Shown: positions 1-64,000 of the stretch, piece after piece
Layout of the letters: each line of letters starts with the position of its first letter
Numbering within the stretch: the stretch's first letter is position 1
Assembly: GCA_030612005.1 (NCBI GenBank)
Contig: JAUWOU010000002.1
Coordinates: 915-64,914 of the forward strand
Length of the DNA: 64,000 nucleotides
DNA from: Candidatus Thorarchaeota archaeon
Lineage (GTDB): Archaea; Asgardarchaeota; Thorarchaeia; Thorarchaeales; Thorarchaeaceae
Direction of reading: 5' to 3'
Notes under the pieces: model-generated
What the model was told of the DNA's origin: nothing
Databases searched by the model: none
The model's input: the letters and a program-made list of their open reading frames with translations, nothing else
Program-made: the position numbers and the translations under genes

Positions 1-72
1 ACGATACCTTGGGATCTTGACGGAAATGGTTGGCTCAATGGCGCCGACTTCATCTGCTACTTTGTTATCCAC

Positions 73-1281
73 GTGGACGGACTTGGCATCTATGAAAACA
101 TTACAATTGAAACACCAGTGACTGTACTTCAACCTCTTGAGGTCAATCTGCAAGTCCCCTCTCTAACTTATAGTGATCAATCTACACTCAACCTTCAACT
201 GTATCCTCTATATGATTCCTCATTCACGGAGGGTCTAGACCTCACAATTACGCTCTATGTTTCAAATGACAACACTACTTGGGTGTCCATTGGTGAGTTC
301 ATCACTACTACTTCAGGCTGGCAAAGTATAGACTGGACCTGCACAGACTCAGGCATGCTCTTCTTCAAGGTCGAAGCAGTGAGTACTGAACTTTACACTG
401 AGAGTATCGGCTATGCGAACTCAGCGGCAATGAAGGAAATAACAGTATTGACAATAGAAGGTGTTGGAAACTTCATATATAGTGATCAAGGTGTACTTGT
501 AGCCCTGCTTTCAACTGATGATGGTGAACCCCTTTCTGACTACTCTGTATACCTAGAGATAATGGATGGGACATGGGTAAGCATAGGTTCAGGCCTTACA
601 AACGAGTCTGGTCATGTAAGTATCCTCTGGACACCCATGCTTTCAGCTGGTACTTATTCTATACAGATACGCATGTCACTTGCTGGTTCACAGTACTACC
701 TCACACCGGATAATGCAGTGGGAATAATTACAGTAGGTAAGGAATCCACTGTGGTTAGTATTGATTCTGCAACAGCAGCTCAAGGGTATGTACGTACAAG
801 AGTCACTGACGATGATGGTAATCCTATTGTCAGTATTCAAGTTCATTTCTATGTTGGTAGTAATCATGAATACCGAGGGTCTGGAATCACTGATAATGAT
901 GGATATACGCGTTTGAATATCACTTTGAACAATGATGAAACATTGGAAGCTGTAGTCAATGAGGATGACTTCTACTATGGTTCTATTGAACAGGTTACAG
1001 TTGCATTACCACTCGATCTTATGTTCATTATCTCTATATTGAGCGCTATCTGTCTCGTTGTAACTCCAATAGCTGTAGGTCGAAAAGTCATTCGTGGAAG
1101 AAGAGCATCAAGTCCACCATCTGTATCACCCGAGGTCAGTAAAGCATTGGAAGCGGAACGTGATAGTATTCCAGAAAGAGTTCGTGAGCATTCTGAAAAA
1201 CGGCTTGCTGAACTTGATGGTATAGGAATAGATAGCGGAGAAACCACCGAAACTCTATCAATTGATGATGACAGTACATGA
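73..1281 (+). CDS. Cell-surface protein with beta-sandwich (Ig/carboxypeptidase-regulatory-like) repeats and a C-terminal TM anchor followed by a charged cytoplasmic tail. The true start may lie upstream of the window.
   Basis: The protein is Thr/Ser/Val-rich with a repetitive beta-strand pattern (e.g. GTYSIQIRM, VRTRVTDDDGNPI). A hydrophobic helix (LMFIISILSAICLVVTPIAV) is followed by RKVIRGRR. No specific family was recognised. Confidence 0.45.
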   Translation: MDGLGIYENITIETPVTVLQPLEVNLQVPSLTYSDQSTLNLQLYPLYDSSFTEGLDLTITLYVSNDNTTWVSIGEFITTTSGWQSIDWTCTDSGMLFFKVEAVSTELYTESIGYANSAAMKEITVLTIEGVGNFIYSDQGVLVALLSTDDGEPLSDYSVYLEIMDGTWVSIGSGLTNESGHVSILWTPMLSAGTYSIQIRMSLAGSQYYLTPDNAVGIITVGKESTVVSIDSATAAQGYVRTRVTDDDGNPIVSIQVHFYVGSNHEYRGSGITDNDGYTRLNITLNNDETLEAVVNEDDFYYGSIEQVTVALPLDLMFIISILSAICLVVTPIAVGRKVIRGRRASSPPSVSPEVSKALEAERDSIPERVREHSEKRLAELDGIGIDSGETTETLSIDDDST

Positions 1282-1317
1282 GGGAGAAACATGTCGATTG
1301 ATAAACGGAGAGAATGA

Positions 1318-2445
1318 ATGATGTGGGACTCTTGGGATGTCACAACCTACACTGGCTTGAACCTTGATGAAGAAGAGGCTGATAGAATCTACATGATGAG
1401 TCCAGAAGAACTCCTCAGAGAGGCCAATGACCTTCAAGTTAGACCTCGAAAGAAACGAGTCGCTTCAATTGCATTTCTCCACTATGCACGACGGTGTATG
1501 GAGATTGAGAGATGGCACTATGTGGAAGACGCCCTCAAGACAGCAACCACACTAGATTCAAAGAACGGCGCAGCTTGGTTCCATCGAGGTATGGTCCTGA
1601 TGAGGGAACATGCATATCATAACGCTAGTCGAGCCTTCAAGAAGGTTTGCAAACTACAACCACAAGTTATTGATCACTGGGCTGAGGCCGGTGCTGCGTA
1701 TTATCATCTTAAGCAGTGGGATGACAGTAGGGAGGCTCTTGAGCAGGCTCTGGTGATCAAGCGTACTCCTCGTGTGCTACAATTCTTGGGACTGACTCTT
1801 TTCGAACTCGGACAGGAGAATGAGGGACTGACCTTGTTGCAAGAGGCATACACACTTGCTCCTGATGATAGAGGAATACTGTTCACACTGGGCATCATTC
1901 TCTTCCGACTTGATAAGACTCCGGAGGCTTTACCACTCCTTCAACAATCTGTAGATCAACCGAAGAAACAAAATAAGACAGAGAAACGAAGGGTTCGTGA
2001 TGCACTTGATATAGGAAGGAGTGATTTTGGGTCTTGGCTTGTTCTTGCGGATGTCTTTGAGCGTCTTGACCGGCGCTGGGAAACCATCATGATTTTTGAG
2101 ATGGCAACAAGGGTCATGCCCAAGAATGCTCAGGCGTGGTACGAGCTATCGCAAGTTCACACTGATTACGACCTTTACGAGGATGCAGTCCATCAAGCCT
2201 ATGAATTGGATAAAACAGATCCAGATATTCTCTGTGAACAGGGACAACTATTCTTTGATGCAGGGCTTAAGAAATATGCACTAGACATGTATCTAGAGGC
2301 AGTTGCTTGTGACCCAAAGCACGAGTTCGCTTTGGGACGAATTGATGAGATCGAGGAGGAATTCGAGGAACTTGAACGTTATGGACATGCCCCATATCTT
2401 GGAGAGTATGGTTACAATGCAGCGTATGATGACTACTATGACTAG
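1318..2445 (+). CDS. TPR-repeat protein
   Basis: Repeated 34-residue TPR-like units with the W/Y-x-G-x-A-Y pattern (AWFHRGMVLMREHAYHNASRAFKKV; HWAEAGAAYYHLKQWDDSREALEQAL; AWYELSQVHTDY). Confidence 0.6.
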   Translation: MMWDSWDVTTYTGLNLDEEEADRIYMMSPEELLREANDLQVRPRKKRVASIAFLHYARRCMEIERWHYVEDALKTATTLDSKNGAAWFHRGMVLMREHAYHNASRAFKKVCKLQPQVIDHWAEAGAAYYHLKQWDDSREALEQALVIKRTPRVLQFLGLTLFELGQENEGLTLLQEAYTLAPDDRGILFTLGIILFRLDKTPEALPLLQQSVDQPKKQNKTEKRRVRDALDIGRSDFGSWLVLADVFERLDRRWETIMIFEMATRVMPKNAQAWYELSQVHTDYDLYEDAVHQAYELDKTDPDILCEQGQLFFDAGLKKYALDMYLEAVACDPKHEFALGRIDEIEEEFEELERYGHAPYLGEYGYNAAYDDYYD

Positions 2446-2450
2446 GAGGA

Positions 2451-3389
2451 TTGGAGATTACAACATTCATAGACCTTGGAGCTGAAGACTATCTTCGTCT
2501 TATGAGAGATTCCTTGGACGAAGAAGTATTCAATAATCCAGATAATCAGGTCATCATCAATGATTTCGCCAACCAGAATCTTGTTCAGGCTGAGATTGAT
2601 TGTATGCTCAGGATCCAAGAGGACGAGAATGACAGTCTTGTGTGGGCGTTTTTTGGATTGTTCATGATGTTGCGTACAGATACATTTACAGCGGGACCTG
2701 CATTAGAGAAGGCAGTTGCTTCTGACCCTAAGAACATCTTTGCATTGAACCTCTTGGGAGACTTCCTGTGTAGAAACGGAGATTCTAAGAGAGGAGAGGG
2801 CTTCTACTGGCGCTCACTTCAATTGAAAAAGAAACAAGTCCATCCTTTCAAGATGCTCTACTATCAGTTCATGTTTCGAAAAGAGTATGAGAGAGCACTC
2901 AGGATGATGCAGGCAGTCCTTCTCATCGAACCAAATGATGGTAGAGCTTGGGCAAGTATTGAGTATACGATTCGAAAGATGGAATCCGATGCCTTTGCTG
3001 AAACAATCATGCTAACTCTGACCAAACATTTACCAAAACAGTATCGTGCTTGGTATATCTACGGTAGTCTTCTCCATAGGACTAAGAAGTACAATGAGGC
3101 TGAGAAAGTCGCACGTCAGTCGATTGAATTGAGAGATGACCATGCTGGATCTTGGTCACTGCTTGGAACTGTACTCACCGATCAAGGTAAGGTTGAGGAA
3201 GCAATCGAATGCTATCTCTGGGCTGTGAAGATCGAACCAATGAACATGGAGCTGTGGTTCCTCCTTAGTTTGCTCTTTCTCAAGAATGGAGATGAGAGTG
3301 AGTGGAAACGTGCATTAGATGTGGTTGTGTCTATAAATCCAGAAAAAGCAAGGGCATTACTGGAGAATCTTGAAGGGAAAGAGAAGTAG
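2451..3389 (+). CDS. TPR-repeat protein, adjacent paralog-like partner of the previous gene
   Basis: TPR-like helices (ALNLLGDFLCRNGDSKRGEGFYWRSLQL; AWYIYGSLLHRTKKYNEAEKVARQSIEL; SWSLLGTVLTDQGKVEEAIECYLWAVKIEP). Starts 6 nt after the previous stop. Confidence 0.6.
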   Translation: MEITTFIDLGAEDYLRLMRDSLDEEVFNNPDNQVIINDFANQNLVQAEIDCMLRIQEDENDSLVWAFFGLFMMLRTDTFTAGPALEKAVASDPKNIFALNLLGDFLCRNGDSKRGEGFYWRSLQLKKKQVHPFKMLYYQFMFRKEYERALRMMQAVLLIEPNDGRAWASIEYTIRKMESDAFAETIMLTLTKHLPKQYRAWYIYGSLLHRTKKYNEAEKVARQSIELRDDHAGSWSLLGTVLTDQGKVEEAIECYLWAVKIEPMNMELWFLLSLLFLKNGDESEWKRALDVVVSINPEKARALLENLEGKEK

Positions 3390-3522
3390 TATCTCAGTAC
3401 TATCGTCTTACACATCATATCCAAGAGAGTATGTACAGATGGGGATTGAAAAGGACGTATGAATCGAAATGAAGGAGAGATTTAAATCATAGAACCTGCT
3501 TGACAACAAAGAGGGAGATTTC

Positions 3523-4095
3523 TTGAGCATCTTTGATGACCGTCAGTCAATGATTGAGGTTTGGAAACAACTTCGTGAAGAGATGAGACAGCATGAGGAA
3601 GATACATTGAATGCAGCTGAACGTATCAATAATCTGAGCGTTGCTATTCTACCCGTGTATTTTGTTGGGTTGGGTCTTATATTCTCAATGCTAACAGGAA
3701 TGATACAAACGATGTTTTTGTTCAGTCTCGGATTCTTCCCTCTCATTCTTGTTGCTCTAGCAATCATGGGGAAAAGGTCCCTTCGGAGGAAATACCGCAC
3801 CAGGATATACCATTTTACACAAATACGGAAGGTTGAGATGATGTTAGGACTACATGAGTCAATTTCTGGTCGACTTGAAGGGCAACCATTCCATAAGGAC
3901 ATAACTTTGTTTTCTCCTCTATATATCCCAAAAATGGAATCGTCATGGGAATTCGCGGAGAAAGTTCTTTCTGGAGAGTTCGAGAGTGAGATTTTCCCTG
4001 AAATATCCGGAGGTTATTCGGTATTCATCGTCTTCGGATCAATTCTGACAATTGTAAATTTCATTATATGGGGAATTCTGTTTCTTTCCCTCTAG
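3523..4095 (+). CDS. Hypothetical membrane protein with 4 predicted TM helices
   Basis: Hydrophobic segments (AILPVYFVGLGLIFSMLTGMIQTMFLFSLGFFPLILVALAIM; FIVFGSILTIVNFIIWGILFLSL). No recognisable family. Confidence 0.4.
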   Translation: MSIFDDRQSMIEVWKQLREEMRQHEEDTLNAAERINNLSVAILPVYFVGLGLIFSMLTGMIQTMFLFSLGFFPLILVALAIMGKRSLRRKYRTRIYHFTQIRKVEMMLGLHESISGRLEGQPFHKDITLFSPLYIPKMESSWEFAEKVLSGEFESEIFPEISGGYSVFIVFGSILTIVNFIIWGILFLSL

Positions 4096-4304
4096 TCTAT
4101 TCCTATTGATGGATATTGAAAAGGACCTATTTTCCAATAATTATCAAAATAGTTAGCCATTGGGAAATTACAGAAATACCCCCGTACAGTACCACTAAAT
4201 GATAAATAGAGCATTTGAAACCCAAATATTGCAGAACTAATATTGGAGTTCATCAAGTCGTGAGTAAGAGCAGTCTATTACCAGAGAAAAGGTGAAAGTA
4301 ACAA

Positions 4305-4823
4305 ATGAATAACCGAAAACTATTGCTTGTAACAATCTTAGCAATCTTGGTAGTAATGCCAATAATGAATGTAGCAGCATATGAAGGATTACCAACAATT
4401 TTGTTGGATGCACCTGAAACTGTTTACGCAGGAGAAACTTTCACACTGGACATAGAACTAGGTTGTGATATTGGAATGTCTTCATACAAAGTTACCTACT
4501 ACTGGGATAGTGAGGAAATAGTTCTTGTTGATGATTTTCCTCTTGCAGGTGTAACGTGGTATTCTAAATCTATTGACTTGACACTGACTCCTCCTTGGTA
4601 TTATACTAACGACGATGGTGTATCATATTACGCTCCACGATTCTTTGTGACGTGCAATGACACAGAAGAAAGGATGGTAGGAGAAAACATTATGGTGAAA
4701 ATTCTAAAGCCCGTTGAGGATACTTCGTTCTTAGGACTTCTGGGAATATTGGGAATCGTAGCCGTTGGAGCGATTATTGTCACTGTTGTAATTCTAAAGA
4801 AAAGAATGAATGGGAATATCTAG
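4305..4823 (+). CDS. Secreted or surface protein with an N-terminal signal peptide and a C-terminal TM anchor ending in a KKR tail
   Basis: N-terminus MNNRKLLLVTILAILVVMPIMNVAAYE and C-terminus LLGILGIVAVGAIIVTVVILKKRMNGNI. An AT-rich promoter-like region lies upstream (4096-4304). Confidence 0.45.
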   Translation: MNNRKLLLVTILAILVVMPIMNVAAYEGLPTILLDAPETVYAGETFTLDIELGCDIGMSSYKVTYYWDSEEIVLVDDFPLAGVTWYSKSIDLTLTPPWYYTNDDGVSYYAPRFFVTCNDTEERMVGENIMVKILKPVEDTSFLGLLGILGIVAVGAIIVTVVILKKRMNGNI

Positions 4824-4831
4824 AATCCCCG

Positions 4832-5032
4832 TTAGGGGGTAAAGCGCATCTTCATCCACTCATCCAACTCCTGTAATGATCGAAAACTCACCTTCACACT
4901 GGACTCCTGACTGTGCTCATAGACCTCAACCCTTGCACCATTGCGCTCTTTCTCTGAAAGACTGTCCACAAGGACAAGAGCCTGACGTATCTCTTCCCAC
5001 CCAGTGAGGGTCTTTCCCATCCACTGACTCAA
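4832..5032 (-). CDS. Small hypothetical protein (66 aa), last ORF of the HEPN/KaiC-like operon
   Basis: ORF starts 25 bp downstream of the HEPN gene stop on the same strand. No family recognised; it could be spurious. Confidence 0.25.
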   Translation of the reverse strand: MSQWMGKTLTGWEEIRQALVLVDSLSEKERNGARVEVYEHSQESSVKVSFRSLQELDEWMKMRFTP

Positions 5033-5057
5033 CGTAGTATCTATAATGAAAGGCGTA

Positions 5058-6506
5058 TTAAGAGCAGTGTATGAATTCTTTGTAACGACCTACTGCTTTC
5101 TCTAAACGCTTCTTTGTTACCTTAAGATTTTCAATCTGCATAGATGATTTGCCTAGATCATTGAGCAAATTATTCTCGTCTTCAGGTGTTTTGCAGTCTG
5201 AATCCAATAACATCAGAATCGATAATCGTAGACTCTCTAATAATTTCGGGGATAGTTCAGATGCTTTATCTTCATCTACCTCATTGCCATGAACAAAATC
5301 ATTCCGAATTTTATACCCCTCATAGACATTACTAAAAACTTCAGATCGATTACACCCTAAACATTCCAATAAAATAGCAACTCTTGTTGAGAGCGTAAAA
5401 CGTAGCTCAGGAGACTCTCTTTGAAGAATGGTTTCCAACCCGATTATGGAAAATAATATGGATTCAAGAGTAGGCCGTTGTGATGCTTCATTAAGCATTT
5501 TAAGTGCTCTCGCTACTCTCATGAGATTTTTTTCCTTTTTCATTCTAGTAATATACTCAGGATAGGAGGAGTTTCTAACAAGATCGTAAACCTGTAGATG
5601 TTCTTCTTTGAAATATGAGTAATCATAGACACCAAGTTTCAAAAGAAATCGTTCAACAGGTAATCGATTGTCTATAGATGAACTATATAGTACATGATCT
5701 GTTTCAGCAAACCAAGAGGAATATTTCCACTTTCCTCCTACTGCTAGTCTTAGAATCTCTATCTCTTTCTCTATCATACTGACTATTTTCTGATAATTAT
5801 CATAGAACTTGAAATGATATCCACGAGGAATTCCACTAGCCATAAATTCCAACACAGATGAAACTGCAATTACTGTTGATTCTTTCACCTCAGAAGGAAT
5901 ATTCGGCTGAGTGTTTGGTACACGAGGTACTCTAAAAGTCTTGAAGTCACTAGCCACAGGTAGTCTAATCGTTACTCCGTCTATTGAATATCGAATCTTA
6001 CTGACAAGACCGTTCAAAAATACAATACAACGCCAGTCTGTCGGTACTTGCATAATTTCATCATACGCAGTTTGTATTATTTCTTGTTTCTTTTCTGGAT
6101 GATTTATGAGTCGTTCTAGATAGTGATATGCACCAATTGAGCCATCATCCAGAAAGACACTTCCAACAATCTCTTTCAGTTCTTGAAAGAGAGGCTTAAC
6201 TTCTGTCAGTATCATTAACCTTGCATTTCGACTCAATGATTGTATTTGTTCAGACTGCCCTGGTTTGTATTGTACCGAAACTCCAAATTCGCCACCAGGT
6301 GTGATTGTAGGATGGTAGACCAAATATAGTTCAGTCCTTTTTTCTTCATCAGGAATCGATTTTATCATTGAAACAACTGATTCTGCAAATTCTTCAAGCA
6401 CAGATTTTGCTTCTTTGGGTGAATGTCTGTCTGATTTCATTACATTTCCCTCCATAATCAGAATATTCATTTTTACACTAATCAATGTTGATGAAAACAC
6501 TACCAC
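5058..6506 (-). CDS. Large protein with a C-terminal HEPN-like domain (Rx4H motif). The true start is probably an internal Met near 6440 (MKSDRHSPKEAK).
   Basis: C-terminal region ...LSTRVAILLECLG...YEGYKIRNDFVHGNEV... carries the R-x4-H signature of HEPN RNase domains in an alpha-helical context. The motif is encoded at about 5281-5320. The N-terminal 350 aa have no recognisable family. Confidence 0.55.
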   Translation of the reverse strand: MVVFSSTLISVKMNILIMEGNVMKSDRHSPKEAKSVLEEFAESVVSMIKSIPDEEKRTELYLVYHPTITPGGEFGVSVQYKPGQSEQIQSLSRNARLMILTEVKPLFQELKEIVGSVFLDDGSIGAYHYLERLINHPEKKQEIIQTAYDEIMQVPTDWRCIVFLNGLVSKIRYSIDGVTIRLPVASDFKTFRVPRVPNTQPNIPSEVKESTVIAVSSVLEFMASGIPRGYHFKFYDNYQKIVSMIEKEIEILRLAVGGKWKYSSWFAETDHVLYSSSIDNRLPVERFLLKLGVYDYSYFKEEHLQVYDLVRNSSYPEYITRMKKEKNLMRVARALKMLNEASQRPTLESILFSIIGLETILQRESPELRFTLSTRVAILLECLGCNRSEVFSNVYEGYKIRNDFVHGNEVDEDKASELSPKLLESLRLSILMLLDSDCKTPEDENNLLNDLGKSSMQIENLKVTKKRLEKAVGRYKEFIHCS

Positions 6507-6575
6507 TCGATTTCAGATATTGAAGGTGGCGAACACACAATTAATCCCAACCCCTCCATAAAGCAACGATATCTC

Positions 6576-7307
6576 TCACACCTTGAGTCCAATACCCTTG
6601 ACTGTAATCTCGTAGGGAATCACATCCATCGAGTGCATGGTCTCTCGCATTTTGACAATACGAAGTTTCCTACTTACAGTCATATCCTTTTCATCATAAC
6701 CTAATCTGATTACTCCATGTGACGCATAGCGTTCTACTCCTACTCCTGCCTGATCTAACTCTGAAGTAAGAATAGTTGTTAGGGAGAGACGAGTAAGGAC
6801 TGCGGTTAGACTGAGAACACCATTTCTTCGCTCGGTTCCTTCCATTCCATCAAGAAGTGCTGAAACTGGATCAATCACTAAACGCTGTGCATTTATCTCT
6901 TCTTTAGCTTCGGTTATTAATCGGGTCACTTCTTCAATACTGAACTTGCCTATTGGTACAGCAAGCTCAAGATTGGGTTTTAGTCCAAGTCGACCAGAAA
7001 ATGCATCGATGATTTTGAGTTGTTTAAGATCCATTAATCGTTGAAGATTCCATCCAAAGGCAGAGGCCTCTCTCATCACATCAGTCGGACTCTCATCTAG
7101 ACATACAAGAATTGCTGGTTCAGGGTCTTTTGGATTCTCAAGAATTCCAGCAATGAGAAAGTGTAATGATAGTATTGTCTTACCTGTTCCTGGAAGTCCT
7201 TCAACAAGAGTTGTGCGTCCTCTTGGAAATCCCCCTAATAACATCTCATTCAATTCTTTGATTCCGGTGCTACATCTATCCGTCTGTTTCAATGGTTTCA
7301 CCTTCAT
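6576..7307 (-). CDS. KaiC-like / RadA-like single-domain RecA-superfamily ATPase
   Basis: N-terminus GIKELNEMLLGGFPRGRTTLVEGLPGTGKTILSLHFL carries Walker A GLPGTGKT. Walker B-like ILVCLDE. About 240 aa, typical of archaeal KaiC-like proteins. Confidence 0.8.
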   Translation of the reverse strand: MKVKPLKQTDRCSTGIKELNEMLLGGFPRGRTTLVEGLPGTGKTILSLHFLIAGILENPKDPEPAILVCLDESPTDVMREASAFGWNLQRLMDLKQLKIIDAFSGRLGLKPNLELAVPIGKFSIEEVTRLITEAKEEINAQRLVIDPVSALLDGMEGTERRNGVLSLTAVLTRLSLTTILTSELDQAGVGVERYASHGVIRLGYDEKDMTVSRKLRIVKMRETMHSMDVIPYEITVKGIGLKV

Positions 7308-7893
7308 TTGTTATAGTTGGGTGTTTGAGTAAGTGCCACTTATGACTGAACTTTCCATTGTCTGATTCTCTTGTAACGTCAATGTAGTTGGTGGCAATAT
7401 ACTTCAGAGTAGCAAGACCTCGGTCAGAATGTACTCCCTTTGCTACAAATGCCAAAAATCGAACCTTTGAGAAGTCCTTAGCAATAATACGTAAACATCG
7501 ACTGATCTCTTCATCTGTAACCCCTTGGGCTACCATATCAGAAGGAGACCACCACAACCACCATGATGCTTTGATTGACTCAGCTAGCTTTCCTAGGCGA
7601 TTAAGAACTCCTTTTGTATCTGCAGGATTCTCTAAAAAGTTTTCACTATCATAATCACTCACACGTTGGCGAAGTGAATCTCGCGCAGTGGGTTCATGCC
7701 TAGTGGCGTCAATGAGAGTTGTGTTTTCTATATCAGTGTCTATTGGTTTGGAGTGGATAATGGCTTGAGAATCTTCCCCGATATCATCACGTATTTGCTT
7801 TAGCACCACATACTCTGCTTCAATTGGAAAACTGATGATACTTAGGCCACTGGTTCCAAACCATTTGTTCAATGGGATTGTAGTAATCTTCAA
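7276..7893 (-). CDS. Hypothetical protein (205 aa), translationally coupled between the HTH regulator and the KaiC-like ATPase
   Basis: Overlaps the upstream gene by 4 nt (7890-7893) and the downstream gene by 32 nt. No family recognised. Confidence 0.5.
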   Translation of the reverse strand: MKITTIPLNKWFGTSGLSIISFPIEAEYVVLKQIRDDIGEDSQAIIHSKPIDTDIENTTLIDATRHEPTARDSLRQRVSDYDSENFLENPADTKGVLNRLGKLAESIKASWWLWWSPSDMVAQGVTDEEISRCLRIIAKDFSKVRFLAFVAKGVHSDRGLATLKYIATNYIDVTRESDNGKFSHKWHLLKHPTITNEGETIETDG

Positions 7894-8435
7894 CTCCTCC
7901 TTCCTGTTTCTGTAGAAATAGTCGATTCGGAATCATCTATTGATGAAGATTGGCTATACATAGGAATACCATGGACCTGATCAAGAAGATGGGCAGTGAC
8001 AGAATCCCTTGCCATGTTTTGTTTACGAGAAATGGTAGTCTTCAATGTGTCAATATCTGTTGTCATTGTGATACAGTTTACCTGTAGCTCGTTCTGAATT
8101 TGATACACATAGACTGTTAGAGGTACATGTCCAACACCAGTCTTGAGAAAATCTATGAGGCCCTTGATGGTTGATTCCAATTCAGTCTGAAACTGGTATA
8201 GATTCGAATCAATGAGCACTTGAACTAGATATGGTTTCCCGAATATTGAAGGAATAACCTCGGGGATATATCCCAACACAAGACCATCCTCTTCCAACTT
8301 CCTGGTACGATACAGGGCTGTAGATTTGGGGATGTCCAATGCACGACCTAATGCAGCTGGACTACTTTTCACGGAGTTTCGCAATGAGAGAAGTGTAGCT
8401 GTCCAATCACCAATTGTCTTCTTCTGTTGACCCAA
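7890..8435 (-). CDS. Lrp/AsnC-like winged-HTH transcriptional regulator, first gene of the operon
   Basis: SPAALGRALDIPKSTALYRTRKLEEDGLVLGYIPEV matches the AsnC-type HTH pattern (LA..vGlS.st...Rv.rLee.GvI.gY). It is followed by a YLVQVLID region resembling a RAM-like domain. Confidence 0.6.
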   Translation of the reverse strand: MGQQKKTIGDWTATLLSLRNSVKSSPAALGRALDIPKSTALYRTRKLEEDGLVLGYIPEVIPSIFGKPYLVQVLIDSNLYQFQTELESTIKGLIDFLKTGVGHVPLTVYVYQIQNELQVNCITMTTDIDTLKTTISRKQNMARDSVTAHLLDQVHGIPMYSQSSSIDDSESTISTETGRRS

Positions 8436-8450
8436 TTTGAACCCTCAATA

Positions 8451-8518
8451 TTGTCCATTGTTCAATTCCATATAAACTCAGTTGTCCATTGTTCAACTCG
8501 AATTGTCCATTGTTCCAA
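8451..8518. promoter_or_regulatory. Three direct repeats TTGTCCATTGTTCAA (8451-8465, 8482-8496, 8504-8518; the third is TTGTCCATTGTTCCA) bracketing a TATAAA element (8471-8476), in the divergent intergenic region between the HTH-regulator operon (-) and the membrane-protein gene at 8575 (+)
   Basis: The repeats are exact 15-mers read directly from the sequence. The TATA is about 36-41 bp upstream of the ATG at 8435. This is a likely operator for the adjacent Lrp-like regulator. Confidence 0.5.
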
Positions 8519-8574
8519 AATGCTTGGGTTAATGGTTAAGTAAACTATCGGCAAGTTCTTTCTTGTGATATAAA

Positions 8575-8889
8575 ATGTCGTTTGATATCGTAAACTTCCT
8601 GTTAGGCCCAGCAGAAATCCTAACACAGGGAATGGTGGGTCTCATCTTGGGACTCGGAATGAATGCTATGCAGATCTGGTTGATGTACGAGATTGTTGTT
8701 CTTGTCCCTCCACGGTCTAAGAATCTGATCGATGCTATGGACATGGAACTCAGTCAGACTCAATACTTCAGTGGGATGAAGTATCGAATATACTCTGCAT
8801 TGTTTCAGGTCTTTTTACCACTAGTGCTGATCTGTGTATGCTACCTATCATTCTGCCTGTTCACTGACGTTGTTACATCCCTGTTCTAG
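8575..8889 (+). CDS. Small membrane protein with 2 TM helices
   Basis: GMVGLILGLGMNAMQIWLMYEIVVLV and VFLPLVLICVCYLSFCLF. Size and topology resemble CedA1/CedA2-type small proteins, but similarity cannot be tested here. Confidence 0.4.
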   Translation: MSFDIVNFLLGPAEILTQGMVGLILGLGMNAMQIWLMYEIVVLVPPRSKNLIDAMDMELSQTQYFSGMKYRIYSALFQVFLPLVLICVCYLSFCLFTDVVTSLF

Positions 8890-8903
8890 AACATCTGAGG
8901 TGA

Positions 8904-9584
8904 ATGTTAAGAATGCGCTTACGCATTGCCCACCACTCCCCTCTTTTTTTGAGGGTTATGTTTGCAATATCAATGGTCCTTCTTGTTAGCAGTATCACAC
9001 TCTGTTCAGCTCAGGAAGTAAGTGACGATATTCCATGCATAATTCTAGCCAAACCAGGGGAATTGTATGAGTTGGAGTTGTATCAGCTTGGAAATGACAC
9101 TCAGCATACTATCATTATCAGCTTTAACTTTGAGAATGAAAGTGCACACAGGTTAGAAGTGCAAGTTCCATACAATGGTAATTATGACTCAGCATCCGAA
9201 ATATATTGCGTAAATGACGACTCAGGGCTACTATTGTGCACGATAAAGTATGTAGGGATTGAAACTGTACTTCTTGGGGAAGAGCGAGCCAAGCTTGAGG
9301 TAGACAGTTCAGACTACCAAGCACGCTTAGTTGGTGTGCATTTGTCCGAGTCTTCGTCTTCAAGAGATATAGCGATTCCAAAGTCCTTTGGGATCATTCT
9401 TGCTCTGTGCAGTCTATTGCCATTCTTCCTACTGGCCCCTGATGCAATAACAGACTTGCAGGCACAACTGGAAGTAGAAGCAGCATCGAAAGGAGTGTAT
9501 GGACGGATTCTTGCTCTGCTACTCCCACTTCTAACAATCGGTTTGACTTTTTGGCTTTTGGAGAGTTTGAAAATATTCGGGTGA
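8904..9584 (+). CDS. Secreted protein with a signal peptide and a C-terminal hydrophobic region
   Basis: N-terminus MLRMRLRIAHHSPLFLRVMFAISMVLLVSSITLCSAQE. C-terminus ILALCSLLPFFLLAP...ILALLLPLLTIGLTFWLL. Confidence 0.45.
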   Translation: MLRMRLRIAHHSPLFLRVMFAISMVLLVSSITLCSAQEVSDDIPCIILAKPGELYELELYQLGNDTQHTIIISFNFENESAHRLEVQVPYNGNYDSASEIYCVNDDSGLLLCTIKYVGIETVLLGEERAKLEVDSSDYQARLVGVHLSESSSSRDIAIPKSFGIILALCSLLPFFLLAPDAITDLQAQLEVEAASKGVYGRILALLLPLLTIGLTFWLLESLKIFG

Positions 9585-10414
9585 TGAACATGACAGCAAC
9601 TACACACAAGGGATTGAAACAACGTATAGCGCATTATTATGCGAAAAAAGACGCAGAAGCGGATAAAGGATCAGAAGCGGATAAAGAACGGAAAAGGGAA
9701 CTGAAGAGGAACTGGGATCAGTCAGGAGGTTCCTTGAAAGGTTGGATGAACAAATTCACTGGAGGTCTTGATCTTCCATTCAAATCTATAGCCATCTTTG
9801 CAGGTAGTTGGATGCTTTTGGAGATTGGTTGGCCTCTCTTGATAATATTTGGAGTGGCAACCGCTGGAAACGTGTGGAGTATTGCAACCGTAATTCCATG
9901 TCTATTCATTGCAGTATATGTCAATATCATGGTTAGTGGAATGAACATGATTCGCAGCATAATCACACAATTGGGGGATCGGCGGGACAATCTGGTGAAG
10001 GCATTATTTCGAGGATACTTTTGGAGCCTCTTGTCAATTGGGCTCATTCTGATAGTCCATGAATATTTCCATACCACTATGCCAATGCTGTTCTTTATAC
10101 CCATCTTTTATCTCATACCACTCCAAGTTCTTGGAACCACAGTCCCGTTTCCTCTATTACTTGGAATAAGTGGATTGTACATGGATCTCGCCGTTACAAT
10201 CATTGTGTATGCCATTGGGATAACTGGCAGTGCCATTGGTGGCATTGAGATTCTGCGTACCCTGCTGGACAATTCTCGACAACGTGGTACATATGGTGCG
10301 ATTTTCGGTGTGTTACTTCTAGCTGTGTTCCCAGTGGTGAACATCTACTTCTCACTGGTATTTCTAACGACTACTATGGATCTTTTTGGGAGGTGTGTGT
10401 CCTTTGGCGCTTGA
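9551..10414 (+). CDS. Polytopic membrane protein with about 6-7 TM helices
   Basis: Multiple hydrophobic helices throughout. Overlaps the upstream gene by 34 nt and the downstream ATPase gene by 29 nt, indicating translational coupling. Size and topology are comparable to CedA. Confidence 0.5.
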   Translation: MAFGEFENIRVMNMTATTHKGLKQRIAHYYAKKDAEADKGSEADKERKRELKRNWDQSGGSLKGWMNKFTGGLDLPFKSIAIFAGSWMLLEIGWPLLIIFGVATAGNVWSIATVIPCLFIAVYVNIMVSGMNMIRSIITQLGDRRDNLVKALFRGYFWSLLSIGLILIVHEYFHTTMPMLFFIPIFYLIPLQVLGTTVPFPLLLGISGLYMDLAVTIIVYAIGITGSAIGGIEILRTLLDNSRQRGTYGAIFGVLLLAVFPVVNIYFSLVFLTTTMDLFGRCVSFGA

Positions 10415-13187
10415 TCCGATTGCCCTGCTGAGCTTGATAGTTCCTCTCTTAGTCGTCTTTGGATTCAGTATATTGGCCATGACTATGATCCATCTTGGAT
10501 TATCCGCAAGTGGTAATCGTTTCGCTATGGAGATTACCTGCTTCTTGGGTATGGCAGTGTTCTATGGAACTGAGATAGTCCTAGGCATAACTTCGCTAGA
10601 ACTGACTCTATCGATGCTACTACTGATTACTCCGGTTATGGTTATCGAGGCTTTCAGGCCTTCAAACGAACGTAAGGGCAACAAGCCTCAACTAGTTAAG
10701 ATTGAAGGTGGAACAGACAGGCTTGCTAAAGAAGTCCTATGCTTCGCACATGGTGATGGATATGTAGGCCTTGCAGCAATCCGGATCAAAGGCATTCCGT
10801 TACAGAATGAACGACGGAACAATAAGCATGAGGAGAATGAGGATTTCAAATGGCTATACCCATTTTGGGAAGACAGCAAGAAATCCAATGGCGTATTCAC
10901 TCTGGAAGCAAAGTTTGAGAAGGGGCTTGCTGACCTCCGTTTCTTCACGATCAGTCACGACAAGGACTTCAAACAAGCAGTGGAAAAGACAGACAGATCA
11001 AGACAGATTGCAGAAACTTGGCTCACACGTATTGAGTACGACTATGAGGTTGTATCTTCTGATGAACTATGGAATGTATATCGTGAACTGGACTATGGCT
11101 CATTGCGCGCGACTTCTATGCCGGATGTGGTACAATCAGAGGATGATGGGTATCTTAGTGGACTCTCTATTGAACATCTACCAGATAGTCTATCGAGTAA
11201 CTGGGGCGAAGTGCTTCAGCAGTTCCTAAGAAGCCGTCTTTCTGGACATGCTCTTCTCTCCTTTTCCTCAGGACCTGTTCCCAAGTTGCATGAACGGGCA
11301 GGTGAGAGCAGAGAGGACTCAAAAGTACAAACGAGAACTCCTTTCCGTGTTGAAGACCACAAACTTCGAAAAACGTACAAACAGATGGCAGAGGTTGCAG
11401 CATGTGAGGAAACAGGCGCATTTCGGGTAGGGACAGCAGTCTTGCTCCGTGGTGGAACAGCTGAAGATGTTGAGTATGCTGTGAAGCAAACAGAAGCTGT
11501 TATTCAGGGAGTATGGGGCGGAGTGAAAACTACTAACCTATCAGGTGGTCGTTTACGACATAATTGGACCAAATTCCTACTGCGTAATTACATTGGCAAA
11601 TCTACTTCTGTAAGTGGCGCACGACTGACCGGATTATTACAGATCTACGAAGCCATGCCTGGTGTTCCAAATCATATAGTACCACCTGCTTTTGCGATTC
11701 CTATTCGTCATACTTCAATTGATTCGGTCACTTTCGGTCAAATCCTTGAAAGAGGTAAGACGACTGCTCAAGAGTATAGTATTCCCATTAATTCATTCTG
11801 TCTTCATACGGGAATTTATGGCAACCCTGGAAGCGGTAAGACCAATACAGGATTGGAACTCACCCATCAGGTTTACCAACATGGAATTCCATTTCTTGCT
11901 ATCGTTCCAGCCAAAACTGAGTGGAGAATGCTATCAGCATACATTCCAGAGCTACGGATCTTTACTGCTGGTGATGATTCTACTTCACCATTCCGATACA
12001 ATTTCTTCGATGTTCCACCGGGAGTTCCTATTCAGACACACATCAACAACATTACACTATGTTTCATAGCAAATTGGCCAACAGAGGGAATTCTCACTGA
12101 ACATATCACGAAGATATTCAGACGAACCTATACCAATGCAGGCTGGAACTTGCTCACGAACGAGCGAGGCAGTCCCATTCTACTGAATGACTTGTACTCC
12201 GCAATGGAAGAGGTCGCAAACGAACTAAGGTATGGGGCTCGCTTGAAACAAGACTTTGTGGGAGCCCTTACTGCAAGGTTTGAGTCCCTTTTGGATGATC
12301 CTGTATTGTCTGTCATGCTAAACACTAGACATGGGATAACAATACCCGAATTGTTGAGTAATCCGACAATTCTAGAGCTTCGTCATCTTCCTGATACTCA
12401 AAGAGCACTAATAACGAGCCTGATCATGGTGGCAGTGACGGAGTATCTTGAAGCTCAGGAGCCTTCTATCAATCAAGAGTTACGTCATTTACTAGTCTTG
12501 GAGGAAGCTCACCACGTTCTGAAACGTGTTGGGAATGGATACGGCATAAATGAGGGTCATTCATCCCAGCAGCAGGCAATCAACACCATCGTTCAACTCC
12601 TTCGTGAGGCACGCGGTCTCGGCTTGGGTGTGGTACTGATCGACCAGTTACCGGGAAGTCTGGCTGATGCTGCAGTAAAGCTTCCAGGTATCACGATGAT
12701 CCACTCACTCAAGGATGCACGAGAGAGACTTCTGGTGGGGGGTCAGGCAAACTTGAATGATGCGCAACTCCTGCACATAGGCTCTCTGAAATGTGGAGAA
12801 GTAGTCATCCATCAAGCCTTTGAAGGCCCAGCGGTACTTGCTCAAGTGTTTCAATTCCGTAGAAAACACGCAGCCGAACCTTGGACTGACAGACGAGTAG
12901 CAGACATGATGACGCCTTTCTTCATTGCAAACCCACATCTCCGAAGTCAGAACCTTCCCATGATACGACGGTGGGAAGCTGATCCCGTAGTACTTGACAA
13001 TCTCAAATTTCTGACAGTATCGCTAGATTTCAGAAAGGCATACATAGAATGTCTTGTCCAAGGGCAGGAATATGCAGACGCATACGTCTTGGGGTTAGTA
13101 CAGGAACTCGTTCCCAACTTCACAGAAGCCGCCCACTACTGCAATTGTCTAGTTGACCATCTTGGGGAGGTTGAGAGCAGTGGATGA
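10386..13187 (+). CDS. Membrane-anchored HerA/FtsK/VirB4-superfamily P-loop ATPase (CedB/TedB-like architecture)
   Basis: N-terminal ~90 aa contain 3-4 TM helices. Walker A GIYGNPGSGKTN is encoded at about 11825-11860. Walker B of HerA type (hhhhEEAH) is LLVLEEAHHVL, encoded at about 12490-12520. Confidence 0.7.
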   Translation: MGGVCPLALDPIALLSLIVPLLVVFGFSILAMTMIHLGLSASGNRFAMEITCFLGMAVFYGTEIVLGITSLELTLSMLLLITPVMVIEAFRPSNERKGNKPQLVKIEGGTDRLAKEVLCFAHGDGYVGLAAIRIKGIPLQNERRNNKHEENEDFKWLYPFWEDSKKSNGVFTLEAKFEKGLADLRFFTISHDKDFKQAVEKTDRSRQIAETWLTRIEYDYEVVSSDELWNVYRELDYGSLRATSMPDVVQSEDDGYLSGLSIEHLPDSLSSNWGEVLQQFLRSRLSGHALLSFSSGPVPKLHERAGESREDSKVQTRTPFRVEDHKLRKTYKQMAEVAACEETGAFRVGTAVLLRGGTAEDVEYAVKQTEAVIQGVWGGVKTTNLSGGRLRHNWTKFLLRNYIGKSTSVSGARLTGLLQIYEAMPGVPNHIVPPAFAIPIRHTSIDSVTFGQILERGKTTAQEYSIPINSFCLHTGIYGNPGSGKTNTGLELTHQVYQHGIPFLAIVPAKTEWRMLSAYIPELRIFTAGDDSTSPFRYNFFDVPPGVPIQTHINNITLCFIANWPTEGILTEHITKIFRRTYTNAGWNLLTNERGSPILLNDLYSAMEEVANELRYGARLKQDFVGALTARFESLLDDPVLSVMLNTRHGITIPELLSNPTILELRHLPDTQRALITSLIMVAVTEYLEAQEPSINQELRHLLVLEEAHHVLKRVGNGYGINEGHSSQQQAINTIVQLLREARGLGLGVVLIDQLPGSLADAAVKLPGITMIHSLKDARERLLVGGQANLNDAQLLHIGSLKCGEVVIHQAFEGPAVLAQVFQFRRKHAAEPWTDRRVADMMTPFFIANPHLRSQNLPMIRRWEADPVVLDNLKFLTVSLDFRKAYIECLVQGQEYADAYVLGLVQELVPNFTEAAHYCNCLVDHLGEVESSG

Positions 13188-15321
13188 AGGTTCTGACTTC
13201 GCCTCTTCTCCATTGGTTTCTTATTGGTCTGAAACACGGTTAGATATCATTCTTTGGAAGAATGAGAGTGAGTCATATCGCGGTTTCTTAAAGTACAGCA
13301 ATCCCACGGTTTCAGCGGAACTTGAGAATGGAACAACCGTCGTTCCTGATACGAAAGAAGACCTATGCGTAACTATTGAGTATGAAGTCATATTGAAAGA
13401 AACAGGGATAAGTGAACAAAGACCCCTGAAAAGACCAGTCAAGATACTCCTTAACCCAATTGTCACTCAACGTTACAGGTATTTTCCAAACCTTGATGGT
13501 AGAGGGGAATTTATCTTTCCGCCATCAACCAATAGATTCTACTCAAGACTTTTTGTTCTGGATCTTGAAAAATACTATGATGACGACGGTAGTATAGGTG
13601 CTCGTTGTTCCCTTCATCAGTGTCCAAATCAGAAGGATAGACTATGGCTCACAATATCAAACTCAGAAACCGGAGAGATCTACGAAGCCTTCCTCATCCA
13701 CCACTATGAAGGTAACATCTTTTTGATGCCCAATGATGCCCAGTTAGATTTTGCCCTTGCAAAGAGGTATGCAGATGGTGTTCGCAAATCGGACCTGTTC
13801 GATGTTGAAGGGCTCCTGAAAGGGCCACCGCCATCAATGGCCCAGCTAGCGATGTTGGTGCAGGATGTCAATGTACCGAACCTTATGATACATGATACCC
13901 TTGAGAGAACAATCTCACAACTAGTACCTCAGGTGTTTCCTGAAAACATAAGACAAAGCCTTTGCGTTTTCCTTGGCCTCCTTGCTCTTGATAAGATTGA
14001 ACAACGCAAGGACCCTGATGATCTTTCGGTCGAGTTCGCCCCTTGGAGAATGGTCAGTTCTCTCTACAATAGTCACTTACTTTACACTATTCTAAAAATC
14101 GAATCACCTTCATACGTTCGACTCATGCATCTAGCTGCACGAAGGGAGATGCAAGGAATCGGTAGAACTGTTAGGGAAGATATTGGTAAGAGTGAGTGGC
14201 TCATGTTCTGGCATCTACTTCACGATGGAGTGAAGAATTTCCGTGATGAGATACCTATTCTTCTGGATATCGTAGAAAGATCGAATCAGTTGGGTACGAT
14301 TACAGGCAAAATCATACCCTCCAAGTCTACGGGGCAACGTTCACGTAAGGCTTGGGTGACACGGTTAGTATGTAACTCTTCAGTTACTAGCCCCTCACTG
14401 ATTTGTACTCCCAATCTAAAGGCTCTTGGACTTGATCAGATTCTCTATCTGGGGTCCGCCTATTGCTGGCCTCACAGGCACATGTCATATATCACAAGTT
14501 TAGGAAGATGGCAGGTTAATAATCCACCACATCTACAACACATGATCCTCCCCTCGAAGGCTTCCGAACGAATCAGACGTCTGATTCCGTCAGTGTTGAA
14601 TGTTACTTGGAGTAGTAGGACTTTCAATCCTGACCTGTATACTAATCAGTGGAATGTGCGACCAGATGATATCTTGAGTTCCTTAGGTCGGACTAGACCA
14701 CTAACCACTCTGAGAAAGAAGTACTATACTCCTTCCCTCTGTGATGTTGATTATATTACTCCAACTGAAGCCTTGGTCATGGATATCATTACACGCTCAT
14801 TTCACATGATGTATTTCAAAGAACGACCATATTTGTTCGAGAAAATGTTCGGGATTGAGAAGCAACTTTTCATTCGTACTGCGCGTTCGTTGGCCAAGAG
14901 AGGGGTTCTGGAGCCACAATATATCCTAATCCCACTACTTCCTACACTGGCTACCATTGCCTGTGGAGAACCAAAGAATATCGTTTCTCTTGCTGATGCA
15001 TTTCTGTCGGGATCTCCTACATGCACAGCCTACATCTGTAACGAGGGAAACGATGCAGTCTTTCTCTCTCGAATACCACCCTCAGACCTAGGAGAACTTG
15101 CTAGGTCGCTCCCACAAGCAGGACAAGAACATGGGACTACCATTCGCTGTTTTAGACCTCACACCCTTAGAAGTTACAATCATTCGCTATACCAGAGATT
15201 ACTACGAGAGGATGGCACATGGGATGATGATGTGCGTGGATTCCTCTCTCAGGCACGAGGGAAGAGAGTTGAGATTGCAAATGTAATTGATAGCATGAAA
15301 ATTAAGAGTTGTATAACATGA
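13153..15321 (+). CDS. Large hypothetical protein (722 aa), translationally coupled to the ATPase
   Basis: Start overlaps the ATPase stop by 35 nt. No recognisable motifs by eye. Confidence 0.5.
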   Translation: MTILGRLRAVDEGSDFASSPLVSYWSETRLDIILWKNESESYRGFLKYSNPTVSAELENGTTVVPDTKEDLCVTIEYEVILKETGISEQRPLKRPVKILLNPIVTQRYRYFPNLDGRGEFIFPPSTNRFYSRLFVLDLEKYYDDDGSIGARCSLHQCPNQKDRLWLTISNSETGEIYEAFLIHHYEGNIFLMPNDAQLDFALAKRYADGVRKSDLFDVEGLLKGPPPSMAQLAMLVQDVNVPNLMIHDTLERTISQLVPQVFPENIRQSLCVFLGLLALDKIEQRKDPDDLSVEFAPWRMVSSLYNSHLLYTILKIESPSYVRLMHLAARREMQGIGRTVREDIGKSEWLMFWHLLHDGVKNFRDEIPILLDIVERSNQLGTITGKIIPSKSTGQRSRKAWVTRLVCNSSVTSPSLICTPNLKALGLDQILYLGSAYCWPHRHMSYITSLGRWQVNNPPHLQHMILPSKASERIRRLIPSVLNVTWSSRTFNPDLYTNQWNVRPDDILSSLGRTRPLTTLRKKYYTPSLCDVDYITPTEALVMDIITRSFHMMYFKERPYLFEKMFGIEKQLFIRTARSLAKRGVLEPQYILIPLLPTLATIACGEPKNIVSLADAFLSGSPTCTAYICNEGNDAVFLSRIPPSDLGELARSLPQAGQEHGTTIRCFRPHTLRSYNHSLYQRLLREDGTWDDDVRGFLSQARGKRVEIANVIDSMKIKSCIT

Positions 15322-16733
15322 GAGATATCGAAGAACTTTCAGATGATGAATCTCACATTGAAGATAGAGGAACAAAGGTCAAAGACTTCGAGAATCGTTC
15401 TCTGACTACTGAGGAACGTGATAAGATCATTCGCGAGTACAATGCTGAACATTCCATACATCGAATAATTCCTGATGCGGTCGATACACTAGACCAATCT
15501 GATAGGATTGTAACCGATTCAGAAAATCTTAATGATACTGATGAAGATACCGACTCTAGTTCTGAAAAAAAGAAGATAGATTCTGAAGAGGTTTGCAGAT
15601 TGTACATTGAGGATGGGCTGAGTCTAAAAGAAGTAGGAAAAATTTTCGGCTTCAAAACTGGTGCACCAATAAAACGAATATTAGAGGCTGAGGGGCTAGA
15701 ATTGCGATCAGCTGGAGCTCAAAAAACTGATATTAACTCTGAAGAGGTTTGCAGACTATATCTTGAGGAAGAACTGAGTCTGGATAAGATAGGAGAACAT
15801 TTTGGTCTTAAATCCCGTAGCCCTGTCAAACGAATCCTAGAAACTGCGGGAGTGGAAATACGCCCAGTCGGTTTTCAGAAGATAGATATTGACCATGATG
15901 AGGTCTATAGATTGTACTTTGAGGAGCGCAAGGATCTCAAAGAGATTGCTGACCACTTCGATTGCAAATCCACAGACCCCATCCATCGTATTTTTGATGA
16001 GCAGGGTTGGAAGACAAGGTATCAGGAAACCTATGAGAAGGATTTCGAACCTGAAGAGGTCTTTAGATTATACAATGAAGATGGATTGTCTTTGAGAAAG
16101 ATTGGGGAACATTTTGGGGTTTCAATTGGTCCTATCCGTAGAATCTTCGAAGAACATAACATGGAGTATGGTCAGGAGATTCAGATTGATCCAGAAGTTA
16201 TCCATAAGCTGTACTTTGATGAAGGATTGTCAAAAGAAGAAGTATGTGAGCGTCTTGGTGTTTCAAAGAGACCAATTAATCGTATAATTGAAGAGCAAGA
16301 TCTATTGAGGAACAGGAGTGGGTTGATTGACATTGATGATTTTTCTAGATTATACTATGTAGAAGAATTGACAATGACAGAAATATCCAAACATTTTGAA
16401 GTTTCACAAAATACTCTCAAGCGATTCCTCAAAAAGCACAAGTTGGAAGAAAGAACTACTAGAACTGTAAGAGAGATACGCGATGAGATGTTTGGTAAAG
16501 ATTGTGTATCCTGTCGAAGACCAAAAGAGGTTATTCATAAAAAGGATGGAGAGCCGCATGAGCGTTATAGAACTTGGACTAAGAAGGCATTACGAACAGT
16601 GAATCCAAACGAATGGGTGGCATTATGTGAACCCTGTCACAGGTTAACCCATTCTCTTATGAAATCATTTAGTTGTGAATGGGATGACATTGAAAAAATA
16701 CTAACAGAACTCGCAAAAGAATGGTTATCCTAG
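15309..16733 (+). CDS. Protein with six tandem HTH repeats (sigma-70 region-4-like) and a C-terminal HNH endonuclease motif
   Basis: Repeats of about 50 aa such as EEVCRLYIEDGLSLKEVGKIFGFKTGAPIKRILEAEGLELR. C-terminal CVSCRRPKEVIHKKDGEPHERYRTWTKKALRTVNPNEWVALCEPCHRLTH has HNH-like C-x2-C...H...N...C-x2-C-H spacing. Overlaps the upstream gene by 13 nt. Confidence 0.65.
   Translation: MYNMRDIEELSDDESHIEDRGTKVKDFENRSLTTEERDKIIREYNAEHSIHRIIPDAVDTLDQSDRIVTDSENLNDTDEDTDSSSEKKKIDSEEVCRLYIEDGLSLKEVGKIFGFKTGAPIKRILEAEGLELRSAGAQKTDINSEEVCRLYLEEELSLDKIGEHFGLKSRSPVKRILETAGVEIRPVGFQKIDIDHDEVYRLYFEERKDLKEIADHFDCKSTDPIHRIFDEQGWKTRYQETYEKDFEPEEVFRLYNEDGLSLRKIGEHFGVSIGPIRRIFEEHNMEYGQEIQIDPEVIHKLYFDEGLSKEEVCERLGVSKRPINRIIEEQDLLRNRSGLIDIDDFSRLYYVEELTMTEISKHFEVSQNTLKRFLKKHKLEERTTRTVREIRDEMFGKDCVSCRRPKEVIHKKDGEPHERYRTWTKKALRTVNPNEWVALCEPCHRLTHSLMKSFSCEWDDIEKILTELAKEWLS
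15585..16440 (+). repeat. In-frame tandem repeat array of about 150-156 bp units within the CDS, encoding the HTH repeats
   Basis: GAAGAGGTTTGCAGAYTRTA recurs at 15585 and 15741 at nucleotide level. The protein repeats are more diverged further 3'. Confidence 0.6.
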
Positions 16734-16766
16734 CTGTCGTGTCGAAACGGTTTTAAGCACGCTCCT

Positions 16767-17447
16767 GTGGTTCGAACAAGTTACTCGATGTATATAGGAG
16801 ATACCATCTTGGCCACAACAATTGATGATGAAGAAATCGACCTACTCATAGAGATGGATCGCTACCTCGCAGCCGGCTGCCACATCGGCACCCAAGTCAA
16901 AACGCAGGATATGGAGCCCTTTGTATACAGACAACGCCCAATCGGCCTATACGTTCTTGATGTTCGTAAGACTGATGAGAGGGTAAGAGTAGCTGGAAAG
17001 TTCTTGGCTCGATTTGATCCTTCCAAGATTGTAGTGGTATCTGGTCGTGTCTATGGTAAAAGACCAGTTGAAACCTTTTCCTACTATATTGGAGCCAGTG
17101 CTTTTACAGAGAGATTTGTTCCTGGTACCCTAACCAATCCTAATATTGCAGGACCACGAACGTACATTGAACCAGATGTAGTGGTACTTACTGACCCCCG
17201 TACGGACCAGCAGGCGCTTAATGAGGCTGCAAGAATCGGAGTACCAGTAGTTGCATTATGTGATACTGATAACGTAACAACAAATATCGATCTTGTTATT
17301 CCTACGAACAACCGTGGTCGGAAATCACTTGCACTAGTATACTATCTTCTAACTACTCAGGTCTTGAAAGAGAGGGGCGATATGCCTGAAGATGGTGAGC
17401 CCGTATACACGCCAGATGACTTTGAACCACAAGTACAGAGGTTCTGA
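16767..17447 (+). CDS. rps2: 30S ribosomal protein S2 (uS2)
   Basis: [40 protein letters not shown] and [32 protein letters not shown] match conserved uS2 blocks. Confidence 0.85.
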
Positions 17448-17451
17448 TAGT

Positions 17452-17865
17452 TCATCCTTCAATTAGAGTAACGACGCCATTATCGGCGTCAACCTCTATC
17501 TTTTGTCCATTCTGAATTTTTCCAATATCAATCTGATCTACTGCAGGTATCTCTGAAATAATACAACCCACAGCAACAACCGGGTCCATTATTTTATTGA
17601 CAATTGCAAGAGGAGCTTTTTCTGCTTTCTTCAACGCATACAAAACATATGACCCTACTGTAGAACCTTTTCCGCTGGGAAAAACAAGGACTTTTCCTGA
17701 TACAGACTTTCCCTCTAGATGATGTCCCTTTTCTACTATCTCACCAGTTTCAGGATCACAACCACCGTAGAATGATATGTCATCTCCAGTAACTAGAGCT
17801 TCACCAGTTACTTTTCCCTTGAAGATTTTCCTTCCTTGCATTATGATATTGCCTCCTTGATACAC
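17452..17865 (-). CDS. AcnX-type small subunit (DUF126 family), candidate phosphomevalonate dehydratase small subunit
   Basis: About 137 aa with GEALVTGDDISFYGGCDPETGEI. Overlaps the large-subunit gene by 25 nt. Sits in an operon with MVK and a UbiD-like gene. Confidence 0.65.
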   Translation of the reverse strand: MYQGGNIIMQGRKIFKGKVTGEALVTGDDISFYGGCDPETGEIVEKGHHLEGKSVSGKVLVFPSGKGSTVGSYVLYALKKAEKAPLAIVNKIMDPVVAVGCIISEIPAVDQIDIGKIQNGQKIEVDADNGVVTLIEG

Positions 17866-19037
17866 TGTTCGATTGTCCGTATCTCTGTCTTGAATTTGTT
17901 CTTTCCACGCGCATAGAAACAGGCTTTTGCTGAGTCAGTCATTAATCCGGTAAATTTACCTTTCAAAGGTGCCACCGCACAGCATGCGTCCGCGACCAGA
18001 AAGGCACCTGCATTCTCAATTATATCATAGTATCCCATCTTGATTGCTAGATCTTTGGTAGGCTTTGCTGTTGTAATCCAAACAGTTTTTCCATCTGCAA
18101 CTTTCTTTCCATCAAGCATTACCGCTATTTCTGCAATCTCCTTTATACTAGCATGTGGACAACCTACGCTGATGAAATCAATTTTAACCTCTTCATCATC
18201 GAGATCTACCCGAGCTGCGTGTAGGTCATCTTGAGTCACAACTTCAGTCTTATCAGGGATAGGGGTCTTGTTAGGTGTAATTCCCTCCATATGGAAGATT
18301 GCCACACCGCCATAAGTAGCAACTGATGCACAGAATGATTTGAGCTCTTCAGTGCTTGCTTTCTCCACTCCCGTGATGTATGGAATGGTCTTACCAGTTC
18401 TTGTACCAATGACATGTCCAAGAAGTCCAAAATCATCGGTATCCTTCAACTCTGCTTGGACATCATACTTGACCTGAGCTACCCTGTTTTCATCAAGGTG
18501 AAAGCCATACTCTGCAGTTTTTCCGGTAAGTGCGGTTGCCAACGCGCTAGGGCCACCTTCTCTGTTTGTTAATGCACCAATCACAGAGTTTGCAAAACAT
18601 ACAGCAGATGATTCAGCCCACGCAATGTGCTCTCCATAGTGTGGTAAATTACCAATGAGATATGGCGTACAAGTACAGGTTGTAATCACTCCCATTCTCT
18701 CAAAAGCATCAACCACACGCTCTTGGTTCACTGCAAAATCTTCACTTATACCATGTTTCTTCCATTCTAGCATATCCATTCCAGCAGGATTGAGGGTGGT
18801 TAGAACTCGAACCCGTCCATCTTCTGCTATCTCCGAGAGATACTCTAGACCTGCCTCTCCCAGATTGTGATACGAAACACCTGCTATCTGTACGCTAGCC
18901 ACTGGAATCAGTCTTTTTGCACCATAAATCTCACCTAAGGTAGTGATGATTTCCATGGCTTTCTGAGTTGCTTTTCCATGCTTACCTTCAAGCATTTCTT
19001 TCTCTTCTGGGGTTAGAATGAGTCCCATTTCACTCAC
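17841..19037 (-). CDS. AcnX-type large subunit (DUF521 family), candidate phosphomevalonate dehydratase large subunit
   Basis: N-terminus MLEGKHGKATQKAMEIITTLGEIYGAKRLIPVASVQIAG and cysteine-containing blocks, about 400 aa. Gene context is MVK/UbiD-like. Confidence 0.7.
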   Translation of the reverse strand: MSEMGLILTPEEKEMLEGKHGKATQKAMEIITTLGEIYGAKRLIPVASVQIAGVSYHNLGEAGLEYLSEIAEDGRVRVLTTLNPAGMDMLEWKKHGISEDFAVNQERVVDAFERMGVITTCTCTPYLIGNLPHYGEHIAWAESSAVCFANSVIGALTNREGGPSALATALTGKTAEYGFHLDENRVAQVKYDVQAELKDTDDFGLLGHVIGTRTGKTIPYITGVEKASTEELKSFCASVATYGGVAIFHMEGITPNKTPIPDKTEVVTQDDLHAARVDLDDEEVKIDFISVGCPHASIKEIAEIAVMLDGKKVADGKTVWITTAKPTKDLAIKMGYYDIIENAGAFLVADACCAVAPLKGKFTGLMTDSAKACFYARGKNKFKTEIRTIEQCIKEAIS

Positions 19038-20337
19038 CTAGATACTTTTTCAAATCGACTTCTGGGAACTTTGCTTTGTCAAAACTCTTACCCTTGGTAT
19101 CCAATGTTTTAGTGCAATCAAAACCACACTTGGTAGTCATTTTTGTACCAGGTTCCGCACTGGGATCTAACGAGCTACCTGGTTCTTGGTCCTTGATTAA
19201 GAGATCAACATCGGCCTGAAATCGAGTGGCCATTGCCCATTCTCTCTCTTCATCAGAGTAGATGTCGATATCGTCATCATATACCCAGATGTGTTTAGCA
19301 CTTTTATGACCTGAAAAAGCTCCTTCAAGGGCTTGGATTCCATCATCATCATTCTTTTTCTTGATTTTTATTGCTACATGAAGCCAACTGGCTCCACCAG
19401 GAGTAATGTTGACATCTAAGACTTCAATGCCTCTTTCCTTGATTTTCCTGAAAACAGTTGGTTCTCTTGGCATCCCCATCAGAATTTTGTGCTCATCCCT
19501 TCCTGGTAAGAGACCCTGCCATATTGCAGTCTTTCTGTGGGTAATCTTCTTCACTTCGAAGATTGGTTCTTGACGAATCACATCAACGGTTTCCGTTAAG
19601 TCAATGAATGGTCCTTCATCGTGCTTATCCCCCAGAATAATTCTTCCTTCAAGAACAAATTCAGAATCTGCTGGAATCATCAGATCAACAGTCTTAGCTC
19701 GTGTAACAGAAATTTTTCGAAGCGCATTTGCTATCTCTAATTCATTTATCCCAGTTTCTACCGATGTTGCCGCAGCAATCAATACTTCTGGAGTGTTTCC
19801 AATACAGAAAGCAACATCAACTTCTCCATTTCGTTCCAAGAATTTATGGAAATCTCTCCCTTTGACAACTCTTACTACCATTTTGTTTTTGCTTATCTGC
19901 ATGGCTCTGTGAAAATCAAGATTTTGACCAAATTCAGGATCTGCTGCTACTACAACTCCGGATGAGATATAGGGTCCTCCATCGACCTTGTTATGTATTA
20001 GAATTGGCAACTTGTCAAGATCTACTTGGTTTTCAATCACTTCTTGACATGGGACTTTGTCAGTCTGATCTGGTTCACTTCGTTTTTCTATTGCTCTTGT
20101 AAGAGTTGGAATTATCTCTTCTGTGGTTATCCCAAAATAGTCCGCAATCTGCCTCTTATTGCAGAACAAGTTACCTGTAACTCGAAATTCACTTTCCTTA
20201 ACATTCTCAAAAAATACAGGCTGTGGTTCGAGGCTCTTCAATACACCAGCAATCTCAAGACTCTTTGAGATTCTTTCAGTGATAGTAGTAATCTTTCCAT
20301 TCTGTTGTAAATCTTTGATATATTCCTCAAGTATCAT
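19030..20337 (-). CDS. UbiD-family decarboxylase, candidate trans-anhydromevalonate-5-phosphate decarboxylase
   Basis: N-terminal PVFFENVKESEFRVTGNLF matches the UbiD family block (LFENVKGSDFPVVGNLF). Overlaps the AcnX gene by 8 nt and lies immediately downstream of mvk. Confidence 0.7.
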   Translation of the reverse strand: MILEEYIKDLQQNGKITTITERISKSLEIAGVLKSLEPQPVFFENVKESEFRVTGNLFCNKRQIADYFGITTEEIIPTLTRAIEKRSEPDQTDKVPCQEVIENQVDLDKLPILIHNKVDGGPYISSGVVVAADPEFGQNLDFHRAMQISKNKMVVRVVKGRDFHKFLERNGEVDVAFCIGNTPEVLIAAATSVETGINELEIANALRKISVTRAKTVDLMIPADSEFVLEGRIILGDKHDEGPFIDLTETVDVIRQEPIFEVKKITHRKTAIWQGLLPGRDEHKILMGMPREPTVFRKIKERGIEVLDVNITPGGASWLHVAIKIKKKNDDDGIQALEGAFSGHKSAKHIWVYDDDIDIYSDEEREWAMATRFQADVDLLIKDQEPGSSLDPSAEPGTKMTTKCGFDCTKTLDTKGKSFDKAKFPEVDLKKYLGE

Positions 20338-20346
20338 GAAACCACC

Positions 20347-21300
20347 TCAAAGTCCGAATGATGTTAACCATACACCAGCAGCTCTTGCTTTTTCAAGAGC
20401 TTCTGCTATTTGTTTGGCTGTAGCCTCATTAGGTGCAAGAGCAATCATATTCCCCCCGCGGCCGGTTCCTGTCATTTTCGCACCTATTGCACCATTCTCA
20501 CGTGCCACTATTACCAAATTATCTAATTCTTCACATGAAACAGTTAATTCTTGAAGCAACTCGTGATTCTTATTCATTAATTTGCCAACTTTTGGTAAGT
20601 CGAATTGAATCAGTGCATCTTTTCCCTCGTGAACAACTTGGTTGTATTTTTCAGAGATTGAATCAAACCATTTTGGGTCGGCTTCTTTTCTTATTTTCAC
20701 AGCTCCCACAACCACCGTAGTACTTGCAGTAATACCAGTTGAGGCAATTACAAGGTGTACAGCTTTTTTGAGTTTCAATCTCTCGAATTTTGGAGGTCCA
20801 CCACTTAAATCCCGTTCAAACCAGACTAATCCTCCATATGTTGATACAGTATTATCTAGTCCAGAAGGAGTTCCATGATACCCTTTCTCTCCTTCATAGG
20901 CGGCTTCATTGACTTGTTCATCATTAAGCCCAAGTTTGAACTCATCATTCAGAGATCTTACAATTGCCACACAACTGGCTGCACTTGCCCCTATTCCTGA
21001 GGCACAGACAAGGTCCCCCTCAAGATCAATCTGAAATCCCATTCTTGTTGTATCGATATTGAGATGTTTCAGTATATTCTCCAGTGAGGTTTTCTGCTCT
21101 TCATACTTTTTCTCTTTGTAACCTGGCATTGCAGGTCGATTGTCAACCAGAGTATGTCCAAAGGAGCGTACCCGTGTTAATTTTGCAGTTGTTACAGATG
21201 ATATTCCTGCTGCTATAGCTGGAAATCCATAGACTACAAAGTGTTCTCCAAACAGAATAGCTTTACCTTTGCCTGAACCGGTCCCCATGATTTCTCTCAC
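20347..21300 (-). CDS. mvk: Mevalonate kinase (GHMP kinase family)
   Basis: GKAILFGEHFVVYG matches the MVK N-terminal motif. GHMP ATP motif ASGIGASAAS is present. Confidence 0.8.
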   Translation of the reverse strand: MREIMGTGSGKGKAILFGEHFVVYGFPAIAAGISSVTTAKLTRVRSFGHTLVDNRPAMPGYKEKKYEEQKTSLENILKHLNIDTTRMGFQIDLEGDLVCASGIGASAASCVAIVRSLNDEFKLGLNDEQVNEAAYEGEKGYHGTPSGLDNTVSTYGGLVWFERDLSGGPPKFERLKLKKAVHLVIASTGITASTTVVVGAVKIRKEADPKWFDSISEKYNQVVHEGKDALIQFDLPKVGKLMNKNHELLQELTVSCEELDNLVIVARENGAIGAKMTGTGRGGNMIALAPNEATAKQIAEALEKARAAGVWLTSFGL

Positions 21301-21429
21301 TCACCATCTTGGCTTGTGAAAGCGCTGTAGATAATCGGTACTTTTGAACTCTTCCGTCAACATTAATGCAATTCTTTGTGAACACAAGATTATTGTTGGA
21401 TTCGGATAAGAAATGAACCTCTGGAGTAC

Positions 21430-22401
21430 TTGTCTGTGAAAATACTTGATTTGTTCTGTGGTGCTGGTGGATTCTTTCATGGATTCTCCGCTCTTTCAGA
21501 TGACACTCATCTTGCTATTGATATAGATAAACCCGCAATTGAAACTTACAGACTCAACCATCCTAATGCCACAATATTACAGACGGATATCAATAGTCTC
21601 CACTCTTTACAAATAGAAGAAGAACTGGGTGGCACTCCTGACATTATCATTGCTTCTCCACCTTGTGAAGAATTCAGTAAAGCAAATCCTGAAAGTCGAA
21701 GGTCTGCAGCAGATAGGATTTACGGCGAAGGAACTGCAAAATTATTACTAGATACAATTCGGATAATAGGGGACTTTGCTCCAAAAGCATTCGTCATCGA
21801 GAATGTTGCAGCACTTCTTCTAAGTGGAGGAAAGGAAATCATCAAGCGGGAGTTTGAACGTGTTGGTTTTGACAGTGTCGAGTTTAATCTGATTAGGGCA
21901 CATCAACATGGAAATCCGTCAAAACGATTACGAGTCTTCATCAGTAATATCCGAATGAAACCACCACGAAAATACCCACCTACAGTTATGGAAACAATAG
22001 GAGATCTTCCATCACTTGATATCAACGCGATTTTCAATCCCGGAGAGATGTTTCCTAATCATGAAATCTATCACTTGGCTGATGATAAGATGAAGTCCGT
22101 GCGAAAGACCCGTTGGGGTCAAGGGGCCAAACATTACCGTGTATCAAAGAAACGGAGTCTTCCTAACTGGGTTCGCTTATTCCCCGATCGACTTGCCACT
22201 TCAATTAACGGTCTCTCACGTTATGTACATCCGTATGAACATAGGCTGTTATCGGTAAGAGAACATGCAAGACTTATGAGCTATCCTGATTCGTTTGTTT
22301 TCGTTGGATCAAAAGACAGCCAATACAATCAAGTGGGTGAGAGTGTTCCTCCACTAGTATCCAATCTAATTGCACAGGAGGTTCGTGCACATATTGAATG
22401 A
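21430..22401 (+). CDS. DNA (cytosine-5)-methyltransferase
   Basis: Motif I ILDLFCGAGGF, motif IV SPPCEEFS (PC), motif VI FVIENVAALL (ENV). Confidence 0.8.
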   Translation: MSVKILDLFCGAGGFFHGFSALSDDTHLAIDIDKPAIETYRLNHPNATILQTDINSLHSLQIEEELGGTPDIIIASPPCEEFSKANPESRRSAADRIYGEGTAKLLLDTIRIIGDFAPKAFVIENVAALLLSGGKEIIKREFERVGFDSVEFNLIRAHQHGNPSKRLRVFISNIRMKPPRKYPPTVMETIGDLPSLDINAIFNPGEMFPNHEIYHLADDKMKSVRKTRWGQGAKHYRVSKKRSLPNWVRLFPDRLATSINGLSRYVHPYEHRLLSVREHARLMSYPDSFVFVGSKDSQYNQVGESVPPLVSNLIAQEVRAHIE

Positions 22402-22870
22402 ATCCCTAAAAAACGTCTATGTGGTTCTCCACAATGTTCACTCTGCATCAAAAACGATTGAAACTGCCCAGGTTGTTTATGGACTTGGCTTTCCAAATTT
22501 TGTTGTATCAAAAGCTGAAGGGTCATCAGCACAGTCTGGTGTTCCTGATGCAAATCGTCTTGCGATTAGGATGAAGCATAACTTCATGGTTCTACCAGAT
22601 TTGAAAGATGTTCTAGAGGTCCTTAAAATTGACTACTCTTTGTTAGTTACTTCTCCTAAGCTTGTAAAAGAACATGTAGATCTAAATCAATTATCTGAAC
22701 GATGTCAGTCTGGAGATAGAATTGCCATTATTCTCTCAGGAAGTAACAGCTCTTTCTCTAGGAAAGAAATGGATTTGGGTGATTGTCGAAGTCTCGAAGC
22801 TCATGTAGATATTGGTCCTGCAGGTTCTGCTGCAATCATTATCTATTCATTATCAACGAAGAAGGAGTAA
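22370..22870 (+). CDS. Hypothetical protein (166 aa) overlapping the methyltransferase stop by 32 nt. Possible Rossmann/SPOUT-like fold.
   Basis: Alternating hydrophobic beta-strand/Gly pattern (VVLHNVHS, AIILSGSNS, IGPAGSAAIIIY). No firm family assignment. Confidence 0.35.
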   Translation: MHRRFVHILNESLKNVYVVLHNVHSASKTIETAQVVYGLGFPNFVVSKAEGSSAQSGVPDANRLAIRMKHNFMVLPDLKDVLEVLKIDYSLLVTSPKLVKEHVDLNQLSERCQSGDRIAIILSGSNSSFSRKEMDLGDCRSLEAHVDIGPAGSAAIIIYSLSTKKE

Positions 22871-22947
22871 TGGTGTGCCGGACGAGATTTGAACTCGCGA
22901 TCCCTTGGATCCGAACCAAGAATCATACCAATCTAGACCACCGACCC
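22871..22947 (-). tRNA. tRNA-Pro (anticodon CGG) with encoded CCA. One acceptor-stem mismatch (G2.A71).
   Basis: Reverse-complement sequence: GGGTCGG TG GTCT AGATTGGTA TGAT T CTTGG TTCGGAT CCAAG GGATC GCGAG TTCAAAT CTCGT CCGGCAC A CCA. U8, A14, G18G19, U33, A37 and the T-loop TTCAAAT are present. Confidence 0.75.
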
Positions 22948-22957
22948 AATCATTAAG

Positions 22958-23848
22958 TCACTCGCGCTCTAGTTTGGATTTAATCATTTCGTTAAAACGT
23001 TCTCTCATCCATCCAATTGTGCCAAGGTATAATCCATCAGTACTGTAAATTTCTGATTCAAGTATGTCGACACACGAGTTTTCAAAGAGCGGACCTTGAA
23101 ACTCTGAACTAGGTGAATTCACTGCAATTCCCGAAATAAGCTGATTGAAGCTAGGTAGAGTAGTAAGTGTAGCACTATCATCATCTGGAATCTCTAACAT
23201 TCCAAGATGCTGCCGAATACAATTCTTGCTCAGCTTAGAGTTTATCACTACTGGGACAGAGCCCGCATACCTCCTTCTATCACGGCCAATTTCTGGTTTT
23301 GATACAGTTCGAAATCTACTGACTGATGGATGACTATGACCTGCAATGAATCGTGATGCATCAAGTAGTTCTGGAGCTGGCCAAGAATGACCATGCATGA
23401 GACCTATCCTATCTTCATCCATTCCTATCACAATTCCATGAACATCAGCTAGCTCGACATTACGTGGAAGTAAGGATTCTAGATTTCCATCGTGATTTCC
23501 TGGTATAATCATGGTTTCCACAATTTCTGCAAGAGTCTCCATAAATTCAGGGATAATATCCCAATTATATGGAATATCGGTCAAAATACTATGTTTAACA
23601 TCCCCGATAATATACAATGAAGATAGATTGTACTTTTTAACAAGTGATTTGATTCGCTCAATGATATTAGTATCCTGTAATGGAAAATGAATACCTCTCT
23701 CTTCTGAGATCTCTTCCTCTATACCCAGATGAAGATCTGAAATTATCAGCACTGATAGACTATCACTATGAATAATCAAGCCCCTGTCTTCAAACACTAT
23801 CTCCATCGCTAAATTCTGTTCGAAGGTACAACATTTTAACTTCGTCAT
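22958..23848 (-). CDS. Calcineurin-like metallophosphoesterase (Mre11/SbcD-like fold)
   Basis: LIISDLHLGIEEE (D-x-H), GDVKHS and PGNHDG metallophosphatase motifs. Confidence 0.65.
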   Translation of the reverse strand: MTKLKCCTFEQNLAMEIVFEDRGLIIHSDSLSVLIISDLHLGIEEEISEERGIHFPLQDTNIIERIKSLVKKYNLSSLYIIGDVKHSILTDIPYNWDIIPEFMETLAEIVETMIIPGNHDGNLESLLPRNVELADVHGIVIGMDEDRIGLMHGHSWPAPELLDASRFIAGHSHPSVSRFRTVSKPEIGRDRRRYAGSVPVVINSKLSKNCIRQHLGMLEIPDDDSATLTTLPSFNQLISGIAVNSPSSEFQGPLFENSCVDILESEIYSTDGLYLGTIGWMRERFNEMIKSKLERE

Positions 23849-23860
23849 GCTAGAGATTGC

Positions 23861-24256
23861 ATGAGGAATATGGCCCTTTCACTAATAGAGGAGAAGAAAC
23901 TCTCAAGAGAGAATCTCACTCAGAACGATATTGACTACTTCCGTAACAAGTATGGAAAGAAGTTCATTAGAGCTCTTCGCGTTGTTGAAGAGAATAAAGT
24001 GGAAAAGTACCTGTTTGAACCCAGTGGCACTATAACATGGATTGTGAAAGGACGTGCTCGTCAATATTTGGTGATTCCCAAGGTCTACTGTACTTGTCGG
24101 AGTTTCTACCAAGAAGTTGTAATCTCTCGGGAAAGCAACATGTGTTATCATTTACTCGCTCAACAGATTGCCGAACTCCGTGACCAATACGAACTCGTAG
24201 ATTCTACTGATACCAAGAGAAGAAAGCTGTATGTGGACTGGCGTAGGACTGATTGA
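23861..24256 (+). CDS. Small protein with a SWIM-type zinc-finger motif
   Basis: YCTCRSFYQEVVISRESNMCYHLLA matches C-x-C-x(n)-C-x-H. Confidence 0.4.
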   Translation: MRNMALSLIEEKKLSRENLTQNDIDYFRNKYGKKFIRALRVVEENKVEKYLFEPSGTITWIVKGRARQYLVIPKVYCTCRSFYQEVVISRESNMCYHLLAQQIAELRDQYELVDSTDTKRRKLYVDWRRTD

Positions 24257-25431
24257 TTATTAATCCAACATTGAATCTGAAGATAACTTTAAAACACGGT
24301 CCCAAGTTTGGCACGCTGATTGCGCAAAGAGGTCGGATACGTCCCATGAATCAGTTCAAAAAGATTCCCAGAGTACTTGCAACAATATTGGCTTTGATGC
24401 TTCTTCTATCAAGTTTCCAAGCTACAGTTCCAGCTCAAGCTGATTTTGACCCAGTTGTAGTGCTATTTGATGCAAGCCACTCACCACAATTTGATGCTGC
24501 TGATGCAGACTTGGGTTTAAAATTGATGTTTGACATGGTAAACATATCCACCCGTTATATCGTACGTGTGCATGAGGAAGGTCCACTTGATGAGGAAGTC
24601 CTCAATGATGTTGATATTCTGATAATTGCGGGTTCAGACAGTTCTAGTCCATTTAGTAATGAAGAGTATGCAGGAATTGCAGAAATGCTTGCCAATGGAA
24701 GTTCACTATTTCTTCTAGGTGACCCTACAATCTCTGAAGATTCTACTTATTGGCCAGAAGGTCCGATGGAAGATATTGGTGACAATAATGCTTTGAACAT
24801 AATTCTTGATGGAATCAATATGACCGGACCTCGTTTCAGCATCAATGAAACTGAAACAAATTATTGGTCTGATACAATGTTCGACTATGATTACTCAATC
24901 AATGGAAGCACTCCTTGGGTCATTCAACTGGACTCAACTACATGGGATACTACTCACCCAATTTTCAGAAACATCAACGAACTTCTGACAATGACATCCA
25001 CTTTGAAACCAATTGAGCTAGCCAGTGGAATTGGTAATAGTTATGAAAGCTCTTTTGCTCAATATCGAAAGGATGTCAATTCTTGGGCTAATTATTCCAT
25101 GCCTAACACGACTCTCTTCTCTTTGAACCCCCTTTCTTATTCTGCAATGAATGGAACTTTTCCATCATGGCTCTCCGCATTTGAGTATGGTGCAAGTAGA
25201 GTCACTATTGCTGGATCTACAATAATGTTCACTGGAAGACCCATTGATTTGCCAGACACAGAACTCCAGTGGTTCTATGTTGCTGACAATGCAAAATTAT
25301 TCATGAACATCCTAGATTGGCTATCAGTAGATTTTGTTACTGCTCCAAGCGCTATTGATTCAATGCTAATTATCTCTGGTGTAATTTTGATAATTGGTAT
25401 AGCATTCTATCTTTTGAAGAAGCTTAGGTAA
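24253..25431 (+). CDS. Secreted or surface protein with a signal peptide and a C-terminal TM anchor with a KKLR tail
   Basis: N-terminus RVLATILALMLLLSSFQATVPAQA. C-terminus SMLIISGVILIIGIAFYLLKKLR. Confidence 0.45.
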   Translation: MIINPTLNLKITLKHGPKFGTLIAQRGRIRPMNQFKKIPRVLATILALMLLLSSFQATVPAQADFDPVVVLFDASHSPQFDAADADLGLKLMFDMVNISTRYIVRVHEEGPLDEEVLNDVDILIIAGSDSSSPFSNEEYAGIAEMLANGSSLFLLGDPTISEDSTYWPEGPMEDIGDNNALNIILDGINMTGPRFSINETETNYWSDTMFDYDYSINGSTPWVIQLDSTTWDTTHPIFRNINELLTMTSTLKPIELASGIGNSYESSFAQYRKDVNSWANYSMPNTTLFSLNPLSYSAMNGTFPSWLSAFEYGASRVTIAGSTIMFTGRPIDLPDTELQWFYVADNAKLFMNILDWLSVDFVTAPSAIDSMLIISGVILIIGIAFYLLKKLR

Positions 25432-26047
25432 AGGCCCACTGAGGTTTCTCTAAGCCTTCATCATCAAGTATTTCATCAATCAGGTCCTTTAATTCCCTCA
25501 TACCCTGTTTCTTCACAGCAGCCGATAATATGATTGTGGGCTCTCTATCACTTACAGCTTCTCTAAGCTGAAATTTGAGAAAGTCTAATTCATCATCGAT
25601 ATGTCGTTTCTTTACCTTGTCCATCTTGTTTGCTAGCACTATTACACGCGGGGAAATTTCACATAGAAAGGAATAGAACTCTACATCAACTGGTACCTCT
25701 CCACGAGATGACCATCGGTCGAAAAGTATTCTAAATAATGAAATATCAACAATGAACACTGATAACAGGATTCTGCTACTCCAACTTTCCAAACTTTCGA
25801 TAATATGGTTCTTTGTTTCTTCAATAGTTGTCTTACTCTGTCCTGACATAAAACCAAACCCTGGAATATCTACTATAGTTACAGGGTCTAAATCGATCAT
25901 CTGTTCCCATCGAGTACTTCCTGGTCTTTTACCCACTCTTACTTTCTTTCCTGTGAGCACACGAATAGTACTACTCTTCCCTACATTGCTTCTTCCTGCA
26001 AAGACAATCAAGGGCTTGTTATTACCAGTAGGGTCTTGTTCTTTCAT
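25424..26047 (-). CDS. engB: GTP-binding protein EngB (YihA/YsxC family)
   Basis: G1 motif AGRSNVGKSS, DIPGFG (G3) and NKMDK (G4). Confidence 0.8.
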   Translation of the reverse strand: MKEQDPTGNNKPLIVFAGRSNVGKSSTIRVLTGKKVRVGKRPGSTRWEQMIDLDPVTIVDIPGFGFMSGQSKTTIEETKNHIIESLESWSSRILLSVFIVDISLFRILFDRWSSRGEVPVDVEFYSFLCEISPRVIVLANKMDKVKKRHIDDELDFLKFQLREAVSDREPTIILSAAVKKQGMRELKDLIDEILDDEGLEKPQWAFT

Positions 26048-28865
26048 ATTGAAGCTCTCCCTTTGCTATTGCTCGTAGGATTTCAAGTCTTTCCTTTAAA
26101 CTTGGGCTTAGAATACGCGATGCTGTTGTTGCACCAATACCACGTCCAGCTAGTACCAAAAGGGCTGTTTTCCCATATCTTGAAACTAGTTCTGCTGTTA
26201 GTGACGCTGATTTGTATTTCTTTTCTTCCTCTTTCGTCAACAACACTTTTCCCCTAAGTCGTTTGTCAAGAAGTTTTGTGAAGTCTTTGTCTGAGAGTTG
26301 TACGACTGCAATCATTTTCGATTCACAGATTGGACAAGTGACGACTTCGTCTAATGTTTTAATAGTTCTCACAGAGTTCCAATGGTTCTCAGCCATACAT
26401 ATCAGTCTGAATTTCTTTGAAAGAAGTCGTTCTTCCATCATTCGTAACACTTCATCTTCTTCTGTAATCTCACCCATCACTTCAAAACGGGTCTTCTCTT
26501 CAATTATTAGGCGCGCTAAGGGTGATGGTGGTCCTATTGTCTTAGTTTCGTGAATCTCAAGACTTCCATTAGAATACCTATCAAAGACTTTCATAGCTCG
26601 CTTCTCATCCATTTTTTCATCAAGGACCTCTCGCATTGCTTCTTCAAATACAGGAGTTCCCTCAAAGGATTTGATGAGGTATCTAACGGGAATCTGCTTT
26701 GACTTTGCATCCTTTCGTATAATATCCATTCTTCGAGCAACATGAACAAATCTAGATGCGAAGTTCTGTGTCTGCTTGACAGCTAATTTCAGAATATGTG
26801 ACGCTTGTTCACCAGAATAATCTCTAAGGACATCAAGTAAATGATTTGACTCCAAGTTATCACTGGCTGTAAAGAGAATACGATAGGGATCCCTTTCAAC
26901 AGCCACTTCGATACCAAGACGTGTTGTCAAAAGAGAAGCTATCACAATCCCTAATGTTTCATTTGCTCTAGTTCCCAATGGAGAATGAAGAACAATCCCT
27001 GAACCAAACGTTTCCAAGATATACAAATCTGGTGATGGAAGTTCTCCCAAGACATCCCTACTCCGTGTAAGAGTGTCAACAAGATGATTTTTAGCTTCTC
27101 CAGTTATTCCATAGTTCGCCAGCCAAGAATCAATTCTTCTGGTATCTTTTTTGAGAATTGTGTTCCACATTATTGCAACATCTGAAGCCACCTCATATGG
27201 CACTGGAATCATCTCTCCTATCCAGCGCGGTGCATCGGTATTCGTACCTGTTGCGGGTGCACACATCACTTCCCCACTCTCATCATCGACATTGATCACA
27301 TTCCATGGTCTTCCTCTTATTACAAATACTGTGCCTGGTGCGACATTGGCGGCTACATAATCCTCATCGAGGACACCAATTGACGTACGTGTTGTAATAT
27401 CTACTGCACTGACCTGTCGTGTGTCAGGAATCGTGCTTAGACGTTCATAGTAGAACATGCGTGATTTTGAACCTCTAGACACCTGTGAACCATGTAGTTC
27501 TAGAAGATATCTTCCTTCCATAAATTGTAGAAGTGTATCAAGTTCCGCAGCTGTTACCTCTGAAAATGGATATGCTGAAGTCACCAATTCCAACAATGAT
27601 TCTTTCTCTATTGTATCCCAATCGAGAAGCACTCCAGTTATCTGATGACAAAGAACATCCCAAGCTTTCTTTGGTATTCTAGCATTCTCCACCTTGTTCA
27701 GCCTTGCACGTCTTATGATAATTCCAGATTCTGAAATATCATCCAAGTTTATAGTCGAAATCACAATTCCTTTCGATATACGCCCAACACTATGACCAGA
27801 CCTCCCAACTCTTTGGACTAATCTAGAAACCTCTCTGGGAGATGAATATTGAATTACAAGGTCCGCCTGTCCAATATCTATACCTAATTCCAAACTCGAT
27901 GTTGCAATAATTGCTTTTGAAACTCCAGACTTTAAATTATCTTCAGCAGTAAGACGTGCACTTTTGGATAGCGAACCATGATGTACATCAAACGTGTATG
28001 GTGGACTCAAAGCCCTCATTTTTGCGCCAAGGACTTCTGCAAATGAACGTGTATTAGTAAAGACAAGAGTAGATTGATGTTTTTCAATCAAATCCACAAT
28101 CGTTTCAAGCCTTGCCACAGAATGAGGTGGGTATGATAATTTCTTGACTAATTTCTTATGCTGATCATTTGGCGAAGGCATCTCTACTCTAAGATCTACT
28201 TTACGATTGTCATAGCCTGCCCATACAGTCTTGATATTCCTCTTTCCGCCTAGAAGTCGTGCTACTTCTTTTGGATTTCCTACAGTTGCAGATAGTCCTA
28301 CTCGCATTATCCCTGAACCTATTAAATGTTCAAGACGTTCAAGTCCCAGACTAAGTTGAGTCCCTCTCTTACTACCTGCTAGATTATGTACTTCATCTAC
28401 AACTACCGCAAAGACAGTCCTGAGGTGATATCTTAGTCGTTTTCCTGGTAGGATTGCTTGAAGAGTTTCAGGAGTAGTAATCAATAAGTTTGGAGGGTAA
28501 ATAGCCTGTTTTCTTCTAGCATATTGAGTTGTATCACCGTGACGGACATCAGCAGTTAGACCAAGGTGTTCACAGAGTTCTACGATTCTTTTGAACACAT
28601 CACGATTTAATGCCTTCAAGGGAGTGATATAGAGGATATAGAATCCAAACAATTCCTTCTGCTTACTCATCTGTTGTAATTTATTCAATAATGGTAGAAG
28701 TGCAGCTTCAGTTTTACCACTCCCTGTTGGGGCGAGAAGGAGTGAATTATGCGTTCCCTCAAGCAGTAATGGGATTGCTTTCTCCTGAATAGGTGTAGGT
28801 TTTACAATACCTTTTGACTTGAGAAATTGGACTATCTCTTTACTCAGGGGAGTCCGTGCACTCAT
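26022..28865 (-). CDS. lhr: Lhr-like ATP-dependent DEAD/DEAH-box helicase. The ORF extends to 28898, but the start is probably Met12 at 28865, overlapping the upstream stop as TGATG.
   Basis: PTPIQEKAIP...APTGSGKTEAALLP (Walker A), VVVDEVHNL (DEVH), helicase C-terminal motifs, and a C-terminal C4 zinc ribbon (CPICESKM...). About 950 aa. Confidence 0.8.
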   Translation of the reverse strand: MSARTPLSKEIVQFLKSKGIVKPTPIQEKAIPLLLEGTHNSLLLAPTGSGKTEAALLPLLNKLQQMSKQKELFGFYILYITPLKALNRDVFKRIVELCEHLGLTADVRHGDTTQYARRKQAIYPPNLLITTPETLQAILPGKRLRYHLRTVFAVVVDEVHNLAGSKRGTQLSLGLERLEHLIGSGIMRVGLSATVGNPKEVARLLGGKRNIKTVWAGYDNRKVDLRVEMPSPNDQHKKLVKKLSYPPHSVARLETIVDLIEKHQSTLVFTNTRSFAEVLGAKMRALSPPYTFDVHHGSLSKSARLTAEDNLKSGVSKAIIATSSLELGIDIGQADLVIQYSSPREVSRLVQRVGRSGHSVGRISKGIVISTINLDDISESGIIIRRARLNKVENARIPKKAWDVLCHQITGVLLDWDTIEKESLLELVTSAYPFSEVTAAELDTLLQFMEGRYLLELHGSQVSRGSKSRMFYYERLSTIPDTRQVSAVDITTRTSIGVLDEDYVAANVAPGTVFVIRGRPWNVINVDDESGEVMCAPATGTNTDAPRWIGEMIPVPYEVASDVAIMWNTILKKDTRRIDSWLANYGITGEAKNHLVDTLTRSRDVLGELPSPDLYILETFGSGIVLHSPLGTRANETLGIVIASLLTTRLGIEVAVERDPYRILFTASDNLESNHLLDVLRDYSGEQASHILKLAVKQTQNFASRFVHVARRMDIIRKDAKSKQIPVRYLIKSFEGTPVFEEAMREVLDEKMDEKRAMKVFDRYSNGSLEIHETKTIGPPSPLARLIIEEKTRFEVMGEITEEDEVLRMMEERLLSKKFRLICMAENHWNSVRTIKTLDEVVTCPICESKMIAVVQLSDKDFTKLLDKRLRGKVLLTKEEEKKYKSASLTAELVSRYGKTALLVLAGRGIGATTASRILSPSLKERLEILRAIAKGELQYERTRPYW

Positions 28866-29092
28866 CAGTTGCTCTTCCTTCTCTCTAGGTGACGACATTC
28901 ATTGATTAAGATACGGATGTCGGTCCTGAGAGTCACCTCTGCGTCTTCAATCTTCTTCTCTAAAATTTCAATTATAGCATCAAATGATAGAACTTCAGAT
29001 TCCAAATCATCAACTATCGTCTTTACAGTTTCTAAATTAGAAATGTGGGATGCAATATTATCAAAAGCAGCTCGTATATCTGAACTTGTCAT
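28865..29092 (-). CDS. Small coiled-coil protein coupled to the lhr-like gene. The reading frame stays open upstream to an ATG at 29230, which would add a TM helix (MQTLETFTSILFIMLAAMGIIAL...).
   Basis: Charged heptad-like sequence. Its stop overlaps the lhr start. I found no in-frame stop between 29092 and 29230. Confidence 0.35.
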   Translation of the reverse strand: MTSSDIRAAFDNIASHISNLETVKTIVDDLESEVLSFDAIIEILEKKIEDAEVTLRTDIRILINECRHLERRKSN

Positions 29093-29295
29093 TGGGAACG
29101 ACTTCCCGCCAGACTAATCCTCTTCCTCTTCACCATATACCATGTATCCCATTGTGAGTAGGAGAGCAATAATACCCATTGCAGCTAGCATGATGAATAG
29201 GATTGAAGTGAAAGTTTCGAGAGTCTGCATTGGAATCTTGTGTCTGCGGATTTAGTCCGCTTATAATCATTGCTGAATATTAACAGCTGTACTGG

Positions 29296-29547
29296 TTATG
29301 CTTCAACACTTCGTTGTTCATAGAACTTGTCTATGAATGATCCATAGATATCCACAGGCTCAGTCAAAGGATTTACATCATCAATTGTCATTTCTATAGT
29401 GCATGAACCACACTTTACAGTCGCCATTCCATTGTCCCTATAAATTTGGATCTTGATGGCAGTATTTCCACAATCCGGACATGGATATACGTCTGGAATG
29501 CGTTTCTGTGGTCGCCGACGTACTTTTTGTCTTCGTCTTCTTCCCAT
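29296..29547 (-). CDS. Elf1-like transcription elongation factor (zinc-ribbon)
   Basis: Basic N-terminus MGRRRRQKVRRRPQKR, C-x2-C...C-x2-C zinc ribbon, and LTEPVDIYGSFIDKFYE. These match the Elf1 family pattern (LTEPVDIYSDWIDACE). Confidence 0.7.
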   Translation of the reverse strand: MGRRRRQKVRRRPQKRIPDVYPCPDCGNTAIKIQIYRDNGMATVKCGSCTIEMTIDDVNPLTEPVDIYGSFIDKFYEQRSVEA

Positions 29548-29646
29548 GATGCTTCACCTATACCTATTTCACACCTAACAGAACATAAGCCCCGAAAGAA
29601 ATGAGCAAGTCCTGCGGCTCAGGTGTTAATTTAAGCATTTGGTTAA

Positions 29647-29940
29647 GTGACAGAATCACTCCATTACGAAGCTTTCTTATTGTCGGATGTGTCGCCTCGA
29701 TTAGCGATGTCCGACCTCTCAAAAAACTCTCAGTGTGTACTCAAGGTTCTTGAAACTGCAGACTCCCTAACAACAACCGAGATCCTTGAGATTGCCCGTA
29801 AAAAGAAGTATGCCGACATATGCACAGACTGTGCTGGTGGCGATGCTTTCGTAGCTGCTGCCAACCAACTCGTTGAGATGGGTCTTGTCACTAAGAAGTT
29901 TGGCAAGGGAGGCTATCGGTGGCATTTGGTAAAAGGTTGA
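29647..29940 (+). CDS. Small hypothetical protein, possible winged-helix
   Basis: 97 aa. VLKVLETADSLTTTEILEIARKK resembles a wHTH helix. Weak evidence. Confidence 0.3.
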   Translation: MTESLHYEAFLLSDVSPRLAMSDLSKNSQCVLKVLETADSLTTTEILEIARKKKYADICTDCAGGDAFVAAANQLVEMGLVTKKFGKGGYRWHLVKG

Positions 29941-31187
29941 TTTACATGGTTGACTGGACTAAAATCAGGAAAGACTTCCCAGCCCTTGAACGTAGAATTA
30001 ACGGTCATCCAGTAGTGTATCTGGATAGTGCATGCATGGCACTCAAGCCTAGACAGGTCATCGATGCTATGAATGAATACTATGAGATGTATCCCGCTTG
30101 TGCTGGAAGGAGTATCCATAGATTTGGTGAGGAGGCTTCTAACGCATATTCTGCAGCTCGAGGTAAATTTGCCAAGTTCTTGAATGCTGCCCAAGAAGAA
30201 GAATGCATCTGGACTAGAAATGCTACAGAATCTCTCAATATTGTTGCAAGCTCAGTTAAACTGCCAAAAGGTTCCAAAATCATCACAACGTCTCTTGAGC
30301 ATCATAGTGGTTCTCTTCCATTCGTTGAGAGAGCAAAAAGAGACGGTCTAGAGATTGAGATAGTCAAAGCTCAGATGGATGGAACTTTTGATATCGAAGA
30401 CTGGAAGAGTGCAATTGACAACAATACAAGTCTAGTATCTGTTGTTCATTCTTCTAATGTCACAGGCACAATATCTTCAATGAAAGATATCGTTGAGATT
30501 GCACATGATCGAGGAGCTATAGTGATGTGTGATGACGCTCAGTATGCCCCTCATCACCCACTTGATGTTCAAGAAATGGATGTAGATTTTTCATGTATTT
30601 CAGTCCATAAAATGTGTGGACCCACTGGAATGGGCGTACTCTATGGAAAGATGGAACATCTCGAATCAATGAACATGGCTCTATATGGTGGGGACACGGT
30701 TAGTGATGTTAAATTTGAGAATGGACAGATACTTCCTGAATATCTTCCGCCTCCTGAGAAATTTGAGGCGGGTCTGCAGAATTATGCTGGTGCAATAGGT
30801 GCAGGAGCTGCAGCTGAATATCTTCAAGCAATTGGAATGCATGAGATTGAGAAACATGAACGTTCTCTCCTCAAAGTTGCGCTGAAAAGACTGCTTGATA
30901 TGGAACATGTACACATCCTTGGAACAGATAACATCAACATCAAAACTGGTCTAGTAACTTTTAGTGTTGATACTGTCCCTTCAGCACATGATGTGGCAAC
31001 ATTCCTCAATGATGAATTCAATGTTATGGTTCGCAGCGGTGCTCATTGCGTACATCCATTTCATCATCAGTTGGGTATTCCAGTAGAAAGAGGAACTGCC
31101 CGTGCAAGTTTCTATCTGTACAACAATATGGAAGATGTCAAAACATTTCTTGATGGTCTAGAAACACTTCTTGAAGCAAGTAGTTAG
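29919..31187 (+). CDS. Cysteine desulfurase (class V aminotransferase, SufS/CsdA-like)
   Basis: HHSGSLPF, VVHSSNVTG, the PLP-lysine region SVHKMCGPTGMGVLYG, and C-terminal RSGAHCVHPF (catalytic Cys). Confidence 0.85.
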   Translation: MAFGKRLIYMVDWTKIRKDFPALERRINGHPVVYLDSACMALKPRQVIDAMNEYYEMYPACAGRSIHRFGEEASNAYSAARGKFAKFLNAAQEEECIWTRNATESLNIVASSVKLPKGSKIITTSLEHHSGSLPFVERAKRDGLEIEIVKAQMDGTFDIEDWKSAIDNNTSLVSVVHSSNVTGTISSMKDIVEIAHDRGAIVMCDDAQYAPHHPLDVQEMDVDFSCISVHKMCGPTGMGVLYGKMEHLESMNMALYGGDTVSDVKFENGQILPEYLPPPEKFEAGLQNYAGAIGAGAAAEYLQAIGMHEIEKHERSLLKVALKRLLDMEHVHILGTDNINIKTGLVTFSVDTVPSAHDVATFLNDEFNVMVRSGAHCVHPFHHQLGIPVERGTARASFYLYNNMEDVKTFLDGLETLLEASS

Positions 31188-31192
31188 GTTTC

Positions 31193-33202
31193 TTATTTAA
31201 ACCTACTAGGAAGATGCCGTTCAAAAAGTCCCCACTTGATGGCTTTATTCACACTTCTCATCTTCCTTTTATGATCCGGAGGTGCAATCTTGACCCAAAT
31301 AGCCGCATCTCTGTTCCTGCTAGTAGTACATGACCAAAGTAGTGATATTTTTCCAGTTTCAGGATACAAAACCACTCTATCCCAGCGTCTTGTAATACTG
31401 ATAGCGAAATGCTCGACAATCTTCTTTTCACTTTCAAGGAGTCTACTTTTATTCTCCTTTATCATCTTGTGAAATCGTTGAGCTTCAGTTGCAATCTCTG
31501 AATCAGAATCCATCATCAATTTATCTAATTCTCCTTTTGTTATCACGATTTGTTTAGTTGGTTCTTCTTTGATAGAATAAGGATTCTTGAAATCTGTCGT
31601 TTTTCTTTTACCATGTTCAATGATAAATTGTTGTTCAGAATTCCCAATCCGCGATTCCAAACCGTATTTTTCCATTTTCCCACTATACAAGGTAACGGCA
31701 CGACTCCATTTAAACCTCCAACCACCTCCTTTGAACGAGAAGCTCCCATCTTCTGCAATCAACTGGCTTAGGTACTCTTGTTTGACTCTATTAGTTCCAT
31801 CTTTGATTACCTTGGGGAGGTCTGAATTGAGGATGCTTTTGTCACCAATAGGCATTCCCCATACCGCTAACATTCGACCGAATACAGCAGGTAATCCAAT
31901 AACATGGCCATCTTTTCTTTTAGATTCCCAATATTGAATTTCACCAAGCTGGCTAATTATTTCCTTGAATCTTCTAAGACGGACTTGGTCTTTCTCGTAA
32001 TAATGAGCCGACATTTTTGGTCTAAGATGTCCATCACTCATCATCGCACCAATTAATTGAGCTCTGATTATCTCTATATCTAATGGAAACTCTGGGTTCT
32101 CAATATTGCCTCTCCCACGTTTTGCACCAAAGCCCGAAATGTGTTTGATAGATTGAACATCTTGAATGTCCTTTCCGACCACATCTAGAATAAATCCAAG
32201 TGTTTCTCCTGTTAGATAATTACTTGATTTTCTGAGTTCATTTCTATCAGATCCTTGAGTGACGTTTCTAGTTTCTTCCGCAAATTGATTCAGTAATCTT
32301 CCAAAATCTCGACGACTAATACCTCCAAGATGAAGAAGAGCATTTTCAACAATTCTATTCTTTGCTTCAGAAGATTCGAAATGAAAATGATCGACAGCGT
32401 GTATATCTGTCCAACTATTAATACCTGGCACGCATCTATGGACATAAAGTGTATCATTTACTATTCCAATTCTCAGGCTATTAGTATCTAATTTGTTTTT
32501 GACCTCTCCCTGATTTCGCGTAATGTAATCAGATACACCCCTATACCATTGTGTTCCAAGAGTGGAGTATGGTCTCAAATTCGTATAATAGAATCGGATA
32601 TTTTGTGGCACTTGTTCGTCTAAACCAATTATCATTGATGCTACTTGTTGAAAATCCAATAGTTCGAATCTGAATTTCTTGAATGAATGATATACAAGAG
32701 AACAATCTATACAATGTTCTTGTGCCTCACATGGCACTTCCCGTTCACAATCAATCCTATCAGCCTCAAGTTTCTCAAGTATCCTTAGACCAAAAGGCCT
32801 TACTTCTCTGTAAGACCAATCATTAAACGATGAGTCAGGAATCCCATAATGTACCGCTAACTCCTTTCTTTGTACTCCCTCTGGAATTTTCCCCGTCTTC
32901 TTATCATCCTTCATTCTGAAATATCCAGCAATCTCTCGCAATTCCTTCTTTGCATCCATCCTTTCCATGAAAGAAGGATTTCTTTGTAAAACCTCTTGGA
33001 ATTCATCATAGGTTTCAATTCTCGAATTGAGGTTTCTCTCTCGTGCATTAATTTTTCCTATATTCTCTCCTTCCAGTGAAGGCTTAATCTTAGATAATTT
33101 GTCGTGATATTCTCTGATTATTTCATCTCTTTCTTCAGGAGTTAATCGTCTACCCTTTTTCTCTGAATCTTCGGATAAATCGTATTCTCGAGTTTCTCTC
33201 AA
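31193..33202 (-). CDS. Free-standing LAGLIDADG-type homing-endonuclease-like protein with two LAGLIDADG-like motifs and a long N-terminal extension
   Basis: AQLIGAMMSDGHL and YLSQLIAEDGSF resemble paired LAGLIDADG motifs. No intein splice-junction context. The N-terminal 55 aa are paralogous to the N-terminus of the 15309..16733 protein. Confidence 0.55.
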   Translation of the reverse strand: MRETREYDLSEDSEKKGRRLTPEERDEIIREYHDKLSKIKPSLEGENIGKINARERNLNSRIETYDEFQEVLQRNPSFMERMDAKKELREIAGYFRMKDDKKTGKIPEGVQRKELAVHYGIPDSSFNDWSYREVRPFGLRILEKLEADRIDCEREVPCEAQEHCIDCSLVYHSFKKFRFELLDFQQVASMIIGLDEQVPQNIRFYYTNLRPYSTLGTQWYRGVSDYITRNQGEVKNKLDTNSLRIGIVNDTLYVHRCVPGINSWTDIHAVDHFHFESSEAKNRIVENALLHLGGISRRDFGRLLNQFAEETRNVTQGSDRNELRKSSNYLTGETLGFILDVVGKDIQDVQSIKHISGFGAKRGRGNIENPEFPLDIEIIRAQLIGAMMSDGHLRPKMSAHYYEKDQVRLRRFKEIISQLGEIQYWESKRKDGHVIGLPAVFGRMLAVWGMPIGDKSILNSDLPKVIKDGTNRVKQEYLSQLIAEDGSFSFKGGGWRFKWSRAVTLYSGKMEKYGLESRIGNSEQQFIIEHGKRKTTDFKNPYSIKEEPTKQIVITKGELDKLMMDSDSEIATEAQRFHKMIKENKSRLLESEKKIVEHFAISITRRWDRVVLYPETGKISLLWSCTTSRNRDAAIWVKIAPPDHKRKMRSVNKAIKWGLFERHLPSRFK

Positions 33203-33342
33203 TTCTTTTCCTTCCCAAGGATATCAAGTCACATTTGGAACTCTTGTGTATCGGTCATCAAATCATCATTATATTCTTACTATATATTCACCTTGATAAT
33301 CCACACGTAATTTTCTATTCGATTGAAAAATATCTTGGAATA

Positions 33343-33480
33343 GTTATTCCATTTCACTATCAGATGGGAATTGATCCAAAGAAAGGCACAGCCCGTGCAA
33401 GTTTCTATCTCTATAATAACATGGATGATGTCAAAGCATTTCTTGATGGTCTAGAAACACTCATTGAAGCAAGTGCCTGA
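33343..33480 (+). pseudogene. Displaced, diverged copy of the 3' end of the cysteine desulfurase gene (last ~40 codons)
   Basis: ...PFHYQMGIDPKKGTARASFYLYNNMDDVKAFLDGLETLIEASA versus the sufS C-terminus PFHHQLGIPVERGTARASFYLYNNMEDVKTFLDGLETLLEASS. Estimated at about 85-90% nucleotide identity over about 100 bp (hand alignment). Upstream of 33343 the ORF has no sufS similarity. Confidence 0.7.
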
Positions 33481-33533
33481 AGTAACTAAAGTCTGCTCCT
33501 TTCTTTAGGTGCAGGCTCTATTTTGTTCTCGAT

Positions 33534-35717
33534 TTAGTTTGTTTCCTTCTGAATTACTTCTTTTAGACGTTTAATCTCTTGAAGAGGATCTGCAAACTCA
33601 AAACCATTTGAAGATATTTCGATAGAATCTCCAAACTTCTTGATTCGTCCATACATTGCAATGTATCTACCGCGTATCTTGTCAGAGGTTGCTTGAATAG
33701 GTTCGTCCTCTTTGCCTGATTTGGCAATCAGTTTTTGAGCCTCCTCAGCGGTCATTCCTAGAAGTTTTTCACCAACAATACCGAACAAAGTTGCTCTTAT
33801 CGAACCTGAACCATCATCGATTGTAATCTTGTAGAGCATTCGTGGTTCTGGTTTTTCCACTTTTCCACATGATTTACAACTATACCCGTCATCAACAGCC
33901 TCAAGTTTTTTGTTGCATGTTGGGCACGCTTCGTAGAATACCCGATTCTGTCCCATGTCAACTATTATTCCGCAGACTTCGACGTTCTTACCTTCACTAG
34001 CTTCATCAATTTCACCAATAAGAACCCTTGACGCCTTAGTTGCTACAGTTTCAAAGGCAACATCTGATAGATCTAGTTGCTTAAGATCAGAATCCTCTGG
34101 ATTCAGTAAAATCTCTCCCTTACGACCTACTTGATACTCTAATCCCCCTCTATATCCTTCTTTCACATAACCGTGGAGAATCCTAATCACGTCGCCCTCT
34201 TGAACATCAGCTACTTTTTCTACATCTTCACCCCAGAAGGTTACTCTGATTTTGCTTGTCTGGTCCGCAATTACTACATTTCTTAACTGACCTTCAGCTC
34301 CATCTTTTCTTGTGAAAGTCTTAACATCGTAAGCAGTTACTACCTTACCTTCTATATCAACATCTCTCATTTCAACGGAAAGATCTGAAATGCTTATTTT
34401 TCCAAGGGGTTCAGAGCTACCTCCAGTTCCTGATGCTGAAGATGCATTTTCAGTAATCTTTGACAAATCAAGCTGTTTCAGTTTTGACCCCTTTGGGTTC
34501 AATTCAACCTTTGAACTCCTTCCAAATTGATACTCAACTCCACCTCTGAAACCTTCTTTCACATAACCATGGAGGATTCTGATTATATCGCCTTCCTTTG
34601 CTTTTGCAATGTGTTCATTATCTTCACCCCAGAAGGTCACTCTGATATTGCTTGTCTTGTCTGCGATGACAATATTTTGTACCTGTCCTTCACCACCATC
34701 CTTTCGTGTGAAGGTATTCACATCATAGATTGTTGCAATCTTACCTTCGATATCTACATCATTCATTCCGGTTTCCAAATCTACAATATCCTTCATTCCA
34801 AGTGGTTCTGAACTGCTTGAGTATTTTGGAGTTGATTCTGCAGTGTCGATTTTGTCCTTAAGTCCCCTTTCAATAACTGTTGATTTACCTACATGAATTT
34901 CTATGTCATCCCCATCACGATTTGGACGAGTATATGCATGATTTACTCCAATGACTTCTCCAGGTTCGATTCCTTCGACTTCGTCTGCTTTATCGTCCCA
35001 AAAAACAAGGCGTGAGCTTCCAGAATTGTCTGCGACAACCATTGCGAGTACTTTTCCTTCACTACCATCCTTTTTGTTGAATGTTGAAACTCTGAACACT
35101 CTTTGTATCTCTACCTTGAGAGAAACATCATAGGTGTTTTCCTGAAGATCGCTTATTTTCATTTCATCTTTAGATGTAGCACTGAAATCAACACCAAGTT
35201 CTTCAATCTCATCATTTTCAAGTGGTTTGATTGTACCCCTCTGACCTAGATTAAGTTCAATCGTATTACCGAGTCCTGGTTTAACATATGCTCCTCGTAC
35301 CTGAATGATACTTCCAACCGATATGTGATCTTCGGATACTGCCTTGGTCATTTCATCCCAAAGTGCAACTCTGATACTACCAGTTTCATCTGAGATGAAG
35401 ATACTAGCTACCTTTCCTTCCCCACCATCTTTTCGTGCGAAAGTTCGTACTGTACCTATTCTATCGACCCTACCCACAAGTCCTGCAACATTCTTGGTTG
35501 ATTCAGTAATATCTTCTATTCTCTGGCGCGCACTTGGTGACATTTTATGCAAATCTACACCTAGTTCTCTTGCCACAATCATGGCTGCTGATTCATCATT
35601 GATGACTTCCGGACCTAGTTCATTACGTTTATCCTGAATCATTGTAAGGATATCATTTCGTTCGTGGTCCGATTTATGCTTTAGAATTAATTCAATTGTT
35701 TCTTCAAGAGTGAGCAT
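33534..35717 (-). CDS. rpa: Replication protein A (RPA) with multiple OB folds and a C4 zinc ribbon
   Basis: Three near-identical OB-fold units (…RKDGGEGKV…IRV.FWG…) plus CPTCNKKLEAVDDGYSCKSCGK. Confidence 0.8.
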   Translation of the reverse strand: MLTLEETIELILKHKSDHERNDILTMIQDKRNELGPEVINDESAAMIVARELGVDLHKMSPSARQRIEDITESTKNVAGLVGRVDRIGTVRTFARKDGGEGKVASIFISDETGSIRVALWDEMTKAVSEDHISVGSIIQVRGAYVKPGLGNTIELNLGQRGTIKPLENDEIEELGVDFSATSKDEMKISDLQENTYDVSLKVEIQRVFRVSTFNKKDGSEGKVLAMVVADNSGSSRLVFWDDKADEVEGIEPGEVIGVNHAYTRPNRDGDDIEIHVGKSTVIERGLKDKIDTAESTPKYSSSSEPLGMKDIVDLETGMNDVDIEGKIATIYDVNTFTRKDGGEGQVQNIVIADKTSNIRVTFWGEDNEHIAKAKEGDIIRILHGYVKEGFRGGVEYQFGRSSKVELNPKGSKLKQLDLSKITENASSASGTGGSSEPLGKISISDLSVEMRDVDIEGKVVTAYDVKTFTRKDGAEGQLRNVVIADQTSKIRVTFWGEDVEKVADVQEGDVIRILHGYVKEGYRGGLEYQVGRKGEILLNPEDSDLKQLDLSDVAFETVATKASRVLIGEIDEASEGKNVEVCGIIVDMGQNRVFYEACPTCNKKLEAVDDGYSCKSCGKVEKPEPRMLYKITIDDGSGSIRATLFGIVGEKLLGMTAEEAQKLIAKSGKEDEPIQATSDKIRGRYIAMYGRIKKFGDSIEISSNGFEFADPLQEIKRLKEVIQKETN

Positions 35718-35879
35718 CTATGCCACCTTCCTCCAAGTATTTGAGAGAGTCTAGTCAATTAGTGAATCTTTACTGGAGGCTTTAAAGTAATCTGCTCAAT
35801 AATGACGAGCTTGGGGATTTTTCCACTAACTGAAGCGAAACACAGAATACGGGATATGCTAGCATCAACATGACTTATT

Positions 35880-38800
35880 GTGACAGAATCGGAACATGAA
35901 CTACCTCCACACAGTATTGCATACAGTCTATATTTCGAATCACTAAACGAAGAAATTGGTAGAATCTACGCTGTTGCAGAACTAGCACGTATGAAGGGTT
36001 ATGATCCAACCACAAGAGTAGAGATTCCACCTGCACATGATGTTGCTGCAAGAGTTGAAGCTACCCTAGAAGGTCCAAAAGGTGTTGCAAAGCGTATCCG
36101 AGAGTTACAAAAAACAATGTCAAGAGAGCAAGTAGCTTTTGCAGTAGCAAAAGAAATTGCAGAAGGTACTCTAGGAGGTATAACTGATATTGAGAAAGCA
36201 GCTGAGAAGGCTGTACGAGTAGCACTAGCAATTCTAACTGAAAGTATTACAGCTGCACCCCTTGAAGGAATTGCGAGGGTCCGAATTAGAGGATCAGATG
36301 AGAATCGCTATCTTGCTCTCTACTTAGCCGGTCCAATCCGTGCTGCTGGTGGGACAGAGGCTGCAATGACGGTCTTGGTGGCTGATTACGTTCGTCAGGT
36401 ACTCGAATTACCAGCTTTCAAGTCCACAGAGGAAGAAACAGAGCGCGCATTAGAAGAAGTAGAACTCTATGCACGTAATGTGCATCTTCAATATCCTGTA
36501 CATCCTGAACTTGTCAAGTTCGCCGCAGCTAGATTGCCAATAATGCTTACCGGCGATCCAACTGAGGAGTTCGAGGTGTCAGGAAGTCGAGACCTCAATC
36601 GAATAGAAACCAATCGTGTTCGAGGAGGTGCGGTTCTTGTTCTCAATGATGGAGTAGTAGGAAGAGCTGCGAAGCTTGCTAAAATTGTAAATGAAGCAAA
36701 CATCAAAGGTTGGGACTGGCTAGATGAAGTAGCTTCAAAAATGTCTAAAGATTCAACCCAGGAAGAAGACTCTGCAGATAAGAAACTTGAACCAAAAGAT
36801 GACTATCTGGCAGATGTAATTGGAGGAAGACCTGTATTCTCACATCCTCAACGTCTGGGTGGTTTCAGGCTTAGGTATGGTCGTTCAAGAAACACAGGTC
36901 TTGCAGGTGTGGGAGTACATCCAGCAACTATGTACATTCTTGAAGAATTCTTGGCTACTGGAACTCACATTCGTACTGAACGTCCTGGGAAAGGGTCAAT
37001 AGTTGCACCGGTTGATACTATTGAAGGTCCAATTGTTCTTATGAAAGATGGTTCAGTTGTACGATTTGTAGGATTGGATGATGCTCGTGGTTTCGAAGGG
37101 AAGATTGAGCAGATACTATTTGTTGGTGATATTCTTGTTGCATTGGGGGAGTTTATTGAGAATAACCATCCTTTGGTCCCCTCAGGATATTGTGAGGAAT
37201 GGTGGTCACATGATTTAGAACATGCAATTTCAAAATTATCCGCTACACAACTCACTAGTAGATTAAAAGGGTCTGACCTGACCCCTCAAACCTTCAATGC
37301 GATAATAGAATCTCCTCTAACTATTATTCCAACCCCTGCTCAAGCAGTTCATCTCTCGAAAAAATTGAATATCCCCCTCCATCCATACTATCTCTACAGA
37401 TGGGCTGCACTATCAATAGACGAAGTTCGGAATCTGCGGGAATGGATACTAACCAAACATAGAATCAGTAAGAAAGATGATGGACATATTGTACTTCCAT
37501 TTGTTAGAAAGTACAAAACTATGTTAGAAAATATGGGAATCCCTCACAAATTTTCGGAAAATCGTAAGAAACTAATTCTGACAGATGATCCAATAACGAT
37601 TCTAGTTCAGCTAGGTCCTGATACAAAATCACCCAAAGGAAAAAACACACTTGAGATGTTGAATTCAGTATCAGATGTTACCCTTCGAGATAAGGTTGGT
37701 TTTGCAATCGGCGCCAGGATGGGTCGTCCTGAGAAAGCACAAGAGCGTAGAATGAAACCTCCTGTGCAATCATTATTTCCTGTAGGCCGGTCGAAGGGGT
37801 CTGAAAGAAGAATTGATGAGGTTGCCAAGAGTGTCCAATATGTTTCTACACTTGACTCGTTTGATGAGAACAATGATATCGATACAAAGATACCTGAAGT
37901 TTCTGGAGTTAAATTAGAGCTTGTGGCTCGTAAATGCCCAAAATGTGAGTTAAAAACTTTCGAATCAAGGTGTCCTAAGTGTCGTACTCACACAGAAATC
38001 GAACTTTGGTGTGGAGAAGAAGGCTGTGGACGTGCAATTGATCCTGTTAAAGGGATGTGTCCAGTCAACCATAATCCCAATATGATCCGAAAGACACGAA
38101 TGGTTCCTGTTGATTTGAAAGCCCTTCTTGAACGAGTGAAAGAAGAGGTAGGGGAATTTGAAACACATGGTGTTCGTGGAGTTCTTGGGTTAACAAGCGA
38201 ATACAAAATTCCAGAATATCTTGGTAAAGGAATTCTCAGAGCAAAGCATGATGTATACTGTTATCGAGATGGTACTGCGCGTTTTGATGCAACAGATGCT
38301 CCACTTACCCATTTTACTCCAAAGGAAATTGGAGTACCAGTCAGTAGGCTTAGAGAGCTTGGATATTTAATAGATTATGATGGGGCTCCATTGGTATCCG
38401 AAGATCAAGTTGTAGAACTCAAAGTTCAGGATGTTGTCATTCCTGAGAATTGTGCCGATTACCTCCTCAGAGTTGGTAGATTTGTTGATGATTGTTTAGA
38501 GAAGATGTACAATCTTCCTAGGTACTACAACTTCAATTCTCAAGAGGATGTCATAGGTCAGCTTGTCATTGGTCTTGCTCCCCACACCTCTGCAGGTATA
38601 ATCGGAAGATTGGTTGGTTTCACCAATGCAAGTGTATGTTACGCTCATCCGTATTGGCACGCAGCCAAACGACGTAACTGCGATGGGGACGAAGACGCAC
38701 TCATTCTGGTTCTTGATGCACTGTTGAATTTCTCAAAAAGTTATCTTCCTGCAGGTCGAGGAGGTCTAATGGATGCTCCTCTTGTTCTCTCAGTTATTCT

Positions 38801-39422
38801 TAATCCGACCGAAGTAGATGATGAAAGTCACAATATGGAGGTCTGTAGACGATATCCTGCTCAATTCTATGAGATGGTATCAGAAGCAAGACATCCAAGA
38901 GATGTAGAGAGTCTTGTTGATATCATATCATCTCGCCTGAACACTCTTGTACAATACGAAGGATTTGGTTTTACGCACAATACAACATCTTTTGATATTG
39001 GACCTAAGAATTCTAGATACAAAATTTTGGATACTATGAATGACAAACTTGAGGCTCAGTTGCGTCTTGCCACTTTAATTAGAGCTGTAGATTCACAGGA
39101 TGTCGCTCAGCGTGTTCTCTCAACCCATTTCTTCCGTGATATACGTGGGAATTTACGAGCATATTCTACACAAAAGATTCGATGTCTTAAGTGCAATCGT
39201 ACATACCGAAGGGTACCTATCTCAGGTAAATGTGTGTGTGGTGAATCGAAACTATCCCTTACAGTGAGGCAGAAGAATATCTCAAAATACCTTCAGGTTA
39301 CCGAGAAAATCATACTCGATCACGGTCTTGATCAGTATATGCAAGAACGATTGAAACTGATTACTGCGTCACTAGATTCTTTGTTTGTATCTGAACAGAC
39401 ATCTCTCACAGACTTTTTTTGA
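35880..39422 (+). CDS. DNA polymerase II (PolD) large subunit DP2
   Basis: N-terminus YFESLNEEIGRIYAVAELARMKGYDPTTRVE. Internal zinc-binding clusters (CPKCELKTFESRCPKCR; CLKCNRTYRRVPISGKC). 1180 aa with no intein. Confidence 0.9.
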   Translation: MTESEHELPPHSIAYSLYFESLNEEIGRIYAVAELARMKGYDPTTRVEIPPAHDVAARVEATLEGPKGVAKRIRELQKTMSREQVAFAVAKEIAEGTLGGITDIEKAAEKAVRVALAILTESITAAPLEGIARVRIRGSDENRYLALYLAGPIRAAGGTEAAMTVLVADYVRQVLELPAFKSTEEETERALEEVELYARNVHLQYPVHPELVKFAAARLPIMLTGDPTEEFEVSGSRDLNRIETNRVRGGAVLVLNDGVVGRAAKLAKIVNEANIKGWDWLDEVASKMSKDSTQEEDSADKKLEPKDDYLADVIGGRPVFSHPQRLGGFRLRYGRSRNTGLAGVGVHPATMYILEEFLATGTHIRTERPGKGSIVAPVDTIEGPIVLMKDGSVVRFVGLDDARGFEGKIEQILFVGDILVALGEFIENNHPLVPSGYCEEWWSHDLEHAISKLSATQLTSRLKGSDLTPQTFNAIIESPLTIIPTPAQAVHLSKKLNIPLHPYYLYRWAALSIDEVRNLREWILTKHRISKKDDGHIVLPFVRKYKTMLENMGIPHKFSENRKKLILTDDPITILVQLGPDTKSPKGKNTLEMLNSVSDVTLRDKVGFAIGARMGRPEKAQERRMKPPVQSLFPVGRSKGSERRIDEVAKSVQYVSTLDSFDENNDIDTKIPEVSGVKLELVARKCPKCELKTFESRCPKCRTHTEIELWCGEEGCGRAIDPVKGMCPVNHNPNMIRKTRMVPVDLKALLERVKEEVGEFETHGVRGVLGLTSEYKIPEYLGKGILRAKHDVYCYRDGTARFDATDAPLTHFTPKEIGVPVSRLRELGYLIDYDGAPLVSEDQVVELKVQDVVIPENCADYLLRVGRFVDDCLEKMYNLPRYYNFNSQEDVIGQLVIGLAPHTSAGIIGRLVGFTNASVCYAHPYWHAAKRRNCDGDEDALILVLDALLNFSKSYLPAGRGGLMDAPLVLSVILNPTEVDDESHNMEVCRRYPAQFYEMVSEARHPRDVESLVDIISSRLNTLVQYEGFGFTHNTTSFDIGPKNSRYKILDTMNDKLEAQLRLATLIRAVDSQDVAQRVLSTHFFRDIRGNLRAYSTQKIRCLKCNRTYRRVPISGKCVCGESKLSLTVRQKNISKYLQVTEKIILDHGLDQYMQERLKLITASLDSLFVSEQTSLTDFF

Positions 39423-39434
39423 AAACTAATCTGT

Positions 39435-40283
39435 TTAAACATCAAGTGCAAGTTTCAGCAGATTTCGATCTTCAATCATACCAATTAGATTGCCAGCTGC
39501 AGAAAGGACTGGAGCTTGATCAATATCTTCCTTTCGAATAGTTTTTACACATTCCGAGATTGTTGTAAGTTCACTCAAATTGATTATATTCTTCGTCATC
39601 GCTTCTGAAACTGGAATATTTGGTAGTTTGAGAATCTTTTTTGTAACAACAAGGAAGTCCTTTGATGTCCAACCCCAATCAACTGAACTATCTTGACCAC
39701 TGAAAGTTGTTGATATATTATCTTCAACAGTCACCTCGGAAAGACGAATATAATCACTGACTGTAATCATTCCTGACACGCCTCCACCTTCATTGATTAG
39801 AACAAGCGCATTCTTCCCAGCCATGTCCATTACCATATAGGTCAAAGGTAGCGGAGTCTGTTCCCAAACCGCTGTTATCTCTCTCGTGACCAAATCAATA
39901 ATCTCTTTCGAACCAATTTTGTCATTATCTTCCAATGTGGCTCCTAATATGTCTGGAATTGAAATCAAACCGACAAGATTACCTTTCTCAACAACAGGGA
40001 GCCTTCTGTAATTCTTCTCAAGCATGAGTTTAGTAGCTGTCTTGAGTTCAGTTCTAGGAGTAACAGTATCTGGGTCTCTATTCATCAACATTCCAAGTTG
40101 ATTTTCATCTGCTTTTCTTAGAAGATCTGTCCTAGTTACAATACCAACCAAGGTCTTTGAACCTTTTTTCACAACTGGAACACCATTGACTTGTTTCTCT
40201 GCCATAATTTGAAGGACATCTTCTCTGGTTCCAGGCACTGAAACGTAAATCACGTCCGATTGCATACAGTCTTTGACCATCAT
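39435..40283 (-). CDS. CBS-domain protein (two CBS pairs)
   Basis: Repeated CBS-like units (DVIYVSVPGTREDVLQIMAEKQVNGVPVV; LVGLISIPDIL). Confidence 0.65.
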   Translation of the reverse strand: MMVKDCMQSDVIYVSVPGTREDVLQIMAEKQVNGVPVVKKGSKTLVGIVTRTDLLRKADENQLGMLMNRDPDTVTPRTELKTATKLMLEKNYRRLPVVEKGNLVGLISIPDILGATLEDNDKIGSKEIIDLVTREITAVWEQTPLPLTYMVMDMAGKNALVLINEGGGVSGMITVSDYIRLSEVTVEDNISTTFSGQDSSVDWGWTSKDFLVVTKKILKLPNIPVSEAMTKNIINLSELTTISECVKTIRKEDIDQAPVLSAAGNLIGMIEDRNLLKLALDV

Positions 40284-40497
40284 TGTCAGAATTACTCCGG
40301 TTCGATAATAACTCGAAAGTATTTACAGTTCACTCACACAGAGTTACAGTCTATTCAGTGAAACTGCATCTACCGACTTTACTCGTTACATACCTTTTAT
40401 GTTTAGCGTTCATTCTAAATTGGAAAAATTTGAACTTCTGTCCTTTTTCCCTTTAGGGAATGAAACTGGAGTCTTTAACATGAATTGATGATTATAT

Positions 40498-41073
40498 TCA
40501 CCATGGGTTTTTCTTGAGCCCAAGAAGATACACTATTGCATTACTAATCCAATGGATGCCAAGTGTTGTTAGAACTAGAATAACAATGAAGATGGACCCT
40601 GGTTGAATTAATGGATACGCAAAAATCAACGCCATGATTATGAACCCAAGCTGGTCCATAAAGGGAGAGGGGTTCCCACTCTTTACATTGACTCGCCTTT
40701 TTATGAACGATCCAACAATGTCGCCAGTGAGAGCTCCGACAGCCATCAAAACTGCAACTGGAACTTGCATATAGAGAACCAATTCCATTGCGGGTGTTAC
40801 AGTGACGAACTGTGCTAGTATAGGATGTAAATATGGAGCTGCAAACATCTGCCCAATACCAATTAAGACTCCAAAGATAATACCGACAATGAAACCTCGA
40901 ATCGTTTTTCCATCACCGAGTATTCTACGACCATCACTAAAGAATCGCCCTCCATCAATTGCGCTTCCCCCACCACCTAGGACGGGAGTTGCATTTGCAA
41001 TCCACGCTGGAAGTCCAAACCATATAGCCAATTCTAATAGGGCAAGTTCTTCATACATCAGATGAGGCTCCAT
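40498..41073 (-). CDS. carS: CDP-archaeol synthase-like membrane protein (CarS/DUF46 family)
   Basis: About 190 aa with 5 TM helices and PVLGGGGSAIDGGRFFSDGRRILGDGKTIRGF (the family's conserved GKT-containing loop). Confidence 0.55.
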   Translation of the reverse strand: MEPHLMYEELALLELAIWFGLPAWIANATPVLGGGGSAIDGGRFFSDGRRILGDGKTIRGFIVGIIFGVLIGIGQMFAAPYLHPILAQFVTVTPAMELVLYMQVPVAVLMAVGALTGDIVGSFIKRRVNVKSGNPSPFMDQLGFIIMALIFAYPLIQPGSIFIVILVLTTLGIHWISNAIVYLLGLKKNPW

Positions 41074-41096
41074 ATCTGCGATTTACCAAGTCAATT

Positions 41097-41786
41097 TCAC
41101 TCTTTCTCATTGGTACGTTCAACTGAGAAGCCAGATTCTGTAAGGAAAAGTCGCCCCTCTGATATATCACCTTCAGGTACAAGTCTTCTCAATAATCGTT
41201 CTCCTGAGGATTTTCCTATCATCATCTTAATTACATAATCAGACCAATAATCTAAGATATTTTTAGCAACCGGCTCAACGTCATCTAATCCCTTTAATCT
41301 AGATGTGACCTGATTCAATACAATTACTGCAATATCGTTATGTCTAGCTAATCCCTTTAAAACACCAGCCTGTCGATTGAGTTCACGATGATTAGCATAG
41401 TTTGTTTTCTTGTCCTCGAGCGCCAATCTGTAATGCTTTGTAAGAGTATCAATAACAACTAATCGTGTGTTCTTACGGATGTACAGATTCAAGTCGTCAA
41501 TTAGTACACCCTGCTCACTAAATCCCTTAGGTACGAAGATCTTGACTAGAGTTTCAATGTCACTGAATGACTTTCCTGTCATCAGCTCTAGCCGTTCAAC
41601 AGGGGATGTTGTTTCTGAATTAATGTAGATGGTGCCCCATCCTTGCCTATACATTGCCCTTACAAATTGTAATCCAAAAGTAGTCTTTCCTGCAGCTGCT
41701 TCACCATAAACATGGGTGAAGATCCCAGTATTCAGACCACCATTCATTATTCGATCCAGAAGGGAAACGCCTGACGGAAGAATCAA
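41097..41786 (-). CDS. radB: RadB-like recombinase paralog
   Basis: GVSLLDRIMNGGLNTGIFTHVYGEAAAGKTTFGLQF carries the Walker A motif. About 229 aa, typical of RadB. Confidence 0.75.
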   Translation of the reverse strand: MILPSGVSLLDRIMNGGLNTGIFTHVYGEAAAGKTTFGLQFVRAMYRQGWGTIYINSETTSPVERLELMTGKSFSDIETLVKIFVPKGFSEQGVLIDDLNLYIRKNTRLVVIDTLTKHYRLALEDKKTNYANHRELNRQAGVLKGLARHNDIAVIVLNQVTSRLKGLDDVEPVAKNILDYWSDYVIKMMIGKSSGERLLRRLVPEGDISEGRLFLTESGFSVERTNEKE

Positions 41787-41849
41787 AAATGCCTCACTAT
41801 TTACTTATAATAACCGCTCAGTGATAAGCATATCTGGAGGACTCTATTC

Positions 41850-42608
41850 ATGCCAAGATGGGAAGCTGCAATTGCCACCGAGAACCCGAAAATACTCTAT
41901 CATGTGGTACAGCTCCTAAAAAAGCTCGAAATAAAATTCGTCATTTGCTCTCCATCAGATCACCGATGTGACCACGCTCATATTGTAATAACCGGTCCTG
42001 ATGACAATTTTGAGCAACATGAGCGAAAGATAGAGGTTACTGAGGATTTCGATACTGCTTTTGTTAGAATAGAGTTGATGTCCAAACTACACGATTTACA
42101 TGCCCCATCCAAGGCAGTAGTTGGAATAGATCCTGGGATGACTTTCGGAGTAGCCTTGGTCATTGATGGGATTCCTGTTTATAGTAACTCTCTTTCATCA
42201 CCTGAATCTGTAATGATTTTAACCCAACAACTAGTAAACCATTCAAAGACTCTATTTCCCGAATGCCAGACGGTTGTTCGCATTGGAACTGGTTCCAATC
42301 TTTATGCCACTTTATTATTGAGGTCTACTAAGAATATTAGAACGACACTACCGATTGAGCTAGTAAATGAGCATAATACTACAATTACTGGTGGAGCAAG
42401 ATCAGACGAGTCTGCAGCTATACTAATTGCAGGAAGAAGTGGACGGTTTGTAGTGGACTCTGATATGAACCTTGAACCTAAAGAAGGATATGTCCGTTCA
42501 CTGAAACAGTTTGTGACTAAACTAACGAGAGGGAAGAAATCCATCACATCGAAAGAAGCACGTGCAATACTAATTGGAGATTCCGCGCTTGAGGATTTGA
42601 TTGCATAG
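41850..42608 (+). CDS. Conserved hypothetical protein with a RuvC/YqgF-like (RNase H-fold) motif in its C-terminal half
   Basis: VVGIDPGMTFGVALVIDGIPV resembles the first beta-strand/catalytic-Asp block of RuvC/YqgF-like nucleases. Weak evidence. Confidence 0.35.
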   Translation: MPRWEAAIATENPKILYHVVQLLKKLEIKFVICSPSDHRCDHAHIVITGPDDNFEQHERKIEVTEDFDTAFVRIELMSKLHDLHAPSKAVVGIDPGMTFGVALVIDGIPVYSNSLSSPESVMILTQQLVNHSKTLFPECQTVVRIGTGSNLYATLLLRSTKNIRTTLPIELVNEHNTTITGGARSDESAAILIAGRSGRFVVDSDMNLEPKEGYVRSLKQFVTKLTRGKKSITSKEARAILIGDSALEDLIA

Positions 42609-42609
42609 G

Positions 42610-44589
42610 TTAGGTCATGAAAAAACTCTCAACTTGATGTGCCACATCTTCCGGATTATCAGAAACTACTTGCATCACTTCCTTTAGCCATGAAGGGATG
42701 AATCGTGACAGGTATTTAGTTGCAAACCTCTGATCGAGCATCACAATTGCCCCTCTATCGTCCAACCTTCGTACCGGTCTTCCTGCAGATTGAATTGCCC
42801 GTGTCATGGCAGGTAGTACGTATGCATAATCTCTACCTTTTTGATTGAAGGCTGAATCATAGTACGTAATGAGTGCCTCCATTCTGGGAGTAGGTCTGGC
42901 ATAGGGAACTCCAACGACAACAACGCTCTCCATTGTGGAGCCTGGAAAGTCACCACCCTCCGAATTACGACCTCCCTGTACACCTAACAGTACTGCTCCT
43001 CCCTTCTCACCTTGTCTCTTATAATCCTCAATCATCTTGTCATTATCTGTGCCTTTCATTCCTGGACGTTCAATGAACAGTTTTCTCTTCAATCGCTTTT
43101 CAAGACCTGCTTCAATAAGCGATCTACCAATCGAGTAACTTGAAGTAAAAATACCAGTATTTCCTGGGGTTGCATTAGCAACAGCAAGACAATGGTCAAC
43201 CATCCTCCCAAAAGTATTGCCATTCCTATTTTGGAAAGATGTATCCAATCCACTCACAATTAATCCAAGTCTATTTCTAATTGCAAATGGGCTCTGGAAT
43301 GTGACTTGTGTAGATTCAGAACCAAATCCGAGCATCTCCGCATAGGCATCAAGTGGTGATAATGTTCCAGATATTGCTACAGAACTATGGACCATATTCA
43401 GAACGGGGCTTGTAACAGAGGTTGGATCTAATGCAACCAGGTCAAGAGATACTCTCTTTGTACTTCCTCTGGTAATTGATGATGATAAGATAAAGGAATA
43501 ATCCTCTCTATCAACACATCTTAGCCAGGATAACAAGAACTCTGCTACTCTATGAATTGCAGAGCGTGGAAACTTTCCTGCTTTGAGAAGTCCTTTCTTA
43601 ATCTTCGCTCCATGATCTTGCATATGATGTAGGATCCGTTCACCTGAATCAAGACCAGCTGATTTGACAGACATATCCACTATATCACGTGGATTCACTA
43701 TTTTCTCATTATTTTCCTTCAAATCAGAGGACAACTCTAATAGCATCTTTGTAAGCGCTCGACAGAACTCATGTGATGTCCCATCCTTGTATGGACCATC
43801 TTTTGCTTCTCTGGTGGCCTGCCTGACAATTCTAAGTGTTAACGAATCACTTGCCGAGTCCAAGGCAGTTGCTGGAACATTGTGTGCCTCATCCTGAACA
43901 AGCACAATCTTTGATAAGGGTGTTCCAAGATCTGGCACAAAAACTTCGAGAATCCATGGGTCGAAAACATACAGGTAGGAGAGCGCTACTACATCCACCA
44001 CTTTTGCTAAACGTTTTGCCATCTCATATGGACACATAGATTTGCTTTCTGCAAGATTCACAATTTCTGGTGCTGTCAAAACTCTCTTAGGGGCATCTTC
44101 CAAAAGATCCTCAGGGTCTCCAGCTTTCTTGAGCTTTTCATAGTACGAGCACCTACCAGTGGCCTTCAGTTGTCCACAAACTTCACTTATCGGTGCAACA
44201 AAGTCTGCATTCTCAATAACAAATGGATTCACACACATATGCCTTCTACCACGGAATGAAACCCCTGAAACATCCTGACGCTTAGATATTTCAACCAACT
44301 CTTCAACAACACGATCAAGTTGTCTATGTGTTCTTGCACAGTAGAGTATTTTCCCATTGTTCTCTTTGACCCAAGGAAGAATTCCGCTCAATGTCACACA
44401 CGTCTTTCCAAATCCATTTGGCGCTTCTGAGCAGATATTCACTCCAGTTCTAACAGCCTCCTCTATTGCAAACATCATCTCATTCTGACCTTTACGCGGC
44501 TCAGGATATGGAAAGAACTCTTTGTAGCTGTTAGAATCAATAGTCATGGGAATTCCAATGATGAGTCCCTCTATGACCTTGATAACCAT
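42610..44589 (-). CDS. xpd: XPD/Rad3-family 5'-3' DNA helicase with a FeS domain
   Basis: FPYPEPRKGQNEMM...APNGFGKT (Walker A), four cysteines of the FeS domain (CVNPF...C...C..C), VLVQDEAHNV (DEAH), and C-terminal helicase motifs. Confidence 0.8.
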   Translation of the reverse strand: MVIKVIEGLIIGIPMTIDSNSYKEFFPYPEPRKGQNEMMFAIEEAVRTGVNICSEAPNGFGKTCVTLSGILPWVKENNGKILYCARTHRQLDRVVEELVEISKRQDVSGVSFRGRRHMCVNPFVIENADFVAPISEVCGQLKATGRCSYYEKLKKAGDPEDLLEDAPKRVLTAPEIVNLAESKSMCPYEMAKRLAKVVDVVALSYLYVFDPWILEVFVPDLGTPLSKIVLVQDEAHNVPATALDSASDSLTLRIVRQATREAKDGPYKDGTSHEFCRALTKMLLELSSDLKENNEKIVNPRDIVDMSVKSAGLDSGERILHHMQDHGAKIKKGLLKAGKFPRSAIHRVAEFLLSWLRCVDREDYSFILSSSITRGSTKRVSLDLVALDPTSVTSPVLNMVHSSVAISGTLSPLDAYAEMLGFGSESTQVTFQSPFAIRNRLGLIVSGLDTSFQNRNGNTFGRMVDHCLAVANATPGNTGIFTSSYSIGRSLIEAGLEKRLKRKLFIERPGMKGTDNDKMIEDYKRQGEKGGAVLLGVQGGRNSEGGDFPGSTMESVVVVGVPYARPTPRMEALITYYDSAFNQKGRDYAYVLPAMTRAIQSAGRPVRRLDDRGAIVMLDQRFATKYLSRFIPSWLKEVMQVVSDNPEDVAHQVESFFMT

Positions 44590-44658
44590 GTTGTTTTCTG
44601 GCGCGAAATAAACTGTCCATGAATTGTCGGTACTGATTTATTCAAGTATATAGTCATC

Positions 44659-45018
44659 TTGTCTGTGGTCTTTATGACAATTGATGACATCTCTGAATTA
44701 ACCTCGGAAACATCCATTGGAACGGTCAAAATTCGCATTCTGAACCTTGAGAATGGTCTGTTACTGTTATTTTCAGATAAGGAACAATACCGTCTAGGTA
44801 TTTCTGCTGTTGCAATTCCTCCAGGTCAAGGTCGTTCAGAACCCACCTCGACTGCAGCATTTACCGTGGGTTTGGATATCACACTTGTTCGAACAATGGC
44901 AGAAAGAGTTGCATCTTGGACTAATAACACATGTATGGTGGTGTCAGGAGTTACACAACTAAATCGTGATGTCATGATGGAGCTTCTATCAGCTCTCAGA
45001 GACCACCTTGTGACGTGA
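44659..45018 (+). CDS. Hypothetical protein
   Basis: 119 aa with no family recognised. Confidence 0.3.
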   Translation: MSVVFMTIDDISELTSETSIGTVKIRILNLENGLLLLFSDKEQYRLGISAVAIPPGQGRSEPTSTAAFTVGLDITLVRTMAERVASWTNNTCMVVSGVTQLNRDVMMELLSALRDHLVT

Positions 45019-45211
45019 TGAATTCGATTACTTCTCTTATCCATCTACCAGTATCTTCAATATCACTAATTTTGTCTAGATATTCTTCCCATGAAAGACC
45101 AGCTGCAGTTTCCCATTTTTCATGCATCTCTTTCAGATTGGTAGATGCGGTTTGGTGATAGGGACAGAACTCATCTTGCTTATCTCTACCACAAATTGGG
45201 CAGTTATTCAC
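44996..45211 (-). CDS. Small zinc-ribbon protein, translationally coupled (4-nt overlap) downstream of the topoisomerase gene
   Basis: Zinc-ribbon-like CPICGRDKQDEFCPYH. Confidence 0.4.
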   Translation of the reverse strand: MNNCPICGRDKQDEFCPYHQTASTNLKEMHEKWETAAGLSWEEYLDKISDIEDTGRWIREVIEFITSQGGL

Positions 45212-47322
45212 GATTCATTGCCCTCCTCATCTTTCTTCGATTGCCTAGCTCGCCTCTTATCAAGTGCTTTGAGGTCTTCCTGTCTTCCGGGACATTCAGT
45301 CCAATTGATGCAGGTTTCCCATGTCCGCCTACCTGAAAATATCTTTATCATACGATGATCACAGTGAGGACACATTGTTTCAAGTGGCGCTAATCTTCCT
45401 TTTTGAGGGAGGGGAAATGTCTGATTACATACCCCATCTTTATAGTTTGAACAACCGACAAACCGTTTTCCGGTCTTTGGAGATTGCACAACTCTAAGAA
45501 CTCCATCGTCACATTTTGGACACGGTCCAAGTTCCTCGGTGTCCTTCCAATATCTCTGGAGTCCTTTGACAAGGTCCTCTCCTATTTGGTCCTCTCTATC
45601 CTTGAATTCTTCTAAAATTGAAAGCAAACTATTTTTGATTTTGACGAGTACGTTATCTCGATCTGTTTTTCCTTGCTGGATGTCTTCCATCTCTTTCTCC
45701 AATTGTCTTGTCATTTCTGGAGAGAGCATAGCTGGCATGTATTGGTCTAATGTTTCGTAAAGCGCATATCCAAGAGTTGATAGCTCAAAACTATCTCCTA
45801 TAGTATAACCTCTTGATCTTACAGAATCAACAATTCTTGACCTCGTCGATTTAGTTCCAAGATTCTCCCGTTCAAGTAATTTTAGAAGACTTGCAGGATT
45901 GAACCGAGCCGGTGGAAGAGTGTGTTTCTCTTCAGAATCCACTGATGTAAGTGGAATTGAATCACCCTCCTCAATATCTGGAAGTGCTTTCTCCTTTGTT
46001 TTGAAGTATGGTCCATAGTACTCAGTCCAACCTTGTTTCAGGATCTGAAGACCTCTTGTGTAGAGTCGATGACTTTCACAAACAATATCCGCTCTTAGAT
46101 GGTCTTTAACCAAAGGTTCTCCAAAAACGGAGAAGAATCTCCTCACAATCAAATCATACAGTTTCTTCTCACTTGGAGTTAGTCGCTTTGTTGGTTTTTC
46201 ACCTGTGGGATGTATTGCAGGATGCGCAGGGTCTGTCTTCTTACCTTGAACTGGACTGAGAGGTCCTTTCAGTATGATTTTTGCCATTGATGCATAATTC
46301 TTCATGGCACTTAGTCCAGTGAGGATTCCTTTGATATCCAGGGTATCAGGCAGTTGTTCACTACTTGTTCTAGGGTATGAGATTGCTGAATTGAGATAGA
46401 GTGACTGTGCAAGAGCCAAGGTACGACTCGGTTTGAAGCCCAAGTGTCTGTAGGCTTCAGATTGAAGAGAACTGAGATTGAAGGATGGATGTGGTTGTTG
46501 AGTGACAGTACGCCTGTTTATCTTGTCAACAATTGCAGTTTGTCCAGAAATGGTTTCTACTATTGCTTTTGCTTCTGATACTGTAGAGATTCGTTTCTTG
46601 AAGTATTCTAGTTCTAATTCTTCATTATTATGATGTGCAACTATCTGAATCATCCAATATGGCAATGGTACAAAGAGATTGATCTCTTTCTCACGCTGAG
46701 CAACATACGAAAGAGCGGGGCCTTGAACTCGTCCAGTAGAAACTATTTTGAACCAACCTGCAGCTTTCTTTATTGAAAGAGTGAGTGCTCTTGTCATATT
46801 GATTCCATACAACCAATCAACTTCGTGACGAACCTGACCTGATTCTATCAATGGAAAATCAAGATCTATCATATTCTCAAAAGCATGTTCTAGTTCCTTT
46901 TCAGTTAAAGCAGAGAACCTCATCCTTGCGGCTTGACTGGGTTCAGTTTTGCAAGCGTACAATAAGGTAAGGTATCCAATCAAACTACCCTCGATATCAT
47001 AATCCGTAGCAACAACAAACCTATCGATATCCTTTGAAAGTTTCTTAATCAGAGAAATTATGGGTTTGATATTAGTTGCTTTCTTGTCAACCTCATATTT
47101 TGGAACCCATTTATTTTCAAGACGAGGATATGTCCAACCTTTCTCTGTTTGTTTGAGTTCGAAGAGATGTCCTAATGCATAAACCACTACAAGTTCATCA
47201 TTTCCTCTTGTACATTCAAAGTAGCTTGTCTTTCCTTTCTTAATCTCTTTTGGAGAGTTGGAATCATCAAGAGCTTCGGCAATTTTCTTTGCAGCAGTTG
47301 GTTTTTCAGTGACGAGCATCAA
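45208..47322 (-). CDS. Type IA DNA topoisomerase (Topo III-like) with C-terminal zinc ribbons
   Basis: TOPRIM N-terminus LVTEKPTAAKKIAEAL with ELVVVYALGHLFEL. Active-site region near SYPRTSS. C-terminal CPKCDDG...C and CPHCDHRM zinc fingers. Confidence 0.85.
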   Translation of the reverse strand: MMLVTEKPTAAKKIAEALDDSNSPKEIKKGKTSYFECTRGNDELVVVYALGHLFELKQTEKGWTYPRLENKWVPKYEVDKKATNIKPIISLIKKLSKDIDRFVVATDYDIEGSLIGYLTLLYACKTEPSQAARMRFSALTEKELEHAFENMIDLDFPLIESGQVRHEVDWLYGINMTRALTLSIKKAAGWFKIVSTGRVQGPALSYVAQREKEINLFVPLPYWMIQIVAHHNNEELELEYFKKRISTVSEAKAIVETISGQTAIVDKINRRTVTQQPHPSFNLSSLQSEAYRHLGFKPSRTLALAQSLYLNSAISYPRTSSEQLPDTLDIKGILTGLSAMKNYASMAKIILKGPLSPVQGKKTDPAHPAIHPTGEKPTKRLTPSEKKLYDLIVRRFFSVFGEPLVKDHLRADIVCESHRLYTRGLQILKQGWTEYYGPYFKTKEKALPDIEEGDSIPLTSVDSEEKHTLPPARFNPASLLKLLERENLGTKSTRSRIVDSVRSRGYTIGDSFELSTLGYALYETLDQYMPAMLSPEMTRQLEKEMEDIQQGKTDRDNVLVKIKNSLLSILEEFKDREDQIGEDLVKGLQRYWKDTEELGPCPKCDDGVLRVVQSPKTGKRFVGCSNYKDGVCNQTFPLPQKGRLAPLETMCPHCDHRMIKIFSGRRTWETCINWTECPGRQEDLKALDKRRARQSKKDEEGNES

Positions 47323-47479
47323 TCGGGGCAGATTAATTCGCCTCTCTTACAGTTTGATAATCCATCGTTGGTTTTCCCTCTTAAATACGCGTTCTGAGTT
47401 ATTAATGTGATAGTACAATGTTGCATTTCTCGATACTCTTAAAAGCAGACTCAATTTCGAAACCGCTCGAGGTAACACT

Positions 47480-47902
47480 ATGCAACCCTGGTGGCCGAGG
47501 TTTATTGTAAAACCCAGAGTTCGACTTACGAGGCCGAGGTTTGGTATGCCAACCCGCCCTCCAGACACAGTTCTCTTTGGAATTATCTTCATAGCAGTTA
47601 TATTTGTCCTCGGTGGCAACATCTACACCCTAGTAAGAACTCCGCCTGCTATTGCAGGAGGAGCAGGTGGAACTCCTATCCTCATCTCCCCGGGCATAGA
47701 TTCTCAACTTGGTATGGAAGGAGTTGTTGCATCAGTTATCATCTTGATTGGTACAATGGGTCTTGGTTTAGTATACTATGGATCCAAGTATGTCTTTCAA
47801 CCTGGATATGCAACCAGATTGATGATCCTTGGAGTGATTCTTGCAAGTGTAGCATTTCTAATCTTCAGCTACCTCTGGGGAATCAAGACTGGAATGTTTT
47901 AG
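47480..47902 (+). CDS. Hypothetical membrane protein with 3-4 TM helices. The start is probably an internal Met (MPTRPPDTVLF).
   Basis: Hydrophobic helices with Gly-rich loops. Confidence 0.4.
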   Translation: MQPWWPRFIVKPRVRLTRPRFGMPTRPPDTVLFGIIFIAVIFVLGGNIYTLVRTPPAIAGGAGGTPILISPGIDSQLGMEGVVASVIILIGTMGLGLVYYGSKYVFQPGYATRLMILGVILASVAFLIFSYLWGIKTGMF

Positions 47903-47904
47903 AA

Positions 47905-48645
47905 TCATTCTTCTTCATCGTTTCTCAGTACACTTTGTAAAATAGTGCAAGGTATGTTTACTCTTTCAAAGAGAGTGGTAATGAGTTCATGCGCAATCTC
48001 TAGCTTGAGTACTTTCCTTTGAGGTGCGGTAAAGTGAGTTTCATGCGTTGGCTTGGACCACTTTCCCACTACTTTTCCAAAATCCATCCCTGCAAGAATG
48101 ACTCTCCTTGGTGAGTAATTAGTAACAACATAACAGGCTCTATCACCGTCTGTAAAACCTCCCCAAAGAAAAGCTCTCTCCGTTGGCTCTACCTGAGTAC
48201 TCCCAAGAACAGATCCAAGGCTTGGTACCATCTCTCTAATCTTGTCCATGTTATCCCCATGTCCATGAACAATAGCCAAAGCTCCATTCTGTATGGTTTG
48301 TTTGATATGGTTGTAATCTCCATCTAGGTCTGTAACAATGATGTCACACAGACAATTCTGTTCTAGTAGAAGTGATACTGCACCATCTGCAGCAACAAAG
48401 ACCAGGTCTTGGTAGTCACTTCTCTCTTTCAGTGTCTGTATATGCTGTTCAAGTGATGGACCAGCTCCACAAATTACAACTGTTCTGTTTCTTATCCTCT
48501 GTTCCAAGAGTTGTAATAATGGATCTGGATTGATATTTTTCAATAATTCTGTAAGCAACTGGGTAGCGCGGTTATCCATTATTGCATCTAGGTTTAGTCT
48601 TCTTACGATATCTTGGTAAATTGGTTGCCAATCTATCCAATCCAT
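47905..48645 (-). CDS. mptE: MptE-like 6-hydroxymethyl-7,8-dihydropterin pyrophosphokinase (archaeal HPPK, DUF115)
   Basis: VVICGAGPSLEQHI...VAADGAVSLLLE matches the family pattern. It is adjacent to dihydropteroate synthase. Confidence 0.65.
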   Translation of the reverse strand: MDWIDWQPIYQDIVRRLNLDAIMDNRATQLLTELLKNINPDPLLQLLEQRIRNRTVVICGAGPSLEQHIQTLKERSDYQDLVFVAADGAVSLLLEQNCLCDIIVTDLDGDYNHIKQTIQNGALAIVHGHGDNMDKIREMVPSLGSVLGSTQVEPTERAFLWGGFTDGDRACYVVTNYSPRRVILAGMDFGKVVGKWSKPTHETHFTAPQRKVLKLEIAHELITTLFERVNIPCTILQSVLRNDEEE

Positions 48646-48651
48646 CTTGTA

Positions 48652-49485
48652 TCACTCATCCTGAAGAACAGCTTCAACTATACGAACTGCCATTTTCGTT
48701 TCTTTGATATCGTGTGTACGTATCACTTTGGCACCATTATAGACTGCAATAGCTGTGGCTGCTAGGGATCCATTGAGTCTTTCTGCAGGGTCTTTCTGTT
48801 TTAGTAGACTGCCTATGAAGGCTTTTCTGGACACTCCAACTAACAAAGGTTGATTGAAACGAGTGAACTGTTGCAAGCTTCCTAATATCTCGAAATCTAC
48901 TTCAGCTGGTTTTCCAAATCCTATTCCAGGATCCAAGAGTATTTTTTCTTGTCCTATTCCTGATTTGATTGCTATTGTATAACTGGCTTCTAGTGAACTT
49001 ATGGCTGAATAAATACTCTCACAGGGAGTTCCGCAGTTTGCCATAATCACTATAGGGACATCTCTAGAACTTACGAGATTCGCCATCTTTGGATCAGCAC
49101 GTAATCCCGAGATATCATTGACCATTGCTACCCCCATATCAAGAGCCACCTCTGCCACCTTAGATGAAACAGTGTCAATTGATATCGGTAGATTAGTCGA
49201 ATTTGTGATATCTCCGAGTACCTTCGTGAGACGCTTCAGTTCCTCTCGCTCTGAAATCTCAGATGTACCATAGACATTCTTTGGGGCAGTTGATGCTGCA
49301 CCAACATCAATGATATCGGCGCCATCTTTCTCCATTTTGTCAATGATTTGTCGAATTTTCGATTTATCCGTAGCAACGGTTCCTTTGTAGAATGATTCAG
49401 GTGATAGATTGAAGATACCCATAAGACGAACCGGATAACCATCTCCAATACGAAGTCCATCTACGTCAACTTTGTACTTTACCAA
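48652..49485 (-). CDS. folP: Dihydropteroate synthase
   Basis: MGIFNLSPESFYKG, GADIIDVGAASTAP and MVNDISG match pterin-binding blocks. Confidence 0.8.
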   Translation of the reverse strand: MVKYKVDVDGLRIGDGYPVRLMGIFNLSPESFYKGTVATDKSKIRQIIDKMEKDGADIIDVGAASTAPKNVYGTSEISEREELKRLTKVLGDITNSTNLPISIDTVSSKVAEVALDMGVAMVNDISGLRADPKMANLVSSRDVPIVIMANCGTPCESIYSAISSLEASYTIAIKSGIGQEKILLDPGIGFGKPAEVDFEILGSLQQFTRFNQPLLVGVSRKAFIGSLLKQKDPAERLNGSLAATAIAVYNGAKVIRTHDIKETKMAVRIVEAVLQDE

Positions 49486-49570
49486 GGAGTATGCCTCAAT
49501 AGTAGACTAAATGGAAGGACATAAAATGTAGTCGATTTAGCGTCGCATCAAGTCAAGACGGTGATTTTCG

Positions 49571-49735
49571 ATGAATGACAGGCTTGAAAGAACTCAGCTC
49601 TATGATTGGCATAAAGAACATGGTGACGTTATCCCGTTTGCTGGTTGGGAGATGCCAGTACGGTATACAACCATCAGAGAAGAGCACATGGCTGTCAGGG
49701 ATAGTTGTGGTGCTTTCGACGTCAGTCATTTCATT
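49571..49735 (+). pseudogene. Fragment homologous to the first ~54 codons of aminomethyltransferase GcvT; similarity is lost thereafter
   Basis: [54 protein letters not shown] versus the intact gcvT at 58082 ([49 protein letters not shown]). The rest of the 92-aa ORF is unrelated. Confidence 0.65.
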
Positions 49736-50679
49736 TTTGCTTCTCTGAGCATTGTACGTATCGATCCGCTACGAAGTGCTATTGAATGTTCTAACCACAA
49801 TTTTTCTGATATCTCTCCCGAAGAAAAACCACAACTACTTAATTCATGAACAAGTTTTCGTGTACCATCGGGTCTTTTCTTATTATGTCCTGTTAGAGAC
49901 AACATGGCAACAATTTGTGATAATTGGTGTTGCCGACCAGTCGCATACCTGAACATTGGAAATTCATGCATTTTTTTAATTGAGTCCTTTTTAAGAACTT
50001 CAACTCTTATTTTAGAATTTACAGGTTCAATTCCCATACATCTAAGTAAACTCTCAAGGAAATTTGTATTAACCTTGGAGGTTATTCCCACCTTTTGACT
50101 TTTGAATGAAGCATGACCATCACCATCACAGACACCCTGTAAGAACGCAACCTGCCAACTATGAGGTATTGAATGAATCCAATTTGCTTCTATCGGTGTT
50201 TCGTTTTCGATGGTTTCATGATAGAAAACCCAGTTCTCTTTCTTTCGCCACTTACACTCTATTACAGCACGAATCTGGATTTGGGGATGTTTTTCCAAAC
50301 CTAACTTCTCGCTTTTTGATGCAAGAAGATCTATCGTGCGATATACTGGCTCCTTCTGTCCTTCCCACTCTTTTCGAATTTCTTCTACCCAACTTGACTC
50401 TTCTTTTGGAATTTGTAAATCCCAATATGTTCCATGAATACTTGAAAACCACCCTCTCTTCTGGAACTGTAAATACGCCTGAAGCTCCAGTTCTAGCCCT
50501 CTTTCTCTTAGCTCTTTGAGGACGTTTTCAGTATGTTCGCGATTATCAGCGGTAGTGGAGTTCTCTTTTGACACAAATATCTCCCCATTTAACTGAGGTA
50601 TTACTGATTGTATTAACTTATGTCTAATTGTGTCTAGCCAACTATGGTCTTCTCTTTTCGTACGTATGATTCTTTGCAT
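49726..50679 (-). CDS. Hypothetical nuclease-like protein with one LAGLIDADG-like motif and a possible PD-(D/E)xK-like block
   Basis: [13 protein letters not shown] is LAGLIDADG-like. TIDLL...IRAVIECKW has PD-(D/E)xK-like D...ExK spacing. Both are motif-level only. Confidence 0.4.
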
Positions 50680-50997
50680 TACTCATGTTAGTTTGAAGGG
50701 CTTTGCACAGTTCTCTCGTTGAAGGAGCTGGATGAGTGGTTGACCTTCACCACAGCTGAAGGTTGGATTGGAGAAACCTACTTCGCAGATGCTATCATTC
50801 TGAATCCCCATGGTTGATAACCACTTTCAATGAGTGCAATTCAGATTCTGGATTCGCACTCTTTTTTCTTTTCAACGTCTTAGTATCAGTAAGCACCACA
50901 ATCTCTATCTTTCACCTACTGAAATATGAACATGAGGTATTCGTAATTTGAGGACATTCATTATTTTGCAAAAAACACCAGAATACGAAATACCCGT

Positions 50998-51192
50998 TCA
51001 GCTTTTTCTTGACATGAGTATAACTGATAGTATTATGAGTATGAATCCCCCTATAAAGAGGAAATATGGTAGAATACGTGACCAAATGCTAATTGTCACG
51101 AAATCGATTAGCGGGCCGCTGAAACCTGCCATTATGACTAGTATGACTCCGAGAATGAACAAGCTGATTGTCGGAATAGAAACGCGCCCCAT
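50998..51192 (-). CDS. Small membrane protein (64 aa, 2 TM). The alternative + strand ORF 50948..51205 is the less likely reading.
   Basis: Two clean hydrophobic helices with an RKS tail. Confidence 0.3.
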   Translation of the reverse strand: MGRVSIPTISLFILGVILVIMAGFSGPLIDFVTISIWSRILPYFLFIGGFILIILSVILMSRKS

Positions 51193-51282
51193 TTTAATTA
51201 CCTAGACATGGTACGAGCTCCCAGTCTATTAAACAAAACGGATGCCGATGCGAATCTTGACCAACTATGACTGTGAGGACAA

Positions 51283-51320
51283 AAAAAGGGTGAGTCCAAA
51301 AAAAACACTCACCCCTTTCA
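51283..51320 (-). terminator. Hairpin plus oligo-T intrinsic-terminator-like element just downstream of the protease-like gene
   Basis: Minus strand reads GGGTGAGT-GTTTTTTTTG-GACTCACCC followed by TTTTTTTGTCC. This is an 8-bp perfect stem and a T7 run. Confidence 0.45.
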
Positions 51321-51337
51321 AACACTAATAACTCCTT

Positions 51338-52981
51338 TCACAACGTCCTTCTCTGCAAAAAGTGGTAGAAGCAATACCATCCTTCACCGGCTGAGGTAGA
51401 CATTATACACTCGGGAGTGTCACAATAGTCTTCCGGCCCCCAAAAGGGAACGGAGATGTAGATGTGATGACCATATTCATGCCATATCACATAATTCATG
51501 TGACAGTGGTCGGCGTTGATTGCGATGCCATAGTTATAAATCCTGATACCATAGATATGCAAAGCATAGAGGTAACCTGCATAATCCGGATCTAAGCTCT
51601 CAACATAGATCACATACTCCCACTTTGCTTGTCCGATATGATCAAAGTAGTCTAGGTAATACGAGTAGTGTTCAGAAAGTGTAGTCTCCGAGTCTACTGG
51701 TAAGTCTTGTGATGTGGTGTAGGTCACATAATGATAGGAATGTGTTTTATAGTAAGCATTCATTGAAGTAATCTGAGATGCTAATGTCGTGATTGGAGTG
51801 TTTAGCATATAGTCAACCTCAAGGTTCCAACCAACGTGAGTCACGCATAACTGTTTAATTCTCTTTGCATAATCAATGTCAGGCATATACCTAAATACAA
51901 GTTTCAGTTTTCGATGAACATTATCCGTGTGCTCTCCAAGATACACCTGATATGATCCAGGACAGCTAATCCAACCTTTGAAGCTATATGTACCACCAGA
52001 ATTTTCAAAATAGACATATACTGACCGCCTTGTCGTGTCTGCAACATTCTCTGTTTGGATATTTAGTAACGTGTACTCACCTGCTAGAACATCGAACTCC
52101 ATTACACAATGTGTTTGTCCGGTTCTAGGAGTCAGCTCATTCATGGGATAGGGAAAACCATTGCTATCCATTGGTGGAGTCTGCTGATCACCGTTGGGCC
52201 CAGTTCCGTTTCCAACCCATCCATAAAGGAGTTTCCAACCTTGGTCAACATATCCACAATAGTTAATCGATATCTCTACTCTATGTCTGGTCAAGCTATT
52301 ATCTATCTTTGAAGCAGGAACGTATACTGAAGTCTTGAAGCCAAGCGAGGTTATAACACTCTGTTGTACAAAATTGTTGTCGAACCAGAAAGTCAAAAAT
52401 CTACTATAGGAATCCTGATCACGTACTATCCAAGCCCAAATATATAGATTGTCAGTAATCGGCGTATCAATCTCAATATCAAATGATAGGGTAGAATAAC
52501 TCTTCTTGGGCCACCATCTACCTTCCATAACTGGTGCTGTTGGCAAAGCTGGAAAATCATCACGAGTCGAGAGCAAAGGTTGCCATGGCCATCCTGAATC
52601 ATCTAGACTCTTAGTAGAAGCATCGCTTACCGATAATTCATCGCCTGGGTATATCTGGGGTGCACAATCAGTGCCATTAGAATCATCAGATATCTGACTT
52701 GGTGTTGTGTAGACATGTGATTCGGGCTCTGAGTACAAATCATCCATAGACTTGTATTCGATTAGCGCTGCCTGTTCTTGGGTCAATGGATTGTCCCAGT
52801 GTGTATTCAGAAACAATGCAGCATTGGGATCTAGGTCGGGTGAGTCCGATGCTGTTTTCACAGTTGGTTGTTGTAGGATTACTCCTCTATCAATAAGTCC
52901 TAATGGTGACAGCCCTATCACTGTAGTAGACGTAGTGAAGGACAGAATCACGATAAGGACAATAACCTTTTTTCTTATCAT
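51338..52981 (-). CDS. Secreted protein with an N-terminal signal/TM segment and a C-terminal HEXXH zinc-metalloprotease-like motif
   Basis: N-terminus MIRKKVIVLIVILSFTTSTTVIG. C-terminal VIWHEYGHHIY (H-E-x-x-H). Confidence 0.45.
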   Translation of the reverse strand: MIRKKVIVLIVILSFTTSTTVIGLSPLGLIDRGVILQQPTVKTASDSPDLDPNAALFLNTHWDNPLTQEQAALIEYKSMDDLYSEPESHVYTTPSQISDDSNGTDCAPQIYPGDELSVSDASTKSLDDSGWPWQPLLSTRDDFPALPTAPVMEGRWWPKKSYSTLSFDIEIDTPITDNLYIWAWIVRDQDSYSRFLTFWFDNNFVQQSVITSLGFKTSVYVPASKIDNSLTRHRVEISINYCGYVDQGWKLLYGWVGNGTGPNGDQQTPPMDSNGFPYPMNELTPRTGQTHCVMEFDVLAGEYTLLNIQTENVADTTRRSVYVYFENSGGTYSFKGWISCPGSYQVYLGEHTDNVHRKLKLVFRYMPDIDYAKRIKQLCVTHVGWNLEVDYMLNTPITTLASQITSMNAYYKTHSYHYVTYTTSQDLPVDSETTLSEHYSYYLDYFDHIGQAKWEYVIYVESLDPDYAGYLYALHIYGIRIYNYGIAINADHCHMNYVIWHEYGHHIYISVPFWGPEDYCDTPECIMSTSAGEGWYCFYHFLQRRTL

Positions 52982-53136
52982 ATCTTTCTCCTGAGAGATT
53001 AATTCCTATGATGACTATAAGTGCAAGTCATCAAAATTCTGAAACTCCCTCCCCTTATGTTGCAATACTTTGATATAACTCCTTTGAAGAGCGGCAGCTC
53101 AAGAGCTAGTATTATAACTGAAGTTCAAATGAGTTT

Positions 53137-53589
53137 GTGAGGGGTCATCATTTGAAAGATATCCAGATTCTAGAAGACTTGAAAGGGAAGACCCTTGCAA
53201 TATACTTCTTTCTTCTTGGACAGACTGAACCAATTTCGGGGAGGGAAATCCAGAGGAGAATGGGAATCTCAAGTCCGAGTCTAGCGCTATACCATCTGAA
53301 AAAGCTTGAAGAGCTCGAATTGGTCGGGATGAGCCAGACTGGGGGATTTCAGGTCACAAGATACATTAGAGTCGGGATCCTGCGATTCTTCATTGGAATG
53401 GGTAGGTTTTATCTCCCTCGTTATGTGTTCTACTCTCTCTTTGCCATATCATATCTTGTCGGAGCGTTGTGGGCTTTTGGATGGAATCTAACGCCTCATT
53501 TCATATTGTTTATTCTTTATATATCGTTTTCAATATTCATTTTCTCGTATGAAGCCGTGAGTGTTTGGAGGAGCAGGCCGAGTATATAG
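53137..53589 (+). CDS. Membrane-associated winged-HTH regulator (N-terminal wHTH plus 2-3 TM helices)
   Basis: GREIQRRMGISSPSLALYHLKKLEELELV is wHTH-like. Followed by hydrophobic helices. Confidence 0.45.
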   Translation: MRGHHLKDIQILEDLKGKTLAIYFFLLGQTEPISGREIQRRMGISSPSLALYHLKKLEELELVGMSQTGGFQVTRYIRVGILRFFIGMGRFYLPRYVFYSLFAISYLVGALWAFGWNLTPHFILFILYISFSIFIFSYEAVSVWRSRPSI

Positions 53590-53708
53590 CTTCACCCTGG
53601 CTTGAGTGTTCTAGCTCTAAGATTAGCTCGCCATAATGTATGGAAGCTCTAATGATAGGATTAAGTACAAACATGTCTATTGTTTAATCTGGATATCAGT
53701 TGTGAGAA

Positions 53709-54899
53709 GTGAGAACATTGCATAAAAGAGAATTTTCAGCTACCCTTGTACTGATTATTGTGACTTCAATGATTTGTGGATTCACTGTTCCCTTGTTAGT
53801 GAATTCGGCAACAAGGACGAATTCTGCAGTCATTCCAGAACCTGGAGTTGAAATCCCTAACACTGTTTTCGCCTCACTATCAACAGACGAAATCGATTCA
53901 GCTATTATCATTGGAAACTGGTCAGAATCAGGATTAACCGGGAGATACCACCTAGACCTTCCAAACCCGTCGATTACTGAGGAAGAGGGGAAGATCATTG
54001 CTCTCACATTCGTCGATGATGATTTGAGAGCCTTTCTGGATGAAGATCCAGAGAATCCAAAAACAAACCGTATGAATGAGTGGAGATATGTCTTTTTCAA
54101 TGGAACAAGACTTGAAAACGGAATATATGACTACGAAGCATACGTATGCATAACTCTGAACTCGATGACTGGGAGAGTCATCGGATGTTATGAGGTGCTC
54201 TCAAAGGAGTTTCTTGCCTTATTATATTCCGGAAGAAGCTACTGTCCACTGAAAAATGAAACTGAAGCACAATACATGGGGCGCGACTACCTCTTAGAAC
54301 ACAACTATACACTGCCCTACAACACTTATCTACTGGATACTAGGATAGAGATGTTTCACTACGAATCCGCTCCTGGTGAACCAGAGAATGTGACACGACC
54401 TATGTACATCATTGAGCTTGGGATTGCTAGAAACAGAGTTCTTCCAGGCCGTATGCACCAAGGCCTCTTAATCCAAATTGACGGAGTAACAGGTCGTGTG
54501 TTTCGCTTCGAGTACCGTGCGCTTCAACTTCCTGAAGTTTCTCTAGCCAACCTCGTTTCCATTTCGACTGCGAGGACAGTTGCCCACGAGTACGTTCTGA
54601 ATGACAACAAAGAACGAGCCGTTTATTTGCGGCTCGTTCACAGTTTCTGGGTTCAGTTGGATTATGAACTAGCATGGGCTTTTGCGTATGAATTGAATCT
54701 GTCATCCGGAGTGTCTGTGGAGGAATTCTATGTAAATGCCAGAAGTGGAACAAGCTTCTATCCAGAACCCCTGTTTAGTGGAGGAATCTCCTTGGGTTCT
54801 AATCCGTTTATAGGAATCGTTCTAGTACTATTTGCTTCCACGATTGTCGGAGTTACAGGATACTCCGTCACAATGAAGAAAATCAGAAGAGGATCATAG
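53709..54899 (+). CDS. Secreted or surface protein with a signal peptide and a C-terminal TM anchor with a KKIRRGS tail
   Basis: N-terminus SATLVLIIVTSMICGFTVPLLVNSA. C-terminus IGIVLVLFASTIVGVTGYSVTMKKIRRGS. Confidence 0.45.
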   Translation: MRTLHKREFSATLVLIIVTSMICGFTVPLLVNSATRTNSAVIPEPGVEIPNTVFASLSTDEIDSAIIIGNWSESGLTGRYHLDLPNPSITEEEGKIIALTFVDDDLRAFLDEDPENPKTNRMNEWRYVFFNGTRLENGIYDYEAYVCITLNSMTGRVIGCYEVLSKEFLALLYSGRSYCPLKNETEAQYMGRDYLLEHNYTLPYNTYLLDTRIEMFHYESAPGEPENVTRPMYIIELGIARNRVLPGRMHQGLLIQIDGVTGRVFRFEYRALQLPEVSLANLVSISTARTVAHEYVLNDNKERAVYLRLVHSFWVQLDYELAWAFAYELNLSSGVSVEEFYVNARSGTSFYPEPLFSGGISLGSNPFIGIVLVLFASTIVGVTGYSVTMKKIRRGS

Positions 54900-55205
54900 A
54901 TAGAACTCATCTTAGTACCTATGAGTGGGCTGTTAAGAAGTGCCAAGGGTTCAAGAAAGAAGGCGTCAAATCAGTGGATAAGATGTTTGGTTGGCAGATT
55001 ATGACCATTGTCTTTTCTATCACTTTGGGCCTATATGGAGGTTCAATCCCTAGCGACTTCTCTAGCCAGCTTCTTGTAGGTTTGGGTGTCCCCGCCATCA
55101 CAATTAGTGCTGTGATTCCTACACTTCGAAAAGAGGGAAAGGCTTGGTTGAGAAACAGGACAATTGTACACAACTTTTGCAATGGGTTTCTATTATTATC
55201 TATTC

Positions 55206-55946
55206 TTACATATTATCAAGAAAGAATGACAATGGTAGTGTCGTAGCCATCATTTTCCTGCTTGGTCTATTTTCCTGTTCTTTTCTGAGAGGATACTGTG
55301 GGTGCTTGATCAGGTTGTAAATGAGCCTCTCCTTAGTTTCTTCCACGTAGACATGGACCTGCGCTGAGTGTTTGAGACCCTGTCCTGCTGCTGGATTGTA
55401 CCTATACCTTTGCGAAGAACTCCCAGTGATGATGGTCACGATGTTGTGCTTCAGAGTGAAGGTCATCAGTCGATGAGCCATGTGGGTCAGGTGTTGCTTT
55501 CCCTCTGCCTTCACTCCCTCTCCATAATAGATGTCGGCGAGACCTGGAAGGAGCAAGAGCCTAGCAGGAACGCGCTCGAAGAAGGAGTCCAACTGGTTCA
55601 TCACAACATCATAGGTCTGGCTGGAATTGAAAGCCCTTGTTACGAAGATGTTGTCCATGACCGTTTCAGGTTCAAGTCCGTGCTCGAAGGACCAGTGAGT
55701 GAGAGTTTCGATTCTGAGCATGTTCTCTGAGTCGATGAGGATGGAAGGGATATTCATGCCACCCTTCTCTGGTGGGAGTTGGGCGTGGACTGCGACTCGG
55801 TGAAGGCATTCGCGGATGGTGCGTGACCCATAGAGCAGGTAGGTAAGCCCCATCTCCAGCCCACCACCAAGTAGGGAATCCAGTGGTTTGATACCTGTCT
55901 GGAGGACCTCGCGCTTGGTTAGTTTGTCTGCGGTTTGGAAGGACAT
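55206..55946 (-). CDS. RadA/KaiC-like RecA-fold protein with a degenerate P-loop. The ORF extends to 56045, but the likely start is MSFQTADKL at 55946.
   Basis: TGIKPLDSLLGGGLEMGLTYLLYGSRTIRECL has the RecA-family N-terminal layout, but Walker A G-x4-GK[TS] is replaced by YGSRTIRE. Confidence 0.5.
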   Translation of the reverse strand: MSFQTADKLTKREVLQTGIKPLDSLLGGGLEMGLTYLLYGSRTIRECLHRVAVHAQLPPEKGGMNIPSILIDSENMLRIETLTHWSFEHGLEPETVMDNIFVTRAFNSSQTYDVVMNQLDSFFERVPARLLLLPGLADIYYGEGVKAEGKQHLTHMAHRLMTFTLKHNIVTIITGSSSQRYRYNPAAGQGLKHSAQVHVYVEETKERLIYNLIKHPQYPLRKEQENRPSRKMMATTLPLSFFLDNM

Positions 55947-56081
55947 CTCACTCGGAAGTGGTATGGTGGTCGAGGACCTATAAACGACTATAGAAAGTAT
56001 TTCTATCATTGATATCGAAATACATAACTGGGTATATTCGAACAATCCAATGTAATTCGTTATGCTGTAGGATGGGTTTCA

Positions 56082-57617
56082 GTGATAGAAGATGGAGAAA
56101 TAGCAATATTCTGGGATATTGAAAATTGTCCTCCTCCAAGCAAAATGAGAGGAATTGCTGTAGAGAAACAGCTTCGGAAAGCACTTCGACAGTATGGCAG
56201 AATCTATCAGGTCAATGCTTATGCTGAGATGACTAAAATTCCTGAAAAACTTCGCATGGAACTTCAGAGGTCTGGTGTCCATTTGATTGACACACCTCAT
56301 GTCAAGGAGAAAGAAGTCGCTGACTTTATGATAATTACTGATATGTACGTGTTTGCCCATAAGAATGAGCCTCCACAACGGGTAGCCCTCATCTCTGGTG
56401 ATTCTGGTTATGCCTATAGTCTCGCAAAATTAAGACAACTCGACTATGAAGTGGTTCTCATAGTACCACCGTCTGGAGTTTCTTCCATCCTTCGTGAGCA
56501 GGCTGATATCATTCTTGAATGGAATGAGATAATGGATATTCAGGAAGCTGTGCTTGAGGACACAGAATTGAGATATGAGCCGTTACTCAAGGTTATCGAA
56601 GATCTTAACGAAATGGGTGTTGATGAGCCGACGTTATCTGAGATAGAACAACTTCTCTCAACTAAATATCCAACATGGAGTAAAACATCAGGTTATGAAA
56701 CAATATCAGAGTACATCGAGAGTGCTGAGTCTAGCGGTCTGGTAGTGAAATATTCCAAGGACACAATATCGCGCCTACGAATAACGGAAGATGAGAGTGA
56801 AGACATCGATTATACTACATCGGATTCAAACAGATTCAAACCGCTCAGAACAGCTCTTGCACAACTTGGAGACAAGGATAATCATGAACCTGAACTGGCT
56901 ATCATTGGAGTGATTCTCCGAACTCTAATGACAGATCCCCTTGAGAAGTTGGGAGTTTCCCGATTGAAGGACTATGTTATGGAGGCAGAAGAAGCAGGAA
57001 TTGTGAATGTTCGTCAAGACGGACTTCAGTACTATGTAACCCTAAAGGCTGAAGGTCCTGAAGATAAACTCACCTTCGAAGAGAAAGAGACACTTGATCT
57101 CTTCGAGCTTGCTTTGGACTCTCTAAAGGAGGAATTGATTATGCCAACTCCTAGAACTATCGTTGGTCGTATGAGTGCACTTCGGCCACAATGGAGTCTA
57201 GCTCGCTCAACCTACACTGATGAATCCCACTTGCTGTCTGAGGCTCAGAAAAATCGAAGTATCATTACAAAAGCAGTAGGTTCGTCATTGGTGATATTCC
57301 CAAGCACAGGTGAATTTGATTACATAGACGTTACGGATTCTACCAATCCATATACTCCTAATCAATGGATTGCATTCTATGATTACTTGCTCGCGAACAA
57401 AGACAAATGGGTAAAGGGACGCTATGCATATGCATGGAGAATCAGAAATTCTGAAATTGAGGAACTGAAGGATTTGAAATTGGGACATCTTATCCATATG
57501 GTCCAGATTGCTATCAATGAAGCATCACTTGGGAAGAGAATGGGTAGTTGGGATTCTTTCACGCCTGTGGAAAATAACGTCCTAATTATGAGAAAACACT
57601 ATCTCTCGAAAAAGTAG
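56082..57617 (+). CDS. NYN-domain (LabA/Limkain-b1-type PIN-like nuclease) protein with 2-3 C-terminal OST-HTH/LOTUS-like repeats
   Basis: N-terminus IAIFWDIENCPP...VHLIDTPHVKEKEVADFMIITDMY...VALISGDSGYAYSLAKLRQLDYEVVLI matches conserved NYN acidic blocks. C-terminal ~70-aa winged-helix-like repeats (LSEIEQLLSTKYPTWSKTSGYETISEYIESAESSGLVVK; ELAIIGVILRTLMTDPLEKLGVSRLKDYVMEAEEAGIVNVR). Confidence 0.6.
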   Translation: MIEDGEIAIFWDIENCPPPSKMRGIAVEKQLRKALRQYGRIYQVNAYAEMTKIPEKLRMELQRSGVHLIDTPHVKEKEVADFMIITDMYVFAHKNEPPQRVALISGDSGYAYSLAKLRQLDYEVVLIVPPSGVSSILREQADIILEWNEIMDIQEAVLEDTELRYEPLLKVIEDLNEMGVDEPTLSEIEQLLSTKYPTWSKTSGYETISEYIESAESSGLVVKYSKDTISRLRITEDESEDIDYTTSDSNRFKPLRTALAQLGDKDNHEPELAIIGVILRTLMTDPLEKLGVSRLKDYVMEAEEAGIVNVRQDGLQYYVTLKAEGPEDKLTFEEKETLDLFELALDSLKEELIMPTPRTIVGRMSALRPQWSLARSTYTDESHLLSEAQKNRSIITKAVGSSLVIFPSTGEFDYIDVTDSTNPYTPNQWIAFYDYLLANKDKWVKGRYAYAWRIRNSEIEELKDLKLGHLIHMVQIAINEASLGKRMGSWDSFTPVENNVLIMRKHYLSKK

Positions 57618-58081
57618 AGTACAGATGTAAGTTCATCAACACTACTCATCCAATCACTTCCTCAACCTTCCTCCCATGCAATTTCCTGCATGACTTGGAT
57701 ATACACCTCAAGATGTGGCAATCTGCATTCAGCATAACTCCCCTCGAAACTTCACGTAGAATAGTGTATGCCACGTTATTTACACCAATCACTCAGAATT
57801 GACAGAAATATTCAAGTTCTCAGTGTCATCTGTGTACCAAGTTCACCAATACTTTGAGCATTACATACCTAGATATCTATATTTAATCACAGTGTTCGTA
57901 TAATTCTCCGAGTGTGGAGCAAAAGGGTAACAAGTTTGGTTGTACATCAGACTTCGTGATGCTCAATATCACACAATATGGTCCCATACATCCACTATCT
58001 ATTTCTATGATTATTAGCGAAGGTTTTTTTGGATGTATTTTCCCCAATCGAATGGATTGAAGAGCACTCAATTCTTCAGGT

Positions 58082-59242
58082 TTGGTGAATAGCGTTTTGA
58101 CTGATACACTCAATAGAACTCAGCTTTACGAATGGCACAAAGAACATGGCGACATCGTTTCCTTTGCTGGTTGGGCAATGCCTGTTAGATTCTCAAACAT
58201 TCGAGAGGAACATATGGCTGTCAGAGAGGCTGTTGGAATCTTCGATGTGTCAAACATGTTGAGAATGTGGATTGAGGGGCCAGATTCTATTGATTTTCTC
58301 CAAACAGTAACTACCAACAACGTACGCAAATTGAAGATCAATGGTGGTCAATATTCCACCTGCCTGAACGAGAATGGTGGAACCTTTGATGACCTCATGT
58401 TGTATCGAATTGGAGAAGAGGAGTTCATCTGGGTTACCAACGCAGCCAATGGGGCCAAAATCTGGGCTCATCTCGAAGAACAAGCAAAGAAGTTCGACGT
58501 GAAAGTGACTGATAAAACAAAAGAGATAGCTATGATTGCAGTACAAGGTCCTAATGCACTAGCGCTTCTGGGTAAGATGTCAGAGAAAGATATGGATGAA
58601 TTTGGCAGATTCACGTGCAATCCTTTGACTATTGCTGGATACGACACTTTCCTGTGCAGAACTGGGTATACTGGTGAAGCAGGCGCAGAAGTATTAGTAT
58701 TGAACTGCTCTTTCTCTGAGGAGGGAAAGGAGAGAGCAACCGGATTCTGGAAAGAAATACTCGCCCAAGGTGCTGAGTTTGATATCAAGCCCTGCGGGTT
58801 AGGAGCAAGAGACTCAACACGCCTAGAAGCTGGGTTTGTTCTCTATGGACACGAGCTTGACGAAGAAACATCACCAATCGAAGCTCGGATACCATATGCG
58901 GTCAAGTTCAAAGTAGAACCTCACTATATTGGCTACGACACAGTACGGAGTCATAAGAAAGAAGGTGTTAAGAAGACTCGAATTGGATTTGTTATGATTG
59001 ATCGAGGGATTCCAAGGGAAAAATATCCAATTCTCCTTAATGGCTCAGAAATCGGCATGACAACCAGTGGTGGTATCTCACCCATATCAAACAAGGGCAT
59101 TGGAATGGGCTATGTTCCCCCCGATACAGTCGATGTTGGTGATATCATTGAAATCGACATCAAAGGTCGCCATCGAAGAGCAGAAGTTACGAAGTGGCCC
59201 TTCTATGATCTTGAAAAGTATGGTGAAACAAGGACTGCATAA
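58082..59242 (+). CDS. gcvT: Glycine cleavage system T protein (aminomethyltransferase)
   Basis: [45 protein letters not shown] at the N-terminus. Full length 386 aa. Followed by gcvH. Confidence 0.85.
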   Translation: MVNSVLTDTLNRTQLYEWHKEHGDIVSFAGWAMPVRFSNIREEHMAVREAVGIFDVSNMLRMWIEGPDSIDFLQTVTTNNVRKLKINGGQYSTCLNENGGTFDDLMLYRIGEEEFIWVTNAANGAKIWAHLEEQAKKFDVKVTDKTKEIAMIAVQGPNALALLGKMSEKDMDEFGRFTCNPLTIAGYDTFLCRTGYTGEAGAEVLVLNCSFSEEGKERATGFWKEILAQGAEFDIKPCGLGARDSTRLEAGFVLYGHELDEETSPIEARIPYAVKFKVEPHYIGYDTVRSHKKEGVKKTRIGFVMIDRGIPREKYPILLNGSEIGMTTSGGISPISNKGIGMGYVPPDTVDVGDIIEIDIKGRHRRAEVTKWPFYDLEKYGETRTA

Positions 59243-59285
59243 TATATCCAAACTGATTTAAACCGAATCTTGCAATCCGAAATCA

Positions 59286-59693
59286 TTGGTGGACAATATG
59301 GGCGACACCGAAATTAAAGATGAATTAAAATATAGTGCTGAACACGAGTGGATCAAAGTCGAAGGTGATATTGCAATCATTGGGATAACTGATCATGCTC
59401 AGAATGCACTGCACGAGATTACTTTTGTTGAAATCTCTGAGGTAGGCACAGTACTCAAAGCGAATGATGAATGCGGACTTGTTGAGTCCATGAAAGCCTC
59501 ATCAGATCTCTTCACACCAATTGGTGGCGAGATTGTAGAAGTGAATACTGAGCTTGAAGATGCTCCAGAAAAAATCAACGAAGATTGCTATGGGGAAGGG
59601 TGGTTGTTCAAGATTAAACCTTCAAATCTTGAAGCAGACCTTGCAGCCCTAATGGATGCGAACGCATACAAGGCATTAATCGAATCCGAATAA
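59286..59693 (+). CDS. gcvH: Glycine cleavage system H protein
   Basis: KYSAEHEWIKVEGDIAIIGITDHAQNAL and the lipoyl-lysine region VESMKASSDLFTPIGGEIVEVN. Confidence 0.85.
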   Translation: MVDNMGDTEIKDELKYSAEHEWIKVEGDIAIIGITDHAQNALHEITFVEISEVGTVLKANDECGLVESMKASSDLFTPIGGEIVEVNTELEDAPEKINEDCYGEGWLFKIKPSNLEADLAALMDANAYKALIESE

Positions 59694-59712
59694 AATAACA
59701 AGTGCATGACTT

Positions 59713-59745
59713 ATGGTGGGGCTGAGATAAGCTCCACCCTAATCA
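59713..59745 (+). terminator. Hairpin followed by a T-rich tract downstream of gcvH
   Basis: GGTGGGGCT-GAGATA-AGCTCCACC (stem with a 1-nt bulge) followed by CTAATCATCATTTCTTTTTCTG. Confidence 0.35.
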
Positions 59746-59867
59746 TCATTTCTTTTTCTGACTGGTTTCCAAAATTATAGTACAACTCCGATTCAAACAG
59801 TAACCTTTTTAGCGCATCACAAAATCGCTCCGCCTAGTTCGGAAAGAACGCGGAGAGAGCACTCCAT

Positions 59868-62594
59868 ATGTCAGTAGGTAAGTTCAGAAGGTCTAGTGTA
59901 CGATTCCTAAAACAGGTATTTCACCGACCTAAATCAAAGATTTCACGTGGCTCAATTATGGTGATGGTGACACTTCTCATCATCTTTATTTCTGCTCTTT
60001 TGTTGCGTCTAGAACCCCTACTAGACTCTCAGCCAGTAGTACGTGCATTTGACCCTTGGTTTCAACTAAGAGTTACTGATTATATTACAGAAAATGGATA
60101 TGCTGCATTCTTCAGTTGGTATGATGATTCAACATGGGTTCCATTTGGTCGTGATATGACCAAGACAAGTTATGTTGGAGTACCTTTCACAAGTGCCTTC
60201 TTCTATTTCATACTGAATGGTTTTAGTATCAGTGTAGATGTGATCACCGTATCCCTTATCCTTCCAGCTTTCATGGGAGCTCTTACTGCAGTGGTCGCTT
60301 TCTTCCTTGGTAGAGAACTCTATAACAACACTGTTGGACTATTCACTGGAATATTCACAGCATTCATTCCCGCTTTTCTACAGAGAACAATAGCAGGATT
60401 CTATGACAATGAGTGTATTGGTGTATTTGCCATTGTCCTTACAACATTTCTATTCATGAGAGGTCTAAAACGTGGTTCTATATCCGCTTCTGTGGGTGCA
60501 GGTCTTGCTCTAGGCTATCTTCAGATGTCTTGGGGTGCTTCAGAATTTATGCTAGGTCTTCTTGCATTATACGCTTTCACAATGTTAGTAATTGGACGCT
60601 ATAGCAAGAAACTACTTTCTTCATACTTAATTACAATCTCGTTAGGTATCTTTCTCGGAGCCCTTATTCCGCGAAATGGTTTCGCCAATCTGACAGATTT
60701 CACAATCCTTGCACCAATTGGAGTTGCTGGACTTCTTGCTATGTATGAGATTTGGCTCAGAATTGGAGGTTATCGTGAAACCACTGCCAATGTATTGGCG
60801 CCTCACATGAAACCCATTCTTTTCGGATTAATTACTCCTGTTATTGGTGTAGTTTCATATCTTATCTATGTAGGAAGTAATACGCTCACAATCATTCCCT
60901 ATAACTCCACTCCGATTCTAAAAATCGGTATGAAATTCCTTTCAGTAATCAATCCATTCTTGCGGTTAGATCAACGGATTCTAGCATCAGTTGCAGAACA
61001 CTTGCCAAGTCCATGGGGTGCCTTCTATAACACACTTTTAGTCTTGATATTCTTCTTCCCGCTTGGTTTGTACTTCTTATTCAAGAGAGGTCGTGATGAG
61101 GATTGGTTAATTTTACTCTATGGAGTGACATCAGTCTACTTCGCTGGAAGTATGATTCGCTTAAGTCTGATACTTGCACCTGGTGTAGCTATCTTAGCTG
61201 CAGTTGCAACATACAACATTCTATCACCTTATGCAAAGGTTGTCACACAGCAATCAGTCTTTGAGAGACGAAGATTCAGGATGAGTTCCTCACTCACCTC
61301 GGAACATGCACTTACTGCATTTGCGTTTATTGCACTACTACTGTCAGTTAACGTGATTCTAGGTGTGAATTATGTTTCCACGCAAGTAGGTAATCCTGAA
61401 TTTGCACAAGCTCCACTCTCAGAGGGAGCTCAAGCCACCGATTGGCAGGTTGCTATGACCTATATTAGGAATGTCTTACCTTCTGGGTCAATAATTGCTA
61501 GTTGGTGGGACTATGGTTATTGGATAAATGGTGCTTCTGACGCGAAAACTATAGTGGATAATGCGACGTTTAACAGTACGCAAATAGGACTCATGGGGTA
61601 TGCATTAATGGCCCTTAACCTAACTGAGTCACTAAAGACTTTCAAACTCTGGGACACAACCCATGTTCTTGTATATTGGGGACATAGGTACTCAGGATTT
61701 GGTGGTGACGATGGTAAGTGGCCATGGATGGTACGAATTGCAGAGGACAGATTTGGTACATCGCTGATTGATGATGCTACATACCTTGGTGACAATGATC
61801 AAACACTTGATAAATTCTTCAGCTCAACTCTCTACAAGCTCCTATCCTACGGTGAGCCTAGAAATCAAGAAGAAGCAGGACTTCTTAATCTACCCCAAAC
61901 CAGAGTGGCTGTGGATGAATTTTTCTGGCAAGATACTGAATGGGTTAGCCATATGCCAGTAGACCTTCATGGTGCATTCAAGGACCCATATGTCAGCTCT
62001 GCATACGGGACAGTCAAAATCTATGAAATTGATTACACAATGTATGACCAGTACATGAACCGTACAAATGCAGATCATATTCCATCTTTGACCGCTGAAA
62101 ACTTAGATGCATCTCTTGACGGAGTACTAACAAGTGCTGAGAGTTCTCTTCAAAGCTATGATGTAGCATTTGGTGGAGGATACAATGCTCGAGTCTACTC
62201 TCAAGCAAACTCAACTCACATGTACTATGGAATCCAAATGGACAACTACACCCTTGGTGAAGATGCCTTTGGTATTCAGTTCTCCCCAGAGAACGCAGTC
62301 CTTGATTCTGACCTCAGAATTGTGAACTATAATGGTCAACCATTTGATGGTAACATTCACTATGATGGAACTTGGACCGAAGACTCTACTGGTACAAACT
62401 CCACCGAATTTGCTAGTGGTGATAATGTAATAGAATTCATAATTCCATTGCAATCTGGAGACCTTCAAGATCTTGGAATGTTTCCAGGAATGAACTACCA
62501 GCTAAAATTCCTCTGGTGGAACAACATAGACCATGGTGAACCATCCTTTGCTAGTGATTGGAATACTTTCTGGGTTCCAATTCAGCTCTACTAA
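59868..62594 (+). CDS. aglB: Archaeal oligosaccharyltransferase AglB (STT3 family)
   Basis: About 13 N-terminal TM helices. The diagnostic WWDYGYWI motif is in IASWWDYGYWINGASDAKTIVDNATFN. Large C-terminal soluble domain. Confidence 0.9.
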   Translation: MSVGKFRRSSVRFLKQVFHRPKSKISRGSIMVMVTLLIIFISALLLRLEPLLDSQPVVRAFDPWFQLRVTDYITENGYAAFFSWYDDSTWVPFGRDMTKTSYVGVPFTSAFFYFILNGFSISVDVITVSLILPAFMGALTAVVAFFLGRELYNNTVGLFTGIFTAFIPAFLQRTIAGFYDNECIGVFAIVLTTFLFMRGLKRGSISASVGAGLALGYLQMSWGASEFMLGLLALYAFTMLVIGRYSKKLLSSYLITISLGIFLGALIPRNGFANLTDFTILAPIGVAGLLAMYEIWLRIGGYRETTANVLAPHMKPILFGLITPVIGVVSYLIYVGSNTLTIIPYNSTPILKIGMKFLSVINPFLRLDQRILASVAEHLPSPWGAFYNTLLVLIFFFPLGLYFLFKRGRDEDWLILLYGVTSVYFAGSMIRLSLILAPGVAILAAVATYNILSPYAKVVTQQSVFERRRFRMSSSLTSEHALTAFAFIALLLSVNVILGVNYVSTQVGNPEFAQAPLSEGAQATDWQVAMTYIRNVLPSGSIIASWWDYGYWINGASDAKTIVDNATFNSTQIGLMGYALMALNLTESLKTFKLWDTTHVLVYWGHRYSGFGGDDGKWPWMVRIAEDRFGTSLIDDATYLGDNDQTLDKFFSSTLYKLLSYGEPRNQEEAGLLNLPQTRVAVDEFFWQDTEWVSHMPVDLHGAFKDPYVSSAYGTVKIYEIDYTMYDQYMNRTNADHIPSLTAENLDASLDGVLTSAESSLQSYDVAFGGGYNARVYSQANSTHMYYGIQMDNYTLGEDAFGIQFSPENAVLDSDLRIVNYNGQPFDGNIHYDGTWTEDSTGTNSTEFASGDNVIEFIIPLQSGDLQDLGMFPGMNYQLKFLWWNNIDHGEPSFASDWNTFWVPIQLY

Positions 62595-62655
62595 TAATAT
62601 AACCAATGGCAACTGGGCTTTAGTATCAGTTGCCAAAATTCTTCTTTTTAAAAAA

Positions 62656-62832
62656 TTAACTGGTTTCTTGTTGTTCTATCTTACGTTTTGCTTTTCTTCT
62701 ATAGTCACCATATTTGTCTTGAGGACTATATTTTGGAGGTTTAGGATCTGATACAGCACCTCCACACTTTGGACAAGTTTTTTGACTCAGAGTGTATTTA
62801 TTGCACTTGGTGCATTTATAGAGATGAGGCAT
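62656..62832 (-). CDS. nop10: H/ACA ribonucleoprotein component Nop10 (58 aa). It is below the 60-aa cut-off of the supplied ORF track.
   Basis: Hand translation gives MPHLYKCTKCNKYTLSQKTCPKCGGAVSDPKPPKYSPQDKYGDYRRKAKRKIEQQETS. It has the C-x2-C...C-x2-C zinc ribbon and the P-KYSP-DKYG-YRR block typical of Nop10. It lies immediately downstream of aIF2alpha, the conserved archaeal arrangement. Confidence 0.8.
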   Translation of the reverse strand: MPHLYKCTKCNKYTLSQKTCPKCGGAVSDPKPPKYSPQDKYGDYRRKAKRKIEQQETS

Positions 62833-62849
62833 ATATGGTCCCCAACCCC

Positions 62850-63644
62850 TTACTTTCTCACAAAATTAATTGTTCCAGAGCCTTTCTCTATCTGTTTTGA
62901 AATTAAATCATAAACATCTGAGAGAATGTCTTCAGCTTCTTTGTAATCTGGACTGACAATTCTAAGTTTGTATCTGGGTGAACCTAGAGTGTATATTTCA
63001 GTTGTAGACTTTTCATGACTCTTTCCTTTTGCTAGTCCCTCGGTCAGAGCTTTCTTGATTACTTCAATTCCATTTGTACCAGGAACAAGTATTGTCATTT
63101 CACCGTCAATCTCAACAGAAGGTATCTCGATTCGCTGTTTTGCTAAGTCTGCAATCTGTTTCTTCAATTTCTTAGTTGCTTGGACTTCTTCAAAGACTTC
63201 TACATCACCATCTGCAGCTTTCTCTAGTCCTGTATATATCTCTCCAAAGACATCCTCAATTGACCAACCAATCTTCTCATAGACTTGTTCGAGAGTCATA
63301 TCGTTCTCTTTGGCTACCAATTCTAAGAGTTTCTCTGCTTTCTGAGCCCGTTTCCACTCGTTATTCTTGACTCTTTTGGACTCACTAGAAACACGTCTAA
63401 GAGAGCAATCAATATGCATCTTATCTTCGTCTACTTTGAGAACTTTTACAACAACACGCTGATTCTCATGAATATGATTACGAATATTCCTGACCCACGT
63501 ACTACTGATCTCTGAGATATGAATGAATCCCTCTTTATTCCCATATTCGGGTAAGTGAACGTAGGCACCATAAGGGGCTACCTTGCTTGCAACAGCTATA
63601 GCATAATTATCTGGATTTGGCCAATCAGCACGTTTCTGGACCAT
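62850..63644 (-). CDS. eif2a: Translation initiation factor 2 alpha subunit (aIF2alpha)
   Basis: N-terminal S1 domain GAYVHLPEYGNKEGFIHISEISSTWVRNIRNHIHENQRVVVKVLKVD. About 264 aa. Confidence 0.85.
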   Translation of the reverse strand: MVQKRADWPNPDNYAIAVASKVAPYGAYVHLPEYGNKEGFIHISEISSTWVRNIRNHIHENQRVVVKVLKVDEDKMHIDCSLRRVSSESKRVKNNEWKRAQKAEKLLELVAKENDMTLEQVYEKIGWSIEDVFGEIYTGLEKAADGDVEVFEEVQATKKLKKQIADLAKQRIEIPSVEIDGEMTILVPGTNGIEVIKKALTEGLAKGKSHEKSTTEIYTLGSPRYKLRIVSPDYKEAEDILSDVYDLISKQIEKGSGTINFVRK

Positions 63645-63658
63645 GGGTAAATTTCTCC

Positions 63659-63868
63659 TTACGGAAGGACCTCAACTTCTCGCGCAATTGGCTCGAGTTT
63701 AGCCTTTCCTCCGCTTGGCTTAGCAAGTATCTTATCGCACTTAAGGCATTTTACCTCTGTAGTTGCGTTTCCAAAAATAATCTGCTCATTCTCACAATCA
63801 AGGCATTTTACCTTTAGAAATCGTGAGTTTGGTTGTCGAACAATATCGCCTTTTGGCATAATAATCAC
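63659..63868 (-). CDS. rps27e: 30S ribosomal protein S27e
   Basis: C4 zinc finger VKCLDCENEQIIFGNATTEVKCLKCDKILAKPSGGKAKL, 69 aa. Confidence 0.85.
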   Translation of the reverse strand: MIIMPKGDIVRQPNSRFLKVKCLDCENEQIIFGNATTEVKCLKCDKILAKPSGGKAKLEPIAREVEVLP

Positions 63869-63872
63869 CCTA

Positions 63873-64000
63873 TACTTTCTGAACCTCGACCTTCTTCAAA
63901 CGCATACTCTTGGACTGGATAATGTGGTCGCATTCCTTACACTTGAGTTTGAGCACGGTCTTTTTAGTTGTCTTAGCAAAACGTTTCTGGATTGGTTTTG
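63873..64000 (-). CDS. rpl44e: 50S ribosomal protein L44e (eL42), C-terminal part. The gene continues beyond the window end.
   Basis: Hand translation of the minus strand gives ...KPIQKRFAKTTKKTVLKLKCKECDHIIQSKSMRLKKVEVQKV*. This matches the eL42 C-terminus ([20 protein letters not shown]...). The stop is at 63870-63872. Confidence 0.7.

Follow-up and report, generated by a model that had tools for sequence, protein, structure and literature searches.

Five minus-strand open reading frames were present in the ORF listing of the window (the whole 64-kb stretch of DNA that was analysed): genes A, B, C and D, described in an earlier note, and a 66-aa ORF; the three exact 13-nt repeats of that note and its two protein motifs, Walker A and Rx4H, were also recovered where it had placed them. 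The same note had regarded genes A to D as four coupled genes. For three of them this was correct; A and B overlap by 4 nt (TTGA, 7890-7893) and B and C by 17-32 nt, varying with the start codon chosen for C, and the starts and stops of A, B and C are tightly coupled. Gene D lies outside this coupling; it is on the same strand, but a gap of 69 nt (if the maximal ORF is used) to 135 nt separates it from the stop codon of C. On the plus strand, the cluster F1-F4 (8575..13187) and gene F5 (13153..15321) are divergent from A-B-C, and the A operon and F1 have a 139-bp intergenic region in common. The compared loci mentioned by name below are labelled L003, L006, L008, L010, L011, L012, L016, L018, L019, L024 and L026.

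Gene A (7890..8435, minus strand) encodes a 181-aa protein consisting of a winged HTH (wHTH) of the Lrp/AsnC type at aa ~14-78, followed by ~100 aa of C-terminal domain, and its orthologs were found at every related locus. The score against HTH_24 was 21.6 bits, slightly below the cut-off of 21.9, and the ortholog profile of A matched Lrp/AsnC-family structures with an E value of 6e-7 (1.2e-5 for LrpA), covering aa 17-78 only. The N-terminal wHTH and the linker of A match the Lrp/AsnC (FFRP) family, e.g., LrpA and ST1022, whereas the C-terminal ~100 aa gave no sequence match, including to the RAM/AsnC_trans_reg domain, and A is ~30 aa longer than typical members. Its previous description as an AsnC/Lrp-type protein thus applies to the N-terminal part and not to the C-terminal domain.

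Gene C (6576..7307, minus strand), which overlaps the 3′-end of B, encodes a 243-aa single-domain protein with a Walker A (GLPGTGKT) and a Walker B motif (RLVIDP). It matched PF06745 with 191 bits (cut-off 26.6, E 2e-56) and also archaeal KaiC-domain families, and its orthologs were 67-98% identical; judged by these matches C is a KaiC-like ATPase with intact motifs, as had been proposed. The 205-aa product of gene B (7276..7893, minus strand) had been called an orphan and was too diverged for recognition by any sequence method used, but structure prediction gave a confident KaiC/RecA fold from which the P-loop (Walker A) was absent; since the fold is of this kind and lacks the P-loop, B is, according to the model, an inactivated KaiC-like protein (iKaiC). 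The family of B, in which a WWLWWSPSD motif was invariant, was found in Thorarchaeota only.

Archaeal KaiC-like ATPases and inactivated KaiC domains have been proposed to be hubs of signal transduction, with a wide range of input and output domains fused or otherwise linked to them (Makarova, Galperin and Koonin 2017, as cited in PMC5847659). The B-C pair is similar in that C is a single-domain KaiC-family ATPase, B shares this fold but has no ATP-binding loop, and a DNA-binding output protein is encoded with the two; however, B is a separate polypeptide that escapes sequence recognition and belongs to a family seen in Thorarchaeota only. The literature searched contained no fixed pairing of KaiC and iKaiC with a HerA-type membrane cluster.

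In the intergenic region, three operator-like boxes were located at 8503-8515, 8482-8494 and 8451-8463 (boxes 1 to 3; identical 13-mers with the minus-strand sequence GAACAATGGACAA, TTGTCCATTGTTC in the plus-strand form), with a start-to-start spacing of 21 and 31 bp and no further exact copy in the 64 kb. When up to two mismatches were allowed, 10 matches were obtained in the 64 kb against 2.9 expected, a number reached by none of 100 shuffles. In the window and in L003, L010 and L011, boxes with the core CAATG were found at distances of 62, 83 and 115 nt from the start codon of F1, and in L006 at 62 and 115 nt only; the orientation of box 2 was inverted in L003, L010 and L011, and CAATG boxes were not clearly visible in L008 and L012, the two most divergent loci. 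The repeated operator noticed earlier is therefore present in three exact copies and conserved in position at five loci.

A TATA-like element of the wHTH-B-KaiC operon, TTTATAT (8470..8476, minus strand), was read from the sequence; it precedes the TTG start codon of A (8435) by 38 nt, and its counterpart in the alignment of L010, L011, L003 and L006 was CTTAAATAG. The divergent F1-F5 operon has the TATA-like element TTAAGTAAA (8536..8544, plus strand), which precedes the ATG of F1 (8575) by ~35 nt. This element belongs to the intergenic block with the highest conservation, in which some columns are invariant across the seven aligned loci; both elements are candidate promoter elements. Box 3 was placed between the A TATA box and the A start codon, and boxes 1 and 2 between the two divergent TATA boxes. 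Lrp/AsnC proteins commonly autoregulate via several phased sites overlapping their own promoter, and autoregulation via several phased sites is also the behaviour predicted for A. A would bind the three boxes, which are spaced by ~2 and ~3 helical turns; because of the position of box 3 it would repress its own operon, and because of the position of boxes 1 and 2 it would co-regulate the F operon.

The A-B-C triad was seen at 15 distinct orthologous Thorarchaeota loci, each gene being present wherever the contig covers A, B and C, and it was always divergent from the membrane-protein/HerA-type ATPase cluster (window 8575-13187), with F1-F4 opposite A-B-C wherever the contigs extend far enough. 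F1 (104 aa, with a single hydrophobic segment in the hydropathy plot) was 72-99% identical between loci, F2 has 226 aa, F3 (287 aa) is a multi-TM protein, and F4 (933 aa) starts with a TM region, which is followed by an unknown domain and by an ATPase of the HerA clade; the F4 profile matched Sulfolobus HerA with an E value of 8e-7. Hydrophobic segments were found in each of the four. This conserved plus-strand partner of the triad had not been included in the earlier note. F5 encodes a 722-aa soluble protein without a Pfam or NCBIfam match and is conserved in the closest loci only (L010, L011 and L018).

The Ced DNA-import system of Sulfolobales comprises CedA, A1, A2, B and D, and CedD combines a TM segment and an N-terminal domain of unknown kind with a HerA/VirB4-like ATPase at the C-terminus (PMC11868833). 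F4 has the same architecture and is encoded together with small multi-TM proteins; however, its score with the CedD model was 39 bits against a cut-off of 600, F1-F3 matched no Ced component model at E<=1, and no KaiC-like partner has been described for Ced.

A-B-C is a Thorarchaeota-specific regulatory/ATPase triad which, judged from conserved adjacency, would belong with the divergent F1-F4 cluster. B as the pseudo-ATPase and C as the active ATPase may form a mixed KaiC-type oligomer, and this oligomer could switch A, the HerA-type membrane ATPase F4 or both in an ATP-dependent manner, much as the KaiC-like ArlH (FlaH) acts on ArlI, the archaellum ATPase. The comparison is meant as an analogy only; F4 belongs to the HerA/FtsK clade and not to the ArlI/VirB11 secretion ATPases, archaellins and ArlJ-like genes are lacking at this locus, and the ArlH score was 34.9 bits against a curated cut-off of 215. 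An unlikely alternative is that A-B-C is a self-contained KaiC-type signalling module in which B and C modulate the DNA binding of A and transcription via A is the sole output, the membrane/HerA genes being only one of the regulated targets, or an unrelated, promoter-sharing neighbour, and not a physical partner. The hub role described for archaeal KaiC-like and inactivated KaiC proteins (Makarova et al. 2017, as cited in PMC5847659), the translational coupling of A, B and C with the F genes on the opposite strand, and the autoregulation suggested by box 3 are all in favour of it; on the other hand, on every contig that is long enough F1-F4 occupy the orthologous position, over a range of B identity from 98% down to 49%, and such retention exceeds what would be expected for a casual neighbour.

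Gene D (5058..6506, minus strand) encodes a protein of ~460-482 aa, of which the N-terminal two-thirds is uncharacterised and the C-terminus is a HEPN-like helical domain. The maximal ORF has 482 aa; candidate starts are GTG at 6506 and ATG at 6470, 6455 and 6440, and homologues favour 6455 or 6440. The segment KIRNDFVHG is encoded at 5312-5286 and contains the motif R379-x4-H384. The D family comprised 826 representative-cluster matches at E<=0.001 and is very divergent (mean identity about 20%); R[S/N]xxxH was present in all 152 sequences checked, and E336, R379, H384 and G385 were invariant. The low-confidence structure model of D weakly matched HEPN folds and also alpha-catenin-like helical bundles, no curated HEPN model, including PF18739, was matched, and one family member carries the NCBI name ‘HEPN domain-containing protein’. 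The HEPN-type C-terminus proposed earlier thus appears largely right as to the conserved Rx4H, and the fold matches are weak.

The best profile match of D among solved structures was Ec4ApeA (E 0.055 against the PDB), aligned at both conserved motif regions (a GLEAL-type helix and the RNxxxH helix), and ApeA-type proteins were the sole non-family matches of D among 1097 ORFs; this likeness is statistically marginal, and hhalign gave a probability of only 3% against Ec4ApeA-type proteins. ApeA proteins are single-gene antiphage Apea-HEPN proteins with available structures (Ec1-Ec4ApeA and Thr1ApeA, e.g., PDB 9hxm), and their N-terminal domain is reported to have a catenin-like fold (bioRxiv 10.64898/2026.01.26.701840). 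D differs from them in length (~460 vs. ~580-620 aa) and in that its HEPN core is not obviously split by an insertion of ~100 aa. With an uncharacterised N-terminal region followed by a C-terminal Rx4H domain, D is built like ApeA and other single-gene defence proteins. D is probably an RNase, which might be activated by infection or stress and would need no KaiC. We considered it improbable that D is not an RNase, with the Arg/His helical domain used for ligand or nucleotide binding or as a non-catalytic HEPN-like scaffold, in a housekeeping or regulatory protein and not a defence effector; the motif and an upstream Glu are strictly conserved at ~20% mean identity, as catalytic sites typically are, the family is patchy and context-free in distribution with one member adjoining a restriction-modification pair, and among solved structures the closest to D is that of an antiviral HEPN RNase.

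A D homologue directly after the KaiC gene was found in none of 13 orthologous loci with 0.4-9 kb of downstream sequence. In blastn, homology to L018 (88%), L019, L010, L024 (91%) and L026 ended at window 6576-6590, i.e., at the KaiC stop codon; KaiC is 97-99% identical in L018 and L024, where the DNA homology stops at this codon. D-family genes were present in six other contexts, none with a KaiC, B or wHTH gene adjoining: a 56%-identical homologue lies on a Thorarchaeota contig, and more distant members occupy five further contexts. One of these members adjoins a restriction-modification (RM) pair of type IIS; another, in L026, is surrounded by unrelated genes and lies ~7 kb downstream from the KaiC operon orthologous to that of the window. 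The GC content (0.364) and GC3 (0.273) of D were the lowest of the large ORFs in the window, the means being 0.417 (sd 0.025) and 0.351, and its base composition differs from that of A-C.

The four genes have been proposed to form one conflict or stress module, in which the KaiC-like ATPase and the 205-aa protein gate a HEPN RNase effector under the Lrp-like regulator, and the common strand, the close spacing (C-D gap of 69-135 nt), the HEPN-like nature of D and the occasional common neighbourhood as in L026 would suit it, but this is very unlikely because the four genes are not co-conserved, D being missing directly after KaiC in 13 of 13 loci, L018 and L024 included, and its relatives standing alone elsewhere, with a base composition of D unlike A-C and no PADLOC model matching such a system. 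We favour, with a probability of roughly 0.65, the reading that this region of the window is a composite of two unrelated units. The first would consist of A, B and C (6576-8435, minus strand) with F1-F4 (8575-13187, plus strand), and the second of gene D as a separately acquired, stand-alone HEPN-type protein. No clear terminator was identified between the KaiC gene and D, and D may be co-transcribed with the KaiC operon by read-through in this strain.

D and the truncated 66-aa ORF (4832..5032, minus strand) would have come to adjoin the KaiC gene by a strain-specific rearrangement, and the 66-aa ORF, judged by its comparison with L016, probably marks the junction. It is a 5′ fragment with the first 64 of the 93 codons of a gene that is intact in L016. 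Window 5042-4841 was 88% identical in DNA to L016 11027-11228, the homology ended 9 nt before the stop codon in the window, and the mismatches fell at codon positions 3, 1 and 2 in numbers of 12, 9 and 2.

Between 4832 and 8435, five open reading frames are present on the minus strand: gene A (7890-8435, 181 aa), encoding an Lrp/AsnC-type winged helix-turn-helix (wHTH) candidate, gene B (7276-7893, 205 aa), gene C (6576-7307, 243 aa), encoding a KaiC-like ATPase, gene D (5058-6506 as the maximal ORF, 482 aa), the HEPN-type candidate, and a 66-aa ORF (4832-5032). The earlier note had taken A to D as translationally coupled, and this was borne out for A/B and B/C but not for D. The A stop codon overlaps the B start TTG in the sequence TTGA, and each of the candidate C starts (ATG 7307, GTG 7301 and TTG 7292) overlaps the 3′-end of B. 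Gene D, with candidate starts at GTG 6506, ATG 6470, ATG 6455 and ATG 6440, is uncoupled and begins 69-135 nt past the KaiC stop codon. Its homologues start near the last two ATGs (6455, 6440), and D residues are numbered here from ATG 6440 (adding 22 gives the numbering of the earlier note). The DNA is archaeal, carrying a uS2 protein of the eukaryotic/archaeal type, and named-source homologues were from Candidatus Thorarchaeota.

Fifteen distinct orthologous loci were gathered by look-ups of encoding contigs, a genome scan and a metagenome scan. A, B and C were adjacent in every orthologous locus whose contig covers them; L011 stops inside B, and L030 is a 1-kb fragment. The homologues of B formed 25 clusters at 90% identity, and all clusters with a named source were from Thorarchaeota. 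A divergent plus-strand cluster, F1-F4, was likewise found in related Thorarchaeota loci wherever the sequence extends far enough. By sequence comparison, this is a Thorarchaeota-specific triad of predicted Lrp-like, inactivated KaiC-like (iKaiC) and KaiC proteins with a phased operator, always paired with the cluster of a predicted membrane HerA-type ATPase.

Gene D did not belong to this conserved arrangement. In blastn, homology of the window to five orthologous loci, L018 (88%), L019, L010, L024 (91%) and L026, stopped at 6576-6590, which coincides with the KaiC stop codon; in L018, the gene after KaiC is convergent and encodes a 289-aa surface-type protein. When gene neighbourhoods were checked for a conserved HEPN-KaiC pairing, D followed KaiC in none of the 13 orthologous loci having 0.4-9 kb of sequence there. 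Only three close relatives of D were found among 5.8 billion proteins, and the 56%-identical homologue, on a Thorarchaeota contig, was flanked by a DUF3160 gene and unrelated genes. D also had the lowest GC (0.364) and GC3 (0.273) among the large ORFs of the window. The 66-aa ORF beyond it corresponds to codons 1-64 of a gene of 93 codons, intact at 11037-11318 of the D-family locus L016 (88% DNA identity), and the homology stops 9 nt short of the window stop codon. Mismatches between the two were distributed 12/9/2 over codon positions 3/1/2, indicating a coding origin of the 66-aa ORF; in L016 the intact gene and a D-family gene of 29% identity are 1.6 kb apart. The synteny break, the absence of D from 13 loci, its low GC and the truncated 66-aa ORF together indicate that a strain-specific rearrangement probably put a block of D and a gene fragment 3′ of KaiC. 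The earlier observation was mostly accurate; a conflict module uniting KaiC and HEPN in four genes is not supported, synteny ending at the KaiC stop codon. A new defence system of KaiC plus HEPN was tempting but proved false once orthologous loci were compared; same-strand adjacency can mislead where such comparison is left out.

The 66-aa ORF has a GC of 0.50, well over the window mean of 0.41. Beyond D, the plus strand of 73-4823 carries genes for a Big_1/macroglobulin-like surface protein, two TPR proteins, and membrane proteins of 190 and 172 aa, and all five genes recur on a 9.1-kb contig (L002) of the window strain itself. Comparison with the orthologous loci covered the 190- and 172-aa proteins and gave a match for neither; this flank is therefore taken as not conserved.

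The identification of C as a KaiC-like ATPase was upheld by a profile match to PF06745 well above the curated threshold (191.4 bits, cut-off 26.6, E 2e-56) and by matches to archaeal KaiC-domain NCBIfam models. Its Walker A (GLPGTGKT, aa 37-44), Walker B (RLVIDP, aa 142-147) and acidic-pair motif (CLDES, aa 69-73) were invariant across 8 orthologs by sequence inspection; as judged from these motifs, C is a single-domain KaiC-family ATPase with Walker A and Walker B predicted to be intact. The cyanobacterial clock KaiC, in contrast, has two tandem KaiC domains per polypeptide and the partners KaiA and KaiB, whereas C has one domain in 243 aa and none of its neighbouring genes gave a KaiB match. 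Scores of C against the circadian KaiC equivalog models were far under the cut-off (158.6 vs 408 and 118.6 vs 546).

The 205-aa product of B had been regarded as an orphan of no family, and by sequence it indeed had no match in Pfam, NCBIfam, PADLOC or PDB. A confident AlphaFold2 model built from 21 family members (pLDDT 80.8, pTM 0.81) overturned this view, as it showed the RecA/KaiC alpha/beta fold. The P-loop site of B, between strand 16-23 and helix 24-38, reads SFPIEAEY; all family members have an SFP(I/V)EAEY-like sequence here with the lysine absent, and a Gly-rich loop or Lys-Thr/Ser was found in 0 of the 21 aligned members. A KaiC/RecA-fold model with such a site leads us to regard B as a predicted iKaiC in which the nucleotide-binding P-loop is lost. 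The iKaiC concept is already described for archaeal signalling proteins (PMC5847659). B has diverged to the point that its sequence link even to the neighbouring KaiC is only E 0.23 (hhalign against KaiC orthologs), the aligned segment being nonetheless in structural register. On this model, the sequence-orphan B family is an inactivated KaiC whose partner in Thorarchaeota is always an active KaiC-like ATPase.

For gene A, a profile from ten orthologs matched Lrp/AsnC-family structures with E values of 6e-7 to 8e-5 over aa 17-78 only, and the score against Pfam HTH_24 (21.6 bits) was just short of the 21.9 cut-off. A is thus predicted to carry an N-terminal AsnC-type winged HTH. Past aa ~80, the C-terminal ~100 aa gave no sequence match, including to the RAM (AsnC_trans_reg) domain, and is left unassigned; the Lrp/AsnC assignment covers the N-terminal wHTH.

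The claim of a repeated operator was also sustained. The sequence TTGTCCATTGTTC was present in three exact copies, at 8451, 8482 and 8503, with no further exact copies in the 64-kb window. The exact 13-mer was found in none of 9 other loci, and conservation across loci is limited to the CAATG core and to where the boxes sit. Seven loci were aligned over the intergenic region separating A and F1. This revealed an invariant AGTTTACTTAA block, ~35 nt ahead of the start codon of the divergent F1, and a TATA-like element ~38 nt upstream of the A start codon. In the window and in the orthologous loci L010, L011 and L003, the offsets of the CAATG-core boxes from the F1 start codon are 62, 83 and 115 nt, while L006 has boxes at 62 and 115 only; box 2 has the opposite orientation in L003, L010 and L011. 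The density of such boxes was 2-4 per ~150 nt, compared with 0.1-0.3 expected. Boxes 1 and 2 are located between both TATA-like elements and box 3 between the A TATA box and the A start codon, a layout that fits predicted binding by an autoregulating Lrp-type A which would also control the divergent F operon. This three-box operator with its conserved phasing is a ready target for footprinting.

The divergent cluster occupies 8575-15321 on the plus strand and encodes F1 (8575-8889, 104 aa), a membrane protein, F2 (226 aa), F3 (287 aa, multi-TM), F4 (933 aa), composed of a TM segment, an unknown domain and a HerA-clade ATPase, and F5 (722 aa), with no family match. Hydrophobic segments were found in all of F1-F4, and the F4 profile matched Sulfolobus HerA with an E value of 8e-7. 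The same order of TM segment, unknown domain and HerA-type ATPase is reported for CedD (PMC11868833). F4 shares with CedD of the Ced DNA-import system this architecture and nothing further, scoring 39 bits against the CedD model with its cut-off of 600, and no matches to Ced components were obtained for F1-F3 and their orthologs at E<=1. The cluster was therefore rejected as a Ced system, which would combine a CedD/CedB-type ATPase with CedA, A1 and A2. Apart from a single generic ATPase match of 22% identity, viral contigs scanned for relatives of B, D and F4 yielded none.

Rather tentatively, at roughly one chance in five, A, iKaiC, KaiC and F1-F5, as a conserved unit of eight genes, could make up an undescribed, Thorarchaeota-specific membrane translocation machine whose motor is switched by the split KaiC/pseudo-KaiC pair. 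If so, DNA or protein would be moved via a TM-anchored HerA/CedD-like ATPase under the control of the phased operator, and the machine would be the Asgard equivalent either of the Ced importer or of the control that KaiC-like ArlH exerts on ArlI. To our knowledge, almost nothing is experimentally known about KaiC-based control in Asgard archaea, and a putative iKaiC/KaiC pair opposite a HerA-type cluster offers a concrete case in which it can be tested.

Identity of F1 across loci was 72-99%, with its neighbours there down to 43-55%; such constraint is unusually strong for a small protein without a family match. At the end of the F cluster, a 474-aa protein (15309-16733, plus strand) has tandem HTH units with Sigma70_r4, HTH_23 and Cbp1-like matches, and it is directly followed by the gene for ribosomal protein uS2 of the eukaryotic/archaeal type (16767-17447).

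Considered by itself, D belongs to a large family. An exhaustive profile search gave 826 representative clusters at E<=0.001, of which ~12 aligned from end to end (440-470 aa) and the majority in the C-terminal ~130 aa only. In an alignment of 60 family sequences with a mean identity of ~20%, E336, R379, H384 and G385 were invariant; the motif consensus was AYxIRSxFVHG (RNDFVH in D itself), and R[S/N]xxxH was present in 152/152 sequences checked. The C-terminus of D therefore has the HEPN Rx4-6H motif with the usual polar residue after Arg, confirming the Rx4H claim through the invariance of R379 and H384. As a HEPN candidate, D was not matched by curated HEPN models, for which neither D nor its C-terminal fragment gave a hit at E<=10; for the four-helix up-down HEPN core, a low-confidence model gave weak matches to HEPN folds. 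One family member has been named HEPN domain-containing protein by NCBI.

The best solved-structure match of the D-family profile was the antiviral HEPN protein Ec4ApeA (PDB 9hxm), a weak match (E 0.055) aligning at both conserved motif regions. Among 1097 ORFs of the fetched loci, three Ec4ApeA-type proteins were the sole non-family matches (E 3e-4 to 1e-2), and hhalign of the D family against these plasmid-borne proteins was not significant (probability 3%). PF18739 was matched below its cut-off by 3 of 60 D relatives (for example P0059, 18.2 vs 24.4 bits) and not at all by the Ec4ApeA-type proteins, so the ApeA clade is hard to recognise from sequence. ApeA is described as a doughnut-shaped oligomer that cleaves tRNA anticodons upon activation by a small ligand (bioRxiv 10.64898/2026.01.26.701840). 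It is a single-gene system lacking a conserved partner, and the same applies to D-family genes, whose seven contexts had no neighbouring gene family in common. A HEPN-MNT pair does not fit: its HepT toxin has ~130 aa, whereas D is far larger (~460 aa), and its antitoxin NTase is adjacent, whereas genes neighbouring D had no NTase-family match. The most economical reading is that D is a putative stand-alone ApeA-like HEPN RNase, as a working analogy and not as family membership. If the RNase activity is true, this mostly unannotated archaeal family would extend single-gene HEPN defence to Asgard archaea and haloarchaea. PADLOC, run on all genes, the D C-terminus and 60 family members, returned no defence-system model and only weak generic P-loop/HerA matches; D-family genes were absent from the scanned viral contigs, and the metagenome scan for D found nothing.

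Several D-family contexts contained further genes. In L022, a type IIS restriction-modification pair (5733-8749), N6_N4_Mtase plus a FokI cleavage domain, precedes the family member (10001-11374) by ~1.2 kb, and an Nmad3-domain gene is close by. For the distant family genes at 2050-3018 of L016 and 1-744 of L017, a DUF6602 (PF20247) gene was located at a distance of 5-7 kb in both cases, which may be coincidence or a shared island type. On the E. coli plasmid pCE1537-A (L013), the Ec4ApeA-type gene (3036-5144) adjoins one whose annotation reads anti-phage protein Ppl, which fits a location of ApeA in defence islands. In L026, the region downstream of the KaiC operon (11597-19716) holds genes for a protein with a deaminase-like motif and an LRR protein, two ORFs with HNH-like motifs seen by eye and, ~7 kb from KaiC, a D-family gene that is distant (23% identity); the region is possibly of a variable or defence type. 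A 217-aa ORF of L026 that looked AbiV-like by eye gained no support from a PDB sequence search.

Elsewhere in the window, the sole Rfam match at the gathering threshold was a tRNA (22874-22947, minus strand). A 270-nt stretch at 54917-55186, flanked by ORFs 53709-54899 and 55206-56045, was 98.5% identical to 6792-7061 of L016, far above other shared sequence. An Rfam search of 54700-56200 gave no match, and a mobile fragment or a small conserved ORF may account for the stretch. L026 had matches of 67-102 nt to window positions 55893-55993.

Follow-up and report, generated by a model that had tools for sequence, protein, structure and literature searches.

Three 15-bp boxes in the intergenic region at 8436-8574 are likely to serve as operator sites of the adjacent, divergently transcribed regulator of the Lrp/AsnC (FFRP) type. 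The fold of the regulator, the form and spacing of the sites, their conserved layout and the co-variation of the boxes with the DNA-contact loop of the regulator all speak for the proposal of an earlier, sequence-only reading that this divergent promoter carries an Lrp operator array, details of which are corrected below. Boxes 1 (8451..8465) and 2 (8482..8496) are both exact copies of TTGTCCATTGTTCAA at the positions claimed for them, and the near-exact third copy, TTGTCCATTGTTCCA, is present with one substitution at 8503..8517, one base to the left of the claimed 8504-8518. The distance from box 1 to box 2, start to start or centre to centre, is 31 bp as had been read, and that from box 2 to box 3 is 21 bp rather than 22 bp. 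No strand is assigned to the boxes; on the + strand box 1 reads TTGTCC-ATT-GTTCAA, which is TTGAAC-AAT-GGACAA in the orientation of the regulator, and all three boxes fit into 67 bp directly ahead of the regulator gene.

The repeat is real, far beyond chance and unique in the 64-kb window (the whole stretch of DNA that was analysed). A scan of the 64-kb window found no other site with one mismatch or fewer to the 15-mer, and an exact 15-mer repeated within 100 bp occurred in 0 of 200 windows simulated with a third-order Markov model. Scored by a symmetrised weight matrix derived from the orthologous boxes, the three sites reach 18.4-21.2 bits and the next best site 12.4 bits. The assumption that the 15-mer is not a dispersed repeat also holds outside the window, as in the orthologous loci L001, L002, L003 and L006 the exact 15-mer is confined to the corresponding two sites ahead of the regulator. 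A viral repeat was likewise rejected, the viral contigs giving only isolated single matches, never clustered and at the chance level for a collection of that size. Several additional sites were considered and discarded. A pair at 45447-45461 and 45477-45491, 30 bp apart, falls in the coding sequence of topoisomerase I, scores at most 12.4 bits and is attributed to chance. A possible fourth box inside the regulator gene (8332-8346, 12/15 to the ideal palindrome) and extra TGTCCA half-sites at 8333 and 8400 were rejected because the conserved ALDI and DWT codons account for them; these in-gene candidates vary at synonymous positions (GGACAT to GGATAT in L003 and L004) and ignore the specificity change of group B described below. 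The further close repeats of the window (9654/9672, 41285/41348 and 63743/63800) were not taken as operators because all of them lie inside ORFs.

Comparison among the Thorarchaeota loci indicates that the functional unit is an imperfect 6+3+6 palindrome (semi-palindrome) rather than a direct repeat as such, so that the earlier description as a direct repeat was right about the repeated boxes and missed the symmetry within each of them. The boxes of the window are themselves only 5/7 dyad-symmetric, a level common by chance in this region, and the palindrome reading therefore rests on the orthologues. The ideal box form TTGTCC-ATT-GGACAA (central triplet ATT/AAT) is intact in two relatives. 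Box 2 is a perfect palindrome, TTGTCCATTGGACAA, in L008 and L009 and keeps 6/7 dyad pairs in L004, L020 and L010, and the distant relatives L014 and L015 (45% identity) have the perfect palindrome TCGACGATTCGTCGA 5 bp from a TATA-like CTTAATAG. Box 3 is the best palindrome of the three in group B, TGGTACAATGTACGA, and the most degenerate box in group A (0.79 identity; degenerate in L008), its position being conserved. The central triplet is AAT or ATT in 29 of the 33 boxes catalogued from 11 loci. SELEX on archaeal FFRPs has yielded sites of the form abcdeWWWe'd'c'b'a' with an AAT/ATT centre (PMC2715240), and the boxes, judged by sequence only, have the 13-15-bp (semi)palindromic form with an A/T centre that is typical of Lrp/AsnC sites.

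It is also evident that the arrangement of the boxes has been maintained. The three-box layout, with spacings of 21 and 31-32 bp, is kept in 11 loci whose regulators are 57-90% identical, and the layout of boxes and TATA is kept down to 57% regulator identity. Spacing by two or three helical turns is a known pattern of archaeal Lrp sites (PMC2995911), and the distances of 31 and 21 bp agree with such an array. Box 1 stands at -30 from the start codon in the group A loci, with a within-group column identity of 0.93. Column identity of the boxes is 0.87-0.99 within groups (0.79 for box 3 of group A) and 0.76-0.81 across groups, that of the basal elements is 0.88-0.95 across groups, and the spacer between boxes 2 and 3 has diverged (identity 0.59).

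The regulator gene (7890..8435, minus strand) encodes a protein of 181 aa and begins with TTG, not with the ATG that had been placed at 8435. Its product consists of a winged helix-turn-helix (wHTH) and a beta-alpha-beta-beta-alpha-beta domain. Pfam HTH_24 matches it with E 1.6e-4 (21.6 bits, just under the cutoff of 21.9), and the Pfam RAM model PF01037 gave no match at E <= 0.01. A profile search of the PDB with the regulator family detected ST1022 (E 3e-6), a halophilic Lrp (2.5e-3) and LrpA (3.4e-3), and more weakly FL11, E. coli Lrp and LrpC; the alignment with ST1022 is gapless over 55 residues and includes an identical IPKST loop. The AF2 model (pLDDT 75) has three helices and a wing, followed by a C-terminal domain of the order E67-76, H83-99, E104-113, E116-125, H128-138 and E146-150, and ends in a disordered tail with the conserved sequence GIPMYSQ. 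In a Foldseek search with this model, the top 29 matches are all full-length Lrp/AsnC proteins aligned over 140-160 columns; the TM-scores are low, at 0.31-0.41, since the monomer model orients the domains differently with respect to each other. An AsnC/Lrp-type wHTH is thus recognisable, and a RAM/ACT-like C-terminal domain is seen in the predicted structure and goes undetected by sequence; according to the model, the regulator has the Lrp/AsnC fold despite the absence of a Pfam RAM match. Homologues of the regulator were found only in Thorarchaeota. The host organism is known only from metagenomes.

In the contact pattern described for FFRPs, residues 34-37 (loop) and 39 (helix 3) recognise the site, and residues 34-37 touch bases a, b and d (PMC2715240). 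Among the loci compared here, regulators with the loop P-K-S-T have the half-sites T-T-G-T-C-C and those with the loop D-R-K-K, such as the group B regulator P0005, have the half-sites T-S-N-K-A-C; bases a, b and d of the box vary between the groups, and base c and residue 39' (Leu) are constant. Likeness between non-orthologous boxes is 0.73 within a group versus 0.59 between groups. The distant L014 site (TCGACG) breaks a simple Thr37-T(a) rule, though the L014 regulator keeps Thr at 37'. By these alignments, the box sequence changes together with the DNA-contact loop of the regulator, a correlation that is partly confounded with overall divergence.

The regulator operon has its TATA box at 8470..8476 on the minus strand, reading TTTATAT, with TTAWAT invariant in 11 aligned loci; the TATAAA reported on the + strand at 8471-8476 is part of it. 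This TATA is centred about 38 nt before the TTG, and no other TATA-like element occurs between the boxes and the start of the regulator. Relative to the regulator gene, box 1 follows the TATA after 4 bp and precedes the transcription start, which is predicted near 8446-8449 on the minus strand; box 2 is 5 bp upstream of the TATA and would therefore overlap or abut a BRE. A Shine-Dalgarno-like GAGGG (8442..8446, minus strand) precedes the TTG at -11 to -7 and is kept in 10 of the 11 aligned loci, with a column identity of 0.95. On the other side, the most strongly conserved intergenic block, above the boxes in this respect, is aaaatgcttgggYtaatgRttaagtaaacta at 8518..8548 of the + strand (column identity 0.92 in all groups), within which a TATA-like TTAAGTAA occupies 8536-8543. 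This block is the probable core promoter of the + strand operon, and the distance from TTAAGTAA to the ATG agrees with that between TATA and start codon in the regulator promoter and in the TTTAAATA promoter of L014. Transcription of the + strand operon is predicted to begin near 8560-8567. Box 3 is 18 bp upstream of this TATA-like element. A Shine-Dalgarno-like GTGAT (8565..8569, + strand), which appears as an invariant ATCAC in the alignment in regulator orientation, stands at -10 to -6 from the ATG at 8575, where the divergent ORF had correctly been said to start.

Each box would be bound by one dimer of the regulator. The spacings of 31 and 21 bp correspond to about three and two helical turns, which would set three dimers on one face of the DNA and so let them bind cooperatively and perhaps wrap the DNA. 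The TATA of the lrp, orf205 and kaiC-like operon is sandwiched between boxes 1 and 2. Because box 1 borders this TATA downstream, its occupation should block recruitment of RNA polymerase and give negative autoregulation of the LrpA type; lrp-orf205-kaiC is probably autoregulated by repression through box 1. Occupancy of box 2 may add occlusion of TFB and the BRE or, at low occupancy, exert positive feedback as in the Ss-LrpB switch. Box 3 may tie the divergent six-gene membrane-protein/ATPase operon to the same nucleoprotein complex, with either sign of regulation. The autoregulation of the regulator and the coupling of the two operons are inferences, and so are binding, the transcription start sites, the sign of regulation and the effector.

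The second gene of the regulator operon (7276..7893, minus strand) encodes a 205-aa protein of unknown function. Its 4-nt overlap with the stop codon of the regulator suggests that the two genes are translationally coupled in one operon. In all longer loci the gene after the regulator encodes a protein of about 188-205 aa; a PDB search with the single 205-aa sequence gave no meaningful match. The third gene (6576..7307, minus strand) encodes a single-domain KaiC-like ATPase (Pfam PF06745, E 2e-56) and is kept downstream of the 205-aa gene in L020-L024. The former label of a HEPN/KaiC-like operon has to be given up with respect to HEPN: the 5058-6506 protein has no match to a HEPN family model in Pfam or NCBIfam and shows only an R-x4-H motif (RNDFVH), and its gene falls outside the conserved module, since L020, L021, L022 and L023 have different genes after kaiC. 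Lrp/AsnC proteins assemble from dimers up to octamers and respond to small-molecule effectors, in most cases amino acids; the conserved C-terminal tail of the regulator and the co-transcribed KaiC-like ATPase hint, speculatively, at an input of another kind.

The divergent operon (+ strand) begins with a small hydrophobic protein of 104 aa (8575..8889, by hydropathy), whose gene is called at the matching position in all related loci. It is followed by a 226-aa protein with one N-terminal and two C-terminal hydrophobic segments (8904..9584) and a polytopic membrane protein of 276-287 aa with about 5-6 hydrophobic segments (9551..10414); searches of Pfam, NCBIfam, PADLOC and PHROGs returned no family matches for the 226-aa protein, and none for the 104-aa and 276-287-aa membrane proteins. 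The fourth gene (10386..13187) encodes a membrane-anchored P-loop ATPase of the HerA/VirB4/DptH (FtsK-HerA) class with three N-terminal TM helices and the Walker A motif GNPGSGKT. By sequence it matches HerA-type proteins only (PDB profile search, HerA 4d2i at E 9e-17), and by structure its top 11 Foldseek matches are TrwK/VirB4 (E 2e-18 to 3e-14, over 840-950 columns). It scores 39 bits against NCBIfam CedD, far under the cutoff of 600, and its family is confined to Thorarchaeota. The name "Ced-like" given earlier to this operon is thus not established, the closest relative of the ATPase within its class depending on the method. The last two genes overlap with their neighbours in the same operon and encode a 713-722-aa protein of unknown function (13153..15321), which is conserved in L019, L021 and L145 and for which a PDB search with the single 722-aa sequence gave no meaningful match, and a 474-aa protein (15309..16733) whose HTH repeats, of the sigma-70-region-4/Cbp1 type, form an array. 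In L023 the homologues of these last two proteins appear as a single fused protein of 1121 aa. Housekeeping genes for ribosomal protein S2 and the mevalonate pathway border the module, its neighbourhoods differ between genomes, and no integrase, relaxase, replication or phage-family genes were found in it; a mobile element or defence island was rejected on the basis of these flanks and the lack of integrase, relaxase and phage matches. PADLOC matches reflect only generic P-loop and HTH similarities (mad8, HerA and mad1).

The boxes could instead be an operator for another protein, either the 474-aa HTH-array protein or an unlinked regulator. Tandem-HTH proteins such as Cbp1 bind repeated DNA, the 474-aa protein belongs to the module, is fused to the upstream protein in L023 and matches NCBIfam Cbp1 at E 2e-16 (below the model cutoff), and on the + strand the box resembles two direct heptamers, TTGTCCA and TTGTTCA. 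However, this heptamer reading fails in group B and in L014, and the perfect or near-perfect dyad symmetry of the orthologues favours a symmetric dimer over a tandem array. The 6+3+6 form with its AAT/ATT centre and the spacing by two and three turns are hallmarks of FFRPs, and the boxes vary in step with the contact loop of the Lrp-like protein, so that we consider another binding protein unlikely. It is far less probable that the repeats are a cis-acting DNA-processing site, oriT-like or iteron-like, for the neighbouring ATPase machinery. The adjacent operon does encode a membrane-anchored HerA/VirB4-class ATPase, and transfer origins often adjoin transfer genes and hold repeats; against this, every locus keeps the boxes in the same register relative to TATA and start codon, the module contains no detected relaxase, integrase or replication gene and has housekeeping flanks, and DNA transfer by the neighbouring machinery is itself putative.

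A function of the repeats in RNA, as part of a long 5' leader of the + operon starting from the 8471 TATA, seems slightly less probable again. An archaeal TATA is nearly symmetric, and rightward firing would put boxes 2 and 3 in a leader of about 75 nt, but box 1 would then lie on the opposite side of the TATA, a strongly conserved promoter-like block of the + operon itself stands at the usual distance from its ATG, and the DNA-level dyad symmetry and helical phasing point to protein-DNA recognition. A structured RNA was rejected, there being no Rfam match at E <= 1. The identity of two copies would also be expected after a recent local duplication, yet a functionless repeat arising in this way or by chance is barely credible: the simulated windows contain no such repeat, and the boxes hold their position in loci with regulators only 57-81% identical, where the spacers between them have diverged. 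Operator sites of the Lrp-type regulator are thus our preferred interpretation of the boxes.

A close parallel is Ss-LrpB of Saccharolobus (Sulfolobus) solfataricus, whose own control region contains three regularly spaced 15-bp palindromic boxes; one dimer binds each box cooperatively and wraps the DNA, and the protein controls itself and co-regulates neighbouring genes (PMC1802622, PMC4046817). The Thorarchaeota locus likewise has three 15-bp boxes in the control region of the regulator. The Ss-LrpB consensus TTGCAA[AAT/ATT]TTGCAA and TTGTCC[ATT]GGACAA have the outer TTG...CAA and the AAT/ATT centre in common, and the contact loop P-x-S-T is common to the two regulators, which are only remotely related as proteins. 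The inner bases of the half-sites are G+C-rich (TCC/GGA) in Thorarchaeota and A+T-rich for Ss-LrpB. Whereas all three Ss-LrpB boxes lie upstream of the promoter with its BRE and TATA, which yields a switch from activation to repression with rising concentration, two of the Thorarchaeota boxes flank the TATA, and this layout accordingly resembles LrpA-type repression at box 1 plus an upstream site. The Thorarchaeota operator would thus work in the manner of that of Ss-LrpB with a layout of its own. Unlike Ss-LrpB, the Thorarchaeota regulator has an extra conserved C-terminal tail and shares its operon with a KaiC-like ATPase, and its predicted target is a membrane/ATPase operon instead of porDAB and permeases. 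LrpA of Pyrococcus furiosus represses its own gene from a site that borders the TATA downstream and blocks recruitment of RNA polymerase (PMC2995911). Box 1 occupies an LrpA-like position and may act by the same mechanism, although LrpA protects one extended region and the Thorarchaeota locus has three discrete phased boxes, one of them facing the divergent promoter.

In their sequences, the boxes and the co-variation also fit the recognition mode shared by FL11, FL10 and TvFL3 (PMC2715240), with the L014 relatives departing from the FFRP Thr37-T(a) rule. The closest solved structure is ST1022 (Grp) of Sulfurisphaera tokodaii, the best match in both sequence and fold (E 3e-6; Foldseek E 2e-5); overall identity is only about 20%, ST1022 ends without the C-terminal tail at 150 aa, and its ligand glutamine cannot be carried over to the Thorarchaeota regulator. 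The divergent operon can be compared with Ced/Ted DNA import and bacterial type IV secretion, which use CedA/A1/A2/B and VirB2/B6/B4 (PMC9905601). By hydropathy only, the 276-287-aa protein would be a candidate for a VirB6/CedA-like polytopic channel and the small hydrophobic 104-aa protein one for a VirB2/CedA1-like two-TM pilin, next to a membrane-anchored ATPase of the VirB4/HerA class. The best full-length Foldseek matches of this ATPase are TrwK/VirB4; its sequence matches HerA-type proteins only, and its CedD score is far under the cutoff. A literature search for an Asgard VirB4-like system found nothing relevant.

Viewed comparatively, the operator reads as a textbook-style archaeal Lrp switch and is a clean, comparatively supported example from an Asgard lineage. 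To our knowledge, no Asgard transcription factor-operator pair has yet been studied experimentally. The operator also marks a conserved, Thorarchaeota-restricted module, possibly a secretion or DNA-transfer machine, in which the Lrp-like, 205-aa and KaiC-like proteins face three membrane proteins, the HerA/VirB4-class ATPase and two further proteins. A more far-reaching and rather doubtful possibility is that the Lrp-like regulator, its 205-aa partner and the KaiC-like ATPase form a lineage-specific switch of an undescribed, Thorarchaeota-only transfer machine derived from VirB4/HerA. If so, the switched machine would be an undescribed Asgard apparatus for the transfer of DNA or macromolecules, in the class of type IV secretion and Ced/Ted, and the operator would give a first regulatory handle on it. 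The candidate regulator-site pair opens the module of this uncultured organism to in vitro work, and the subgroups P-K-S-T/TTGTCC and D-R-K-K/TSNKAC offer a ready natural test of the FFRP recognition code.

The exact 15-mer TTGTCCATTGTTCAA noted in the sequence-only reading is present at 8451-8465 (box 1) and 8482-8496 (box 2), and its third copy, TTGTCCATTGTTCCA, indeed carries one substitution; this copy lies at 8503-8517 (box 3), one base to the left of the 8504-8518 assigned to it, and the start-to-start spacings are therefore 31 bp, as reported, and 21 bp instead of 22 bp. TATAAA at 8471-8476 and the ATG at 8575 of the plus-strand ORF hold as described; the minus-strand ORF of the Lrp-like regulator (7890..8435), to which an ATG had been given, starts with TTG. 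No further TTGTCCATTGTTCAA site with at most one mismatch occurs elsewhere in the 64-kb window, and an exact 15-mer repeated no more than 100 bp apart arose in 0 of 200 third-order-Markov simulated windows. Under a weight matrix built from the orthologous boxes, the three boxes score 18-21 bits, against 12.4 bits for the runner-up site, in the topoisomerase I gene. A chance origin of the repeat is excluded. Two weak box-like matches 30 bp apart, at 45447-45461 (12.4 bits) and 45477-45491 (9.7 bits), fall within the topoisomerase I coding sequence (45208-47322, minus strand) and are probably due to chance. Box-like sequences are also found within the regulator coding region at 8332-8346, where 12 of the 15 positions agree with the ideal palindrome, and at 8399-8413, and five TGTCCA hexamers occur on one strand in 172 bp. 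Both box-like sequences were rejected: codons for conserved residues account for them, and their synonymous sites are not conserved.

To describe the boxes across loci, we aligned the intergenic regions of 11 loci carrying regulators of 57-90% identity. In regulator orientation, the window reads box 3 (TGGAACAATGGACAA), 6 bp, box 2 (TTGAACAATGGACAA), 5 bp, TTTATAT, 4 bp, box 1 (again TTGAACAATGGACAA), 4 bp, GAGGG, 6 bp and TTG. The aligned loci share the spacings (21 and 31-32 bp), a TATA placed between boxes 2 and 1, and GAGGG ahead of the start codon. Dyad symmetry within the window alone (5/7) is unconvincing, because several unrelated 15-mers of the same region equal it, and the palindrome reading thus depends on the orthologues. 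Box 2 is the perfect palindrome TTGTCCATTGGACAA in L008 and L009 and has 6/7 dyad pairs matched in L004 and L020. L014 and L015, whose regulators show ~45% identity, bear another perfect palindrome, TCGACGATTCGTCGA, 5 bp from the TATA-like CTTAATAG, the same distance as that of box 2 in the window. Because orthologous boxes are perfect or near-perfect palindromes, each "direct repeat" is, on sequence grounds, a 6+3+6 inverted repeat whose halves match imperfectly. The central triplet is AAT or ATT in 29 of 33 boxes, and in group A, the regulator subgroup that includes the window, the half-site nearer the gene is almost invariant (TTGTCCA in 9/12 boxes) and the opposite half weaker.

Sites of this form are familiar from archaeal FFRPs, which recognise abcdeWWWe'd'c'b'a' with AAT or ATT at the centre according to SELEX, bases a-e being read by residues 34-37 and 39 in FL11 numbering (Yokoyama et al., PMC2715240). 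Neighbouring Lrp sites are two or three helical turns apart; LrpA binds next to the TATA, on its downstream side, to repress its own promoter; activators use a site directly upstream of the BRE (Peeters and Charlier, PMC2995911). The control region of the Ss-LrpB gene contains three 15-bp boxes (TTGCAAAATTTGCAA) at regular spacing; the protein occupies them cooperatively with wrapping of the DNA, and its autoregulation is both positive and negative (PMC1802622; PMC4046817). The window boxes resemble these sites in length, symmetry, central triplet, outer TTG...CAA and phasing. Moreover, Ss-LrpB has the loop P-I-S-T where the window regulator has P-K-S-T, and it reads T(a)G(b), as found in the window boxes.

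A search of 5.8 billion proteins yielded 23 relatives of the regulator at 46-87% identity; those whose organism is named by the source are all Candidatus Thorarchaeota (Asgard archaea), as are all five in the genome collection, and some carry the NCBI label Lrp/AsnC. Pfam gave a borderline HTH_24 match to the regulator and no match for a RAM domain. A PDB search with the family profile matched ST1022 (E 3e-6); E-values close to 3e-3 were obtained for LrpA and a halophilic Lrp, and weaker matches for FL11, E. coli Lrp and LrpC. The HTH aligns with that of ST1022 without gaps, the IPKST loop being identical. The AlphaFold model (pLDDT 75) comprises three helices and a wing, then a linker, a beta-alpha-beta-beta-alpha-beta domain and a disordered tail. 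In Foldseek, the top 29 PDB matches of this model are without exception full-length Lrp/AsnC/FFRP proteins; the TM-scores are low, owing to a different orientation of the two domains in the monomer model. The Lrp-like label is borne out by profile, loop, model and Foldseek matches alike, and the regulator is therefore filed as a divergent Lrp/AsnC member. Its C-terminal tail (window 7890-7985, residues ~150-181) is disordered and without counterpart in classical Lrp proteins; a G-[IV]-P-x-Y-S motif is conserved in it, and residues rich in Ser, Thr and Asp come next. The gene of the tail-bearing regulator is predicted to share a transcript with those of a KaiC-like ATPase and a ~205-aa protein, and the tail could serve for docking or be a target of modification. 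In remoter paralogues (42-47% identity; L005, L013, L016 and L017), a co-oriented gene precedes the regulator in place of the divergent membrane operon, and the family thus has at least two genomic arrangements.

Residues were mapped by anchoring on the conserved Gly after helix 3, so that FL11 residue n corresponds to regulator residue n+2. The FL11 sequence used is consistent with the residue identities printed in the PMC2715240 paper. The contact loop is P-K-S-T with Leu at 39' in the window regulator and its closest relatives (group A), and D-R-K-K with the Leu kept in a second subgroup (B; L010, L019, L021, L022 and L023). Over all half-sites (n=24 in group A, n=30 in subgroup B), base a is T in 20/24 of group A versus G or C in 27/30 of subgroup B, base b is G in 23/24 versus degenerate, base c is T or A versus T or G, and base d is C in 13/24 and A in 8/24 versus A in 29/30, whereas base e is C throughout (24/24 and 30/30). 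Column identity of the boxes is 0.79-0.99 inside each subgroup but 0.76-0.81 across subgroups; for the TATA, the Shine-Dalgarno motif and the other promoter block it is 0.88-0.95 across all groups. Likewise, non-orthologous boxes of one subgroup are more alike (0.73) than those drawn from different subgroups (0.59). Such concerted change of three sites and the contact loop is the strongest available evidence that the adjacent regulator would read the boxes, but it falls short of proof because loop and boxes also diverge with time.

One rival reader of the boxes is the 474-aa HTH-array protein of the plus-strand operon, which could bind repeated DNA; the Lrp-like protein is the better candidate in view of the symmetry of the dyads, of a site form that fits FFRPs and of the way the boxes co-vary with the contact loop. 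Support is poor for each of three other readings, namely an oriT-like role, action at the RNA level and chance duplication. We consider it likely that the boxes are the operator of the neighbouring Lrp-like regulator, and the core of the original proposal, an Lrp-type operator in a divergent control region, is upheld by site form, phasing, fold and co-variation. Judged by its sequence, the element is a putative Lrp-type multi-box autoregulatory operator, a kind already well known; what makes it of interest is chiefly the lineage, the natural switch of specificity between regulator subgroups and the uncharacterised module under the putative operator's control.

The TATA at 8470-8476 is the sole TATA-like element upstream of the regulator start, its centre ~38 nt from the TTG, with GAGGG at -11 to -7. 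The best conserved intergenic part is the promoter-like block of the plus operon (8518-8548), in which TTAAGTAA occupies 8536-8543; GTGAT follows at -10 to -6 relative to the ATG. A dimer on box 1, which is situated between the TATA and the position expected for the transcription start, should prevent RNA polymerase from being recruited, as with LrpA. Box 2, 5 bp upstream of the TATA, would overlap a BRE; it could strengthen the repression or, at low occupancy, have a positive effect like that proposed for Ss-LrpB. Boxes 1 and 2 are equal in the window; box 2 is the better palindrome in L004 and L008, so sequential filling would be allowed. Since box 3 ends 18 bp upstream of the TATA-like TTAAGTAA, it could activate the plus operon, repress it through wrapping, or do no more than make the complex formed at boxes 1 and 2 more stable. 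Negative autoregulation is, by a modest preference, what we would expect as the main effect of the putative operator. In three promoters (8470-8476 for the start at 8435, 8536-8543 for that at 8575, and the one upstream in L014), the TATA centre lies ~36-38 nt before the start codon and a Shine-Dalgarno-like GAGGG, GTGAT or GGTGA at ~-11 to -6; this geometry suggests very short leaders starting at or shortly before the Shine-Dalgarno motif, and could be a lineage habit.

The window is chromosomal, with genes for ribosomal protein S2, aconitase X, UbiD-like, GHMP-kinase, XPD-like helicase and topoisomerase I nearby. All longer related contigs share the same module, and genes outside it vary between genomes. 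On one side, the regulator is followed by a ~188-205-aa protein overlapping its stop codon and by a single-domain KaiC-like ATPase; the divergent side encodes proteins of 104, ~190-226, ~271-287, ~925 and ~700 aa and, in the window, the 474-aa HTH-array protein. The gene previously called HEPN (482 aa, 5058-6506, minus strand) has no HEPN family match and is not conserved in the module; its product bears an R-x4-H motif (RNDFVH) close to the C-terminus, and among the loci examined it lies downstream of kaiC in this genome alone.

In the divergent operon, the 933-aa protein, of a family restricted to Thorarchaeota, combines a P-loop domain with three TM helices at its N-terminus. Its profile matches are of HerA type (4d2i, E 9e-17), including defence-system HerAs, and it scores 39 bits against NCBIfam CedD (cutoff 600); TrwK/VirB4 of the R388 type IV secretion system ranked first in Foldseek, over 840-950 columns. 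The small proteins are hydrophobic and gave no match in family searches, and the 287-aa protein is polytopic. With this layout, the operon would at most be a candidate for a Ced/Ted/T4SS-like apparatus of the kind that Beltran et al. describe (PMC9905601), with which it is compatible; our literature search found no description of such a system in Asgard archaea. Other close direct repeats in the window include the exact 15-mer CAGAAGCGGATAAAG with an 18-bp period (9654-9689, inside ORF 9551-10414), which translates into an EADK motif repeated close to the N-terminus of the polytopic membrane protein, and the 14-mer AAGGCATTTTACCT (63743-63813, 57-bp spacing) and 13-mer CTAATCCCTTTAA (41285-41360, 63-bp spacing), which are probably repeated coding motifs because both lie within ORFs. 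The last gene of the operon (15309-16733, plus strand) encodes the 474-aa protein, with several sigma-70-region-4/Cbp1-like HTH repeats; at the corresponding position L023 has a single 1121-aa gene (1895-5260), which suggests a fusion with the upstream ~700-aa protein.

Follow-up and report, generated by a model that had tools for sequence, protein, structure and literature searches.

A membrane-anchored ATPase operon of Thorarchaeota with a conserved slot for N-terminally tagged proteins

Operon structure and conservation

The window, i.e., the whole stretch of 64,000 nucleotides analysed from a Candidatus Thorarchaeota genome, contains on its plus strand the six open reading frames located in a preliminary description of the sequence; they are listed here with refined starts:

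8575..8889, plus strand: g1, 104 aa, two hydrophobic helices (hydropathy)
8904..9584, plus strand: g2, 226 aa, with an N-terminal signal/anchor, an extracytoplasmic domain (~115 aa) and, at the C-terminus, two TM segments
9584..10414, plus strand: g3, polytopic membrane protein, 276 aa from the ATG at 9584
10404..13187, plus strand: g4, membrane-anchored ATPase
13180..15321, plus strand: g5, soluble protein (713-722 aa) between the ATPase and the slot for tagged genes
15318..16733, plus strand: g6, tag-bearing protein with an HTH array and an HNH-like module

The gene overlaps first reported (9551/9584, 10386/10414, 13153/13187 and 15309/15321) reflect real coupling, but their lengths derive from the longest possible reading frames. 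Database orthologues and start-codon context yield shorter, still coupled junctions: 1 nt between the g2 stop and the g3 ATG (9584), 11 nt between the g3 stop (10414) and the g4 TTG (10404), 8 nt between the g4 stop (13187) and the g5 GTG (13180), and 4 nt (ATGA) between the g5 stop (15321) and the g6 ATG (15318). A 14-nt gap separates g1 from g2, and GAGGTGA precedes the g2 ATG. The order g1-g4 with its overlaps is repeated in at least 12 independent loci, an arrangement far beyond chance. The overlaps from gene to gene, the TM segments and the Walker motifs are likewise genuine and are conserved in these Thorarchaeota loci. The core of the cluster is g1-g4, four translationally coupled genes kept together. 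The operon lies on the chromosome amid housekeeping genes (e.g., that of uS2), no relatives were found in IMG/VR, and it looks like a Thorarchaeota-specific membrane machine, apparently inherited vertically.

Flanking genes and divergent promoter

The following features lie upstream of the core:

73..1281, plus strand: C-terminal part (~400 aa), truncated at the window start, of a giant surface protein carrying Ig-like domains of Big_1/MG type
6576..7307, minus strand: u3, KaiC-like/RecA-superfamily ATPase with a single domain (243 aa), encoded last in a trio
7276..7893, minus strand: u2, 205 aa, middle gene of the trio
7890..8435, minus strand: u1, winged-HTH protein of 181 aa, divergent from g1
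8451..8520, no strand: direct repeat, TTGTCCATTGTTCAA in three copies, in the promoter region between the divergent u1 and g1

A giant Ig-domain surface protein and such a trio of a wHTH gene, an unassigned gene and a KaiC-like gene usually adjoin the core. The partial surface protein of the window matches Pfam Big_1 (E 9e-9) and shares 38-49% identity with the C-terminal ends of giant proteins (1145 to >3400 aa) that precede the trio in L088, L089, L090, L094 and L096. The u3 protein, 70-90% identical to its counterparts in L001, L005 and L007, scores 191 bits with Pfam PF06745 and 96-142 bits, under the cutoffs, with the NCBIfam archaeal KaiC-domain models; ArlH reaches just 35 bits. A gene of the same family (PF06745) adjoins the operon in L088-L090, L094-L096 and L098. 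For u2 (48-81% identity in L001 and L005) no Pfam or NCBIfam match was obtained, and its position is filled in eight further loci by proteins of 121-206 aa (~200 aa except in L089 and L095). Weak matches to HTH_24, HTH_20 and MarR cover residues 13-53 of u1, a candidate regulator of the operon with 46-76% identity in L001, L005 and L093. Allowing up to two mismatches, TTGTCCATTGTTCAA has four matches in the window, three of them at 8451..8520, against 0.4 expected; orthologous upstream regions (L002, L008) have repeats of their own with a CATTG core, and the triple repeat represents a putative operator.

Membrane proteins of the core

The best-conserved protein of the cluster is g1, with 89, 86, 78 and 75% identity in loci where the ATPase reaches 68, 55, 46 and 47%, respectively, as expected for a structural subunit in a fixed complex. 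It has no family match in Pfam, NCBIfam, PADLOC or PHROGs, and its inter-helix loop of ~28 aa appears unlike that of VirB2-type pilins. The g2 protein (hydropathy segments 10-39, 155-185 and 197-225; 44-64% identity in orthologous loci; no family match) had been called secreted. An N-terminal signal/anchor is indeed seen, but together with the two C-terminal TM segments it indicates an anchored rather than a freely secreted protein. For g3, hydropathy places ~5-6 TM segments within residues 80-276. Its 83 homologue clusters are each at least 48% identical, the named ones belong to Thorarchaeota, and the conserved motifs include RDNLVKALFRGYFWSLLS; it matched nothing in Pfam or NCBIfam, and hhalign against VirB6, VirB2, VirB3, VirB8 and VirB5 of R388 was negative.

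The ATPase and its relatives

Three TM helices (residues 1-91), found by hydropathy and helical in the AF2 model too, open the g4 protein. Behind them come an N-terminal domain of alpha/beta type (~100-430), the P-loop domain, which is of HerA/VirB4 type (~445-830), and, at the C-terminus, a helical domain (835-928). Walker A (GNPGSGKT, residue 479) and Walker B (LLVLEEAH, 702) are invariant across the family; hydropathy and motif positions thus bear out what had been described for this protein. Sequence comparison places g4 in the HerA clade, with PDB profile matches to HerA, SIR2-HerA and DUF4297-HerA, Foldseek ranks full-length TrwK/VirB4 on top, and CedD is the second-best NCBIfam model (E 4e-10; 39 bits, cutoff 600). 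With regard to the alternative raised beforehand, an FtsK or secretion ATPase, g4 is clearly nearer HerA, VirB4 and DptH than EccC/EssC/FtsK, the known protein-secretion members.

The HerA-type matches could reflect a HerA-nuclease system tethered to the membrane for conflict or defence, resembling HerA-NurA, SIR2-HerA, DUF4297-HerA or DptH, an explanation that we consider rather doubtful. A g4 hexamer would serve as sensor and motor, the N-terminal tag described below would dock interchangeable nuclease effectors, and g1-g3 would hold the system at the membrane, where foreign DNA enters. PADLOC lends this some support (mad8 at 39 bits and several weak HerA models besides), as do the HEPN_AbiV, HNH_3 and M78/DUF4411 genes near the operon in L095 and L094. 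However, no PADLOC system model is matched, all scores being far below family level, and the SIR2, DUF4297 and NurA partners are absent. The strongly conserved g1-g4, adjoining housekeeping genes with conserved neighbours, are unlike patchy defence islands, the identity of g1 is unlike that of an arms-race component, and the linkage to a giant surface protein is left unaccounted for. Compared with HerA-NurA, SIR2-HerA/Nezha, DUF4297-HerA and the DptH of DndFGH, the cluster also differs in the membrane anchor of g4, in its three dedicated co-operonic membrane proteins and highly conserved core, and in its partners, which are tagged HTH/HNH-like or LAGLIDADG-like proteins instead of NurA, SIR2 or DUF4297.

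Outside Asgard archaea and Nitrososphaerota, the nearest relatives of g4 are soluble bacterial proteins of ~1000-1200 aa encoded in multi-gene operons. The neighbours in L003, the one locus with domain annotation, are dynamin-like GTPases and not T4SS genes, and L004 has VWA/DO-GTPase2 proteins. No g1-g3 homologue was found in the Hermodarchaeota relative L010, and no matching gene set adjoins the ATPase in Nitrososphaerota; hence not every member of the ATPase clade comes with the membrane trio.

A shared N-terminal tag and a conserved slot after the ATPase

The main new result is that the proteins encoded after the ATPase share an N-terminal tag and occupy a conserved slot. Two tagged genes lie in the window:

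15318..15491, plus strand: N-terminal tag of g6, MRDIEELSDDE...RSLTTEERDKIIREYNAEHS
31193..33202, minus strand: w669, second tag-bearing gene of the window, MRETREYD...RRLTPEERDEIIREY

The acidic N-terminus of g6, with LTTEERDKIIREY, is followed by ~7 sigma-70-region-4/HTH_23-like repeats (Pfam Sigma70_r4 at 1e-19 along with numerous further HTH families; NCBIfam Cbp1-type HTH 2e-16) and a C-terminal HNH-like zinc module, CxxC..IHKKDG..CxxCH. Homologues are found directly 3' of the ATPase in L001 (30% identity) and L098, and the motif CxxC..IH(K/R)KDG..H..CxxCH..H is invariant. The earlier designation of g6 as an HTH-repeat HNH nuclease holds for the HTH array and is consistent with the invariant motif and with weak but consistent PHROG HNH matches (E 5e-4 to 0.1), but the scores fall short of Pfam HNH (E 0.28 for two of the homologues, no match for g6 itself).

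The tag, with the consensus LTxEERDxIIREY at the start of slot proteins, is found at the start of either the first or the second gene behind the ATPase (or g5) in 11 clear loci and one weak locus, out of 12 with downstream sequence. A profile search with the tag retrieved 22 representative proteins, nearly all carrying it at residues 1-50, and also matched the HTH-repeat protein P0122. It is similar to helix 1 of HTH units and so looks more like a relic of DNA binding or protein docking than like a signal peptide. The bodies behind it are unrelated (HTH plus HNH-like, LAGLIDADG-like, unknowns of 1100-1400 aa) and interchangeable, and in most recognisable cases they appear, from their sequences, DNA-binding or nuclease-like: tagged P0116 and P0135 have canonical LAGLIDADG motifs. 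Many others (a family of 1135-1367 aa, proteins of 290 and 155 aa) show no nuclease signature.

Located between sufS and the RPA gene, w669 has a C-terminal module of ~410 aa with two LAGLIDADG-like motifs; the assignment is a putative one based on these motifs, as no Pfam or PDB match was obtained and its score stays under the Pfam LAGLIDADG threshold. Its body is 27-29% identical to post-ATPase proteins of L008, L095 and L093 and likewise to a free-standing protein of L091, whose tagged gene occurs without the operon. The Hermodarchaeota L010 protein joins this family via L008_754 and L095_785 (27-28%).

The 722-aa protein g5, previously taken for an orphan, has eight homologue clusters (32-100% identity), the named ones from Thorarchaeota. 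It is an optional, Thorarchaeota-specific accessory gene that was gained, lost and decayed among loci (decayed in L093). The proposed linkage of the 722-aa and HNH genes with the ATPase is thereby modified: g5 is optional, and g6 is one occupant of the slot. The post-ATPase gene is hypervariable among related genomes and often nuclease-like, and a hypervariable 3' gene together with turnover such as that of g5 is typical of arms-race loci, in line with the defence explanation; HTH arrays and LAGLIDADG modules are, however, site-specific and would be unusual defence effectors.

Could the tagged genes lack any functional link to the core? In that case g5, g6 and other slot genes would be selfish homing-endonuclease-type genes landing at the operon 3' end, and g1-g4 would do something unrelated, e.g., surface-structure assembly or membrane remodelling. 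Slot content does differ among close relatives, g5 is decaying in L093, tagged genes sit amid unrelated housekeeping genes (w669) or apart from the operon (L091), and the tagged proteins include both canonical LAGLIDADG and HNH-like types. As in free-standing homing endonucleases (HNH, LAGLIDADG), g6 combines an HTH-module array with an HNH-like zinc module, and its tagged relatives have LAGLIDADG motifs and varying genome positions. Those enzymes, however, differ from the cluster genes in having neither the common tag nor a coupled, fixed position after one ATPase gene, and many tag proteins have no nuclease motif, those of the window falling under the Pfam HNH/LAGLIDADG thresholds. We regard this explanation as unlikely. 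The tag recurs after the ATPase throughout the loci counted above, and slot genes are always co-directional with the ATPase and nearly always overlap the upstream stop, the overlap with the g4 stop being 8 or 14 nt in almost every locus whichever body follows, which points to a conserved junction rather than independent insertions. A large partner directly downstream of the ATPase is also found in Hermodarchaeota and, in a looser form, in Nitrososphaerota.

A constant N-terminal module with highly variable bodies, in the slot and elsewhere (w669, L091), is also the architecture of polymorphic effector families (PMC3482391). By T7SS/polymorphic-toxin logic, the tag would be a secretion signal, and the ATPase with g1-g3 would export tagged effectors, nucleases included, possibly into neighbour cells contacted via the giant adhesin, whose gene adjoins the cluster. 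As an analogy only, T7SS with LXG/WXG effectors share with the cluster a TM-anchored ATPase of the FtsK-HerA superfamily, small and polytopic membrane partners, and proteins, encoded downstream as well as elsewhere, that join a constant N-terminal module to variable C-terminal bodies. HNH domains often occur as toxin modules; to our knowledge, HTH arrays and LAGLIDADG modules are not toxin types. We consider protein export quite improbable, given the distance of g4 from the known protein-secretion members EccC/EssC/FtsK, the likeness of the tag to an HTH helix, and the lack of an immunity-like small gene after g6 (where uS2 follows) or after its L001 homologue.

A possible DNA translocon

The cluster possibly encodes a machine for DNA transfer or conflict that has not been described before. 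Our favoured explanation, put forward tentatively and at less than even odds, is a DNA translocon of Ced/T4SS-like type whose DNA-processing partners are recruited by the tag. A g4 hexamer would dock via its TM helices onto a g1-g3 membrane complex and drive DNA through the membrane, in the manner suggested for CedB/CedD with CedA and VirB4 with VirB6. The tag would dock a sequence-specific DNA-binding or nicking protein onto this motor, and the docked protein would select or process the DNA, a role functionally analogous to that of a relaxase or coupling factor. The giant surface protein could supply cell contact, and the wHTH/KaiC-like trio might control expression via the promoter repeats.

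The translocon is favoured by the conserved core order in at least 12 loci, the tight g3 family, CedD as second-best model, the DNA-related slot proteins, the constant overlap at the g4 stop, the chromosomal site without IMG/VR relatives and the recurring giant adhesin-like neighbour. Against it count the g1 loop, the missing membrane trio beside other members of the ATPase clade and the bacterial neighbourhoods with GTPase genes, as well as the variable 3' genes, which are a hallmark of conflict systems. Sequence-level membership in Ced, Ted or VirB families is not supported, which also counts against a translocon: CedD stays under its cutoff, no VirB4, VirB6, VirB2 or CedA model matched, the R388 alignments were negative, and Pfam and NCBIfam gave no Ced, VirB2, VirB3, VirB4 or VirB6 model or profile matching g1-g3. 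Of the Ced/Ted likeness originally claimed, the family membership is not borne out, but the CedB/CedD-type layout of g4 (N-terminal TM helices, alpha/beta N-terminal domain, C-terminal HerA/VirB4-type P-loop) and the Ced-compatible topologies of its partners stand.

Among the closest known systems we count Ted, the minimal T4SS core (VirB2/VirB6/VirB4; R388 TrwL/TrwI/TrwK) and the Ced system of Sulfolobales (CedA, CedA1, CedA2, CedB, CedD; PMC9905601, PMC11868833). The cluster differs from Ced in having no detectable CedA or CedA1 homology, in the arrangement of all its genes in one overlapping operon and in lineage (Asgard versus Thermoproteota); the anchored extracytoplasmic g2, the tag-gene slot with nuclease-like proteins, the linked KaiC-like trio and the giant surface protein are features not described for Ced. 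Both systems nevertheless comprise small 2-TM proteins, a polytopic protein of ~6 TM segments and a TM-anchored ATPase that joins TM helices and an N-terminal domain to a HerA-clade P-loop domain, and both are chromosomal and seemingly domesticated.

Conserved operon and gene order

The six plus-strand reading frames that the preliminary description had read as a Ced/Ted-like DNA-transfer operon (8575-16733) are all present as described. They encode a small protein with two TM helices (g1), an anchored extracytoplasmic protein (g2), a polytopic protein (g3), an ATPase (g4), an accessory protein of 713-722 aa (g5) and a protein with an HTH array and an HNH-like C-terminus (g6). The extents of the serial overlaps quoted for these genes derive from the longest reading frames, and the likely starts, chosen from database orthologues and start-codon context (g3 ATG 9584, g4 TTG 10404, g5 GTG 13180, g6 ATG 15318), give shorter ones; with overlaps of 1, 11, 8 and 4 nt, g2 to g6 are nevertheless still tightly coupled.

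The operon was recovered from no fewer than 12 independent loci of Thorarchaeota (the window and the comparison loci L001, L002/L009, L005-7, L008, L088-L090, L093-L096 and L098), always in the order g1-g2-g3-g4. Within this core g1 is the most conserved, with identities of 89, 86, 78 and 75% where those of g4 are 68, 55, 46 and 47%, followed by g3 (68-52%) and g2 (64-44%). The g3 family comprises 83 clusters, every one at least 48% identical, and the named homologues all come from "Candidatus Thorarchaeota". The region is chromosomal, with genes for aconitase X, UbiD, SufS and RPA among the neighbours and an archaeal/eukaryotic-type uS2 gene following the operon, and scans of IMG/VR with g3 and with the N-terminal tag described below gave no match. 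Scans for sigma-70 promoters and terminators gave no useful information, which is expected for archaeal DNA.

The ATPase and its membrane partners

All features attributed to g4 were recovered, i.e., N-terminal TM helices (three in residues 1-91) and the family-invariant Walker A GNPGSGKT (479) and Walker B LLVLEEAH (702) motifs. Outside the TM helices the AF2 model is good (mean pLDDT 78; 85-92 in the N-terminal domain), with an alpha/beta N-terminal domain confidently modelled at residues 100-430, then a P-loop domain (445-830) and a helical domain (835-928). In Pfam, DUF87 reached 17.6 bits on the window protein, under the cutoff of 23.2, and PF01935 is recorded for several orthologues. VirB4, TrbE or CagE models of Pfam and NCBIfam did not match g4 at E<=0.1, and the single sequence scored 78 bits with the NCBIfam model ser_rich_anae_1 (cutoff 650). 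A PDB search with the g4 family profile returned HerA-clade chains only, led by HerA 4d2i (9.4e-17) and then SIR2-HerA and DUF4297-HerA complexes, with neither a VirB4 chain up to E 10 nor an FtsK chain. Foldseek placed nine full-length TrwK/VirB4 chains at the top (E 4e-17 to 3e-14, alignments spanning about 870-970 columns), with HerA behind at 7e-14. The protein combines the DUF87/HerA central domain and hhhhEEAH-type Walker B of the HerA clade with a C-terminal ATPase fold of the VirB4 type. Because Foldseek ranks TrwK/VirB4 and then HerA first, we assign the modelled motor domain to the HerA/VirB4/DptH type and clearly not to the FtsK/EccC type; the model also suggests a VirB4-like N-terminal domain. 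A grouping with FtsK/SpoIIIE, which the preliminary description had set against its own reading, was not found, and an FtsK-type motor is not the closest relative.

CedB and CedD have been described as members of the HerA clade that carry TM helices and a VirB4-like N-terminal domain (PMC11868833), and g4 shares with the Ced proteins the N-terminal TM helices, the N-terminal domain and the C-terminal HerA-clade ATPase (PMC11868833). The resemblance to Ced thus holds for the architecture of the ATPase, although not for sequence models: the NCBIfam model for CedD (NF053655), which has a cutoff of 600 bits, gave 39.1 bits, and over residues 722-808 only, so that Ced membership by NCBIfam was rejected, and no CedB model was listed for g4 at E<=0.1.

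Hydropathy agrees with the claimed membrane composition for g1, an unusually conserved protein which has two hydrophobic helices joined by a long loop (about 28 aa), and for the polytopic g3, with about 5-6 TM segments. The second protein had been called secreted; it does have an N-terminal signal or anchor, but two C-terminal TM segments make it anchored rather than freely secreted. None of g1-g3 matched Pfam, NCBIfam, PADLOC or PHROGs. Comparison of the g1 and g3 families by hhalign with VirB2, VirB3, VirB5, VirB6 and VirB8 of R388, an insensitive test, gave no signal; g1 was likewise negative against TrwL and TrwM, and a 75-sequence g3 profile reached P=0.12 with TrwI/VirB6 in the same insensitive comparison (the published links needed HHpred and deep alignments). 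By topology, g1, g2 and g3 fit CedA1/VirB2, an anchored extracytoplasmic subunit and CedA/VirB6, respectively, and are compatible with being candidate counterparts of these Ced/VirB proteins.

The HerA/DptH affinities of the ATPase, together with the hypervariability of the 3' genes, would also suit a membrane-tethered HerA-nuclease defence system. PADLOC, which was searched for known systems, gave weak HerA and mad8 matches only (mad8 39 bits, HerA models <=31 bits), a mad1 match to g6 through one HTH, and nothing for g1, g2, g3 and g5, and a known defence system was therefore rejected. The SIR2-HerA, DUF4297-HerA and MADS systems differ from the operon, which has neither a model-level match nor a cognate effector (no SIR2 or DUF4297 gene). 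We regard a defence function as doubtful.

A tagged gene position downstream of the ATPase

What follows g4 differs strongly between loci.

Genes following the ATPase gene g4
Window: g5 and g6
L005: g5 and a 1162-aa protein
L001, L098: a g6-like protein alone
L008, L095: 754-785-aa proteins
L002, L088, L089, L094: 1087-1367-aa proteins
L088, L090: several small proteins

Nearly every protein encoded directly after g4 (or g5) opens with an acidic segment, the tag, which holds one or two copies of [LIF][TS]xEERDxII(R/K)E(Y/F), and the bodies behind it are unrelated. A strict regular expression, run in six frames over the window and seven Thorarchaeota loci, matched only proteins of this conserved position (the slot) and one further window gene, w669; the remaining slot proteins are covered by looser forms of the tag judged by eye. 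A profile of the tag retrieved 22 proteins (57-1231 aa) among 1.84 billion representatives, in nearly all of which it lies at residues 1-50, and the named ones are all from Thorarchaeota. They include canonical double-LAGLIDADG proteins (the tagged P0116 and P0135 carry the canonical motifs), large unknowns and an HTH array fused to a w669-type module. The broad tag alignment was too diverse for pattern scanning, and a narrower one matched three metagenome loci only. The profile also matched the HTH-repeat protein P0122, and helix 1 of an HTH unit may therefore be the origin of the tag. A single protein, P0128 (742 aa, JGI metagenome), joins the tag to both a g6-like HTH array and a w669-type LAGLIDADG-like module, which shows that the modules undergo shuffling within one family.

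The variable bodies might be read as unrelated selfish endonuclease insertions. In nearly all loci, however, the start of the next gene overlaps the g4 stop by 8 or 14 nt, irrespective of the body behind the tag. This pattern resembles a conserved junction or slot rather than independent insertions, and we consider such insertions quite improbable. The combination of tag and slot is a new feature.

In the window, g6 carries about seven sigma-70-region-4/HTH_23-like repeats and a C-terminal motif, CxxC..IH(K/R)KDG..H..CxxCH..H, which is invariant between g6 and its homologues of L001 and L098 (three homologues in all), with N/D at the HNH Asn position. The HNH nuclease assignment made earlier finds backing in this motif and in matches of the C-terminus alone to five PHROG "HNH endonuclease" families (E 5e-4 to 0.015), but not in Pfam, where HNH reached E 0.28 in two of the three homologues and did not match g6; PDB sequence searches with the C-terminus gave no relevant match. 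We weakly favour g6 as a candidate HNH endonuclease.

The 722-aa protein g5, described as an orphan, in fact has eight homologue clusters, and a copy with 26% identity is carried by L090. It is missing from most loci, and in L093 a remnant was found between the ATPase gene and a gene for a tagged LAGLIDADG-like protein:

L093 5387-5704: decayed g5, a 105-aa ORF keeping only the last ~58 residues (62% identity)

Absence and remnant together make g5 an optional accessory. In the linkage with the ATPase claimed earlier, the g6-like protein, which follows the ATPase in L001 and L098 as well, is one of several slot occupants. There was no support for placing g5 and the large post-ATPase proteins of other loci in one fast-evolving partner family: neither hmmsearch --max nor hhalign found anything when the two sets were compared.

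The second tagged gene lies outside the operon:

31193-33202, minus strand: w669 (669 aa), between sufS (29919-31187) and the RPA gene (33534-35717)

Its N-terminus, MRETREYD..RRLTPEERDEIIREY, is the same tag as in g6, and its body, with the two LAGLIDADG-like motifs LIGAMMSDGHL and LSQLIAEDGSF, has homologues among the slot proteins (L008, L095 and L093), making it a paralogue of post-ATPase proteins. RARLxGxxxSDGHL and YLxQLIxEDGSF are conserved across w669 and these slot proteins. Thorarchaeota members of the w669 type had no match in Pfam or PDB; the LAGLIDADG_3 threshold of Pfam was reached only by the partner of a Nitrososphaerota ATPase (L014), and a Hermodarchaeota partner (L010) connects to w669 via L008_754 and L095_785. 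A 1180-aa ORF (35880-39422, plus strand) adjoins the RPA gene.

Genomic neighbourhood

Upstream of the operon the window contains the following features:

73-1281, plus strand: C-terminus of a giant Big_1/MG-domain surface protein, cut off by the window start
1318-3389, plus strand: two TPR proteins, following the surface-protein C-terminus
6576-8435, minus strand: a trio divergent from g1, wHTH protein u1 (181 aa), unassigned protein u2 (205 aa) and single-domain KaiC-like ATPase u3 (243 aa)
8451-8520: three direct copies of TTGTCCATTGTTCAA, spaced by 31 and 21 nt, in the divergent u1/g1 promoter region

The trio accompanies the operon in 11 of 13 loci, on either strand; it is absent in L002, and L008 begins at g1. 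The KaiC domain of u3 is well supported (PF06745, 191 bits against a cutoff of 26.6), and u3 stays under the cutoff of the ArlH model (35 vs. 215 bits). The TTGTCCATTGTTCAA triplet is unique in the window (0.4 expected by chance), and the orthologous u1/g1 regions of L002 and L008 have different repeats with a CATTG core. In L088-L090, L094 and L096 the trio comes directly after giant homologues of the surface protein (1145 to over 3400 aa), and in several loci it is co-transcribed after a giant Ig-domain surface protein. A few kb from the operon, L095 (2054-4797) and L094 (5828-7457) carry genes of defence or toxin-antitoxin type: HEPN_AbiV, two HNH_3 genes and an M78-peptidase/HTH and DUF4411 pair.

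A candidate machinery for DNA exchange

As judged from the sequences, the loci show a conserved membrane complex with an active HerA/VirB4-type motor and a conserved position for tag-bearing, mostly DNA-related proteins. We place the cluster among the membrane motor systems of the FtsK-HerA superfamily, as one of either the Ced/T4SS or the HerA-effector type. The reading that we rank first, tentatively, is a Ced/T4SS-like DNA translocon whose tag would recruit DNA-selecting or DNA-processing partners. It is favoured by the type and layout of the motor, by dedicated partners of the polytopic and extracytoplasmic kind, by clients related to DNA, and by the strong conservation, the location on the chromosome and the link to adhesins. 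A tag at the N-terminus of such diverse bodies could instead direct the export of the proteins themselves, which we hold to be improbable.

Carried further, the translocon reading would give Thorarchaeota a chromosomally fixed, undescribed DNA-exchange apparatus, a tag-addressed VirB4/HerA-type membrane motor for relaxase-independent, conjugation-like transfer, which in this full form we think unlikely. The motor would work with three lineage-specific membrane subunits and would be addressed by the short N-terminal tag on swappable site-specific DNA-binding or nicking proteins (HTH/HNH-like, LAGLIDADG-like or large unknowns), and the transfer, between Asgard cells, would be coupled to the giant adhesins and the KaiC-like regulator. 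In the paper library covered by the search, no article linked Thorarchaeota to VirB4, Ced or conjugative transfer. Of the known prokaryotes, Asgard archaea are those most closely related to eukaryotes. A lineage-wide VirB4/HerA-type machine that is linked to giant surface proteins, and to a family of nuclease-like proteins addressed by a tag, makes a concrete candidate for the exchange of DNA, or for conflict, between their cells. Tag and slot could also account for relaxase-free operation of archaeal T4SS-like systems, a question raised for Ced/Ted (PMC9905601). A defence system, should the cluster prove to be one, would represent a new membrane-anchored HerA-nuclease type.

Relatives of the ATPase in other lineages

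Full-length relatives of g4 were found in Thorarchaeota only. A Hermodarchaeota protein shares residues 427-929, the relatives in Nitrososphaerota are TM-anchored (27-35% identity), and those of the ATPase domain in bacteria are soluble proteins of about 1000-1200 aa (26-34% identity).

Loci of ATPase relatives
Bacteria, L003 5127-13525; L004 851-12913; L015-L087: the ATPase gene ends multi-gene operons
Nitrososphaerota, L013 8603-15137; L019 8636-15462; L050 6870-11945; L014 8960-14111: a large soluble protein follows the TM-anchored ATPase

The bacterial operons, with dynamin-like GTPases as partners in L003 and VWA/DO-GTPase2 proteins in L004, appear to represent a bacterial system that is so far uncharacterised; the ATPase relative is usually followed by a protein of about 200 aa. 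No T4SS or ICE hallmarks were found around the Nitrososphaerota ATPase genes. The large soluble partners in these loci have a common C-terminal part of 330-500 aa, a conserved ~200-215-aa protein comes next in L013, L019 and L050, and a 1086-aa Ig-like surface protein is encoded nearby in L013.
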